DNA from: Phoronis australis
Taxonomy: Eukaryota > Animalia > Phoronida
Length of the DNA stretch: 64,000 nucleotides
Assembly (NCBI GenBank): GCA_002633005.1
Contig: NMRA01000028.1
Location: 728,260-792,259 of the forward strand
Direction: 5' to 3'
The notes under the pieces were generated by a model. The model saw only the letters and a program-made list of their open reading frames with translations, did not search any database and was not told the origin of the DNA. Both the position numbers and the translations under genes were made by a program. Below are positions 1 through 64,000 of the stretch, one piece after another. Position 1 is the stretch's first letter; each line of letters opens with the position of its first letter.

Positions 1-550
1 TAATAGTCAGACCATTCGAGTAACTTGTAAACAAGCAGTGAAACAATCATAACACAGAAAATTAAAATCATTGACTTCGTTTTAACAATTAAATTACATG
101 TGTTCTAAAGATAAACATACACACCCTCATCAGTTATTAATGAAATTTTCAAGCTTTTTCAAGCCACATCAAGCTTTACTGAGCCAAGTTCAAGACATGC
201 ATGTCTAAAATAACATTTAAACATTAAATAGGCACTAACACATGCACGCACATTTATGTCAAGATTTTACAATATTAGGAATGAGAAAATAAGAATGATT
301 AACAAATGAAGTTGACATCTATTCTGGTTTTCTAACTGACGCACCGCTAGGATTCATCACAGAAACGGGGTGCATCTGCAACTACTGAAAGATTGAGATT
401 CAAAGACGAGTTATTCTCACACTTATAAGTTATGCTTTATAACATATTCATCAAACAGTCAGAAAGGTATAAAACAAACACTGTAGTAGCAAATGTATAA
501 ACCAGTCGGTGTCTTGGTCAGTGTATTTTCATTGCATTGAACTGCTTGGA

Positions 551-610
551 TTGCACAAAGGACCAGGTCTATTGCACAAAGGACCAGGTCTATTGCACAA
601 AGGACCAGGT
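551..610. repeat. 21-bp tandem repeat x3 in CDC20 3' UTR
   Basis: ATTGCACAAAGGACCAGGTCT repeated about 3 times just past the stop codon. Confidence 0.9.
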
Positions 611-626
611 CACGCTTGTTCAGCTC

Positions 627-3600
627 CTATCTAATTCCACCTCTGTGAAGCATTGAAAGGCTCGACGAGTCTTTGGCTTTAGCAACTTGGCCCTTCTTTG
701 ACTTGTCTGTTGCGAAACATTTCCAGAGTCGAATAGTTTCATCAGCTGCAGCACTAGCCACAGTACTGCCATCTGGGGACATTTTCAGAGACAAAACACG
801 CGAAGTGTGACCTAAAAAATAGAGAGAAAGTAAGAGTGGTATAATTAAAAAGAAAGTGCCTGAAGGTGGCATTGCGTGAGTATATCTAAACTACAATATT
901 ATGTTGGCACATATTTCAATGGCAAGTCTTGATTGGCTCACGAAATCCCAGCTTCTAATATACAAACTCACACTCACCTCAAACTTAACCAATCACACTG
1001 CATGATACAAGTTCAACTTTATCTAAAGTGTACCAAATCAATTGAGTTGACATTTGAGTTCGCATATTAAAGGCTTGGCCCAAGTGCACAAACTAGCCAA
1101 CTGAATAACAGGTGAAACTAGAGCCTGTCTGTTAACTGTAGTGGAAATAAGATGGACCCAGAGTCTGTCTCCTAACTATAGTGGAAATAAGGTGAAGCCA
1201 GAGTCTGTCTGCTAACTATAATAGATAGAAGATGGAATCTGAGTCTCTGCTAACTGTAGTGGATAACAAATGGAGCCAGAGTCTGCCTACTAACTGTAGT
1301 GGACAACAGGGCCAAAGTGCTAACTCTCAGCTGTCAGCTGGCCTGCACTCATGCTTGATCAGCACATCAGTGCCAGGTCCAGGGACAAAAGACCTTTAAT
1401 ACTAGAGAATTGACTCAAAAACCGACCATTCACATTGCCTTCAAAGGGCATCAAGTGATTCTTAAATTTTCAAGCCATGTCTTCATTACATAAGTTTGAC
1501 AGTTTGGTGGTCTCGGGGCCCAAGTCAGCATGGCACAAGGCAGGCATGACTTACCAGTGAGGTCAGTGACCTTGTTCATATTGGGGTACTTCCAGATGGA
1601 AAGCTGGTTCTGTGAGTAACCATGGCCAGAGATTAGTTCTTTGTGTTCCTTTGACCACAGTATGGCACAGACCTGGGACAGCATAGACAAAGATGATGGA
1701 AATCAGAAAGTGGAGGGTCCTAAAAACCACGTACATGTGATGACAGCTCAAGTTTGATTGCCCGACTGTCAAATTTAAACACTTCAAATTCGAAATTGCC
1801 ATACATTTGCTGTTTCCATTGCATTTTGCAGTTGATCACTTATTTAGATGGGCTTTTTGATGGCAAATTAGGTTTTATTTATTTTAGATTTGTCAACCAC
1901 ACAATGCTCAATTGATCGAACATGTTATGAATCTCAACCACATACCTCCACCGGCTGTTGACTTATGACTATTAGTCTTTGTTTAAGTTCTAGCAAGTCA
2001 CCTGTGAGTTTGTATCCACACTCTGTACAACAGCACCAGTGTTAATGTTCCAGAAACGAATGTGACGATCAGCTGTACCTCCACCACTGGCCAATAGGGT
2101 GGGCTGCCAAGGACACCAGGAGAGAGCCTGTTGCAATACGAGACATTTGAATTTGGTAAAGTCTATTTCCAGAAAGAATTTGACTTATCATGGCCTCAGT
2201 GGTTACATAACAGTGTCATCACACCATTACAATGTTGGACAATCCAAAGATAAAATTCATCCAGAGAAAAATTTTTCAAGTACATCAAACCTGTTTACCT
2301 GCATACACCAACTTCCCTTTACGTTTCAACTTTAGGAGAATTCCCCGACTTACAAGTGGTATATACAGTGTTCTCCTCGTGCATCTCAAATTATGATCAC
2401 CCTGCTCCGGTCTCAATAACTTCCACACTCACATCCCGCTACAGTACAGAATCATGTTTTGAGTAAATAATGTTCTTGTTTCATTACTGAATTTGTAAAA
2501 TTTCTTGCCACTACATGATGAATACTGCGCAATGTAAACATTTCTGTACTATTTTTGCACAAACTAAAGATAAGTACACAAGTACATTATGGTTTATGTG
2601 AATGGATGTCCAATTAGATTTCACATCTCAGATGGTATTTTTGGGACATCGAGTGGTCCAGAAACCCACCTGTGTAAATCATAATATAATAGAGAACACA
2701 ATAGACTATTACGTATCTTGAGTCCTTACTAAGGTGTGCCAAACATAATTTGGAGTTTGAAGATTAGAACCCAGGCTCTGTTTAGATTATTGGCACAACT
2801 TGACCACTTCGCAACTGTCTCACCTTGACTGCTGCCTGGTGGTGGGTGAATGTGTGCAGCGGCATGACCTCTGACCCCAGTGTGTTGTCCCAGATGTTGA
2901 GGAGGTTATCATTGCCACCACTGGCCAGGTAGCGTCCATCAGGGGACCATGCCAGGCCACACACCTCCTGTGAATGTGCTGACAGTGTACACACATGGTG
3001 GTTAGCGACACGGACGTCATGGTGGTGGACAGTGCCAGACCTTGAACCACTGGAAAGTACGGTCAACATGGGAACACAGGCAACAGTTAGGGACAGAGTC
3101 TGAGGTGAACCTTGAAAACACAGGCAAAAGTTGGAGACAGTGAGGGCATGAGAGCTTCTTTTTCACTAAAAGTTATCTAATAGTGTACTGAAAAGTAGGG
3201 ACGAAAAGCAATTGCATTAGACCCATTCACATGCACACGCTCACCGTGTAAATACCCGCGTAAATACTTGTTAACTCACTATTCTCCATTAGCATTATTC
3301 TTACTTGCATGTGAATGCTCAGAATATCACTTTTCTGCTGTGTGGGTAAATTACTGCTAACAACTGTGTTATTTCAGATACGCCGTGAACATCAAACAAA
3401 ACAATTTTGCTACGGAAATCCTCACTTCACGCTAGCCACATTTCCGAGGAGTGGACTGAAAAATCCACGCGCTTCTTGATCTTTTTGTTGAGCAAGTCCC
3501 AAGTCTCTGAAGGGCTGTCCAGAACAAGGATGGATAGTGTGATGTATGCCCAATGGGCGAAAAGACTAGAAGTAATTTATTGTGTGTTTTCAGTGTTTTT

Positions 3601-6600
3601 AGAGGATTTAAACTGCTGCCGGTGAACTGTCACATTTGCCCCAGGGAGTGAATCCACAACGGGTTTAAGACAGCAGTTTTTATGAATTCTTTACCAATTT
3701 AACTCAGTTGGTGTTAGATTTGATGCTACAAGAGCAGTAGTTACCAAAGTCAACTTAACAGGAGTGCCCCAGAAAAGCAATTCATTAACAGAAACTGAAC
3801 ACATGAGCTCCCGTTAACGAAGTTACTAGTGAATTTAGGTAAACAATACACTGGTTTCTCAGTTAGGCATGGGGCTATTAACTTGAAAGTAGTCTACGAG
3901 GAAAACTAATCATAATGAAGAAAAGCAACTATGTTCATTCCACAGAATGGTCAACATAGAAAACCCAGCTATATTCTGAAGACCAAGGGTAACGGACAAT
4001 GTACTGTCAAGTGCATCTGTCTAAGAGATGTCTTGTTTTGATCTAAAATGGGTAATGGGCACTTTCAAGGGCCCAGACTCTGGGAACCAGTTTGATGCCC
4101 GTTATTCAGTGGAAAAAACTGGTTCTCAAAATACGGAACCCCTGTAAGTGACTGTTACCTTAAAATTGGTATTAAGACTAGGCTGATGACATAACTATGA
4201 TGGCAAGACTTGACAATACCTAGAGAGGATGTAACTGTTCCATGACAGACTGCCCACTCTACTTGCGTGACCACCCATCGTCCGAATGAGCTTTTGTTGC
4301 GACACATCCCATAACTGAAATAACAAATATTTTGAGTAAAATGAATTCATTCACACATAATAAATGCACAGCTTAACATGAAAAGAATCTTATGTTGACA
4401 CCCTAACCGTACCTCAGAATCTGCAGGTTTAAATCAAAAACACCATGCTGTTGTGGGTAATTAAGTCACCTCGGGCTGCTGATTCTAGTAGACTCAAGAT
4501 AATGAGACCACCATAAACACATTGGGGGAGACAATAATATTTTAAGTTTTCATTTTGAAAGATTAGAAACAGCCTATTTGAATAGTTTGTGAAAAGCACA
4601 CGTGACTAGGTTTTCGAATTTTGAAAATTGGATAAGAAGTATGACTTTTATAACCTAAAACTTTTGGTTTGATGCTGCAAAAATATGTTCCTCTTTAATT
4701 CTGCTGAGTGTGCAACATAATTGTGCCAGTTACCAAACCACCACGCAACAGTTCCATTTTGAGGTAGCTGAGTGTCATCATACAATTCTTGGCACGAAAA
4801 GATTGTAAAGCCACATTTATGTATCAGTCAAAAATTGTCGCAGATAAAAAATTTCAGTTATTGGGTTCCTTTTTACTTTCACTTAATTTACACTGTCGTC
4901 ACTTTTGCTTTCGTACACACTGACTTCAGGCCTCTGATTTCACATTAACATTGTACCAGTTACACAGCCACCATGTTAGAGTATGATCTCATATCCCAGT
5001 GAGTGCATGTGTAGGAGTAGTTCAGAAAATTAACCATTATGTAATACACCCCCAACATGAGGAATTGTAGTAAACATGTTTGTTCACTATATCCTGTTAT
5101 GATTCATGTATGTCACTATATAAGTGTATGATCGCATGGATTGTAACAGACTCAGTAGTATCAGCAGAAGAGTATGTAATAAAACTATTATCCTCCTTCA
5201 GACTAGTATTATCCTTGGACCGCGTTCTCGCACTGTGTCGCGCATTCAACGTTCCTAACCGAACAGAATGCCTTTCACTGCTAGCACATCAACAGNCAGC
5301 TATATTCTGAAGACCAAGGGTGAGGGACAATGTACTGTCAAGTGCATCTTTACTAAGAGATGTCTGCTTTTGATCTAAAATGGGTAATGGGCACTTTCAA
5401 GGGCCCAGACTCTGGGAACCAGTTTGATGCCCGTTATTCAGTGGACAAAAATGGTTCTCAAAATGCGGAATCCCTGTAAGTGACTGTTACCTTAAAATTG
5501 GTATTAAGACTAGGCTGATGACATAAGTATGACGGCAAGACTTGACAATACCTAGAGAGGATGTAACTGTTCCATGACAGACTGCCCACTCTACTTGCGT
5601 GACCACCCATCGTCCGAATGAGCTTCTGTTGCGACACATCCCATAACTGAAATAACAAATATTTTGAATAAAATGAATTCATTCACACATAATAAATGCA
5701 CAGCTTAACATGAAAAGAATCTTATGTTGACACCCTACCTGCACCTCAGAATCTGCAGGTTTAAATCAAAAACACCATGCTGTTGTGGTTAATTAAGTCA
5801 CCTCAGGCTGCTGATGCTATAGACTCAAGATAATGAGACGACCATAAACACATTGGGGGAGACAATAATATTTTAAGTTTTCGTTTTGAAAGATTAGAAA
5901 CAGCCTATTTGAATAGTTTGTGAAAAGCACACGTGACTAGGTTTTCGAATTTTGAAAATTGGACAAGAAGTACTTTTATAACCTAAAACTTTTGGTTTGA
6001 TGCCGCAAAAATGTGTTCCTCTTTAATTCTGCTGAGTGTGCAACATAATTGTGCCAGATACCAAAACACCAGGCAACAGTTCGATTTTGAGGTAGCCAAG
6101 TGTCATCGTACAATTCTTGGCATGAAAAGATTGTAAAGCAACATTTATGTATCAGTCAAAAATTGTCGCAGATAAAAAAATTCAGTTATTGGGTTCCTTT
6201 TTACTTTCACTTAATTTACACTGTCTCATCACTGTTGCTTTCGTACACACTGACTTCAGGCCTCTGATTTCACATTAACAATATACCGGTTACACAGCCA
6301 CCATTACCCCTCTTTCTACATACTTGGATTGTCCCACGATTGATGCCCCAGTTGGTATACTGACATACTCACTCCAGGCCTCTGACTTCACATTAACCCT
6401 GTACCAGAAACGCAGCCACCATCATCCCTCTCTCTACTTACTTGGACTGTCCCAAGACTGATGCCCACAGCCAGTATATTGCCTTCATTAATCCACTCCA
6501 CTGAGCTGACATGTTCATCCTGATGTTGACACTGCATCAACTCCGTGATAGTACCATTACCAGCGTTCCACAAGAACACACTGTCTCCAAGGGCAACGGA

Positions 6601-9600
6601 CAAAAAATTTAGACTGGACCAATCTAGGAGGTTGAGGTCTAAAATTTCAAAGCGACAACCCATGACTACCTAATACAAAATTAGAAAAGAAGCCAGAACA
6701 ATACAAATTCACAGTTGTTTTGTATTGCAACAACCAAATCGGGCTAACAATGTATGGAAAAACTTATAATAGATGAGTCTTTGCATTCAGCCATATATCT
6801 ACAAAAATGTAGAATTTAACTAAAAAAGCACAAATTTTCTGGAAGCAAAAAGTTGAAGAATTTAATTTTTAACTTTATACCAGTCTGTTATTGATTGGGT
6901 CAAACAGGTCATTTTAGTAAAATCTAGTAAAAAATAAAAGTGCAGTCATAGGAAAACACAATATCAATAAAATAATCAAACTTCGATTGAAATTAATGCT
7001 AAAGATAAAATCTTGACAATCTTCTCAAAGATTTCTAACACATCATTTTATTTTTGTTTCATGTAACTTTTATGATTAAAGAAACCCCAAAAAAGTCCCA
7101 TTTTTCCTCATGTAAAATTGAATCCACTTAAAAACCATTCCCTAACAGCGTTTTGGAGACCAGTGGATACAGCATTAGTACCTGAAAGTTTCATTTGAAT
7201 TCGATGAACCATTTCTGAGACACGGTGAACCGAAATTAGCCAACTATGGACATAGAGTTTTACGTAACCTTAATCTAAAAAGTGCGTTTCAAATTAGCTT
7301 ACAGTAATCATCGATGAGTTCAGGAGCATCGAGTATTCGCTCTGGCTGTTGAGGAATCTGTCTCGAAGAGGTCGCCTTTGGAGCTGAACACTTGCCCGAT
7401 GTATAGAGTACCTTCAGGTTGTTATAGTAACCTAGACCATAATTGAAAGTGACAGTGTTAAAGTTTTATCCCAACAAACAAAGTGTATGTTTCAATGGCA
7501 AGACAATCAGATCTGTTACTTTCAAGAAGAATGATAACATTTTCGAAGGCGTTTTGGTCAGTATTCCATATTTTTTTTACTCTAAATGATATTTCGAACC
7601 TTTTTAGTAAATTTTCATAAAAATTAACAAGAGCAACGCGAAATGTTGAAATGCACCCACAACTGCACTGCAAATGGCAAGTTTCTAAGGCTGTTTATTT
7701 GTATCATGATAACAAATGGCAAGTAGATGGCACAGAATACATGAAACCCATCCAAAAATGGGAAAGTGTCATTGTCTCTCAAAACTATTTGCCAAATTTC
7801 ATGTACATCCATGAAAGAACTACAAAGCTACAAATGCAAAAGTAGAAAAAAACAAACTGCCATCAGGAATCACTTCGCTCATGCCGCCCTATCCATGAAA
7901 GATATGCGCAAAATTTCATGAACATATGAAGATAGAGCAGCGAACGCCGGCCAGACGGACAGAGATGACTGCATAATGACCCTACATATAAATATGTGGA
8001 CACATAATATGACAGTTCTTCACACCAGGAGTTTTTTGTGACACTATGAGCAAGTTACTCAATGTAAACACTGTATGTCTGATTGGCTGAATCGCTGCTG
8101 CATTGGTTTTAATACGTGTTTGATGCGTAAGTGCTGAAGCCAAATGTTATATGCCGAGGCTGGAACTGCACTGAAGTTGACGGGCATCTTGGCCATTGAG
8201 CAAAGTTCTCAAAGCAGAATAGTGGGAGAACACAGGTTACTCAGAACGACTGACTGTTTAGAAATTGTCACATCCGGTTTGCAGGTTTTATTTTAATAGA
8301 AAAGATTCAAATAACTAACAGTAATAAAACCACGCCTTAAAAATATGACATATCCGTTTAGATACAAAACTAAATGGAAAATAAAACTTCTTCAAATAAT
8401 TATCTCCTACCTGTAGTTTGATCTTCACATAACTAGGTATTAATTATCTTATTATATGTGACAATTATAACCATTTTTAAACGGTTATAAAAGACCTCCC
8501 TTCATGAGGCAATTACTCTTACACCACGATATTCTCACAAGAAAATACACGTAATCATGAAATGAAACTTTAAATTATAAGGCAATAAAAACAAAACAGC
8601 ACAAAACAAGGTGAAGAGACAAACCTAAAAATAACAGAGAGAAGCTTACAAGTATAGTAACACCTTTCTATGATGCAGAAGCCACCTCAGATAAAACCAT
8701 GATATTGTTTGATGAGCTATTACCAGTTTGATGAGCAGTTTTGAAGAGCACAGCTTGTTGTTGCAAACAAGTAGAAGAAACGCCATTTATTCATCAATGC
8801 AAAAAGCAGTTCTAAACACTGGTGGTTGGTCAAAAACAATTATCCAGAATTTTCCCACTAAACACATTCACAAAACAAAACCATGAAATGGCCTGTTTAT
8901 GGCCTTGCAAAAGCCAATTATTCGTACAAATCCCAGAACATAAGATTTATGAGATATCAGTGATCCAAGCCAGAATCAGGAGTCACACATGCGACTGTCT
9001 GCTCAGTAAGATGGCAAATGATATCAGATAGGTGATTACCTGATTAATCATGTGTCTTTGAACTACTGGCTGCTTGAGATACTACTAAAATCAAGTGATC
9101 TCTACAGACTGCACTATGTTCACTGGAGCAGCTGTTTTACATGATGATGACTGATATCCCACAATTCCTTGTGTTCCATAAGCAATACGGAAAGAGGTCA
9201 ATGGCATACAGTCAATTAATAATGTATTCATTAATAATGTGTGATCATCTGATTGACTTGAATACAAACAACATATTTAAAATACTAGTTTTAAATAAAG
9301 ATATTTACCTTCAGCAGCCTTTGGTGCCTTCTGTTTGAAGGAGAGAATCTTATCATCCAACGTCTGTCCTTGGTTGATATTCCCAGACAACTTACGCTGG
9401 TATTCGGCCTTAGTTGGAGACACGTCTCCCTCATTCTCATTATTGGTCAGCAGGAAGTGTCCCAGCTCTGTATTAGTAGTGCCACGGTTCGGGATAAACC
9501 TGGTCAGGATAGGATTGGAAGTAGGTCAACAAGTTTAAAAAGTCTTCTCTTGATGGCTATGCTTTTGTGAAAAAGTTGCAAAACAAAATGGATATCAAAA

Positions 9601-10936
9601 ATCTATATTCTGTAACTGTTTTTATTTCTCCATTGGAATAGCAGGGTCATGAACTCCTAACATGGGCCTCTGATTATCCATAGACAAAACAAAGCATTCA
9701 CAACAAAAACAACAAATTTCATTTCTTTCATTCTTGTTTATTGAATTAATGATTATTACCTATCTGTGACCTGGTTTTACTAGACAGCCTCATTTTTGAG
9801 CCCATCTTGGGCTCTTTATCGGAGATCCCCCAGTGCCCAACTGAAGAGCACAAAATGGGCTTGAAAGTTAGGCTCTTAAGTAAAACCAAGCTGTCAATAG
9901 GTAATAATCTATATTTCACTACGTCATGTAACAGCACCTGCCATGAACATTCGTTCCTCCAGTCTTTTATGACAAAATAAACAATAGATTTCAAACAGCT
10001 GATACACGTGTCAGTTGTAAGTATATATGCAAATGAAACAGCATCATGTGAGCTGAAAATCAGACAGCAAAAATGTGGGGAAACACTTTATGCAAATTCA
10101 GTGACATAAATGAGCAGTGAATTGAAGTGTTAGTATCTCTTACCTATCTTGACCATGAGGTGTATTTGGGGTTTTCTTGTTGGGTGTCTTTGATGACTTT
10201 CTATTGCCAGAGGGAGTTTTGTTTGGTGTCAGTCTAGAGCTAAGGGGCGTCGCTGACTTGTTTGGAGTCTTAGTACCAGACGCTGACTTGGGTTTTCGCG
10301 GAGAAATGGAACTAGAGCGGCCACCTATTCAAAATTTTTTTTTTCAAATAAACAACAGCAAGGTAGTTCATTTTAGTGATTGATGAAATCATTTATGTGA
10401 AATGCAAGAAGTTTCCTGCCTGTGTGCAGTCAAAAAAACATTGCAAAAGTGTTTGGACCAACAAGCTTATCATTTTTTCTGTATTAGAAGTTTTTAGAGA
10501 AAAACATGAATTTTGTTGTCACTACACCAAGTAGCTGGTGAGTAAGGAAATAGCTGAATTGAACTGCATATTAACAGTGAAGACAAAATCAACAGATTTG
10601 CCAAAATTAATCTGAAAAATGATTCTGAGGTCCTTGCCATGACAGCTAAGTAAACAAGAGTACCTACAATGAATTCCGATACTCCGTCATGTTGAGTAGT
10701 ACATGGCATTATGTTTTGGATTACTTTTGGCAATCATGGTGCTTTAAACACAAGAGCACAGGACTATGTAATGTTCACAGTTTAAGCCAACAGATTACAC
10801 TACCGTCTCCAACAGACAGATGACGGATGCCGGATTCTTGAGCTTTTCGCTGCCATCTCATCAGGGGACCTTGCTGAATGGGGGCATCCATCCTAGTCAG
10901 TTCATTCAAACAGTTCTCAAAATTGAAGTGAGACAT
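627..10936 (-). CDS. CDC20: Cell division cycle 20 (fizzy), APC/C co-activator; 10 coding exons, ~526 aa
   Basis: Exons (minus strand): 10804-10936 ([28 protein letters not shown]), 10144-10324 (TP/SP-rich), 9309-9499 (C-box DR|FIPNR, KILSF), 7303-7431 ([20 protein letters not shown]), 6442-6638 (LNLLDWS), 5552-5646 (or copy 4220-4314), 2824-3049 ([24 protein letters not shown]), 2002-2127 ([26 protein letters not shown]), 1555-1672, 627-811 ([15 protein letters not shown]...GGIR*). All introns are GT-AG, phases match, total 1581 nt. WD40 repeats and C-terminal IR tail are present. Confidence 0.96.
1110..1325. repeat. Degenerate ~40-bp intronic minisatellite
   Basis: About 5 diverged copies of AGAGTCTGTCTGCTAACTGTAGTGGAAATAAGATGG. 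Confidence 0.8.
3966..6304. repeat. ~1-kb near-identical duplication (3966-4974 vs 5297-6304) containing a CDC20 exon; likely uncollapsed haplotypes
   Basis: Second copy starts right after the single N at 5296. Exon copies 4220-4314 and 5552-5646 differ by one synonymous change (CAA/CAG). Confidence 0.88.
4974..5294 (+). mobile_element. Putative LTR (solo LTR or end of LTR retrotransposon), 321 bp
   Basis: Starts TGTT, ends AACA; TATATAA at 5117 and AATAAA at 5178; absent at the equivalent site (~6304) of the other copy. Confidence 0.6.
6253..6487 (-). repeat. Decayed 118-bp tandem duplication of CDC20 exon end plus 5' splice site
   Basis: 6253-6370 aligns to 6371-6487. True donor CAA|GTAAGT at 6440-6441; copy donor CAA|GTATGT at 6322-6323. 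Confidence 0.8.
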
Positions 10937-12318
10937 CTTTGACTAGCAGCAGAGAAGACTGTATGAATTAACTTATATCAGTTTCTGTTGCTGAAATTGA
11001 AAACGGCTTCTATATATCTGTCAGTTACAGAAAACACAATGATATGGCATACATCTTGGGTTTCATAACACTCGGCAGAAAGAGGTCTAACCACAGTTAA
11101 CATTATTTCATCATTTATTCATAAAAAATAAGTATTGTGAAATTAATTCTTTGCCATTTTTAACATCTGTAGACAATCAAATCCTTATTGTTTAAAGACT
11201 GAAAACTCAAAAAGTGCAACTTTGACAATCATTTGGTCACAAAGTGGTGTGATTTACAGTACAAGAAAATCAAATTCAAATAGGATTAAAATACAATGTA
11301 TATGNAGACGCTGACTTGGGTTTTCGCGGAGAAATGGAACTAGAGCGGCCACCTATTCGAAATTTTTTTTTTTCAAATAAACAACAGCAAGGTAGTTCAT
11401 TTTAGTGATTGATGAAACCATTTATGTGAAATCCAAGAAGTTTCCTGCCTGTGTGCAGTCAAAAAAACATTGCAAAAGTGTTTGGACCAACAAGCTTATC
11501 ATTTTTTCTCTATTAAAAGTTTTTAGAGAAAAACATGAATTTTGTTGCCACTACACCAAGTAGCTGGTGATTAAGGAAATAGCTGAATTGAACTGCATAT
11601 TAACAGTGAAGACAAAATCAACAGATTTGCCAAAATTAATCTGAAAAATGATTCTGAGATCCTTGTCATGACAGCTAAGTAAACAAGAGTACCTACAATG
11701 AATTCCGATACTCCGTCATGTTGAGTAGTACATGGCATTATGTTTTGGATTACTTTTGGCAATCATGGTGCACAGGACTATGTAATGTTCACAGTTTAAG
11801 CCAACAGATTACACTACCATCTCCAACAGACAGATGACGGATGCCGGATTCTTGAGCTTTTCGCTGCCATCTCATCAGGGGACCTTGCTGAATGGGGGCA
11901 TCCATCCTAGTCAGTTCATTCAAACAGTTCTCAAAATTGAAGTGAGACATCTTTGACTAGCAGCAGAGAAGACTGTATGAATTAACTTATATCAGTTTCT
12001 GTTGCTGAAATTGAAAACGGCTTCTATATATCTGTCAGTTACAGAAAACACAATGATATGGCATACATCTTGGGTTTCATAACACTCGGCAGAAAGAGGT
12101 CTAACCACAGTTAACATTATTTCATCATTTATTCATAAAAAATAAGTATTGTGAAATTAATTCTTTGCCATTTTTAACATCTGTAGACAATCAAATCCTT
12201 ATTGTTTAAAGACTGAAAACTCAAAAAGTGCAACTTTGACAATCATTTGGTCACAAAGTGGTGTGATTTACAGTACAAGAAAATCAAATTCAAATAGGAT
12301 TAAAATACAATGTATATG
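10278..12318. repeat. ~1-kb near-identical duplication (10278-11304 vs 11306-12318) containing the CDC20 ATG exon; likely uncollapsed haplotypes
   Basis: Copies are separated by a single N at 11305. The second ATG exon is at 11818-11950. Only a few SNPs and indels differ. Confidence 0.88.
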
Positions 12319-13042
12319 GCTAGGTATATGTTTGTTGTGATCCAACATTCACAACATGTTAATACACTGATATTAGTGGGAAATCCTGAAAAGAACCGGT
12401 TACGTCGAATGAATAGTTCATTCAGTTGAAGCATAGACGAGTATCTATAGGATTAGGAAGTAACTGGTTCTCGATGACTGTACACTACTAGTACTAGTAA
12501 CTAGTATGGCCTGCCTTATTTTCCGAAGCTCCCAGTTTGACTGGCCAGTCCCTGACAGTACACTAGTCTACCATAAGCCACCCCTCAATGACTGGCCAGT
12601 CCCTGTGAACGACGTCAGAATAGAAGAATGTTGTCACTGGTCAGCACTGATCAGTAATAGCCCTAAGCCAAGGCCTAAATGGACTTCATTATGAAGATTG
12701 AAGGTTCAAAACAGATGATCTCTCCTTATAGATATTCTTTAGACGTGAAGTGAAGACTCAAGCCCTTCATGTAACACACCCTTGTTGAATATCGTAAACT
12801 GCAAAGTCTCCTGGTATTTCCATATAACATTCGCTATTGTAGGAGTCCCTGGTTTTCATTTGACTGTGTCTCTTTAAAAATTCCGCCTCAGACCTAAAAC
12901 GAGATTCGTGGTCAGTGTCGAATGTTCCATTTAATTTTGGGGAACCCTTTGAAAATAAAAATGAATGATCAGAATCAATTTTCGCATTAAAATTTACAAA
13001 ACCATATTTATAAACTATTCGATTCAAAATTAATGAAAATAC

Positions 13043-13232
13043 CTGACATTTTAGGTGTAGCTTTAGTAAAATAAACGTACGCTAAAAATAAACATTTTTT
13101 GAATGGTCTCCATAGAGTATGTTGCTCCGAAATTATTCCCGCCAATATTTATATGTGTCGAAGGTCGTGACCCAGTTTGTTTTGGGTGATACTTCATTGA
13201 AACTCGTTTTTGCCTCAACAGTAGAGGATTAG
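13043..13232. promoter_or_regulatory. Putative bidirectional CDC20/STAG promoter with non-coding first exons
   Basis: Minus-strand donor CAG|GTATTT at 13041-13043 and plus-strand donor TAG|GTAAGT at 13233. CHR-like TTTGAA at 13098-13103; E2F site TTCCCGCCAA at 13136-13145 overlapping CCAAT. Both ATG exons start with acceptor sites, so upstream exons are required. Confidence 0.6.
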
Positions 13233-13417
13233 GTAAGTTTACAAACTCTTAAAACAGTACTTGAGATCACGATTAGACAATGCTTGTTTTTCAATGCTTG
13301 TTCACCTAAACGTTTCCTTTGTGCAACACTTGAACTGCTGTTCAGAAAAAATCCAACATGGCAGCCTTCTAATTTTTGTCTCGTTTAGTTGATTTGCACA
13401 CATTTCCTTTTGCCAAT

Positions 13418-13527
13418 CACAGGCGTCCTCAGCTTCTGATCGTCCCCAATACACTACATATAATACTACAAGCTTGTAGTATTATATGTAGTGTATTGGG
13501 GACGATCAGAAGCTGAGGACGCCTGTG
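13418..13527. mobile_element. Perfect 110-bp palindromic MITE-like insertion with 8-bp TSD
   Basis: 55-bp arms CACAGGCGTCC...ACAAG / CTTGT...GGACGCCTGTG with no loop; TTGCCAAT at both 13410-13417 and 13528-13535. Confidence 0.85.
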
Positions 13528-14783
13528 TTGCCAATCACCCGGTCTTCCATCAGTCATCGGTGTGCAGTTGGCTGGAAAGCAGTTATTTGCCCCATTCCCC
13601 TATGAAAATCACGTGGAATTCTCATCATCTGGCCTAAAAATACCCTTCAAATGTTCAAAAAATCCCATCAAGATTAGAATCACTTCTGCAGAACGGTAGG
13701 TTTTACTACTTGAGGCATTGCCGACTGATGAGAGGTCGTGACCAAGAGAGTGCAATTGGTTGCGACTGGAGGAGGGGTGGGGGAGAATTGGATTTTTCTT
13801 TTAACCAAAAATCCCTATGGGCCCTGTACATTGTTCATCGTATTAGATTAAAGACATTACTTTTGTGCCTTTAAAATGAGAAATACGACTGTCATGTGCC
13901 ATAAATGTTTGTTGTTTTATTTATATTATAATTTAGATATTTCATTTTCTCAAGCTTTGCTTCCCTGTTGGTGGTGGTCTTGCTTCAAAAAGGCGTGAAT
14001 GTCATGTTGTACTGTGACTGAGTGATGAAATTACAAATCAAACATGGGAGGTTTACTAATTATTGTGAAGCATGACACTCCCAAGTTTTAGTATCTTACG
14101 CATGTTTAAGAAATGAGAGTAAATCATTCTTTGGCATATTGTTTTTAATAATCAGAGGTACAGTTTCGTCAAAAACAAGAACTTTGTTCAGAAAAATTAC
14201 AAGAAGTATTTCTGATTATTCGTATAGATTGGGTGTTTTTGTGCTCCCAGACATTCTAAAGTTAATCTTAGACACGCGTTTTTAGGTTGTTGTTTCTGTG
14301 TTGGGCATGCTTTGCTACATATGTTTCTAAAATTGCTTGAACTTGTTACACTCACAAGAGGAGGTAACTTGTTACACTCACAAGAGCAAGTGAGGCTATC
14401 TGTATCGGTGGTTGTATTATTGTTGTCTAGTATGGTAAAGTTTCCTCGAATTCAAACAAAAATAATGTCCAAATAATGTCATTATTTCATTTTTCAAATG
14501 CTCACTGTATTGCCAAAACTGTTCAAAATTTATGTGTGTTTTTTGATGGAAGATGTACTATATGAAGTTTTCAAATGGTCTTCTTGTTTACTCTTGTTGA
14601 AATTTTTTGATAAAAATAATATTTATTGTTTTACCATATTGTTTACTATATGAAGAAACTTTACTGTACCAGTTCTTGCCATACGCTCTAAAGAGAAGGT
14701 GAGGATATCTGTATCGATGGTTGTGGTATTAGTTGTTAGTACTTGCATGCTTTTCTTTTATCTTTCTTCCTGTCTAACTAGCC

Positions 14784-17700
14784 ATGAGAATTCAGAGGTC
14801 ACTTCGTAACAGACCCGCTAATGTGTCTGATACAGGTGAAGGCCAACAGATGTCGCAAGAGTCTAGTGAAGTCCTGGAACCCTCATCAGATATCCCTGTG
14901 TAAGTAGACTGAATTTCTCATGTTTGGTACGTACACTGTTTATTTGTGAAGAGCTTTCACCCAAGTTCCCCTCATAATTGGTGGTTGTCAACCCTGTGGG
15001 ATGGATTCAACTGAAAACAAAAATGCTATTGGGGAAATAAAATCTTATTTTCCTGATTATAAGAACTGAAGAGCATTGGGAAACATTTCAACAGCCTTGT
15101 GCTGAGGTCTTTTACCTGCCACAATAGCAATGTGCCTTTGTTCCATAAATAAAATTGAAGTTTGCTAATTCAGAGGTATACGGCCATGTAACATGTAGGT
15201 GCACAATATGTACATGTGATGGACCTATTGTTATCATGTTTAATAACAAAGGAGCAACTATGTATCATTGATCGCGTATGTGGTTGGATTTGCATTCTAA
15301 CATTTTTAGTTAGTGATTTTGACTTGACTGCATTATCTTTATGTGAGAATGTGAGATTTTAAGTGAAATTGCAATTTTAACTGTACAGGCCTGAGAATGA
15401 TGACAGTGACTTTGAAGAACCATCGACTCGGGCAAAAGGGCGAGGAAAGAGGGGAGCCAAGAAAAGTGAAGAAAATCCTGTAAGTCGATGTGTTTTTTGA
15501 TAAGGCTTACGAACATTTAGTATATAATATCGGAAATTAGAGGCATGTTTTGAAAAGTGTAAATCGTGTTGCATTTTTAAGTAGTGTGGGGGAAGTTTGG
15601 GTAATTCTGACAAACCACCTAGCTCAACTTGCTTACCTGCTACTGAAGGTTTATGTGTCAGCTTATAACATTTGACGAGTAGTGGGATATTCCCAAATCT
15701 TTTGAGAAACCAATCAATGAGATTCCTCATTACTAGTTCAGGTTCAATATCTTCAAATTTTAAGAATAACAACAATGGTCAAAATCGTGGAAATTCGGAT
15801 GCAGATGGGGAAAGTCAGACGGAGTGTCGGGGAAATTCGGACCAGCAAATTCTGAATACATAAAAGTCAGACGAAATATATAACAGTACTTTATGATTTC
15901 AAAAATGAATTTAGGTATTATTTAGCAGTGTAATCATGAGACGAATAATAAAATTTAAGAAGTTATGTCCTGGCGACATAAACAACGTAAAAGTATGTCC
16001 GCCATTACCAATTTGTGTGACCTCTTAACGCAGAAGGTCATGACGGGAGTACAAAAAGCTCCCATGAAAACGTCAAGAAAAGCGTCTAGTAGCCTAAAAG
16101 CAGCATACAAAAAGTTGGAGGGGAAATTCGGACACCTGTTTTTTAATTAAATAATGCTTTTCTGTATGTTTTTCTATTGGAATTAACACATAAAACTGCA
16201 TAGTGATGAATTAAGCATCAAATAAATTCGAGTTCGTTTACAAGAAAAGTGACCTAAATAAAACTTGGAAAAGAGAGGGTACCAACGGCAGACTTTCAAA
16301 ATCACCACGCGAAGGAGACGGCAGAGCAACGTAAGGTGCTGAACGTGCATCATATGCATTGAAACTTTGTTGTAATTCAAGTGAGGTAATAAATAAATTC
16401 CTACTATTGTTCAAGGAAGTGAATAATCTTTTCATTTAGTGGTAAGGCAGATTGATTGTTGATATATTTGACATTTATTTAGACTTGTCTGAATTTTGCC
16501 ACCGTCCGAGTTTCCCCGAACTACCCCTATATTGATTGCATAGTACAAAATATCCAATATCATTTTTTAGAACATGGAACTGCAGAGCATTTACCTGGGT
16601 AAAATTTACAAGGTGGCTGCCTTTTGCAGTGAACAAATTAAATTTTATTTTGTTGTGGGACTGTATTTCCAATTTCATGGTGTATCTATCAGCAGGCTCC
16701 TAAGAGAGCCCGGAAGGCCCTAGAGAAAGTGCCAGTCAACAGAGGGCGTGCTCGTCAAATGGAACATGAAGATCAAGAGAACAGTCTATTTGAAATAGTA
16801 AAGACTGGAAAATCAGCTCTGCAGGTAAAGAGGTTACAAATGTTGTTTCACCTGCAAATCGGTGCTTAAGGTTGGCAGGGGTTAGAAAAGTTGTCACAGT
16901 TTTTGCTATGCTAGGGTAATAGCAGAATGCTGAAATCCCATCAGTTATTTGAGCACTGAAATTCTTATACCGTATTTGCCCGAATAAGCACCCATGCCCC
17001 TATAAGCACCCCCCATGTATTTTCAGACTTAGCTACAATAAATGCCCAGCCCATGAGCATGTACATGCGAAAAATGCTTTACCTACAGTTCAAAAATTCT
17101 ACAGTAATGTCTTAAATTTATCAATAAGATCCGAAAGTCCTGAAAAAGTCCTTGTGCGTGGAACTTGTAGACTGCTAGCCTCGCCGCTATGTCGGTATGT
17201 AGCCGTGACTATACACTTCAAACTTCCGCCATGCTTCAAAAAGAGCGCAAAAGTTTTGCCGATCTTGCGAGGAACGCGTTCCACTGTGGTCTGGCCTTTG
17301 AGAACAAACGCGGCGTACTTGTCAACGGGATTGTATTGTATCTTTCCTGTACAGATCTTCTTCCTTAACAGGAATCCAAATTTCTTAGTACACATGAAAA
17401 CTGCGAATCGAAGACTAATAAAAAAAAACTTGACCGGCGTTAAAAGCCATGTAAAAAAGGCGTAATGACGCTCATGGGATGTGTGATGTAACATTTGGCT
17501 GTAAACAGTAATTGCATAGATATCGGGTCCTCAGTAGCTCAGTGGTAAGAGCACTAGATCAGCAAAATCTAGAGACCTGTGGTTCGATTCCCAGTTGGGG
17601 TTCCTGATTTTTCTGTGTTTATTTGATACATTTCACTTCTGGCAAACCTCTGTGTCTATGTATTTACTATATGAAATTTCTTTTATTAACTTAACGACAG

Positions 17701-20700
17701 GTAAATGCTTTTTGGTGGTCTTACCTTGTCTGCTTGGGTACTAGTAATGTTAGTCAGGATTTACGTGAAACAGTGACATTGTAGCTGTCTCTTTTAAGGT
17801 TACAGTCTCATGAGTAAGTGTAAGTGAATAATATTGCAGTGGATAAACACTGAATATAGTCTGTTTTTATTATCATTATAGACTTGATAGAATAATTGTA
17901 ATAATCTCATGATATGGGATGTTATTATTAGCATAATAGTCGTGATAATATAATTTATCGATATTATTCTCATAACATGTCCTGTTATTGTCAGCATTGT
18001 AGGCATGATAATATAATTTATCGATATTATTCTCATAACATGTCCTGTTATTATCAGCATTGTAGGCATGATAATATAATTTATGGATGTTATTGCTGTA
18101 ACTTGTCCACAGACTGTGGTGGATGAATGGATCGAGACCTACAAACAGGACCGTGACACAGCTCTGCTCAACCTCATACAGTTCTTTATACAATGCTCTG
18201 GCTGTAGGGGGCGCATCACGCCACAGATGTACGAGAGTCTGGAGCACGCAGAACTGATTAGAAAAATGACTGAGGAATTTGACGAGGTTTGTCCCTGACC
18301 AGACAAGAGACTCTCGTGTTAGAGTATTGGAAATTGTGTATTATGAGAATTACTGTGATGTATTTCCCTTTTTAGAATAGAAAAAAAGTTTAACATGAAA
18401 TGCACCCATTTCATCTGACATGATTATAGTCTGTAAGTTTGAAATACCTAGTTATATTTGCAAAACCGTTATGAGAATCCGTTGGCTTGTATGTCTTGGT
18501 TCGTCTCGCATAAAGAGGAGAGGATGTAAAAAAATGCCAACCTTTTTATTTAGTGTGGATGTAATCTGGGTCGTTACATGAGTAGCATCATGGGTTTTAT
18601 GACTTGTCTCCCCTGCAGGAGAGTGGTGACTACCCACTGATTATCACGGGGCCGACGTGGAAGAAGTTTCGCTCCAACTTATGTGACTTTGTGCTGGTTC
18701 TCATACGTCAGTGTCAATACAGCATAATCTATGACCAGTACATGATGGACAACCTCATCTCTCTACTAACAGGGCTTACTGACTCTCAGGTCCGTGCCTT
18801 CAGACACACTAGTACACTCGCATGTAAGTATTTCAGTTTTGTTTTTTGGTGCTGTAATCCCAGTTTCTGTCTAAAAACTTTTAATTTTTAGTTTAGGCCT
18901 TTTACTGTTAAAACTGGTCTTCATTTACTCCTTCCGACTGGAAGTAATTTCTGGGCTCAGAAATATGTTACAATTCATAATTGCTTAAGACCAGGTTCAT
19001 GAAGTTGTATGTATCAGTTGTTTGTATATTGTACCATCGGTGACTAAATTCCTTGATGTGGCAGTCTACATGGGGTACATTTTTAAACTTTTGGATGAAG
19101 ATAAGTTGTGCTGGAACTTAGTTTCTTTTAATTGATGACTTATTGATTCCCTCAAAAATTGGATTGCCCTCTGCTGGCGTTCATAGACATCAACTGCAAT
19201 ACCCTGGACTATGAGTCAGTCTACTCAGATCTGCCTCCTGTGGCTATTTAAGGAGGGATTCTTGGTTTTCACCCTAACAACTTTTCTGACACCCTACTCA
19301 CTCTCTGTATGCCATCAGTCACTAGCGGAAGGATCGAGGCAGCTCCACAATGTTGGCAAAACTATATTACAGTAAGCTCCAGAAGTTGGGATTTACAGTT
19401 TTCAAATCCAATATCCTGGCTGCTTACATACTGTTTTCTCCACAATTGAACATTCCTAACATTTCAGTGACAACCATATTGCTAGACAGTGTGTATTGGC
19501 AAGTTGTTTAGCTTACCTGAGCCACTCACAAGATATTCCACTACACTTGTGGTATCTTGTGTGATCTTGCTAAACTTGCAAGACACCTTTTTTAAACGAC
19601 CCTGTGCAATAGCAAATGTCGCCCTAAAAATGAATATTAACTACCCTAGCCATGAAGTTGATGACTGCATTGGTGGATGTGGCCCTGAACCTGAGTATTA
19701 ACTTAGACAACACTCAACGCCAGTATGAAGCTGAGAGACAGAAGTCCCAGTCTAAGAAAGCGAGTGAACGTCTGGAGATGTTGATGACAAAGAGACAAGA
19801 GGTTAGTATGGTTGAGGCCACACAATCCTAAGGTTTTTTCAGTGCTTCTTAGTTTCTTGTATTCTGAACATTTCCATTGACATACTAAAATGGCATTGAG
19901 GAGGTGATGTAGTATCATTTTTTACATGTGTTGCATAATGGTCTATTTACACCAACCTCTCGTCTATTACAATGTCATGCTAGAGGTTGGTGTAAACAGA
20001 CATGTAGGGTTTGTAAGATGATGTTGCATATTTCCAAAGCTTAAAAATGTTGCATATTTAACAATTTGTTATCTTATAGAATTTAAGTGTGTTTTATAAA
20101 CTGCAGGATTGATCGTGATATGTTCAAGAACAGCGCAGCTGTTTGAACAATCCATTTTGATCATTTGTCTGGTTCATTTACATATTTTGGTAGCAGCATG
20201 TATTTCCAAATGTGGAACTTGAAATTCACCTTCCCTCAGAAATGTCTGCATACAGGTTATCACATGTGTCCCTTATCACACAAACACCCCATGCTGGTGA
20301 TCTGTGTTCTTATTGCGATCTATTCAGGCGTCAAAAATGGGACACCTTTATTCATCAGCGCCACCTGAAGAATATTGAGTCACCCATTCTAATAATTTTA
20401 GTGTGTGTGTGTTTAAATGTTGATATTCTTAGTCTATCTCTACAAATACCAGTATTATTAAGTAATGAATCACAACATTAACTAAGATTTCATTGCATAC
20501 CGTTAACTTATGGTTTGTATTTTTCAGCTGGAAGAGAACCAGGAGGAGATCCGTAACATGTTGACCTACATATTCAAAGGTGTGTTTGTGCATCGTTATC
20601 GCGACAGTCAGCCAGACATTCGCTCTATCTGTATGCAGGAGATAGGCGTGTGGATGAAAAAATATCCCAACATGTTTTTGGATGACAGTTATCTCAAGTA

Positions 20701-23700
20701 TGTTGGATGGACTATGTATGATAAGGTGAGTTGTGTTAGGTATTAGTAAAGCAATAGTTAAACGCAATTCTCATTCTCATCATGGTAAGGTTTGCCAAAA
20801 ATATGTATTGATGTAAACACTGCCAGGCTGGTTTTTAAGATTGCTCAATTGTGAGTGTGAAGTTAAAAGTAGCCCTATGGCTCCTATTACAAACTACATA
20901 TATGTACTTGAAAACAACTCCAAATACAATCCAAGCAACATTCAGATATTTCATGTTCGCTGTGAATCAGCTAAAATGTGATGCCTTTTGCTTTTGAAAA
21001 AAAAAATCCATATATTTTTGATAATATTTAAACATTTAGATATAATACATTTTTGATAATATTCAAATTTTTAGACATTATACATACACAAAGGTAGTGA
21101 GAATGGCGTAGATGAAGTAATATCTTACAAGAAATTATCCCGTGTAATAATGTCGAGAGGGATATTACTTCATCTACACCAATTGAGGTATGTTTTGTAT
21201 TTATCCCATACGCTTCGAATTTTTAAGTTTCTTTTAAATATTTCACCCAGACTGTTTTCATGGCGGATCACATCCTATATGTATATACTTGCACGATAGG
21301 TTACAAGTTTTCTCTTTTAAAGAAACAGTTTTTAATGTAACGATTTCTTACTTGAAAAGAAATAACAAAGATGAAAACAATGGTAACTGTGTATTGAACT
21401 TGTAACATTTCTGATAATATTTAAACTTTTAGACATAATATAATACATTTTTGAGAATATTCAAACTTTTAGGCATTATACATTAATTATTCAGTTTGCT
21501 ATATGTGACGAAAAAATGGAATGTCTAAATTCTCAACAAATTTTTTTTGAGAAAAGGTTACTTCATTGTTGGCACAACTTAGTTGTTACCCAACAATATA
21601 AGGTATAATAATTGATGATAAAGGAATAATTATAAAGTTCTTTGAAAGTAGCATTCAAGCACTAAACACAATAACTTATTGTTTCAAAGTCGTGCCTTGT
21701 ACATGTTATTTGAGGATTTTTTGTGTTTACAAATTGATCGAACATTCATTCAGGAGTGCATGCTTTATGTTGATGATAAGCATAGTAAACTTTAAGAAGT
21801 ACAAGAATTGTGTGTTAATAGAATAACTACCGTAGCTATAGTGGCAAAGTGTCAGAAATAGTTTATTTAGAAGTAGTATGCCATCTGTGGTCTTAATAAT
21901 TAAACTGGGCACAAATTATACTCCAATTTTAAAACGAACAAAGCTTGTGTTTTCAACATGGTGGCTAACATTTTACGTATTTCATCGTCACATTTCCTGG
22001 GTTATTTTATGTGAATGATAATTGTTTTTTCTGTGGGTCACTGTGGATGTTTAAGGAGGTTTCATCGCTGTGTAAATGTAATGTGACATTTGTTTGTTTA
22101 AGTGTTGTACTTCTGTCTTACACTTCCCATTCAGTGTGGTGATGTGCGTCTACAGTATGTTAAAGTGTCATACTTCTGTCTTACACTTCCCATTCAGTGT
22201 GATGATGTGCGTCTACAGTATGTTAAAGTGTCATACTTCTGTCTTACACTTCCCATTCAGTGTGGTGATGTGCGTCTACAGTATGTTAAAGTGTCATACT
22301 TCTGTCTTACACTTCCCATTCAGTGTGGTGATGTGCGTCTACAGTATGTTAAAGTGTCATACTTCTGTCTTACACTTCCCATTCAGTGTGGTGATGTGCG
22401 TCTACAGTATGTTAAAGTGTCATACTTCTGTCTTACACTTCCCATTCAGTGTGGTGATGTGCGTCTACAGTATGTTAAAGTGTCATACTTCTGTCTTACA
22501 CTTCCCATTCAGTGTGGTGATGTGCGTCTACAGTATGTTAAAGTGTCATACTTCTGTCTTACACTTCCCATTCAGTGTGGTGATGTGCGTCTACAGTATG
22601 TTAAAGTGTCATACTTCTGTCTTACACTTCCCATTCAGTGTGGTGATGTGCGTCTACAGTATGTTAAAGTGTCATACTTCTGTCTTACACTTCCCATTCA
22701 GTGTGGTGATGTGCGTCTACAGTATGTTAAAGTGTCATACTTCTGTCTTACACTTCNNNNNNNNNNNNNNNNNNNNNNNNNNNNNNNNNNNNNNNNNNNN
22801 NNNNNNNNNNNNNNNNNNNNNNNNNNNNNNNNNNNNNNNNNNNNNNNNNNNNNNNNNNNNNNNNNNNNNNNNNNNNNNNNNNNNNNNNNNNNNNNNNNNN
22901 NNNNNNNNNNNNNNNNNNNNNNNNNNNNNNNNNNNNNNNNNNNNNNNNNNNNNNNNNNNNNNNNNNNNNNNNNNNNNNNNNNNNNNNNNNNNNNNNNNNN
23001 NNNNNNNNNNNNNNNNNNNNNNNNNNNNNNNNNNNNNNNNNNNNNNNNNNNNNNNNNNNNNNNNNNNNNNNNNNCTGATGCCGTTATTTATAGAAAGAGA
23101 GGTATGTAGTGCTAACACACCTCTCATACATGATCTGATGCCGTTATTTATAGAAAGAGAGGTATGTAGTGCTAACACACCTCTCATACATGATCTGATG
23201 CCGTTATTTATAGAAAGAGAGGTATGTAGTGCCAACACACCTCTCATACATGATCTGATGCCGTTATTTATAGAAAGAGAGGTATGTAGTGCTAACACAC
23301 CTCTCATACATGATCTGATGCAGTTATTTATAGAAAGAGAGGTATGTAGTGCTAACACACCTCTCATACATGATCTGATGTCGTTATTTATAGAAAGAGA
23401 GGTATGTACTACTAACGCACTTTTCATACAGGACCTGGTGCAGTTTTACAGAGAGTGGGGTATGAAATTGACTTGTGCCATGTTAAAAGTTGTCATAACT
23501 ATGAAGTTTTAATTAGTTATATTGAGTGCTGCATCAGCAGCTCAAAAATGACCAACTTCAAAGTAAGGTAAACGTAATAAGACTGAATTAGTTGATTAAG
23601 CCAAAAGTAACACTGATTTGCTCCATTCAAACAACAGTATAATCATAGAAAACAAGAAGTGTTAACTTGCCTTATTTCACAACTTGGAGTTTCATTGCAA

Positions 23701-26700
23701 AATCAAATCAAAACATACGGCTCTATCCGTTGTGGGAAACAATGTGTCACAAGATAATACCTAACAGCTGTCAGTAGAACTTTAATGGAACGATGTACAG
23801 TCTGTATATACTTTATTCTGTACAAAGTTTCTTCTAAACTCTCTTAACCTTCACCCTGTGGCAGTGTTTTAAGCACGTCATGAATGACACGCGGCGTACT
23901 TGTGTCTTCATAAACATCGATGATGTCTTATTGTTGCTCCGTGACCCCCAAAACATGCTGTGACTTCTTTTACAATACTAACTCTGTTCTGTTCTGGTGG
24001 TAGCTTCATGAACACGGCGCCTATCTAGTGGACAGTCTGTGGGAGATTAATGAGATGATGAAAGACTGGGAATGCATGACTGACTTGTTGCTAGAGGAAC
24101 CTGGCAGAGGAGAGGAGAGTAAGTATATGGGCGGGTCATCTGTTGCTAAGCAACTGTTCACATCACTTGTGAGACCAACTGTTGCCATTGTTTTTATTAC
24201 TGTTGTGGTATTCATTGTTTGTATTTTAGCAACGCCCCTTTTCTGATCTTACTGGCCATTACAGAGCTCGACATGAGGGAGTGCATGCTCGAAAATGGGA
24301 GAAAAGAATTAAAATTAACCTCACTCCTATTATTTGAATGGGCGCGAGTGGACGTTGGGCCCTTTTTTGTCACCACTTTTGACGAGTTCAGTTCTGGAAG
24401 TATGAGTGTAGAATATGGCGTCATTTGTATTTTCAAGCAGGTATTTTCACCTTTGAGAGTTGGCTCAGGCACCGAAGTACTGTTGTCTGTATTAAAATGA
24501 CCATGATATAAAACATATTTGCAGTGTCTTTGACCACTGTGTGTAACATAGCTTTATTATGTGATATCTGTGAAGTTTGACTTGTACAATTATGATAGTG
24601 TTTGTGCTGACATTAATCATTCCAGTCTTAGACGACCGTCAAGAGGCTAGCCTTATTGAGATCATGGTGTGTTGTGTGAAGCAGGCTGCTACTGGAGAGT
24701 CACCTGTTGGACGCGGGCCAAACAGAAAGGTACGATTTCAGACACAAGAGCTCTGTTTCAGTAGTAGCTGCTATCTCACTACTTGTGTAACCTGCTTTTC
24801 CTATTGAGCAGATTTTGTTTTAGCTGTTTCATGGATTTTATGCATGCTTCTATTAATCTGCAGGGGTCTGTATAGAAATTGTTTCTTGGAAATTGGGTTT
24901 GATTCTACTATGAAAAAGTCAGAAAAGTGGCATTTAAAGATTTTTGGTGCGCACTGGTTGACTGTACTATTGTTATTGATATCAATCTAATTAACTGCTA
25001 GATTATTAGTCAACAAACGCCTTTTTGTTGTTTACAGCTGACAATGAAGGAGAACAAACAAGTTGGTGAAGACAAGACCAAATTAACTGAACACTTCATC
25101 ATGGCGTTACCACAGCTGCTGGCCAAGGTAGGGTTTTTTACTCCTGTTCAAGGGGTCCTATCAACAAAGAATTTCACTGATGGATCTTACACTGGTGCTG
25201 TGTAAATTAATGTCGTTACTGTTAATATTTTGATGTCATATTGTTTTCTAGTATGGCCGTGAATTTTGAGACTGTTGCTCTCCTGTTACTCTTGCTTACC
25301 AATACCACAATATTATGTCATCGTTATCTAGTGTTTGGCAGTGTTGTCAATACCACAATATAATGTTATCAGTATCTTAGATGTTAGTATCCCAGTGTTG
25401 GTAGTCTTTTCAATACCATAATATAACCCAATTAGATTCTCACTGTTGGTAGTGTTGTCAAAACTACTGTATAATGTTATCAGTATCTTAGGTGTTTTTA
25501 GAGTTGTCAATACCACAATATAATGTAATCAGTATCCCAGTGTTGATGGTGTTGTCAATACCACAATACAACGTTATGGGTATCTTAAGTGTTGTTAGTG
25601 TTGTCAATACCACAATATAACGTTATCAATAACCCAGTGCTGGTAATGTTGTCAATACCACAATATAACGTTATCAGTATTTCAGGTGTTGTTGGTGTTG
25701 TCAATACCGCAATTTAACGTCATCTGTATCCTACTGTTAGTAGTGTAGTCAGTGCTGCAAGTACTACGTTATCAGTGACTCGTTCGCCGGTTGTGTTATC
25801 ATTTCTGTTGGTTGTTGTTTCAGTACAATGCTGATTCTGAGAAGGTAGCTAACCTGCTACAGATACCACAGTATTTTGATCTGGAGATTTACACAACCAG
25901 TCGACAAGAGAAGGTATGTGAACAGCCGTCCTCTAAGGCTGGTAGCTTTAGTTGTCATTTGTGTAAATGTTTGCAATAGATGGCATACTTTATAGTGCCT
26001 TTCTTGAGAAAATGAGGTGTCATTTACTTGCAACTTGGTTGGTTGCAACTATGAATGCAGTTTTTATGTGGCAAATGTTGAAACAAATTTGAAAATGTTT
26101 TAACTCTTACACAAAGGAGTTAAAGCCATACTTACTTGAATGGGTGTTTTCTGTTTAGTATAAAATGTGCGCAGTTGATAATGTTGTACAACTGTTACCA
26201 CTAATCTACATTTGTTTACAGCACCTGGATTCATTGCTGCGTCATCTACATGAAGTTGTAGAGAAACACACGGACAACCAGGTGAGAAGGGTGTGATGGA
26301 TAGGGGGAGGGGTGGCGGTGGTGATGGGGGAAGGGTCATGGTCATGGGGTGGTGATGGTGCGGGGAAGTGATATACTCTGTGGGTAATCTGAAGTAACAC
26401 TAAAATTTGTTGTGTTCTGCTGGGAAGTGTTAGGATTTCGATTACTGAAGACAATTTGTTCAACTTTATTAAACCTACAATAAACTCAGTAGATGGTTAT
26501 AGTTGCTGGTGAAGATGTGTGATTTTTGAAATAGTATGTGCTACCACCATAAATCTTTCGTCTATTCTCCAATCTTCTTGATTTGACAATCTTCGAGATC
26601 AACGGTAGCCAAATTGATTTCTTCAGCACCATATTCCAGAATTTGCTCTTTCGTACCATATTCGATGAAGGTGTGGTCACACAATTGTAGCACTTATATT

Positions 26701-29700
26701 AATAGTAATAACAATATGTCTGGGACAGTGTGGGCGAATCTTCAGGGAGTTTGATTTTAATTTGAAATGGCCACTTATACCCTTCATTCTTCCCACAGCT
26801 GTTGGAGGCGTGCTCACTGTGTTATGAATGCCTGTGCAATGAAGAGTACGCCATCGCTGGCAAGTGTCAGGTGGCCCGCTCATCTCTTATTGATGGACTG
26901 AAGCAGAAATATGATCAATCATACACGGACTACTTTGAAGATGTGAGTACACTGTTGCTGTTTCTATGGTTGCTCTTACACTTCGCACTTGACATTTATA
27001 TGGATAGCTTGTTCAGTTATCAGCACCTAAAGCTCTGGAGAATCACCTCATTGGGTCTAAAATGCCAGTAGGTGCTTGTGTCATTTCACTGAAATTTATG
27101 TCACTTGCAATACAGTTTACTCAGTACTAGTGTACTAGTGTATATGCAGGGAAAATAGTCAGAGAGTAAACCATAAGACCAACGTGTAGGTGCTGCTTCT
27201 TTATTTGAAGTGAGGATTACCAATAGATTTACTCTAGAATATGCGTTTTTACATTTTGAGATAATTACACATTTGGTTGATAACTTCAGTTTTGTACATT
27301 TTGTGTAATTAAAATCATGTTTCACGGTAACTCTCTAAACTTCATGCAGTAACATTGAAAACTTCTCAACATTTCACAGCTGAACTATACTTTACAAAAG
27401 GCTATAGTCTTAATGTTTATGCTATACTAAAACAAAATGTTTATGCTGTACTGGAACAAATTGCTACCAAAACAAACTGTGATGGGGATAATGAAAAACC
27501 AATTTTTTGGCAAAATAGCTTATTCAGTGCTTACTATGCCTACCAATTATTAATAATGAACTCTGTTATCATTCATGTACTCCATTTTTCAAAACAATGA
27601 ATCTCATTTTCCTTGCTTTTAGACTCTGGATTTGATGATGAGAAAAACGTGATTTCTGTTGTTCAGTACTAGTTTCCATAATAAAATGAAGTGAAGTAAA
27701 CTTGCTTGATTTGTTTGTTGACAGGAGGAGGCTGATGAGGATGAGGCGTATGCTTTGTTGGCCAGTCTCAAGAGATTGTATGCGTTCTATGGGTAAGTTG
27801 GCCAGTCTCAAGAGATTGTATGCATTCTATGGGTAAGTTGGCCAGTCTCAAGAGATTGTTTACGTTCTATAGGTAAGTTGGCCAGTCTCAAGAGATTGAC
27901 ATGCATTCTATGGGTAAGTTGGCCAGTCTCAGGAGATTGTATGCGTTCTATGGGTAAGTTGGCCAGTCTCAAGAGATTGTATGCATTCTATGGGTAAGTT
28001 GGCCAGTCTCAAGAGATTGTTTACGTTCTATAGGTAAGTTGGCCAGTCTCAAGAGATTGACATGCATTCTATGGGTAAGTTGGCCAGTCTCAGGAGATTG
28101 TATGCGTTCTATGGGTAAGTTGGCCAGTCTCAAGAGATTGNNNNNNNNNNNNNNNNNNNNNNNNNNNNNNNNNNNNNNNNNNNNNNNNNNNNNNNNNNNN
28201 NNNNNNNNNNNNNNNNNNNNNNNNNNNNNNNNNNNNNNNNNNNNNNNNNNNNNNNNNNNNNNNNNNNNNNNNNNNNNNNNNNNNNNNNNNNNNNNNNNNN
28301 NNNNNNNNNNNNNNNNNNNNNNNNNNNNNNNNNNNNNNNNNNNNNNNNNNNNNNNNNNNNNNNNNNNNNNNNNNNNNNNNNNTTCAGGGAGTTTGATTTT
28401 AATTTGAAATGGCCACTTATACCCTTCATTCTTCCCACAGCTGTTGGAGGCGTGCTCACTGTGTTATGAATGCCTGTGCAATGAAGAGTACGCCATCGCT
28501 GGCAAGTGTCAGGTGGCCCGCTCATCTCTTATTGATGGACTGAAGCAGAAATATGATCAATCATATACGGACTACTTTGAAGATGTGAGTACACTGTTGC
28601 TGTTTCTATGGTCGCTCTTACACTTCGCACTCGACATTTATATGGATAGCTTGTTCAGTTATCAGCACCTGAAGCTCTGGAGAATCACCACATTGGGTCT
28701 AAAATGCCAGTAGGTGCTTGTGTCATTTCACTGAAATTTATGGCACTTACAATACAGTTTACTCAGTACTAGTGTACTAGTGTATATGCAGGGAAAATAG
28801 TCAGAGAGTAAACCATAAGACCAACGTGTACATGCTCCTTCTTTATTTGAAATGAGAATTAGCAATAAATTTACTCTGGAATATGCGTTTTTACGTTTCG
28901 AGATAATTACACATTTGGTTGATGACTTCAGTTTTGTACATTTTGTGTAATTAAAACCATGTTTCACGGTAACTCTCTAAACTTCATACAGTAACATTGA
29001 AAACTTCTCAACATTTCACAGCTGAATTATATTTTACAAGAGGCTATAGTCTTAATGTTTATGCTATACTAAAACAAAATTTTTATGCTATACTGGAACA
29101 AACTGTGATGGGGATAACGAAAAACCATTTTTTTTGGCAAAATAGCTTATTCAGTGCTTACTATGCCTACCAATTATTAGTAATGAACTCTACTGTTATC
29201 ATTCATGTACTCCATTTTTCAAAACAATGAATCTCATTTTCCTTGCTTTTAGACTGGATTTGATGATGAGAAAAACGTGATTTCTGTTGTTCAGTACTAG
29301 TTTCCATAATAAAGTGAAGTGTAGTAAACTTGCTTGATTTGTTTGTTTGTTGACAGGAGGAGGCTGATGAGGATGAGGCGTATGCTTTGTTGGCCAGTCT
29401 CAAGAGATTGTATGCATTCTATGGGTAAGTTGGCCAGTCTCAAGAGATTGTATGCATTCTATGGGTAAGTTGGCCAGTCTCAAGAGATTGTATGCGTTCT
29501 ATGGGTAAGTTGGCCAGTCTCAAGAGATTGCATGCGTTCTATGGGTAAGTTGGCCAGTCTCAAGAGACTGTATGCATTCTATGGGTAAGTTGGCCAGTCT
29601 CAAGAAGAGATTGTATGCATTCTATGGGTAAGTTGGCCAGTCTCAAGAAGAGATTGTATGCATTCTATGGGTAAGTTAGCCATTAATCCCAGCTTGAAAC

Positions 29701-32700
29701 ATATAGTTTTGGACACACTGTTAACATCGACAAGTTAGAATGTTGAATTAATGCCGTGTTGCCGCACGAGTAGTTCAGTATGAAGTCACCCTATGCTACA
29801 TGGCAAATGCACTGGTTGATGTCCACAGGTTGATGTCCACAGGTTGATGTCCACTGGTTGATGTCCACAGGTTGATGTCCACTGGTTGATGTCCACAGGT
29901 TGATGTTTATAGTTAAACTTCGACAGGTGGACGTCTACAGGTAGATGTCTTCATGTAGATCTTGTGCCAGAAGACAAAGCTAAACTAATAGTCGTAGCTG
30001 GGTTCGCTCGTTTCTTTGTTATCTGTCTAGCATCATTAAGATGAGCAACTAGGTCTGTAGCACTCCCACCCTATAATGAGTCGTCCCCCATTGTTACCCA
30101 CAGCTGCCATGACCTGTCTAGTTGGGACCTCTGGGACCATCTGTTCAGTATCCTGAAGATGGGTAACGAGAACTCCAGTATCCCCCACCAGATTGTGTGC
30201 CGCGCGCTCGGGTGCTGTGCACTGGCCATCATATGGTACTTGAAGCAGCAGGATGAACACAACCCTGATAAGGTGAACACAGTGCTTCTAGTAATCATTA
30301 GTTGAAGTACTGTTATTACTACTATAGTTAATTGTATTATGACTCAGCCTGCATTTAAAAGATCTCTAAGTAGTAGGTTAGAGAAACACAAATTGAAGTA
30401 AATGTGTGACATTGCGACAGCTGGAATGTACAGTAAGTTCACAAATTTTTAATTCAGCTTAATAGCAATTTTTCGTTGCTTCTGCAGTTAACTTTTGGTT
30501 GTTGTTGACAATGTTTCAGAATGAGATGAAGAAACTGAAGAAGAGGCAGACTGATCTGATGAAGATGTGTTATGACCTCATGTATCACCAACATGACAGG
30601 GTCAATGAGGAGGTAGGTAGTCACAGCATGTGTTATGACCTCATGTATCACCAACATGACAGGGTCAATGAGGAGGTAGGTAGTCACAGCATGTGTTATG
30701 ACCTCATGTATCACCAACATGACAGGGTCAATGAGGAGGTAGGTAGTCACAGCATGTGTTATGACCTCATGTATCACCAACATGACAGGGTCAATGAGGA
30801 GGTAGGTAGTCACAGCATGACAGGAGCCAAGGTTTGTGACGTGTGTTGTTAACATTGTTTATTGCCTATCCTTATACCTGTCTCTAAATTTCATCTCATG
30901 TTATACATCAACAGCCTGTAACTATTGTCAAATTCATGTGAGTGTACAATGAAATGATCAGTGTAATCACCTCACCTTATATACATCAACAGCCTGTAAC
31001 TAACGTAACATTCATGTGAATGTACAATGAAATGATCAGAGCCGTTATGTTGTTCCAGGCATTCATCACAATATGTGACTTGTTAATTGTGTTCAGCAAG
31101 CAGCTTGGTGAAACTAACGCTGTACTGAAGCCTCTGGTGTATGAGCCAGATAAGGCAGTGCAGAATCAACTTGGTACCTTCCTTAATGAGAAGGTGTTTG
31201 TTGAAGACGATGATGGTAAGTAGACAGTTATCTTGTGCTTGTATGTTCTCTATAGTGGGAGACTTTTGGTAAGTGAGTGGTCACATGAGATGGCTGACCT
31301 CTACTGCAATTCATCAACAAATGTTAGTACTAATATGTCACAATGAGTGGCACAGAGATATTTTGCTTTCCATAAATATATGTTGTTTTTTTTGATAAAT
31401 TGAGCCATTTCCAGACATTTTGCTTAAAAGGAAGTTATATGTCGGCGTTGGGACAGTTAAGAGTCATCCGACATTGCGTCCTCAGTTAGTGGTCAGTTGA
31501 CTTACGAAGCCATTCCCTCTTCAGATAGGAAGCTCTTAGATACAGTCCGTGTTATTTTCAAACACTTTTCAGAGGGGAATGTGCCTCGGTATTTGGCCCC
31601 AAAATCGAGGGCTCTGCGCTGCCATTTGTTTAACAAATTCTGCATACTGGAGGGGCTTCTGCCAAACTACTTACAATTTATGGCTGCAGTGTTTGTTTAC
31701 AACTACACCCACAACAGTGACCCCTATTGTGATTAGTTGATGTTGATGTTGTTTTTATTCAGATGAAGTGGACGAAAATGTGAAGATCGAAGAGCTCCAC
31801 AATCGTCGTAACTTCCTGGCGTCATTTTCCAAGTTAATCGTCTACAACATAATCCCTATACGCAATGCAGCGGACATGTTCAAACACTATATGAAGGTGA
31901 TCTGTCCGTCTATTTTGAATTACATACATGATGTGAAAAACAAATAACATTCAATAATTAATGGTAACGTGTCTTGTCACAGTGAACTGTGGAATCGAAA
32001 TACCAAAGTTTTGTGATGCAGATCACATTTATTGTCTCACCTGTATTCCACACAATGTGTAAGAGCACCTTTCCTTTTCATTAAATCAAGTTTGCACCTG
32101 ATGTTTGTACAAAACATTTTGTCTTGATGTGTTGTGTTGCATTTTGTATTTAAGCTCTACCCTTCTGAAACAACACAGCACACCCTAGTGGGCGTATATT
32201 TAGGACTCTAGGAAGACCAACAACATATCATTTTCTGAATATACATCTTAGCGCTTACTTTCAGAGTATCATATAATGTGTTTACAGTTGGTTTCAGAAA
32301 TTAGGAATTTCAAAAAAACAGCAAAATCTTAATTGGTCACGGAGGGGTGAAATTGAATAGACTTTTAGTTCACTTGTGTCCATCACTAAGTGTAATCCTT
32401 TATTACTGTCTTCATTTTTGTTTTCAGTTCTACAATGACTATGGTGACATTATCAAAAACACCTTGAGCAAGTCGCGTGAGATTAGTAAAGTTTGTACGT
32501 CCAAGACTCTGGCTACTAGTCTGACACAGGTGGGTGGAACAGGGGTTGTATTTTAGTCTTAGAAAATTTTCGCAGATACCAGTAAATATGGAACAAGACT
32601 GTATTCATAAAAAGATAAAATTATTTTAAGGGATTTATAAGGTTGATGATAATAATAATACAATTTCTGCAAATAGCATCCTATGCTTCTAGATCTCCTG

Positions 32701-35569
32701 GAATGTGTGTCGACATTTTGCTTTTGACACCAAAACATCAATTTGGTTGAAGTACATGTATTTGTGAATCGTCTTGACATCATCACAGGCAGATTGAATA
32801 TTTCCAGTTTAAAGGAACCATATCCAGGTTCCCCTAATTTGCAACAATTCCTAGAAACGCTGTACAAGTAATTTCATTCATCAGCCATTCAACAAACCTA
32901 CGCCCACGTTTACTGACAATTTTATGATTGTAAACAACCTCTTTCGGTCGTTACAAAAATTCCGGTGCAGAAAACTTCTCATCATTTTGTGTAACCGACG
33001 AATTCGTGGTTTTAAGCCATGAGCTTTTTAGCATTTTGATAGACTGCTCATTGATGCTTTTGAGGAAAGTATTTAGTTTTATTGTTAATATATTTTCTGG
33101 ACTGAAAACCTGCACACTGTAGGTACGTTTGCGCGTATGTGTTACACCTGTTCACTTGCCTTACAGTTGTTCCAAGAGCTTCCTAAGGCTCACGCTGGCA
33201 CAGTGGACAGGAGTACAGAATCTTTCCAAGCCATCAAGGAACTGGCCAGAAGATTCGCGTTGTCATTTGGTTTGGATCAGATTAAGAATAGGGAGGCAGT
33301 TGCTGCTATGCACAAGTTAGTGTCCTTGTTCATTGTCTTAAAGGCACACTGTTGGATTCACGGCCTAAACGCATTTTTGGGATTATTGTATAGACTCCTT
33401 CAGGTTATTAGCTTTGACTAGAGCTATGAAACAACAAAATCTGCTGACTGTAAATTTGTGATTTTATTATTTTATATTGTATTGGTTTTTCTAAAATATG
33501 TCAGTGATTTAGATTAAGGTAAAAGTGTTTCATTAGGAGAATCGTGATACTCAAGCTTATTATAATTAAAATTCTCAGTTTGAATAAGTCATTCATGACA
33601 GATGCAAGGTAATGTTCTTAAAAGTTCACAAAATGCATCATTGCATTGTTGTCTATGCTCTTTTTGTGGAGTGCACCTCTCACAATTTCTCATCTTTAGA
33701 GAGGGCATTCAGTTCAGCTTGACCCCAATGGAGAACCCTGATGACCCGACTGGAGCGCCACCTAACTTGGCCTTCCTGGAGATTTTGTGTGAATTCACCA
33801 ACAAACTTATGAAACAAGATAAAAAGACAGTGTGAGTGTTTATGCAGTTTCCTAGTCTTTCATCAGCATGAATGAAATTCTTATGGAAAATGCATTTTTC
33901 AAAGTCACATTAGCGTTATTTAGACCGTAATATGTTTACACTTAGTGTATCTGACGCAATCAAGACTTCAGTTGATCCATGGCATTTACTCTCGGAAAAA
34001 GCTTATAATGCATTCCAGACTAAAAGAAATGTCATTGAACGTGGCTATAATTACAAAATATTTCTGGCCTTCTATACACTATTGGCGATAAACATTTTTT
34101 AAATGTCGTTTCCATCTTTAGGAAGGTAATTTAATTTGTTGCAGTGATTTTAATTTTTTCTCCCGAAAGAATTAGCATGCAACATTTCCAATGGTTATGT
34201 TTTTGTGCATTACAGTGTGAACTATCTGGACAAACTTTTGTCTGCTGGCATGCCACCAGGGCGCTCTGACGACTGGACGCCTCTCTTGACATACAGGAAC
34301 AGTCTTGTAGCTGGAGAAGAAACCGAGCGTTCTGTGGTCTCCGTTAATCCACCTGGTCGTCCACGCGGGGGCCGGCGCCCCAAGAGACGATTTGAGGGTG
34401 AGGAGGACAGTCTTTCCAAGCAGCCTCGCACCCCTGGTACGCGCCCTCCACCAATGATGGCTTCTACAGCATTAAGAGGTCACGGGGGTCGGGAGTTAGA
34501 AGATGATGAACATTCCGTACAGTCGTCGCTGGCCCAGGAGTCAGAGCATGGATCTGAAAGGGACTTTGAGGACCAGTGAGTAGGCGCACTATCATGATGT
34601 GGAGTTGGGCGACCTCTGATATAGAGGCTGGCAACATAATGAATTCTCTTATAATACACATAATCATCTTGGTTGTGTTACCAGTGAAACCAAATTTGTT
34701 GATTGTGTATACCAGTGCAAGGTGTATACCTGTGCATGTGTATACCTGTGCAAGGTGTACAATCTGTATGTGTTGAGAGCAAACAATGCGCAACATATTC
34801 ACTACATTAGTGTGAGTGTATCCAATGAATGAATGATATTATGCTGTGGGATGCACTGGGATGAATTGTCATTTGATAATTATGCCTGTGTTGCATATAG
34901 TTATAAGTGTACATCAGAATTGACGTGAAAAGAATAAGCGTTTCCAGTCTTTGTTTGAAAGCATAATTTGTGTACTACTGTGTAATCCTTGACTAATAGT
35001 CTCATTTTTATATTCTACATCAGTTTTATACACAATTCAGTGTCTTAGTACTTTGATATTCACGGCCTGTTTCTTTGGGAGCCACCACATTTGCATGTAA
35101 AGAAGTTTTTAAATACTACAGTCATTAATTAATAAGGCAGTGACTACAGTGGTCAGGTTTTTATACCTGTAGATCTATGATGTCGTCAGTGGGTGGAGTG
35201 AGCCAGGCGTCGTGGTTGAACAGTCAAAAGAGGGCACGAGATCTCCAGCGACAACAGGAAATGAGTTACACGCGCTCCATGAGGACACCTAATAGGTAAT
35301 CTCCTTTCAAAATGTGTTATTTGAAACATTGTTGATTGGTAATACATTTAGTTTACGTCACATTGTGGTATTTGATGAAGTAGTCTATGTGAAGTTTGCC
35401 ATGTGTTTGGTTCAACTGAGATGAACTAGTTATAGTTGCCACATAATTTGCATCTCTGATTTCATTTTGTTTTGCCTTATCTGAATGATTTATTATTGTT
35501 TCCAGGCCAGCAATGGGAGAACACCATGAGGACAGCTTGTCAGAGTTTGAGTCACCCCAGCCTTATTAG
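14784..35569 (+). CDS. STAG1: Cohesin subunit SA / stromalin (STAG1/2-like); some exons hidden in assembly gap
   Basis: Exons: 14784-14899, 15389-15479, 16696-16824 ([14 protein letters not shown]), 18113-18286, 18619-18823 ([14 protein letters not shown]), 19650-19801, 20528-20725 ([26 protein letters not shown]), [gap], 24004-24118 ([13 protein letters not shown]), 24626-24729, 25038-25127, 25824-25913, 26222-26281, 26799-26942, 27725-27792, 30104-30272, 30520-30612, 31059-31215, 31763-31896 ([13 protein letters not shown]), 32428-32529 ([10 protein letters not shown]), 33167-33315, 33700-33831, 34216-34575, 35173-35295, 35506-35569 (TAG). Phases are consistent. The N- and C-terminal low-complexity exons are less certain. 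Probably co-orthologous to vertebrate STAG1/STAG2, so the symbol is approximate. Confidence 0.95.
16968..17500 (-). mobile_element. DNA-transposon remnant with decayed HIRAN-like ORF
   Basis: TA-CCGTATTTGCCCGAATAAGCACCC end with internal TAAGCACCC repeats. ORF 17099-17494 has NPVDKYA..V....TVERVPRKI...FL.HGGSL.C.VT, resembling transposon-borne HIRAN proteins (from recall). Confidence 0.5.
17525..17612 (+). mobile_element. tRNA-derived SINE head or tRNA pseudogene
   Basis: A box TAGCTCAGTGG, B box GGTTCGATTCC, stem CTAGAT/ATCTAG and a T-run; imperfect acceptor stem and irregular anticodon loop. Confidence 0.65.
17885..18112. repeat. 63-bp intronic tandem repeat ending in a STAG acceptor
   Basis: GATAATATAATTTAT recurs at 17944, 18007 and 18070; the last copy runs into CCACAG|ACT at 18112. 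Confidence 0.85.
22096..22756 (+). repeat. 63-bp minisatellite of STAG 3' splice site plus exon start (10 or more copies)
   Basis: Unit = pyrimidine tract ..CTTCCCATTCAG | TGTGGTGATGTGCGTCTACAGTATGTTAAAG ([10 protein letters not shown], cf. STAG QGEVRLKCLK). AGs end at 22134, 22197 ... 22701. The array runs into the gap. Confidence 0.92.
22757..23074. other. Assembly gap (318 N) hiding STAG exons
   Basis: N run. About 130 aa of conserved STAG sequence between ..MYDK and LHEH.. is missing. Confidence 0.9.
23075..23466 (+). repeat. 60-bp minisatellite of STAG exon end plus 5' splice site (6 copies plus 1 diverged)
   Basis: Unit [17 protein letters not shown]|GTATGTAGT (cf. SA consensus NTPLIRDLVQFFIESE preceding LHEH). 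Donor GT at 23102, 23162 ... 23402. Confidence 0.92.
25300..25780. repeat. Degenerate ~50-bp intronic minisatellite
   Basis: About 9 copies of GTGTTGTCAATACCACAATATAA(C/T)GTTATCAGTATC upstream of the acceptor at 25823. Confidence 0.85.
27758..28140 (+). repeat. 40-bp minisatellite of STAG exon end plus donor (copy 1; 9 or more units, 161-bp higher-order repeat)
   Basis: TTGGCCAGTCTCAAGAGATTGTATGCGTTCTATGG|GTAAG repeated; the variant pattern of units 2-5 recurs in units 6-9. Confidence 0.93.
29390..29680 (+). repeat. 40-bp minisatellite of STAG exon end plus donor (copy 2; 7 units)
   Basis: Same unit with different variants; the last two units carry a 3-bp insertion. Confidence 0.93.
29810..29950. 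repeat. 14-bp tandem repeat
   Basis: GGTTGATGTCCAC(A/T) about 7 times, plus degenerate copies. Confidence 0.9.
30565..30819 (+). repeat. 63-bp perfect minisatellite of STAG exon end plus donor (4 copies)
   Basis: [16 protein letters not shown]|GTAGGTAGTCACAGC x4; donor GT at 30613, 30676, 30739 and 30802. Confidence 0.95.
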
Positions 35570-35791
35570 TTCCTATCACCCCCAACAGGTGGTCTGTTGA
35601 TCTTAGTGACAGCTGGGTATTTGTTATAAGAGGAAATGAAAAGGTCTAACAATCGTTATCATAGTTTTAACTTCAAAAGCTATGATGTCTGCAGATTTGA
35701 ATGATGTATGGAAAATAGATTTTCATCCAATAAAAAGTTGAGCCTAAATTATTCCCTGTTTGGAATCTGTGTTGCTTTTAGTAAGGTTTTA

Positions 35792-36581
35792 TGTTTTGTA
35801 ATGTTGTCTTTTTATAAATGTTTTTAGATTGATCAGTGTATTTACCTTCAGTACCATAAAATAAATGTTTACCAACTGATTCTGGTTTTATAAAGTGTAT
35901 TAAGAACTTACTACAGATGCCCTTAATTGTCTTACTTGGGGCTGTTCCAGCAAAATCTGTGTGGGAGGGGGGGAGGCAACTGAAATAAAAATTTATGGGT
36001 GGTTGCGTTTGATTTAAATTCAAAATGGTTGGTGGTCGTACTTCAAAAAAATAAAAATTTACAGGTCGTTGTTGTTTCATTTGGCCATAAATGTTTGATG
36101 GTGGGTAATTTTAGTAAATTTTATAAACAATCCGCACAGAATCAAAAACTGAAACAAAAATGCAACTTGCAAAAAGCTCCGACTTTTTCACTCCCTCCGA
36201 TCTCCTCATTGGCATGCCCATAACACCGTTTAACCACAGGTGCTCGAATTTCTCGATGGCTAATCACCATATACAAGAAACATATGTTTTCTTAGTTATG
36301 AATGACGTTAGTGGTGATGGAGGAACAGATAAACTCAAGTGCCTGTGCAGTCAACCACAAGAACAAAAAAAAAATTACGGGTGGTTGCATTTCAAACTTA
36401 TAAAAAATTACGGGTGGTAGGCTGAAGAAATANTGTTTTGTAATGTTGTCTTTTTATAAATGTTTTTAGATTGATCAGTGTATGTACCTTCAGTACCATA
36501 AAATAAATGTTTACCAACTGATTCTGGTTTTATAACGTGTATTAAGAACTTACTACAGATGCCCTTAATTGTCTTACTTGG
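35792..36581. repeat. 148-bp duplication across single N (36433); copy 1 followed by a copy-specific TE-like insertion (35940-36432)
   Basis: 35792-35939 matches 36434-36581. The insert begins GGGCTGTTCC and has internal AAAAATT(T)A(C/T)GGGTGGT repeats. Confidence 0.75.
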
Positions 36582-36589
36582 TCAAAACC

Positions 36590-36997
36590 TGAGCCTGGTC
36601 TCTAATCTTTGTACGCGAAACGAACTCTAAACTATTTTTGGAAATTTCTCTGCTCCTTTTGTGCGAACTTAAGATAATTGGTTATCAGACGGGGCTCGAA
36701 TACATTATAGTTTATGCATAGGAGTTTCGAGTTCAAGTTTGCCCTTGAAGACCCTTGTATTCGTGCTACAAATTCGAGTAAAAACTCGAAATTTCGAGTT
36801 CAAACTCGAACTTATTGCTTTAATATTGGGTTTACAAACTGTGAACTAAGGGCAATAAATTATCTACGTACTAAGTTATTGTGTACTCGAGCATAGAATA
36901 ATAGACACTTATCTTGAGTTCGCCTAAAAGTAGAGTATAAAGTGCCAAACCTAATTTCGAGTTCCATTTCGAGTAAAAAGATTGGAGACTGGGCCCT
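36590..36997. mobile_element. MITE with imperfect ~40-bp TIRs (Harbinger-like)
   Basis: Left CCTGGTCTCTAATCTTTGTACGCGAAACGAACTC vs right reverse complement CCCAGTCTCCAATCTTTTTACTCGAAATGGAACTC; internal TTCGAGT repeats. Confidence 0.65.
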
Positions 36998-39900
36998 GAA
37001 CTTATGTATTTTTGTCAGTTCACTGACACGGTACTTGTTATTAATGCAACTTTGTACATTTTACAATGACCACAATCAGAACGTCAATCTGGGTTCCATT
37101 GAATTACAATAATTTGACATCCATTGTGGTACTCTACTGTGGTAGGTCACTACATTGGTGTTGCACTCCACTGGACTTTTTTTAATAGACTTGAACTGTA
37201 TTAATTAAATATAGCCTCCAGGTGTCAACTTCTACTGAAGACTTATTTGCTCACTAACACCAACTTTACGCGGCAAACCTCCACAGCCTTTTCCCGTGAC
37301 CTAATTATTTAACCTAACAAATCTCCAAGCAAGCATCATTTCTCTTTGTAATTTTCTTTTTTAATATATTGTCTGTGATACTACTCGTTTCTTTATAAGT
37401 CAAAGTCAGATTGATAATCCAATGCTGCTGTTAAAGCTGTAATATAAAGTAAAAGGTTAATTTTCAAACAATTCCGGTCTGAATTTTGAACATTAAAAAG
37501 CAATAAGTGGCAATTAATTTTTGACATAGCAATTTTACGATGACAGCTACAAACCAGGACACCCACCTTTGCCAAACCTTACATTGTGTACATTCCCAGT
37601 AACTTTGCATAGCACATTAATGTTGAAGCTTGGCTGCTTCTTCCATTAGTTGAACAGTCTGTGCTGTCTTGTGCAACAAATAAGTGATTAGATATAATAG
37701 CATTCTCCATACATTTATTTCACCATGCTCCATGCCATAACAGTGCAGTGCCGTGATGAACTTCATCAACATTTAACATTTCAGCGTTAGTTAGTGAGCA
37801 AACAGAATAACTAGCGTATCACAGCTGAATAGCAAGTACATTAATAATTATATTTAATATTAACCATAAAATAAAATAGTCTACATTATGATAAAATTGT
37901 TAATATAAAATGTCTGCTTAAAACGGAAAGCAGGTAGGGGGGGGGTAGTGATCTGAGGGGGGGTACTGTTCTAAGGCACTTTGGTTTATTCACCAGTTAC
38001 AATTTAACTATTAACATCTATTCTGTGGTAACAAAAGATGACCCACAAACAAAACAACCCATTATTCACATGTTAACACTTATGCAGCGTCATCTTGGTT
38101 CACATTTTGGAGTGAACTCCTTGGTTTTATTTTTTCACCAGCGACTTAGCTTTCCACTAACACTTCACAAAACCACAGATGCTTCAATGGAAAGATTCAC
38201 TGCCGCCCACTTCATTCCAGCAAGACTTTGGCGATTTTGACTTTACCTGGTTTAGCGTTGCTAAATTAGGTAAAGTCAAACTAAACTGCACACCAACATA
38301 CACTCGATAAAAGGCTCTTCTATTCAAAACTTGCTAAATATTGCAAACAGGACACAATTCTTAAAACCATTACGTGTTTTTAAACACAATGGACTCGGTA
38401 GAAACTCCAGCACAATTGTTCTTAACGTTTTTCATTTACGTATATACATAGGAGTCTAACCTTTCCACGAAGTTCAATTCATAATTCCCAAGGAGGTCAC
38501 CAAACCCAACAACAAGGTCACAAGTTTGGTGAACTCCTTGAAAATCATGAATTGAACTTTGGCGAAATGTACTGGTGTATATATGTAAATGTAGAACGTT
38601 AACAACTGTGCTGGGGTTTCTGCTGCTTATATGTCCCAAAACAAACATGGTCAATACAATAAGACTCAACTGAAACATTCCGCTTCAAATGATTTTCAAC
38701 TTTTAAATTTATGTTATGATAGAGTTGCTTAACAAGAGAAAAATGATACGACACTGCAAACTAGTTTTTGTGTCTATAAACAACCACAAATGTATTAAGA
38801 ACCAGTTGAAAAGTGCAAAAGGTTATTTTAACAAAAAAACTAGTCGACAATCTCTACCTATACCATGAACATAGCGAGTTAAAAAGCGCAATAGATGTTA
38901 TGCAAACCAGCAAACAAAAGTCTCTATAAATAGCCAAGGATAAAACTGGCAAAAGTTTAGAAAAAACTACTCTAGTTATGTAACATCAATTCATACAACT
39001 ATTTCATCAGTGTTAAAATATTATTTACAAATAACAAACCACGATCTAACTGCACATACCTGTATTAACACAATTAAAAAATAACGCCATGCTAGAGATA
39101 AATTATTTAATCATTATGCAATAAATTTCTATGTAACAACAGAATCGGCGACAATGAAGTGAGATTGTTCTTAGAGTTGATCTTGAAAATTTTTTGCAAT
39201 TTACAAAAGCTGAATTAATATTGTGCTTCATGTGGGTCACAAGAAGACGAACAGCTGCATATGCCAACAATACAGGTGACCAGTTAACTTTACTTGGGTA
39301 AGTAGCAGAAGAAACCATGCGCTTCAAATGCTGAGCCAGCTTTAATAAACAAACAATTGTGAATAATTTTCAGATACGAGTGCCCGGAGGCTGGTTGTGA
39401 AGCATCACTAGACTGACCAACTAACACGTCCTGTTCACAGGACACCTATACACTACCTGCAACGTAACACTCGAATGTTCAACAATGAACATCTGACAAT
39501 AACAAGAAGACTGGAAATGATTGTTCAACCTGTTGTTCATGATGTTTACTGGATTTTTGAGGGTTTTTACTCAGAAATTCACAAAACAGCACCTATGTAC
39601 ATGTATATGACTGAAGTTAAATACAGCAAGCATTATCATGACTAGGAGAGACCCTTCAACCAGTTAAGATTGTACTATGAGCTCCAAACATAACAATGTC
39701 AGATTGTATAACAATGCATTAAGACTGACTAACACTAAGTTTAGATGGTGCTGTTTCAGAGAGTAACTATAAAACATGGCTAGAAGACCATTATGATGAA
39801 TGTAAAATACATAACAATTATTAACTTAACAAATGAAATCAGACCTGTAATGACTTTAACACGAAAAAACTTCACGTGTGCGCTGCAACCAAATATAGTA

Positions 39901-40141
39901 CAATAACATCAACACCACCCATTGACAAAACATGACCACATGGGACGTGTCCATTACTACACTGGCCAATAGCACAGCACGTAGTAACAAGTACAATAGG
40001 AATATTCTGAAACTATAGATTACAGTGACTGATGATCCCTAGAAGTATGGAAGTACACGTATGCCACGCACTTAAATATCCTCTCCACTCTTTTAAGTGG
40101 TGCCCTCTGAAGAAGTAATAAGGAGTATTTACAAACAATTG

Positions 40142-43100
40142 TCAGCCATTACCCTTTCCACTACCCCGCCGCGCGCTCTCAACAACTCGCTTTGTTTCAC
40201 TCAGAGCTGCGGTACGAACAAAATCAATTTCTCTGTACTCCGTCGGGGACATGCTCCCCGCCGGCGGGGAATGCGGCTGAGTGCTGGCCTTGTCCGAAGT
40301 GGTTGAACTGGACTCTAGGTCCAGGTCCAAGTACTGGATCTCCCCTTTCTGTCTCTGGTGGGGTAGGGGCGGGGGAGGAGTCTGGCTCAGGGGGCGAGTA
40401 GATCTCACTGGTGGCAGATCATATGTCTGAAAAAGCAGAACAAACTGTCACTTTTTGGGTGACTATAACAGAGCATCCTTTAATATTCAATTTTCACATT
40501 GTTCTAAGGCTTGAACGACTGACCTTTAAACCAGCTTTCTGGTCATACAATTGAGTCTAACAGGGCCGTCCCAAATAACACAGTGATAGAACTCTTCTTT
40601 GTCCTGGAGATAAGAAAGTGCGTGATCTAGTTTTGGAAATCAGGAAAATTTTCGTGTTGGCAAAGAATTTCAGATCAAGCATCCACGGGTATCTGTCCTG
40701 TTTAACAAACCTTTTCACGTCGGAGTTGAAGACCACAGCACAACAGTAATACTTCGTTAGCTTTGGAAGGATGAATAGAATAATGCAATCGAGAAAAACT
40801 TGTAAAGAATCAGACACCAACAAATAACATGTAAAACTTCAGTGGCACGGCAACGTGGCACTAAATGTGCCTGACAAATGTTTACGGCACTGTGGGTAAA
40901 TACAGCGAGATTCAAGTGTCGCTGTGTAATCCAGGATGGCCCTATTGTGGTACATACACAATGGACAGGTAGATAAGCACCACCTATTGAACAGGTAGAT
41001 AAGCACCACCTATTGAACAGGTAGATAAGCACCACCTATTGACAAACATTCAAAAACAAATACTACATTTAGGTAACAATCCTTTCTCCAGCCAGTTACT
41101 ACACAGCCTGGATCATCTTATTCAAAATCTTGTGTGTAACCACCTATATTAGTTCGGAACCCAGATCAAGTTATATTTAACAAAATTTGCCTCAAGAAGA
41201 ATTGGTCTAGTTTTTAAGAAGATTAAAGCCAACATTGGGGTTCTGTTGACTAAGATGCAAAAGGCCGATTACCTTGGAGACACGATTCTACTTCCATTAC
41301 TGCCTCCCTTCCTCACTCTCACTATACATGCATGTAAGCTGTGCTCATAGCATGAGTCAGTTTGCTTATGGAAACTAATTGTTGGGCTACATAGGCTGGC
41401 TCACTACACTATGCTGGTACAGCAGGGTGAGGAAGGTGACTTTTAATACCAACATATGTCGTTAAAATGAGGAGTCAGGTATACTAATGAAAACGAACAA
41501 AAATCAGGAATATGTTGTAGTCAACAAGCATACTGCAGTTGCATCACATTATTGTGTGAGATGTGAGCTCAAATGTGTTGAATCACTTACACCCTGGTTG
41601 CCCTCTAGGTGTCACCCTTGTGCCAGTCAAAACAATCAATGCCTAACAGCATGCATGCATCACACAATAACTTTGACAAGAGTCATAAATTGACCCGTAA
41701 TGTATCACAACTATTCACTCCAAGCTTGGCACATTTTCTTACACTGTAAACACTTAAAACCAATTGAAAAGCAGAAACACCCAACTTTCAACTTTCCTGA
41801 GGTGAGGCAGAAATTCCATACAACTACAAAAATTTGGGCAAACAGTAAAATAATCTTGAACCATATACAGCTAAATGAGGTCAGTGTGTTTCAGCAAAGA
41901 AATAACTTTATTGAGAAAACACTACTGCTGACTGGAAAAACCACCTTTGATATGTTTTTGACAAATATCAAATTATTTTGAAACAAAACCTATCCCAAAT
42001 GGCAATGAAAGGACTAGTTGTCGGACAATACTGAATTTCAAAAAGAGTCCAAGCTATCTACAATACAAGAGTACTAGGCAAAAAGCTTAATTCTGACGAA
42101 GGCTGCACGTCGCAGTCCACATCATAACACCGTCCTTAGACTGGCTTATAAATACAGTGAATACGATACAGTTGAACACATGATATAAATTTCAACAACC
42201 CCAACTCCTTCAGAGCAATGCTCTGTGTAGATGTGACGAGTGCAGCCTGTGCTGGTCTTAAGCAACATAATACCCCAAATGCAATGTGAAGCACCCACTG
42301 CGTGTGTGTGTGTGTGTGTGTATGTGCGTGTGTGTGTGTGTACATGTATGTGTGTAAAAGGGACTCTACCTCAGACTCTATGTCTATTGGATACACATCA
42401 AATGGCACCCAAGAGACTGACCATTCATAGTCCTAAGTAAAGAACACAGTAATTACAGTGCAACAATCTCTTTGTTGTAATTACCCTCAAAAGCCAAAGG
42501 ATTACCTCGTTAATGACCAAAATAAATAAACTTGGTATTTGGTTTAATGTTAACAACGGCATCAATTACTCATAAGAGGTCATTAGTCAGCACTGGATTT
42601 CACAAAGCCTCTTGGTTTATAGTTCACTGTCAACATGGTCTTGGAAAACAACAAAAAATTAGCTCACACCCAACATACTGCAGTCAGCATGTTTACACAT
42701 TATAGAGTACCCCAATCATTGCCTTGCATGATATCCAGGTATTAGTTCACTCGTACCCTCACCAAGGCCACATTTATCTACAAGCAAGTCTTTGAAATTT
42801 CAAGCAGAACTGTCCGGTGTGGATAAATTTAAATTTAGACGACGATTTGCTATGTGACACATGATACACACATTAGAAGACAGTAACGACCGAGCCATGC
42901 CAGGAACTGTTCTCAACAGCCATAAGAAGGTGCAGCAAAGATACCCACCGAAGAAGGATCGTCGTCCGCGTCAGAGCCTGACTCTGAGTCTGAGCTGGAC
43001 TGCATAGCCTTCATCCTCTGAGGCAGCTGTATGTGGTTGGTGGAGACAGGAGGCACAGGGCTGTAGACATAACAAACACATGGTTACAAAAGCACGCAAA

Positions 43101-46100
43101 GCTGGCTGAGCAGATGCACACTATTGAGAATAGATTGGTTTAGGTTGGCTGCTGGTTATAGTCATTCAGTTATTGCTGGTATGCAAAGGTGAACAAATCC
43201 CAAAACTGGTTATTTGACCAAGTCACTATGTGGGTAAATCAAGGATGATGAAGCCATCGTCAAAACAGAAGATGTGGCAAATACATTGTAGCAACACATT
43301 GCTTGCTTACACTGGACTTGCTTATTTAGTAAATGTATCTACATTCCTGTAGCTTCCAGGCATAATTAAATGTCCTTTGTCAGTGGCACAGCAGGAGTAG
43401 AGAACTTACTCTACACAACAAATGTTGGCTTGCAAAACACATACAAGACACAAAAGGCAGGAAAGAATGCCTGGCTGTACTACTGACTAAACAATGCCTG
43501 GCGGTACTACTGACCAAACAATGCCTGGCCCTACAACTGACCAAACAATGCCTGGCCGTACTACTGACCAAAGAATGCCTGGCCGTACTACTGACCAAAG
43601 AATGCCTGGCCGTACTACTGACCAAAGAATGCCTGGCCGTACTACTGACCAAAGAATGCCTGGCCGTACTACTGACCAAAGAATGCCTGGCCGAAATACT
43701 GACCAAGGCTATTAAGATTGTAGTTAGTAGATCTCCGACTCATCTCTCTCAAGGTGTGGAAATGGCAAGAGGCACAGTTCACTGTAATGGCTACTATAGT
43801 CTATCAAACTACTGAACTGCACAATATTTTGTCAAAGGTGTCAACTAATGCTAAAGGTATGGTCAAGACAATTAGTCGTAAATTGTCCATTTGGAAAAAG
43901 TGGGAAAGTTAACAGCAAATAGTGTAAGAGCAATGTTACATATGGACAAAAACAAAGAAAGTTGGAATTATCGGAGTGATTTCATTTTGTCCTGTAGTAA
44001 CTATTCTACGTATCAGATGAAATAGTACTGGAAATAATTAAATGTTTAGAGATGAAACCAGACCTGTGAGATAGAAAATGAGACACGGGTTATAGCAACA
44101 CAGTATATAACTGCACCACCAGCCATATTGCAAACATGGACTATAGCAACACAACTGCTCCATCATCCAATTTGGCAAATACGGACTATAGCAGTTCAGT
44201 ATATAACTGCACCACCAACCATATTGCAAAGATAGACTATAGCAATACAATATATAATTGCAGTACCATTCATGTTGCAAACATGGACTACAGTAACACA
44301 GCATATAACTGTATTACCATTCATAATGCAAACAAAACAAACAAGGATGAAGCGGTGCTATACAAACCAAAATTAGACCAACAAAGTTTCTCTATCATGC
44401 CAGTTAACAGTCAGTCACTCTAGCAACTCTGATGGTGAGTTCCGCTCATGATCAGTTGTCATGACGGAGAATTCTGGGTCATTTCGCTAGATCCTATTTT
44501 GGCATGCACTGTAGATAAGAAAGAAGTCAGCCCACACAAGGGTCAAAATGGCATGGACGCTACATACCCCTGGAATGGTCCTTTGTCACGTGACAAATGA
44601 TGCCAAACACAAAAACATGGTCAGAGTACAATTTCAAATCAAACCATGGAAAATGTAGCGCAAGTTGACTGACTACTCACAACAATTCACCAGCACTGAC
44701 TTGAGGTTGTCCAAATAGACCTTGACCTTCAACCTTACATGTACTGTATTACATACAGTATACTACATGACTCTAAGAGGTTTCCTAAAGCCACAAAACA
44801 ACCAATCTCGGCAACATTGAAGTCAGTGAATTGGAAGGCAAATTTGTTACAAAACAAGGTCAGAAGTGACTTTCAAACCATCAGAGAGCTGACGATAGGT
44901 TATGCAATAAACTGAATGAGGTCACAACACTTAGGCGCCAAAAGGAATTCTTGTTCACTTCAAAGGAAAGAGTTCCATTCCCTGTCCAAAGGTTAGATTC
45001 AGATAGTGCTACAAGAGCTTTGTTACCTTGTGGCTTTAAGTCAAACACCTACATAAACAAATGACAACTTACGGTGCTGACATTTTCCTAGGTGGAATGA
45101 CTGGAGACTTCTTCTTAAAACTCCTCGACCGTGGAGTTTGTACAATATTACAGCTGTAAGTGTCTGCCAAGTCACCTGTAGTAGAAAAGATTAAATTTAA
45201 TTAATTTTAGGGTTCAGTAAATACCTGCCTAATCCAAGTGCACACTTGCTGACAACAAACGCTGAGAGACAAACTGCAGTTCAATCTCGAATGTTCGGCT
45301 TTAATTGACCTATCGGCAGGACTTTGAGGGACGGCTTAACTGACCAATCAGAACGCAGAACTCTTGACACACCTTCGTTTCCAAGCCGCCATTTTACCTG
45401 ACAAACAACACGTTGTCAGGTAAAACTTATTGTTTCTTTGTTGACTTTTCGCAAGGGGAAGGAGCTTGCGATGGGTCAATTTCGGGGTCATTTAGTGCCA
45501 ACTCATCTGTGTAACTCATGATGTAGTAGCACGCAAAATGAAAGACACTGTCTTATCTTTAGTTTACATTAAAAATAAAATTGAAAATATTAAAATTTTC
45601 ACTTTTTAACATTATAATAAAAAAGTTAAAGTTCAAAGATTAATTTCAGACTTTGAACTTAGGACAACTGCAAAAGCGTTAATTTAGAAACATAAACTAA
45701 TAGACAATGTATGTTAACGAAAACCTGCATGGGCTTTGAACTGAACAAAGTAATGTTATGACTGCATGTGGTCTCATTCACCCCAGTTTAAGTGATGTTT
45801 GATTGTGAGTGGCCTCAGTCATCCCATCTTAAGTGATGTTATGACCATGAGTGGTCTAATTCATCCTAACTTACCTATGTCTGTCTGTTCTGGCAGCCTG
45901 AGTCCACTGTAAGGCGGGACCCTGGTCATCACACTAACAGATCGACCAGTGATCACTGGTCGACTAGGTCCAGAAGGTAGCTCGGTGTAGGCACTGGAAG
46001 AGTTGTTCATTTGACTGTACACTCCATTCCTAGCTGATGGAGGTACTGAGTAAGTACTGCGTACATCATGTGACAATCTGCCTGCAGATGGTGGAGGCAC

Positions 46101-49100
46101 AGAGTAGGGGCTGACATGTTCATTCATAGGTGTGTACGACTGGCCAGCCATGTCAGCATAGCCAGCCATAACTAAACTCTGCTGGCGTGGTGCTGGGATA
46201 GCTTGATTCAGCTCAACACTTCCTGTACTACTAGTGTCACTGAATGAGGTTGGGTCGTGATCATGCACTCTAAGTCTGTCCACTTCCTGCAATGGAGGGA
46301 GTACGCCACCCAGTGGTGGAGAGTTCACGTAACGATGTCCACTTGGATCTGTATCAGTGATGTATCCTGTGGCAGCGTTCACGTATCTGTGTTGTTTCAG
46401 TCCAGGTGTAGTGCACGGCTGTGGAGGAGCAGGGGGCAGCTGTTCAACATCAGCCTGTTCTAATGTCCGGGGAAAGTCATACACGTCAAAGTCAGTAACA
46501 CTCCCGCGGCCACCACTAGGTGGTGGAATGTCATAGACACTACTCGTGGTGCAGACACTACTTGTGGTGCTTGGGAAAAATATACGACCAGGGTTGGGGC
46601 GCATGTCTAGGTCCACTCGGTCAGTTTCTGGAGACATAGTCTTGGGGGGTCGAGGGGGCGGTGACCGGATCTCCTCACGCTCGGATGATACGTCACGTTC
46701 TGATGATGACCTAACAGGAGGAACATCATAGGGGTCTGCCGTGACGCGTGAGAAGTGGTCTGTATTGCTGCGAGGTCGGGGACTAGTTTCCAATAAGTGA
46801 TCATCATTCTCCGGAGACCTACGCGGGGGAATGTCATACGTGTCTCCAGATGTCCGATAACCTGAAGAACTGGAAGTTCTGACGGAGTCTCTAGTACAGT
46901 CCCTAACAGGGGGGATGTCATAACAACTATCGACTGACGACTCTTCCCTCCTTCTGCGAGGTGCGTTCCGTACCGGAGGTACATTGTACAGTTCCATTGA
47001 TTCCTTAGAGTTGGGCATCACTCGCACTGGGGGTGAGTCATAAAAGTCCTCATCAGCCGTAACTCGTTTCTCTGGGGGTGGGGGAGGTGGGGCATCAGGT
47101 ATACTGGCCAGGCTATCACGCTTTGCGTTTGCATCCCACATATCAGTTTCAGTAGGGCCAGATGTGCACTCATCGAGAGGTATATAACCCCTCTCATCCT
47201 CTGATGGACGTTTATTTACAATACGTCCTGCAGATGGAGACACTCTCGCGCCTGGGCCCCAGCCTGGTGGTGGAGAGGCCGGTATGGAGTCCATTCTTTC
47301 TGGTGGCGGAGGTGCAGGGGACTCCATTGGGGGAACTGAAACCAAGAAGTAGATTTAATGAGAGCTGACTACAGGACTAGCATGATCACTAGATCAGAGC
47401 TAGAGAACTGTTTACTTCCTCATCAATGTGTTTTTTTAATTAAGACCAATTCATTACACAGTAGTGACTCATTTAGTCTATAGCATGGCAGGAATGGTTG
47501 GCGACATTTGAGAAATATGGTCTAACAGTGCACGTAACTAAAACATACAAACTATCATTTGCAAGTGGATTTTGTCTCAAAAAGTTAGAACAAGTATATC
47601 ACATTATCGCAAGACACCATGCGTGCATGCCAATTCATGAATGCGTGCTAAAACACCTGGCAAAACCTATATATTTTTCACTAGCAAATCAGACATTACA
47701 AAGATCATACAACTGACCAGTTCCAACTTAAGAACTCTCCTGATGAAGAGTTAAAACAACAGCACCGCTTTCAACAACTGTATTACTGTCTAGTGAAAAG
47801 GGTAATGTACATCATAAACATTACAGTTTAGATACAAAACAGCTAGACATTAAATTAAGTCAGAGTTCAGCATCCTCGGTAATAGCTCAATAACTTTTAC
47901 TTTTGATTTCAGTAAAGTTCCATTTGGGACAGGGTTTTCCCTGGCAAGCACCCAAACCTGGCTCACGTTTTGTGTTTTATTTTCACTTCATCACATTTCA
48001 TTGTCTTCTCACAGAAACTTACTTAAGTTACAAACTACTTACACTTCACCATATCCTTTGTGTTCCCTCGGGAACTTACTACAGCTACAGTTTGTATACA
48101 TGTGCTCCACAAGCCCCAATCAATTTTACACCAAAAGAACATTTTTCTACACAGTTCATTGGCAACTCCATAACACACGTGTCTAAATGAGGTTGTCCCC
48201 ATGGTATGCTTCAATATATAAAAGTTGAAACTGTTGGAAATTCAAGAACATGAATGAAGTAGCACAAGTTAATATGGTAAAACAGGAAATTTCTGTTCAA
48301 TACACAACCACTAAGAGTGTGCCAAAATCAAGAAATGAGCACTGGCATTGACGACACGTTCACTCATTCACTCGACACTTGGTCCGACATGTTGTGAATA
48401 CTTCCCATATACATTACAGTCATGTATCTCACAACACTTCACAACTGATCTCTAGTTGCAGAACTCAATTAGCTGGTATCCTGGGTACATGTCCTAATTG
48501 CTGATGGCCGATAGAGGCAGTTTTGAAAGAAATGGAAAAGTATATTGGTCATTTCAATAGCTGGTTACAGGCCAACACCACACAGGGATTCCCCCGTTAT
48601 CAAAGTGTCACTCCATAGCAATTTATCTAACACTGCTGATGAAAAACAGATTGCTCAGAACCCTGAGTTTTATTACATGCAACCTGTATTTGTCTTTTTT
48701 ATCCATGTTTTACTCATTGCCAGTAAATATGATGAAAAACATCTTCCTACTTTGTCAGCTCAAGCAGTAGTTTGTCATCACCCGATTATAACCATTCACA
48801 TAGGCATTTCTGCTAGTGACTACATGTCGCCCAAAAATGTGCTGCCAAAAATTACCCCCCCCCCCCAGTGACATGAATAGACCAAGAATTGACCAATCAG
48901 CAACAGCTAGTTTCAGTCCCTCATTGCCATACCAACCACCCAACAACTGCAATTTGCTAATCAAGAAGCAGAAGTAGCTATCACTCACTGTCATCATCAT
49001 CATCATCTTCAGCAGGCTCCTCCTCCTCCTCCTGCTTCAAGTTACACACGTGACACAGGCAGTCCACCCAGCGTGTCATCTCATCCTCTGTAGCTGTTGC

Positions 49101-50963
49101 CAGGTAATAGGTACGGTCCCGCCCCTTGTGTTTGGTCCGGATAGAAAATAGGTATTGATAAAAAGCGGACTCCAGAGAGGCCACTACTTGTTCACACTGC
49201 TCGAGGTCAACATGGCTGACTTTCTTGGTCAATGATGCATCACGGTAGTAGTCCAGGGCATATGTGTCAGGCAAACTGCTAGCAGGTTTGTGCAGAACGA
49301 AATATCTCCGACGCCATTTCTGAAATAGAAAGTGGAACTATAATTACGGTAGTTCACATCAACATTTGATGTTCTTTGATCACCCCTTAGTCTGTTACTC
49401 CTTGTGTCTATTGGATTTGGTCTCATAATCCAAAATCTTCAGCCTGTGATTACGGCAGGCAGATGCCAACCTTTTTCCAATATGCAATTAAAAAATCACC
49501 CATTTCATATCAAAAACACCAAAAATACCAATCTATCAGCTGTCAAATTAGAACTCCCACAAAAAAATTTGATGACATATTAATTAGCTCGAGTTATCAG
49601 CATTTATTGGTCGAAACATACAACACAAAATCGGGACAAATTGACCAATCACATCACTAGTCATCCTTGATTGGGTTAAATGTGAAAAGTTATTAGATAT
49701 AACTGCTCAGTTACCCGTGGTTAATACTATAATAAGGAATGACGTGGTGCCGCGTTAATGATGGTTGTGACACGGTAGTATTTGACCACACTGTGGCTCT
49801 TTTCACTTTTCTGAGCAACATCGGGGGAACTAAGGTATGGCACAAGTTAGTTCAAGAAACTTGATGTTGTGGATATAAAAGACTGGCATTAGAGCTCCAT
49901 GGAGCTAATAATCCAATGAGTTTTGTCTCATTTTGGGATATTGAATTCATGATTGTGATATGCAGAGCTACAGAGGAAGGTTAAATGATGCTGGCAATGC
50001 AGTCACAAGGTAACTGAACGGTGATTTTGAGCACTTAGTTCAAAATGCCATCAATTCCCCTTGAATATTTGTTTCTGAACTTTTGAAACTTGATGCAAAA
50101 CCATAACGTGCAAAAACTTTCACTGGTTGAAAACGGTCTTAAACAAAATGCTACACATTCCTGTGCTGCTTGTTTCAATTAATATCACAAGGGTCATTTT
50201 ACTCCTCAGCTTGTGCCAAATTCAAACCATTATTAAACAACGTAGTAACTTTTGACTACCTTCTATTTTCTTGATAGTTATTGTAATACAGTTTCCAAAT
50301 ACAGTAACTTTGTCTCAAGTATCATTTGTGTAGAATCTAAGAGAGTATTAACACAAAATGGTACTTATTCCATAGCCTCAAGCTGCAAATACGCATTATC
50401 AAACTGTAAGGCACTTGTCCAACCTGACAAATTACATTGTATTCAAGCGTCTCTCCTCATCCAGCAAACAAAAGTCAGACTTGAAGACTGACCACACACT
50501 TTACACACTCTTGACTGGTTGCTTGGATGATACGAGTAACTCCAGTACAAACTAATTCATTGCCACTCAACTTGGTTCTAGCTCAAACCAAGTGAGCCGT
50601 GCCTGAACATGAGAACCAACCCGCTACAAATGTGGAACATTCAACAAGTAGCTTTATAGCTAAACAATTGTTAACATTCTTGGGTGTGCCTTGAATGTCA
50701 AGACAAAAATAGAGAAGTCAGGAGAAATGTTTAAAAATTTACAACCTGAAAACTGGCAATGTCATAATTTCTTGATGACAAATTTCCAGAATAGTTCCGC
50801 AGTTCTCAAACTGTACATTGTGTTTTTGCCTCTGTAATCTCATTTTGAGGTACGAGAAACAACTGTAATACGACTTTACTTACACTTTCTGAAGTCTTCT
50901 CTTTAATTTTTCCAAAAAAATAAGAGCAAAACTGCTACATACCTGCGTTCTGTCCAAGAAAGT

Positions 50964-50998
<35 letters not shown>

Positions 50999-53900
50999 TA
51001 GACCACTTACTGTCATAAAATTGGCCTTAGCTTGTTCCTTACTCAGATTAGAATGAGTTCTGGGTTTCTTTACAACTGACATTTCGTTATTCCTTGAGAT
51101 TGTGCTCAATACATAAAAATGACATGCTGTATTGCTGTGGCAAGTCAACTCAGAGTCTAGTATCATACAACAACAAAATGACATGCTGTGGCAAGTCAAC
51201 TCAGAGTCTAGTATCATACAACAACAAAATGACATGCTGTGGCAAGTCAACTCAAGAGACTGGTGTAATGCAACAACAAACTGCCAGTTGTTTTGAAGCC
51301 CTGAAAGCACCACTAAGGAACAATTCCTGAACAGTAAGTAGTAGTCTAAATCAAAAGTCTTTGTAATGTAGGACAGGTTTGTAGTTGGTAAAAGTACTAC
51401 CACCCAAAAGTAATATAGTACAACAATACTATTTATATTCATTTGTTTTTCCTAAGTAACAGACCACATAAATATCAATTTTGGCGTCTCCAAGCTAAAT
51501 ATAGAGAGAACGCTGAATTTGTTCACAAGAAGTGAGAACCAAAATATTGAGGCACCTCATCAATGTTCTGTTGACAAAACACCACACATGTACTAGTAAG
51601 TACACACAGTGACCCAACCTGGCTTGGGACATTCTGTCAACAAGTCACTGCCCCATAGTGACTGTGTAATAAACTCTGCCAAGTCCTGGTTCAAAGGAGA
51701 TAACAGCTCACTCAGGATATGACCACAAGTCAGTGATGAGTGCCACATAACATGTCCTGTTAGAAGCACTAATATGCAACTCATATTCAACTTCAGGACT
51801 CACAGCTTCAACCACATTACAGATGCATGAGCTAGGTTTGACCACTGAGCTATATAGCTCATTAAGTTGATAAAATCTGAACTTCATATCTAGGCCACTG
51901 GCTTTGGTAAAGATACATTACAATACATCACCAATAACAATGTCACAACACTGCAAAGACCTTGAGCTCTGAAAATTAATTGAGAACATTTTGAGCCTTT
52001 AATAGTGAGCAGGTAAAGAATACATTTAGGTACTTTAGCACCAGCTTCAGAATAAGTTCAGTTCTAAAGATGTCACATGTACTGTAAGAAATAATAGCTC
52101 AAGTGCTCAAACCAGTAAAAAAGTACATATCACCATTATCCAGCACTGCATGGTAACAAACATATCTACCTAAAAGTAATCAAGGCATGGCAAATAAACC
52201 TGTTCTCATCACCTTTTAAGAGTTTATCTGACACCTTTAAGGAGACCACCTGCCCACCAAGTCAAGCCTTACCACTGCACTACATTAAAATTCAGTAAAT
52301 TCCCAACTGTCTACTTTATAAGTAACAGCTGGCATGACATTATCCACTCCTGTCTGGGTCACATGACCAGGCAATATACACAGTCATGTAGCAATTCAAA
52401 AACCTCAGTGCATGTGTTGCCAAGACAATATTGTGAAATACATAGACTTGAGGAAAGTCAAAATGCAGAACAGTGCCGCAGACCCAATCAGTCTGCATGT
52501 AATTAGCCTACGGTGCATTTGCATACCAACAAATTAAGCATGTCTACCTAGCTACTGAACATCTTGACCTAAATTGAATAACTACAGCCATTTGTTTCAC
52601 TTGTTATCTTTCTCCTCCTATTTAGGTGAAGGCCAAAGACTTTCAGGGGCCAGAGTCAAAAACTTCTATCTGTGCCCCTGAGGAAATCCAGCAATCAAGT
52701 CCAGTACAAATACAGGCAGCTGACTACATGGCTAACAACCTTCCCCACCAGCTGTAGGGGCATTCTAATCAATGGCGTCATTTTCTTGTTAACGCAGTTC
52801 TTTTTTATAAGCTGTAGTTCACTTCTCATCAAGTGAAATTTACTCTTTACTAACTCAGTTCTTTTTTCATTAACTGTTTTGAACAAATTGTAATAGCCAT
52901 CCCAAGGCCATAAACACAGTTCCTTCCAACTGTAACACAGTGTAACAGTATTCATACCTGTTATCAAAATGCCTGCTCTACTACTTCATGGGCGGAGCGG
53001 CACTGAAAAAAGTGGGGGCTAAAGCCCCCTAGCCCCCCTGTGGTGCACCGCCTATAGACCACGTGCCACGCAGCACTGAAAAAAGTGGGGCTATAGCCCC
53101 CCTCCAGCCCCCTATGGTGTGCCGCCCATGTATTGAATGAAATAATAAAAAACATTATACAACACATACGCTACTCTCAGAAATCTCCTATTCGTGCTAT
53201 TAATTACAAAGACTCGTTTACAAAATGCATTTGTACATCATACCTCAAATTTTAACATTTGACTCTAAACTCATTTCCCACTCATGATTGTGTGAGTACT
53301 ATGTCTTCTCTTCCACTGTTTTGTAGTCACAAGCAACATCTCGCACACTGGAGAAACTCAATGAATACCTGCAACTCACTTCTCCGTTATACTGTCAAAA
53401 ACGTTCTAAATTTTATCATGCATCAATCTCAGTATTGTTCATCAATAGATTGTTTTTCAATCATAGAGTACAGGATGTCAACCCAAAATTATAGGAATCT
53501 CACAAAATGATAATGGTTCACAAGAAAAGAAATCGGTCAGTGAGAGAATCAAGTTAGTAAGATCTGAAATCTGGTGGAGCTCATGAGTAAGAACTGCGTT
53601 AAAGAGAAAACGTTACTGAGAATGGCTGAGCGGACCGTGAGAAAGAAAGATTGGCAGCGATGGACTAGGCATATGATCAACAGAGTGGAGAAAAACATTC
53701 TGGGGCCCCTTCCACAAAAACTGACTTAACTAAGACAAATCTTAAATTTCAGTCAATTTTAAGATGAAATTTAAAGTTCTCTCCAGTCTGTTTCAAGAAA
53801 GAGATCTACTACTTTGACTTAAGTTTTCGACTGAAGTTTTGTCTTAATTTTAACTATATTACCAGATGAGGAAGTTTCGGAGTTTGGAAGTTGAGACAAA

Positions 53901-56900
53901 TTCTAGACCTAAGTAAAAAAAGAACTTAAGTGAGTTTCTTGGAATGGGCCCGTGAACAACACTGATGTTCACATCACATACAAACCAACAGACAATTAAA
54001 GTAATCTCCCTTGCTTCACAATGGGAAAAGTGGCTAAACTTTGGACACACAAATTCTTAGCAAGAACCACATGGAAGATGTCACATTCACACCATGTTTT
54101 TGATCAAATTTGCCCATTTGCAAGCATTCCCAGCCCCTTTTAACAAGATTTCAGGAGAGGCTCAAATGTTTTGAGAGAGTGTTCAACAATTTTTTAAGAT
54201 CTTTTCATACATTTGTAACCAAGAGTCTCCTGAAAGAGGTAACAATAATACCAAGAGAGGTCACTGAGGTGCCAAAGTAGGTGCCATGTGGTTACAATCA
54301 AACTAAATATTTTGGTTGTTGAGCTTGTTGTAACACCAGAGGCAACACTTGCAGAAGTGGTCTGCACTGGACATGTGGTTAGTCAACCACATACGGTAGT
54401 GTTTGGTAAACCACTTCTAAATGCTTGCATCAGCCCCCTGAGGCTCAGAAATAGTGGACATTTTTATAGGAAGTAAGATGTGCACCATGGACTGGAGGTC
54501 AGATTCTCACCTCATCACCATCTACATAAACTATTTAAGAGAAGTCTTAGTAACATAAAATGATGAAAAATTTAGAGCAATTCTTTATTTTGATATTATA
54601 TCACTTTTATCAAACAAAGATAGATTTGGCGACTTGCAGCTTGCCAGTTGAGCAGACCACGTAAAAATCACAATTCGCCGCGAACACACTGGATTTATGT
54701 GAATTGCAATCAAGTCGGAAACGAAAAATTCATCTGTAACTCACTGTCTCACTTCAAAATTTGTGGTGACTTATGAACAAATTATTTTTCCAATAAAGAA
54801 TACTTTTGATTCACAATTTTCTATTTGCTTCAATTTATTTTGTGAAATCGGCATGTTTGCCACCCTCAGCACATATTTGAGCACACGGAAAAACTACAAC
54901 AGGATGTAAACACACGGGAGTTACAATAATTCTGCAAAAATCAATGGCCCCCAACCTGATCACGCATGCTACAACAAAATTATGTTCTGATTGACTGTTT
55001 TATTGTTCGATGAGTGCTGAACAGGAAACGCTAGGCTCACGCTAGGCTCACGCTAGCCAATCGCCAGCTCTCCATTGGTGACTTCTGAGCGATGGTAGAG
55101 CTAAGTCCATTCACCAACTTGACAAATGCATTCGGAACTTGACAATACAAATTTATTTCCGGAAACTTACTCGCGTGTGGATTCACAGTTAGCTTGAATC
55201 AAGTCCCACCTCAAACGACATTCCTACTTCGATTCGGAACCCTAAAAACAGCAAGCGAATATTCCATTTCGTGTCCTTCACTCCTCCTAAAATCACTTTT
55301 TACAGGAACGAAATGTTCAACTGTGTAGGGGGGAGGGGGCTCAGCGCTCTCAGTAAAGCCAATTTCTCACTTCATAGTGAGATCTCATGTAGGTGCTGCC
55401 ACTTGTCGTTTGCAAGTGACAATGGCAAGAAGACGAATAGAAGACTATTTCAGCTGCAAACACAACCCAGTCTCTCAATAACTTTTTACACTGGCAACAT
55501 GGTGTGAGCCGGTCCGAAGGTATTAAATTACCCAGGGGGTGAAACTGAACTGAGTTGAGCTGACTCAAACATGCAATATGAACTCAAGGTTTAAATTTAT
55601 TATTTTCATATTACATGAATTTCTCCTAATTCATAACTAACTTTACCTATAAGCACATAATTTGTCATGCCACACTGACAGATTTTCTTTTCAAAGAGTA
55701 AAAAGTGCAGACAACGCCGGGAAGAACGAGTTGTTATATATTTTTAAATCAAAATATGTCACATGACATGTCAGACCTAGTCAACTCGTTAAATGTCACA
55801 AGTGTAAAAAGTTATTGGGAGATTAAGACGCCGCGGTGGACAAACGACAGCAAAGAAAAGAAAATGTCAATTTGTTACTTAATAAGTTTTATATTCACTA
55901 CTCTGCATGATTCAGTTTATATTTGCAAGTCACAAGTTAATTGTTAACGTTTTTGGACCTAAATATCTTGCTCATCAAAATGCCCACATGGCCGATGTAC
56001 CTCCGCCGTAACCCAGGGATAGGGGTGAATTCCTGCCAATTTTTTTAGGTCAATATCAATGAAATGTCAAATTTGGAAAAGAGAAAGTATTTGGCTAATA
56101 CTTTTTGAAAATGGCTAAAAAATTTCTGATGCTTTAGCCATTTTGGCTAATACCTTTAAAAGTCTAGCGCAAGCCTAGAAATGGGTCATCATTTATCCCT
56201 ATTTTCCCTTTCAACTAAAAAATAACATGCATCGTATACAGAGCACATAAATTATTTCAAACTAAAGAGACCAATACTATTGACCTTAAAATAGCCTTTA
56301 AGGAATGAAAAAATAAGTCTTAATTCTTTCCTCACATCTGTCACCATGGAAGATAAGGAGGTGTGCCATATGCAAAGAACAGACATAAAAATCAAAATAA
56401 AAAGGCCACTAGGGGAAGTAAAGTAGGTTAAATCCATCTGAAACGGGGCTTGTGCTATCCTCTACATGATAGTAACTTACCGGTATTTGCCAAATTTCAT
56501 AAACCTCCACCAAGAAATAGATATCAAGACAAACGCAAACAAAACAAACTTTTCACTTGGAGACTCACTGGCACTAGGAATGCCACAATAGTTGAAGCTG
56601 TCTAAATGACAGCCACGCTCTTCTCAGTAGGAACATTTACCAATTTTGATAATAATCCTTAGAATGGTTTGGAAGATGGAGAGGCGGACACCAAAGAAAA
56701 ATGACTCAAAAATCATAAACCTTTAACTGAGTACCAGTAAAAATCTAATAGTAGTCATTGCTGTCTCAACAGAATAGAAATCCACCATCTGATCAGTTTG
56801 AAACAGCTTCACAACTTTACATATGGTTATTCATAGGACAGTGAATCCTGACAGATCTCTTGTGAGGTTACATTTGAGTGATAGACTTGTAGGTGGGCTC

Positions 56901-59900
56901 AGTTTGCTGATGGTGGAGGAGATACAAGACTGATCAGGATAAATTACAATTCACACAAAACTATTGGTGAATACAATGGATGAAGAGGGAGTAACATGGC
57001 AGTTGAGCGCTCACTCTAAATGGCTGATATGTCAACTGGTTCTACTTGATATGCTGGCACATTTTAGAGGTACTATAGATGGTCAAAGAACAAGCCCATA
57101 AATTTGGGCACAGTAGATCAATAGTTTCTAGGAGACACTTGAACTGTCGGCAATAACATCATGATTCCACCAGTACACAGTTCTTTTCCACAATATAAAG
57201 CACTGTCATTCTCTTGCAAGGCCATTACACAAATGTCTTTGTTAACTATTTTACTTATTCACAACAAATGTTTACCCACATAATTTCCATAGGTGACAAG
57301 CCTAATTGGCAACATACAAAACAAGAAATGATTCGTTCCCACAACTTGGGAAACCAACCACTTAGTAAACAAAACTGGCCAAAAACTCTCCAGTTTCTAA
57401 TTGTGCCCGGGAGTTTCCACTGGAAAATCCCAAGCCAATGTCACTGGTGTTCCAAAATTTTATGCCTCAAATTTCCCGTGACATGTCTGACGCATATCAA
57501 TGGAGGAAATCGGCAGGTTGGGTGTCGTCCACTTTAGACTGATACCGGTAACTACTGATAACTTACAGTTCATGGGTTGAGCCAGAGATAACTGTATTAA
57601 AATAAATTTCTATCAAAATGAACCACTGAATGTACAATACACACAGACACCCTAAAACATTCTGCATCAATAAGGCGTTAGCATCCACATCTTTACACTC
57701 AGAGGTTCAAATGTTGGCAACTGTCCATCCTGCAAGCATTCCATAGCTGTGAAAAATACCTTCAAACAGAACAAGCAACCTACCCCAAGCATCCAAATGA
57801 CTGTTGAAACTAATCTAGTAAACTTACCAGAGGCAGACAAATGGATATCACTTATGGAAATATTTACAAAGTGCTATCTGCAGCAGATAAGTTCAGCTAG
57901 CTGCCTTACACTGGCTCAATAATGAGGCACACATAAACATAGGAAGAGTTGATATTAGCTGACATGAGGAGCATAAGAATGTTGAGTGAATCACTACATC
58001 ATTGCAACTACAGCTTGATTGAGCACCACATCCACTTGGTGCCCTACATTGAAAAGGACAACTTTTGAGCTCTAAGATAGACCAGAACGAGGTCACAGAT
58101 CTCACCATGTTCCAACATTGTTGGACCAAATTAGTCTCACATTGGAACACCACATCACAGAAATACCCAAAGTCTAATCTCCGCACTCAAAATTGACATA
58201 ACTTTTCACATATTCCGCTCTGCTTTCGTGCAAACCCAAAATAAGTGTCTAATATTCGGTACTTGAATATATTACTGTTCCCGCAAATGAGAGTCAACAT
58301 GACTTTAGAAAGTACTAGCTGCTAAACTAGTGCCTATCAATTGTGTTATCTATCAGCAAAGTGGAAGTCTGTTCTAATGAAGTGATTGGGTTTCTCCCGC
58401 AGACAACAGTCCTTCAACTACACACCCTCAAGCAGCACCAGGAAACTGTCGATTAATTCAAAAACCAGAAATTCAATTAGAGGACAGCATGAGAAAGTCA
58501 TCAGTTTAACTGAGCCCAATTTAGCAAGTTTGTTTCTGTATTTTTATGGATTATATAAGTAGCTTGTCACTCAGCAGTCAACAGGTCTTGATAGAAGTTT
58601 TAAAATGGGCAGCTGGCACAGTGCCGGGAAGAGTGAGAGACAAAGTTCAGGAAAACAATAAGCATTCCAACTTGCAGTGTTCAGCAGATCTCACGGGGTG
58701 CACTTACGAGCAGTTTGAAAACTACTCAAGCATTTAACTTTAATGCTGCATTTTGCACCACACTCTCAGCACCGTGTAATTGACACAATGCACCCTGACG
58801 CAGCCCAACTTTGACGGCAAACAAAATGACCCGGTTAGCATTGTGTGACCTTGTGACCCATTTTTGAGGTAGTTGCACCCAATCATATGGTTCCGCGTCA
58901 ACGAAACATCTTACACACAGACCAATGGCAATGCCCAAGTTTACGTCCCTATTGCACATGTACAACCAAACCCAAAAGCCCGTTCCCATTAGACTTTTCA
59001 AAATGTCAGACATTCCTGAGTTGAGTGTCCTCTTTGACAGTTCCTTGATGCCAGCAATGCTACTCAAAATGTCATAACACAAGTTTGCCAAACGAATTTC
59101 ATAATACCAGGTAATTGGAATATGAGATGGTAACTAGTACATTTGCATGAAGAGCAGGATAGGTGCTGGACATATGTGATGCATTGTGGGTAAATAACTT
59201 GGAATGAGAGTGGTGTGGTTTTTCAGGATGGGTCTATTGAAATACACTCCATAATCTTTGTGCTACTTTATTATCTTGTAAAACAATTTATTTGTCACCC
59301 ATAGGGTTTTTCATCATTTGCAATCAGCTTGGCAACGCATTTCATAAGCTGAAATGGTTGACTGGACAGGGTTTTTAAGACAGAATCCTCCAGGCTTTAG
59401 ATTAGAACAGAAAGGGAACCCCCAAGCTAGCATACCAACAATACAATATGCCTGGATCCAGTTCACAGTGGTGCAGCCAATGAACATATGGCAAAAATTA
59501 GGTCAATCAACCACCAGACAGCACACACACGCACGCACACACACACACACACACACGCAAACACGCACACGCACACGCACACACACACACACTACATTCC
59601 CATCAGTTATTTGAACCACAGACACCTGGCTTGAGATGCAGTTTAGACCTACTAAAGTCTGGTGTCGATCAAAAGATACATACAATACAGTTGACATTTA
59701 AGCAAAGCATGTCGTTGAAATTTACTCTCCCATCCCATCTCCTGTTTTTTAGACAATGGAGTTACAAATTTAACGAGAATCGTGCAGGACAAGGAAGCGT
59801 GTGACAGGACACTTCCTACCAGGAAGTGAACGATCTAGATTGGCTGTTCACCATAGTTTTGACTAGAAACACTGAGTCCTCTGACTAAACATATGTGTTC

Positions 59901-62900
59901 TCCTTGTTTCATGTAGTACTTTCTTTGACATGAAAGTGATTAGACAGATCCCAAGACGGAACAACACTCACTGACAGTGCAAATTTAAGTCACTATACGA
60001 CAATCTTTGTGAAGACCTTTCATGTGTCATCAAATAACTGTTGATGTTCAACCAATGAAAGTACGACTGAAAAATCTAAACTGTATTCTCAAAACATCAC
60101 ACAACGATTTACTATCACTTTTGAGAAAAATTCCATTTTTGCATTGAGCATGAATTTCTAAAAATCAAAAGTTGCAGCCGACTTTGTCTCTCACAGTTAA
60201 TACACACAGAATCGCATCTCAGATTTTTGATTTAACCTCAAACAACAGAAATATCAGACAACAAGTTTTAAAACAGCCACCAGAGTCATCATTTTTGACC
60301 GCTGGTATCTTAGTTGTGTAAAAGAAAATTAAAAATTCTCGAGACAAGATTTCCTCAACCACAGATTATAAAATAAGTGTACAAACTCTGCACTTAAGAG
60401 AAATCAACATTTAAAACCGTTAGAATATTTGTGATATAATTGAAGTCAATTGATGTTGTTCAATGCTACAGGTACAAATAAAAAAATAAATACATTTTTA
60501 CACAGTATTGCATGACAGCTGACAACTACGGTACCTTAAAGCAGCTGAATACAACATTCTTAAAGGCCCCTGATTGGCTTACAACCACCGTGATTTTTTA
60601 GCGTCACTACTTAAGGGTTAAACTCAGAAGAATATAGTATTTACCAATCTAGTTTAAAGGTAAAATATTTAGGTTGTCATTTCCAGTTAGCTAAGAACTA
60701 ACTTTGCAATTACCATGTGTATACCATCTTGAAAAAAGCTCATGAACTATTTCTTGGTCTTTTATCTAGATCTATTGTCAATGACAAGGATGTTGTACAT
60801 TGTATCTCTATATCAGTCTACAGCTTATCCAGTCTAAGTCGGGATTTCAGTATGATTAAAATAATTTTTGCGGTAATTGAATAAGCAACAATCTCCATCA
60901 CTATCGTTATCGTTATATTTAGACTTTCTCATGGTGGAGACTGATACCTTATCTATAAACTGAGAGTACAATGGAGACTGAGAGTACACTGTCTATGACG
61001 ACAAGATTTCTTGTTGTTGTTGCATGGTGACTCACCACGAATCTTTGATAAAGGAAATCAGTGAAAATTTGGAAACTTTCACTTTAAATAACACGTGCTT
61101 TCAACGAACAGAGTGAAAAATTCTGCAATGATGTTTGCTTCCAAGCAGCTGTGCATGTTACCAAAATCTTCTCTTAGTGGAAAAACCTAATTTTTTTCTG
61201 CTCATACCTCTTTCAAAGATCCTGTGGCACATTTTCAAAAGCTAATTGGATTTCACACCAAACGTACAGGGGATGATTGCACAAATATTTATACACAGCA
61301 ACAGAATGTTATGAGTCAAGCACCATGTATGCATTGTTTAAACAATGACTTATAATTAGCTGTTTTGCTTAAGTGAAATGTGAATTCAGTCGGCACAATA
61401 TGGAAAGATATCTGAAACAAAGCAAACCTAATGGTGTAAAGTAAAAAGCAATCCAGGCTTGTTCAAGTACATGTAAAAAATGATTACCATACAAACACGC
61501 ATGAGGTGATTATCATGAAACGCAGATATCGTATCGTGAGCTGACAAAAACATTAAGCACATGGATTCCAGGTATGTTGTGAAAGTGGTTTAGTCTTTTT
61601 CTTGGTTGACAAGGGTCAAACCAGCTACCCATTGTACCAGGGTCAAGAATGCAAACCGTTCAGCCAATGGACAACTGTGATTTAGAGCGAGGCACGACAT
61701 TACCAGAAGTCAAGTCCGACTGGGCCCAGTTGAAAATCAGTGTATTCACTGAAGTTGTCTTTTAAATAAGTTTAAGTAAATAAATGTGATACAACATGTA
61801 GAAGGCATGACATAATAAAGCTGCATTACATCCATGCTTTCTGTCAAAAAACATGTTTTAATTTAGGCCACTTAACGTTATGAAATTGACAATGGCATGG
61901 GGAATACGACGCTTGCCTTGAACATGGTGATATTTCTGCATGTACTGCCAGCTTCTTTTATCAACCGCCTTTTCTCTGTGTTTGTTAGCACCCAATACTG
62001 TATTCTGGTTCATTTAGGTCTGTCAACTACAACATTGTTGTAGATGTGCTTCTCATGAATCATGAGGTTCTGACAGCCACTCGGTAATGGGCAAATGACT
62101 ATTAGCCCAATGGTTAGCTCGCTTACCGGTCTATTGGGATCACCGGTTCGATTCCTGGGTCAGGTGATCTTGGCAATCAACACTACAACAGGAATACCTT
62201 TTGATTCAGAAAGTGTAGACAAAATTGGGTCATTGTTGTGTACACTTGATCCACCCATTTACCTAATCATGACATCATGATGGTGATTCCAAAAATGTGT
62301 TATTCGTAACGATTTGTCTCTTTAACAAAAAAGTGGGAGTAATCGACAAGTGGTAAACAAGTGGAAGTTAGATTATAATATGACTAATGTTACTGGCAGG
62401 TTAAAATACCCAAACACATTATGCGACACCTTCTGCATAGAATCAATTTCAGTCGAGGAAACCCATTAGTTATCATTCTGGCCAAGAGGTGTCGCACTTT
62501 TGAAATGACTGCCATCTGAGATCGACATACAAATGAATGAAAAAGATTAAGAAGAGACCAATTAGTATGAGTAATATACTTTTGGCGTAATAGTCAGATA
62601 GAAGTGTCCCTGATTTGAGAACCAGTTACTCCAACTCAACAATGCCTGTTATTCAGTGCGATTAACTGGTTCTCAAATTACATTTAAATCGGCAACCCAC
62701 CTATCTGACTATTACCATTTTTTTGAAAATGCCATGACAAAAGGATCAGAAAACAGTAATAACAAGCATGTACGTACAGTCGGACTGTAAACAATAACCC
62801 AAAGTTGTGATACCTAAGGATAACTATCTTCTTGACTTTGAGCGTGTTTATAAATACTTACTTAGACAGGTTACCTGTCTAGCAATAGGGGATTCAATGG

Positions 62901-63159
62901 ACTATCCATCTGGCCAGTGCCCAAGAACGGATGTACAACATAAAAAAATCCCAGCTCATTCACTAAATGCACTGTGAAGCTGGAGAACGAAACTACGTCT
63001 GTAAAGAAAATGACATACACAAACAGGTCATCGCAAACAAACTACATTTTCTGTTAGCAGCCCTACCGCTTTCCGAAAGGTTGCCAGGAGGCCGTACAGT
63101 TTTCTCTCCGGCGGTGACTTGGTCAGCCAGCCCTGGCAGATGACCTCCATGTTGCTCAT
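40142..63159 (-). CDS. GAB1: GRB2-associated binder (GAB/Daughter of sevenless family) docking protein; 6 coding exons, ~794 aa
   Basis: Exons (minus strand): 63067-63159 (MSNMEVICQGWLTKSPPERKL...), 48989-49319 (KWRRRYFVL...YYLATATEDEMTRWVDCLC, PH domain), 45875-47335 (YxxP, YVN, YxxM, PPPRPPK motifs), 45073-45175, 42949-43060, 40142-40426 (IQYLDL...TEYREID tandem SHP2-type tyrosines, TGA). Phases match, total 2385 nt. Symbol is family-level (GAB1/2/3 co-ortholog). Confidence 0.92.
40964..41041. repeat. 26-bp tandem repeat x3
   Basis: ACAGGTAGATAAGCACCACCTATTGA x3. Confidence 0.9.
42299..42355. repeat. (TG)n microsatellite
   Basis: Interrupted TG run. Confidence 0.95.
43463..43707. repeat. 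27-bp intronic minisatellite x9
   Basis: GAATGCCTGGCCGTACTACTGACCAAA about 9 times. Confidence 0.93.
44090..44330. repeat. Degenerate ~51-bp minisatellite
   Basis: About 5 copies of GACTATAGCAACACAGTATATAACTGCACCACC..CATATTGCAAAC. Confidence 0.8.
51116..51254. repeat. 51-bp tandem repeat x2.5
   Basis: TGCTGTGGCAAGTCAACTCA at 51133, 51184 and 51235. Confidence 0.9.
52987..53130. mobile_element. Small GC-rich MITE-like element (hAT-like ends)
   Basis: CATGGGCGG...CCGCCCATG termini; internal duplicate GCACTGAAAAAAGTGGGGGCTA.AGCCCCC; no clear TSD. Confidence 0.6.
53703..53951. mobile_element. MITE with GGGCCC-starting TIRs (Harbinger-like)
   Basis: GGGCCCCTTCCACAAAAACTGACTTAA vs right reverse complement GGGCCCATTCCAAGAAACTCACTTAA. 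Confidence 0.7.
59521..59592. repeat. (CA)n/(CACG)n microsatellite
   Basis: Compound CA run. Confidence 0.95.
62095..62165 (+). mobile_element. Decayed tRNA-derived SINE head
   Basis: A-box-like TAGCCCAATGG and B box GGTTCGATTCC at tRNA-like spacing. Confidence 0.5.
62587..62715. repeat. Nested inverted repeats (foldback/MITE remnant)
   Basis: Outer 15-bp perfect IR 62587-62601/62701-62715; inner 16-bp perfect IR 62613-62628/62663-62678. Confidence 0.8.
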
Positions 63160-63300
63160 TCTTTTAGTTGGCATCTAAAGCGGAGTTCGTGTTGTTTGCA
63201 TTTTATCAACCAGGAATTACACGATTATTGCAACCAGACCTTTGGACGAGGAAGTAGGTAAAACAAGTATGGCGACTTCCTCTGAATGAGGTTGCTCCGA

Positions 63301-63380
63301 CCCGTATTGGAATCTGGCCCGTATTGGAATGACGTCATCATTCCAATACGGGAAGTAGTTTCTGGCCCGTATTGGAATGA
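63301..63380. promoter_or_regulatory. GAB proximal promoter: four CCCGTATTGGAAT (CCAAT) units around a CRE
   Basis: Direct copies at 63301, 63318 and 63366, inverted copy at 63340-63352, TGACGTCA at 63330-63337; ~140-220 bp upstream of the GAB ATG. Confidence 0.7.
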
Positions 63381-64000
63381 GCGGTCGTTGTCGTTTCGTT
63401 GCTCTTGGTTTGTTGAAGTGTGCAAGATTTCTTGTGTTAAATTCGTAAGATATAAGGTATTTTTAACCAGAATTGTGTTAGGTTTAATCAGGGATTTTTT
63501 CTACAGATTTTTATTGTGTTTCTTAGTGTTATTAGACACGTGTGTTGCACTGTTACAGACTTCATTTTCTCGACACGTGTATCAGCTTACCAGGCCCCTT
63601 CTTTACTGCTGGTTTTAACTTTTTTCTGTGTACTTGTTGCCTACTTTTGTGATTTATCTCATCAGTTAGTTTATACAAATGGGCATACACCGTGAACACA
63701 TGGGCAAATGCGTTGCTGGAGCTGTGAAGGCTAACAACAGCCGGTTCTGTCTCGGACAGAAATATGCAAGAATTCCCAGGCGTCCACAGTGTAATAGTAT
63801 TGTGATTTGTACTGGAACTACACTTGCCTTATATGGCACAATTAGTTAGAATGGTTTATTAGATAAGTCTTGCCAAACAGTTCTATGAAATATGACTCAT
63901 ATGCATGTGGTCTTGTGTATTGCAAAAACATGTTGTTGAACAGTAGTTAGTCAGTCCGCAATAAAGTAGTGTTCAAGTAAAGACGTCTTCTTCACTCCTC

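Follow-up and report, generated by a model that had tools for sequence, protein, structure and literature searches.

The STAG/SA cohesin subunit gene of Phoronis australis carries stretches of its own exon-intron borders repeated in tandem, and some of its splice sites come in rows of near-identical copies. This raises the questions of which copy is used in splicing and of whether the spare copies serve any purpose. We analysed a window of 64,000 nt (assembly GCA_002633005.1, contig NMRA01000028.1, positions 728,260-792,259 of the forward strand), in which arrays were located with TRF and exons were placed by tblastn and exon joining.

Repeated splice junctions in STAG and CDC20

STAG occupies positions 14784-35568 (+ strand) with 24 visible coding exons and one or more exons hidden in an assembly gap. 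Its identity is supported by Pfam STAG and SCD matches, its reading frame is free of stops on either side of the gap, and six introns within 24118-27725 are confirmed as GT..AG joints by RNA. The sequence-only reading had described four unrelated splice-junction arrays in this gene and all of them are recovered by TRF at those places. Their units are built from the gene's own exon-intron borders, with a 63-bp unit on the acceptor side and 60-, 40- and 63-bp units on the donor side.

The 63-bp acceptor array (22095-22756, + strand; 10.5 copies, 99% matches) contains 10 AG acceptors, the first exon-like base being 22135 and repeating every 63 nt. Its unit is stop-free in the STAG frame and opens with a GDVRL-like piece of putative exon, assigned by homology, the most diverged unit being the first. 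The 60-bp donor array (+ strand; 6.2 copies, 95%) extends over 23075-23445 according to TRF, or to 23461 with its terminal copy. It shows six donors, with last exon-like bases from 23101 to 23401, followed by a decayed terminal copy of 58 nt. Each unit consists of about 54 nt derived from the exon and 6 nt of intron (GTATGT), and is also stop-free in the STAG frame.

These two arrays border a gap of 318 N (22757-23074), so their 10.5 and 6.2 copies are the visible part only. According to the homologue profile the gap must hide about 134 STAG codons together with introns, the commonest spacing across it being 134 residues (32 of 82 full-length proteins). The genuine junctions of both arrays must sit in this gap and are absent from the assembly. 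The genuine acceptor would thus lie within the run of N and the genuine 60-bp donor must lie upstream of all visible units, which makes every visible copy in the two arrays a decoy.

The 40-bp donor array is present twice on the + strand. Copy 1 (27757-28140; at least 9.6 copies, being cut by a gap) has nine donors and a higher-order period of 161 bp; its genuine donor follows 27792, and two of its decoys (TAG/GTAAGT) fit the U1 consensus better than the genuine site (TGG/GTAAGT). Copy 2 (29389-29682; 7.2 copies, complete) has seven donors and its last two units are 43 bp long. The unit is composed of 36 nt of exon and 4 nt of intron, and in the STAG frame reads G and then TAA. Both copies belong to a duplicate block (26741-29682, + strand) in which 26741-28045 and 28383-29682, each of 1.3 kb, are 94% identical and lie around a gap of 242 N (28141-28382). 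The block most likely represents two haplotypes placed in tandem. A true tandem duplication of exons 26799-26942 and 27725-27792 was considered and rejected on four grounds: three RNA runs list no go-back joint; each exon shows a single silent difference between the copies; a DNA contig (record 6) agrees with copy 1 from 26741 onwards but has 7 differences upstream of that point; and similar doublings flank single Ns elsewhere in the window. We therefore infer that the arrays at 27757 and 29389 are alleles, with at least 9.6 and 7.2 copies on the presumed haplotypes.

The 63-bp donor array (30565-30819, + strand; 4.0 copies, 100%) comprises four identical units with four donors, each unit having 48 nt of exon and 15 nt of intron without a stop; the genuine donor follows 30612. 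A decayed fifth case had been proposed near 6253 in CDC20, a gene whose joined exons give a complete reading frame and whose family is confirmed. It is found by TRF as a duplication of two copies at 6245-6466 (- strand; 118 bp, 1.9 copies, 82%), which spans the real donor after 6442 and places a decoy donor after 6324. The 118-bp unit is not a multiple of 3 and runs out of frame into a stop.

Splice-site use and decay of the spare copies

Three raw RNA runs (X5, X6 and X7), which carry the same species label as the assembly and come from other animals, were mapped to 23376-27816, a range that covers the 60-bp and 40-bp arrays; a joint was listed when at least 3 reads supported it. At the 60-bp array, all 22 listed X5 reads that enter exon 24004 carry the genuine exon end (agreement 1), and the consensus of their loose ends encodes the conserved R-D-L-V-Q-F-F-I-E-S-E. 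Joints from a decoy donor to 24004 are absent among those listed at the 3-read threshold in the three runs. At the 40-bp array, all six listed X7 reads run from the first donor, 27792, into exon 30104 (agreement 1). The listed junction reads at both arrays use the genuine donor, which stands furthest upstream.

The exon-derived parts of the 60-bp decoys have moved away from the exon. By eye, the common unit differs from the genuine exon end at 8 of 32 nt, resulting in five amino-acid changes at conserved positions; the residues H, M, P, L and R are found in 0, 0, 0, 1 and 0 of 82 homologues, respectively. The terminal copy retains codons for V, Q and S, and the interior units share derived codons. 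The array illustrates how the protein sequence encoded by the exon part of such a repeat decays, in contrast to the conserved real exon.

Taken together, we consider it likely that the STAG arrays are neutral minisatellites of the class known as mirages, and that the site adjoining the intact exon does nearly all of the splicing. Their history may have begun with a local duplication of 40-120 bp that by chance spanned an exon edge. Such a duplication would leave the splice site of the intact exon in place and add its surplus copies to the intron, and so would survive where one confined to the exon would be purged. Unequal crossover or slippage could then expand and homogenise the array, leaving the end copies behind, and the exon-derived parts of the copies would drift free of protein constraint. 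The spliceosome would choose the donor nearest to the end of the defined exon and, symmetrically, perhaps the acceptor nearest to its start.

Position bias, leakage and assembly

That several such arrays occur in one gene is largely to be expected from a repeat-rich genome, 29 TRF arrays making up 7.3% of the window, and from introns of about 500 bp (STAG median 531 bp). A modest excess at exon edges is left unexplained. Among 13 arrays with a period of at least 30 bp, five span a junction against 1.7-1.8 expected (1.73-1.81; nominal p 0.018-0.022). For STAG alone the figure is 4 of 8 (1.3-1.4 expected, p about 0.03), and among arrays of at least 2.5 copies it is 4 of 10 (p 0.022-0.026). Two more arrays end less than 20 nt from a splice site (0.39 expected, p 0.054). 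The near-miss controls repeat no splice site: a 63-bp intronic array at 17920-18094 (+ strand) ends 18 nt before the STAG acceptor 18113, and a 42-bp intronic array at 45748-45873 (- strand) starts just past the donor GT in a PH-domain gene.

These counts are what might be expected if a mutational process directed at junctions, through breaks or slippage at exon edges, seeded duplications there well above chance and accounted for most of the clustering in place of repeat density and short introns, with the arrays themselves still silent. Its trigger could be, for example, transcription or splicing complexes or nucleosomes at exon edges, and the near misses are easier to reconcile with a positional bias than with selection for spare sites. 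However, the counts come from one window that was picked for the feature, the null ignores base composition and the exon model of the third gene was made by eye. The earlier suggestion of a process favouring junction sequence thus finds some weak encouragement in the counts and near misses, but the excess is modest and, since the window was selected and tested singly, not established. We regard such a process as an unlikely main cause.

A scan for decayed copies within 500 nt of 74 visible junctions, using 200 shuffles, recovered the three known visible cases (each 0/200). Two short, weak matches (2/200), at CDC20 donor 10144 and at acceptor 45175 of the PH-domain gene, are taken as chance given the number of tests. 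A 48-bp array before acceptor 25824 was considered as a further mirage and found unconvincing (6/200 shuffles).

A different possibility is that the in-frame arrays leak: a few percent of STAG transcripts would be spliced at 60-bp and perhaps 63-bp decoys, inserts of 20-21 residues in SA would track allele length, and exon edges would be favoured sites for new junction arrays, which the reading frame would then filter. The RNA contains a hint in this direction. Sense-strand joints that go back 60 nt inside the 60-bp array occur in X5 (1+1) and X6 (2+3), with 0 in X7, and reads over the ends of the array stretch number 2, 3 and 0 in the same order. About five sense reads cross the array, against about one in 2,533 bp of plain intron. 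Such reads would equal about 0.5-4% of transcripts, varying with array length. They may stem from leakage at the level of a few percent or below, or from unspliced RNA whose reads pile up on a long array. The depth on the exon after the array is about 25, 15 and 7 in the three runs, which places decoy use below roughly 10% beyond the reach of the reads, and NMD would hide decoy use at the 40-bp array. The combined proposal is, in our estimate, distinctly improbable. If true, STAG would offer a natural test bed of four arrays for how a choice is made among identical donors or acceptors.

Another proposal, put forward in the sequence-only reading, holds that the arrays form a tolerated or selected ladder in which copy number sets the competing splice sites and so tunes cohesin dose or function, the products being peptide repeats of 20-21 residues from the 60- and 63-bp arrays or NMD from the 40-bp array. 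The frames do read as had been claimed: three of the four STAG units are multiples of 3 and stop-free and the fourth leads to TAA. The nominal joint chance of three in four units being in frame and stop-free is about 0.04 under a 1-in-3 null (0.11 x 14/21 x 11/22, hand arithmetic), but about 0.17 with the window's own rate of 5/8 for multiples of 3. The binomial p for frame is 0.11 (3/4) or 0.21 (3/5). Junction arrays (3/5) have periods divisible by 3 no more often than non-junction arrays (5/8; Fisher p = 1), in agreement with the caution, given with the original claim, that the frame bias could be chance; a junction-specific bias is accordingly rejected. Where coding exon supplies 54 of the 60 nt or 48 of the 63 nt, a unit without stops is nearly automatic. 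The TAA of the 40-bp unit follows from its phase-2 donor, as 5 of 6 phase-2 STAG donors run into a stop within two codons; on that ground a designed NMD switch is rejected, and the CDC20 case is out of frame altogether. The reads across the 60-bp array, set against nearly empty plain introns, would suit a ladder, as does the partial use of downstream donors in human IFI6 (6-16) and CBS (PMC1557585) and ABCA7 (PMC5954066), but those reads may be plain unspliced RNA. With the genuine site in 22/22 and 6/6 listed junction reads at the two arrays with RNA, decoy exon parts changed at conserved residues and no excess of in-frame periods, a tuned or selected ladder is not borne out and appears very unlikely.

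An origin of the arrays in faulty assembly at contig ends is highly improbable. Three of them do run into N gaps, near-duplicates of about 1 kb lie beside single Ns at 5296 and 11305 with a shorter one at 36433, and the doubling at 27758/29390 is probably an artefact of this kind. The units nevertheless differ in a patterned manner, as seen in the 161-bp higher-order period, in variants of 41 and 43 bp and in the decayed end copies. Unique sequence borders the arrays at 29389, 30565 and 6245 to the left and right, and the 60-bp array is real DNA, the 60-nt step back being present in two of the three RNA runs (from a second study) and in a DNA contig.

Mirage minisatellites in other animals

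The STAG arrays belong to the mirage class already described in amphioxus and represented in human F7, CBS, IFI6 and ABCA7, a class that the sequence-only reading had not recognised in them. In amphioxus, mirages are reported for Adh3, the globins BflGb6 and BflGb9, troponin C and PGBD5 (PMC3087553, PMC3902484), and there, as here, the unit crosses an exon-intron boundary on the donor or acceptor side. The likeness extends further (PMC3087553). Unit lengths overlap (10-160 bp in amphioxus, 40-118 bp in STAG and CDC20), copies keep their AG or GT signals (here 10 acceptors and 6, 9 and 7, and 4 donors), and several mirages may occur in one gene. Interior copies are homogenised to the exclusion of the end units, as in our 60-bp array and the first 63-bp acceptor unit, and copy number differs between haplotypes, as it would at the 40-bp array if its two copies are alleles. 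Somatic length instability is reported for the Adh3 mirage (PMC3087553). Regular splicing is apparently kept in amphioxus (PMC3087553); in STAG the listed reads show a regular main product at two of the four arrays, beside which rare decoy use may occur. Unlike the cephalochordate case, the host here is by the STAG tree a non-mollusc lophotrochozoan, four arrays lie in a single cohesin gene, and there is a hint of low-level RNA bearing the array.

The choice among many identical donors has been studied directly in human F7, whose intron 7 carries a 37-bp VNTR and for which LMNB2 and PDGF intron 4 provide like cases (PMC1557585). In F7 the genuine donor lies in the first unit, ahead of identical pseudo-donors, and splicing takes the site furthest upstream (PMC1557585); the listed STAG reads agree, with first-donor use at the 40-bp (6/6, X7) and 60-bp (22/22, X5) arrays. 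Stronger pseudo-sites failed to compete in F7 (PMC1557585), and in STAG two 40-bp decoys surpass the genuine site in consensus match. Oriented scanning, in which pseudo-sites come into use once the first is inactivated, was demonstrated for F7 in mammalian cells (PMC1557585), whereas for STAG it is assumed. The F7 unit contains only 4 nt of exon, compared to 36-54 nt in STAG, and the portion of PMC1557585 available to us describes no acceptor-side case, of which STAG has one.

Leaky donor VNTRs, which likewise reiterate a donor, are known in IFI6 (6-16) and CBS intron 13 (PMC1557585) and ABCA7 intron 18 (PMC5954066), where the nearest pseudo-donors are usable and add one or two units. STAG differs in having only a few reads inside the 60-bp array and no joint from decoy to exon listed at the 3-read threshold. 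Retention of one unit shifts the frame in ABCA7 (PMC5954066), unlike the 60- and 63-bp units of STAG. Human genes in segmental duplications also have variable internal tandem repeats at exon-intron boundaries, which are able to alter splicing or seed introns there; those genes are young paralogues whose transcripts show changed structure (PMC2812944), whereas STAG RNA shows no change of structure at the covered junctions. The part of PMC10078293 at hand holds nothing bearing on repeated splice sites. In literature that leaves out most subscription papers, we found neither a genome-wide assessment of enrichment at junctions nor a description from this animal group.

The STAG arrays are a dense and clean case, by which the known range of mirages comes to include a non-mollusc lophotrochozoan. 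They also show how such arrays break short-read assemblies and conceal real exons, about 134 STAG codons being missing here. An excess of duplications at exon edges, if confirmed genome-wide, would bear on the tandem-duplication route to intron gain. The acceptor array, with at least 10 near-identical 3' sites, would matter more if it proved leaky, because the acceptor side is less studied than donors of the F7 type. For STAG itself, with RNA checked at two arrays, the spare splice sites are likely harmless by-products.

Junction arrays and their genomic setting

The arrays that the sequence-only reading had placed in the cohesin subunit gene STAG and in CDC20 were all recovered at their positions. 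STAG carries a 63-bp acceptor array (22096) and donor arrays of 60 bp (23075), 40 bp (27758/29390) and 63 bp (30565). The acceptor array contains 10 AG sites and its stop-free unit includes an exon piece which fits the G-D/E-V-R-L stretch that homologues conserve following the previous exon (G, D, V, R and L are present in 76, 39, 75, 76 and 63 of 78 homologues). Visible donors number 6 in the 60-bp array, 9 and 7 in the 40-bp copies and 4 in the 63-bp donor array. The 60-mer unit is composed of ~54 nt of exon and a 6-nt donor, and its 20-residue translation is matched from residue 3 by the homologue profile S-P-N-T-P-L-I-R-D-L-V-Q-F-F-I-E-S-E; the 63-bp donor unit is composed of 48 nt of exon and 15 nt of intron. 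The decayed case in CDC20 is a 118-bp pair near 6253, in which alignment of the decoy (a repeated splice site beyond the genuine exon edge) to the genuine junction beats 200 of 200 shuffles.

The short-read animal assembly leaves two N gaps (22757-23074 and 28141-28382) and three single Ns in the window. Since the gap between the 63-bp acceptor and 60-bp donor arrays must conceal ~134 STAG codons, the genuine junctions of both arrays are absent from the assembly and all copies visible there are decoys. The blocks at 26741-28045 and 28383-29682, which hold the two 40-bp copies, are 94% identical with one silent base difference per exon. One DNA contig (26510-27685) agrees with copy 1 from 26741 onward and has 7 differences upstream, a second contains the 4-nt insertion of copy 2, and no RNA joint back from 27792 to 26799 is among those listed for three RNA runs. 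Comparable doublings, including doubled CDC20 exons, adjoin single Ns at 3966-4974 and 5297-6304 (95.5% identity), 10278-11304 and 11306-12318 (97.5%), and ~35790-35921 and 36434-36581 (85%); these are likely to be uncollapsed haplotypes of a heterozygous animal. The two blocks are likewise best read as haplotypes; on this reading the 40-mer is a VNTR of at least 9.6 and 7.2 units with unlike internal patterns. A degenerate 48/97-bp intronic array (25300-25751) also varies in length, one 48-bp unit (25598 to 25647) being omitted by a contig of DNA run X1.

STAG (plus strand; Pfam STAG and SCD) has 24 visible coding exons without stops on either side of the gap. A quick tree was built from 49 proteins (this one and 48 picked for spread among 120 listed). 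It places STAG inside the lophotrochozoan group (support 99), apart from both the mollusc clade (99) and the main annelid clade (100). The 10 exons of CDC20 (minus strand; Pfam CDC20 WD40) join into a complete frame whose best structure matches are human CDC20, and a perfect 21-bp x3 repeat (550-611) lies in the 3' UTR directly past the stop codon. These two chromosome-segregation genes stand head to head with 5' ends 1-3 kb apart (~10936 or 11950, and 13200-14784; by eye), and a common promoter is possible. The region of the first STAG intron holds a near-perfect, MITE-like inverted repeat of ~106 bp (13420-13525; by eye). Box A- and box B-like motifs mark tRNA-like stretches at ~17526-17600 and 62097-62163 (by eye), probably SINE heads. 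A third gene (40145-63159, minus strand; exon model drawn by eye) has an N-terminal PH domain (Pfam) and a long exon that is Pro/Ser-rich and contains tyrosine motifs; in this it resembles docking proteins of the GAB/DOS type.

Clustering at splice sites and reading frame

A mutational process favouring junctions had been proposed for these arrays. TRF arrays occupy 7.3% of the window, and STAG introns have a median length of 531 bp. After collapsing arrays and haplotype doublings, we placed the seed unit of each of 13 arrays (intragenic, period at least 30) at a random position within its gene, barring positions that were wholly exonic. Junctions are spanned by 5 arrays against 1.7-1.8 expected (p ~0.02), and 2 further arrays end within 20 nt of a splice site (0.39 expected, p 0.054). 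Because the window was chosen for the feature, this modest excess is a lead and not a result.

The suggested frame bias holds insofar as three of four STAG units are multiples of 3 (p = 0.11; 3/5 with CDC20, p = 0.21), but multiples are no rarer among non-junction arrays of period at least 30 (5/8; Fisher p = 1). They are also frequent among non-coding, non-junction periods over 10 in the whole window (9/18), and their frequency in non-junction arrays is probably chance. Stop-free units and a 40-mer reading into TAA were confirmed as described. With ~54 nt of exon and only a 6-nt donor, the 60-mer is stop-free almost automatically. Across a distance equal to the intron part of the 63-bp donor unit, 14 of the remaining 21 STAG donors lack a stop, as do 11 of 22 acceptor flanks across 13 codons. 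The TAA is the donor itself, and 5 of 6 phase-2 STAG donors run into a stop within two codons. The frame argument is weaker in the light of unit anatomy. For the full pattern (in frame and stop-free), the joint chance is ~0.04 under a 1-in-3 null or ~0.17 at the window's own rate (hand arithmetic), which is not negligible but is post hoc.

Splice site use at the 60-bp and 40-bp arrays

Raw reads from three RNA runs of a single study (X5, X6 and X7; 18-19% of each used) and one DNA contig run were mapped to 23376-27816, and GT..AG joints for six STAG introns were found in all three RNA runs. At the exon starting at 24004, 22 X5 reads among those listed share an upstream loose end (agreement 1) encoding R-D-L-V-Q-F-F-I-E-S-E; the junction count here comes from X5 alone among the loose ends listed. 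Compared by eye with this loose end, the common visible 60-mer unit has 8 differences in 32 nt, and its residues H, M, P, L and R occur in 0, 0, 0, 1 and 0 of 82 homologues: the decoys have decayed at the protein level. Codons for V, Q and S persist in the decayed terminal copy, which would be expected if homogenisation spares end units. Among the joints listed for the three RNA runs (at least 3 reads per run), none links a decoy donor to 24004. At the 40-mer exon, 6 X7 reads exit at the first donor and join exon 30104, although two decoys of this allele fit the donor consensus better; decoy use here could be hidden by NMD. The proposal that copy number sets a ladder of competing sites is not supported by the listed junction reads, which use the genuine site at both arrays with RNA.

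Sense reads going back 60 nt inside the 60-mer array (1+1 in X5, 2+3 in X6, 0 in X7) and reads across its stretch ends (2, 3 and 0) count against a fully silent array; plain introns are nearly empty (about one read in 17 bins, 2,533 bp). Array-crossing reads amount to 4% to 0.5% of transcripts for array lengths of 370-3,000 bp, an excess which is significant only with a short array and a correct background estimate. They could be either unspliced RNA or downstream donor use. A dispersed repeat lies in the STAG intron at ~23515-23690, where many DNA contigs originating elsewhere accumulate together with RNA reads from both strands. At 24705, every covering RNA read has A instead of T (26/26, 10/10 and 9/9), so that the RNA animals differ silently from the assembly at this base.

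Relation to known junction repeats

Minisatellites with units spanning exon-intron junctions, known as mirages, occur on donor and acceptor sides, differ in length between haplotypes and evolve in concert, boundaries excluded, with splicing undisturbed, according to PMC3087553; the STAG arrays resemble them in having junction-spanning units on both sides. PGBD5 and troponin C are further cases (PMC3902484). In F7 the first donor is chosen, with IFI6 and CBS named as leaky cases (PMC1557585), and the 40-mer is similar in the 6 listed X7 reads; ABCA7 can retain one unit (PMC5954066).

The STAG arrays may have been born by a short local duplication across an exon edge and would survive because the intact exon retains its own splice site. 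Unequal exchange would lead to growth and homogenisation. Splicing would take the first donor, as in F7, and on the acceptor side the last acceptor is assumed to be used. The modest exon-edge excess and the few reads crossing the 60-mer array are the remaining leads. The STAG arrays are real, add a dense new case to a known repeat class and are most likely neutral.
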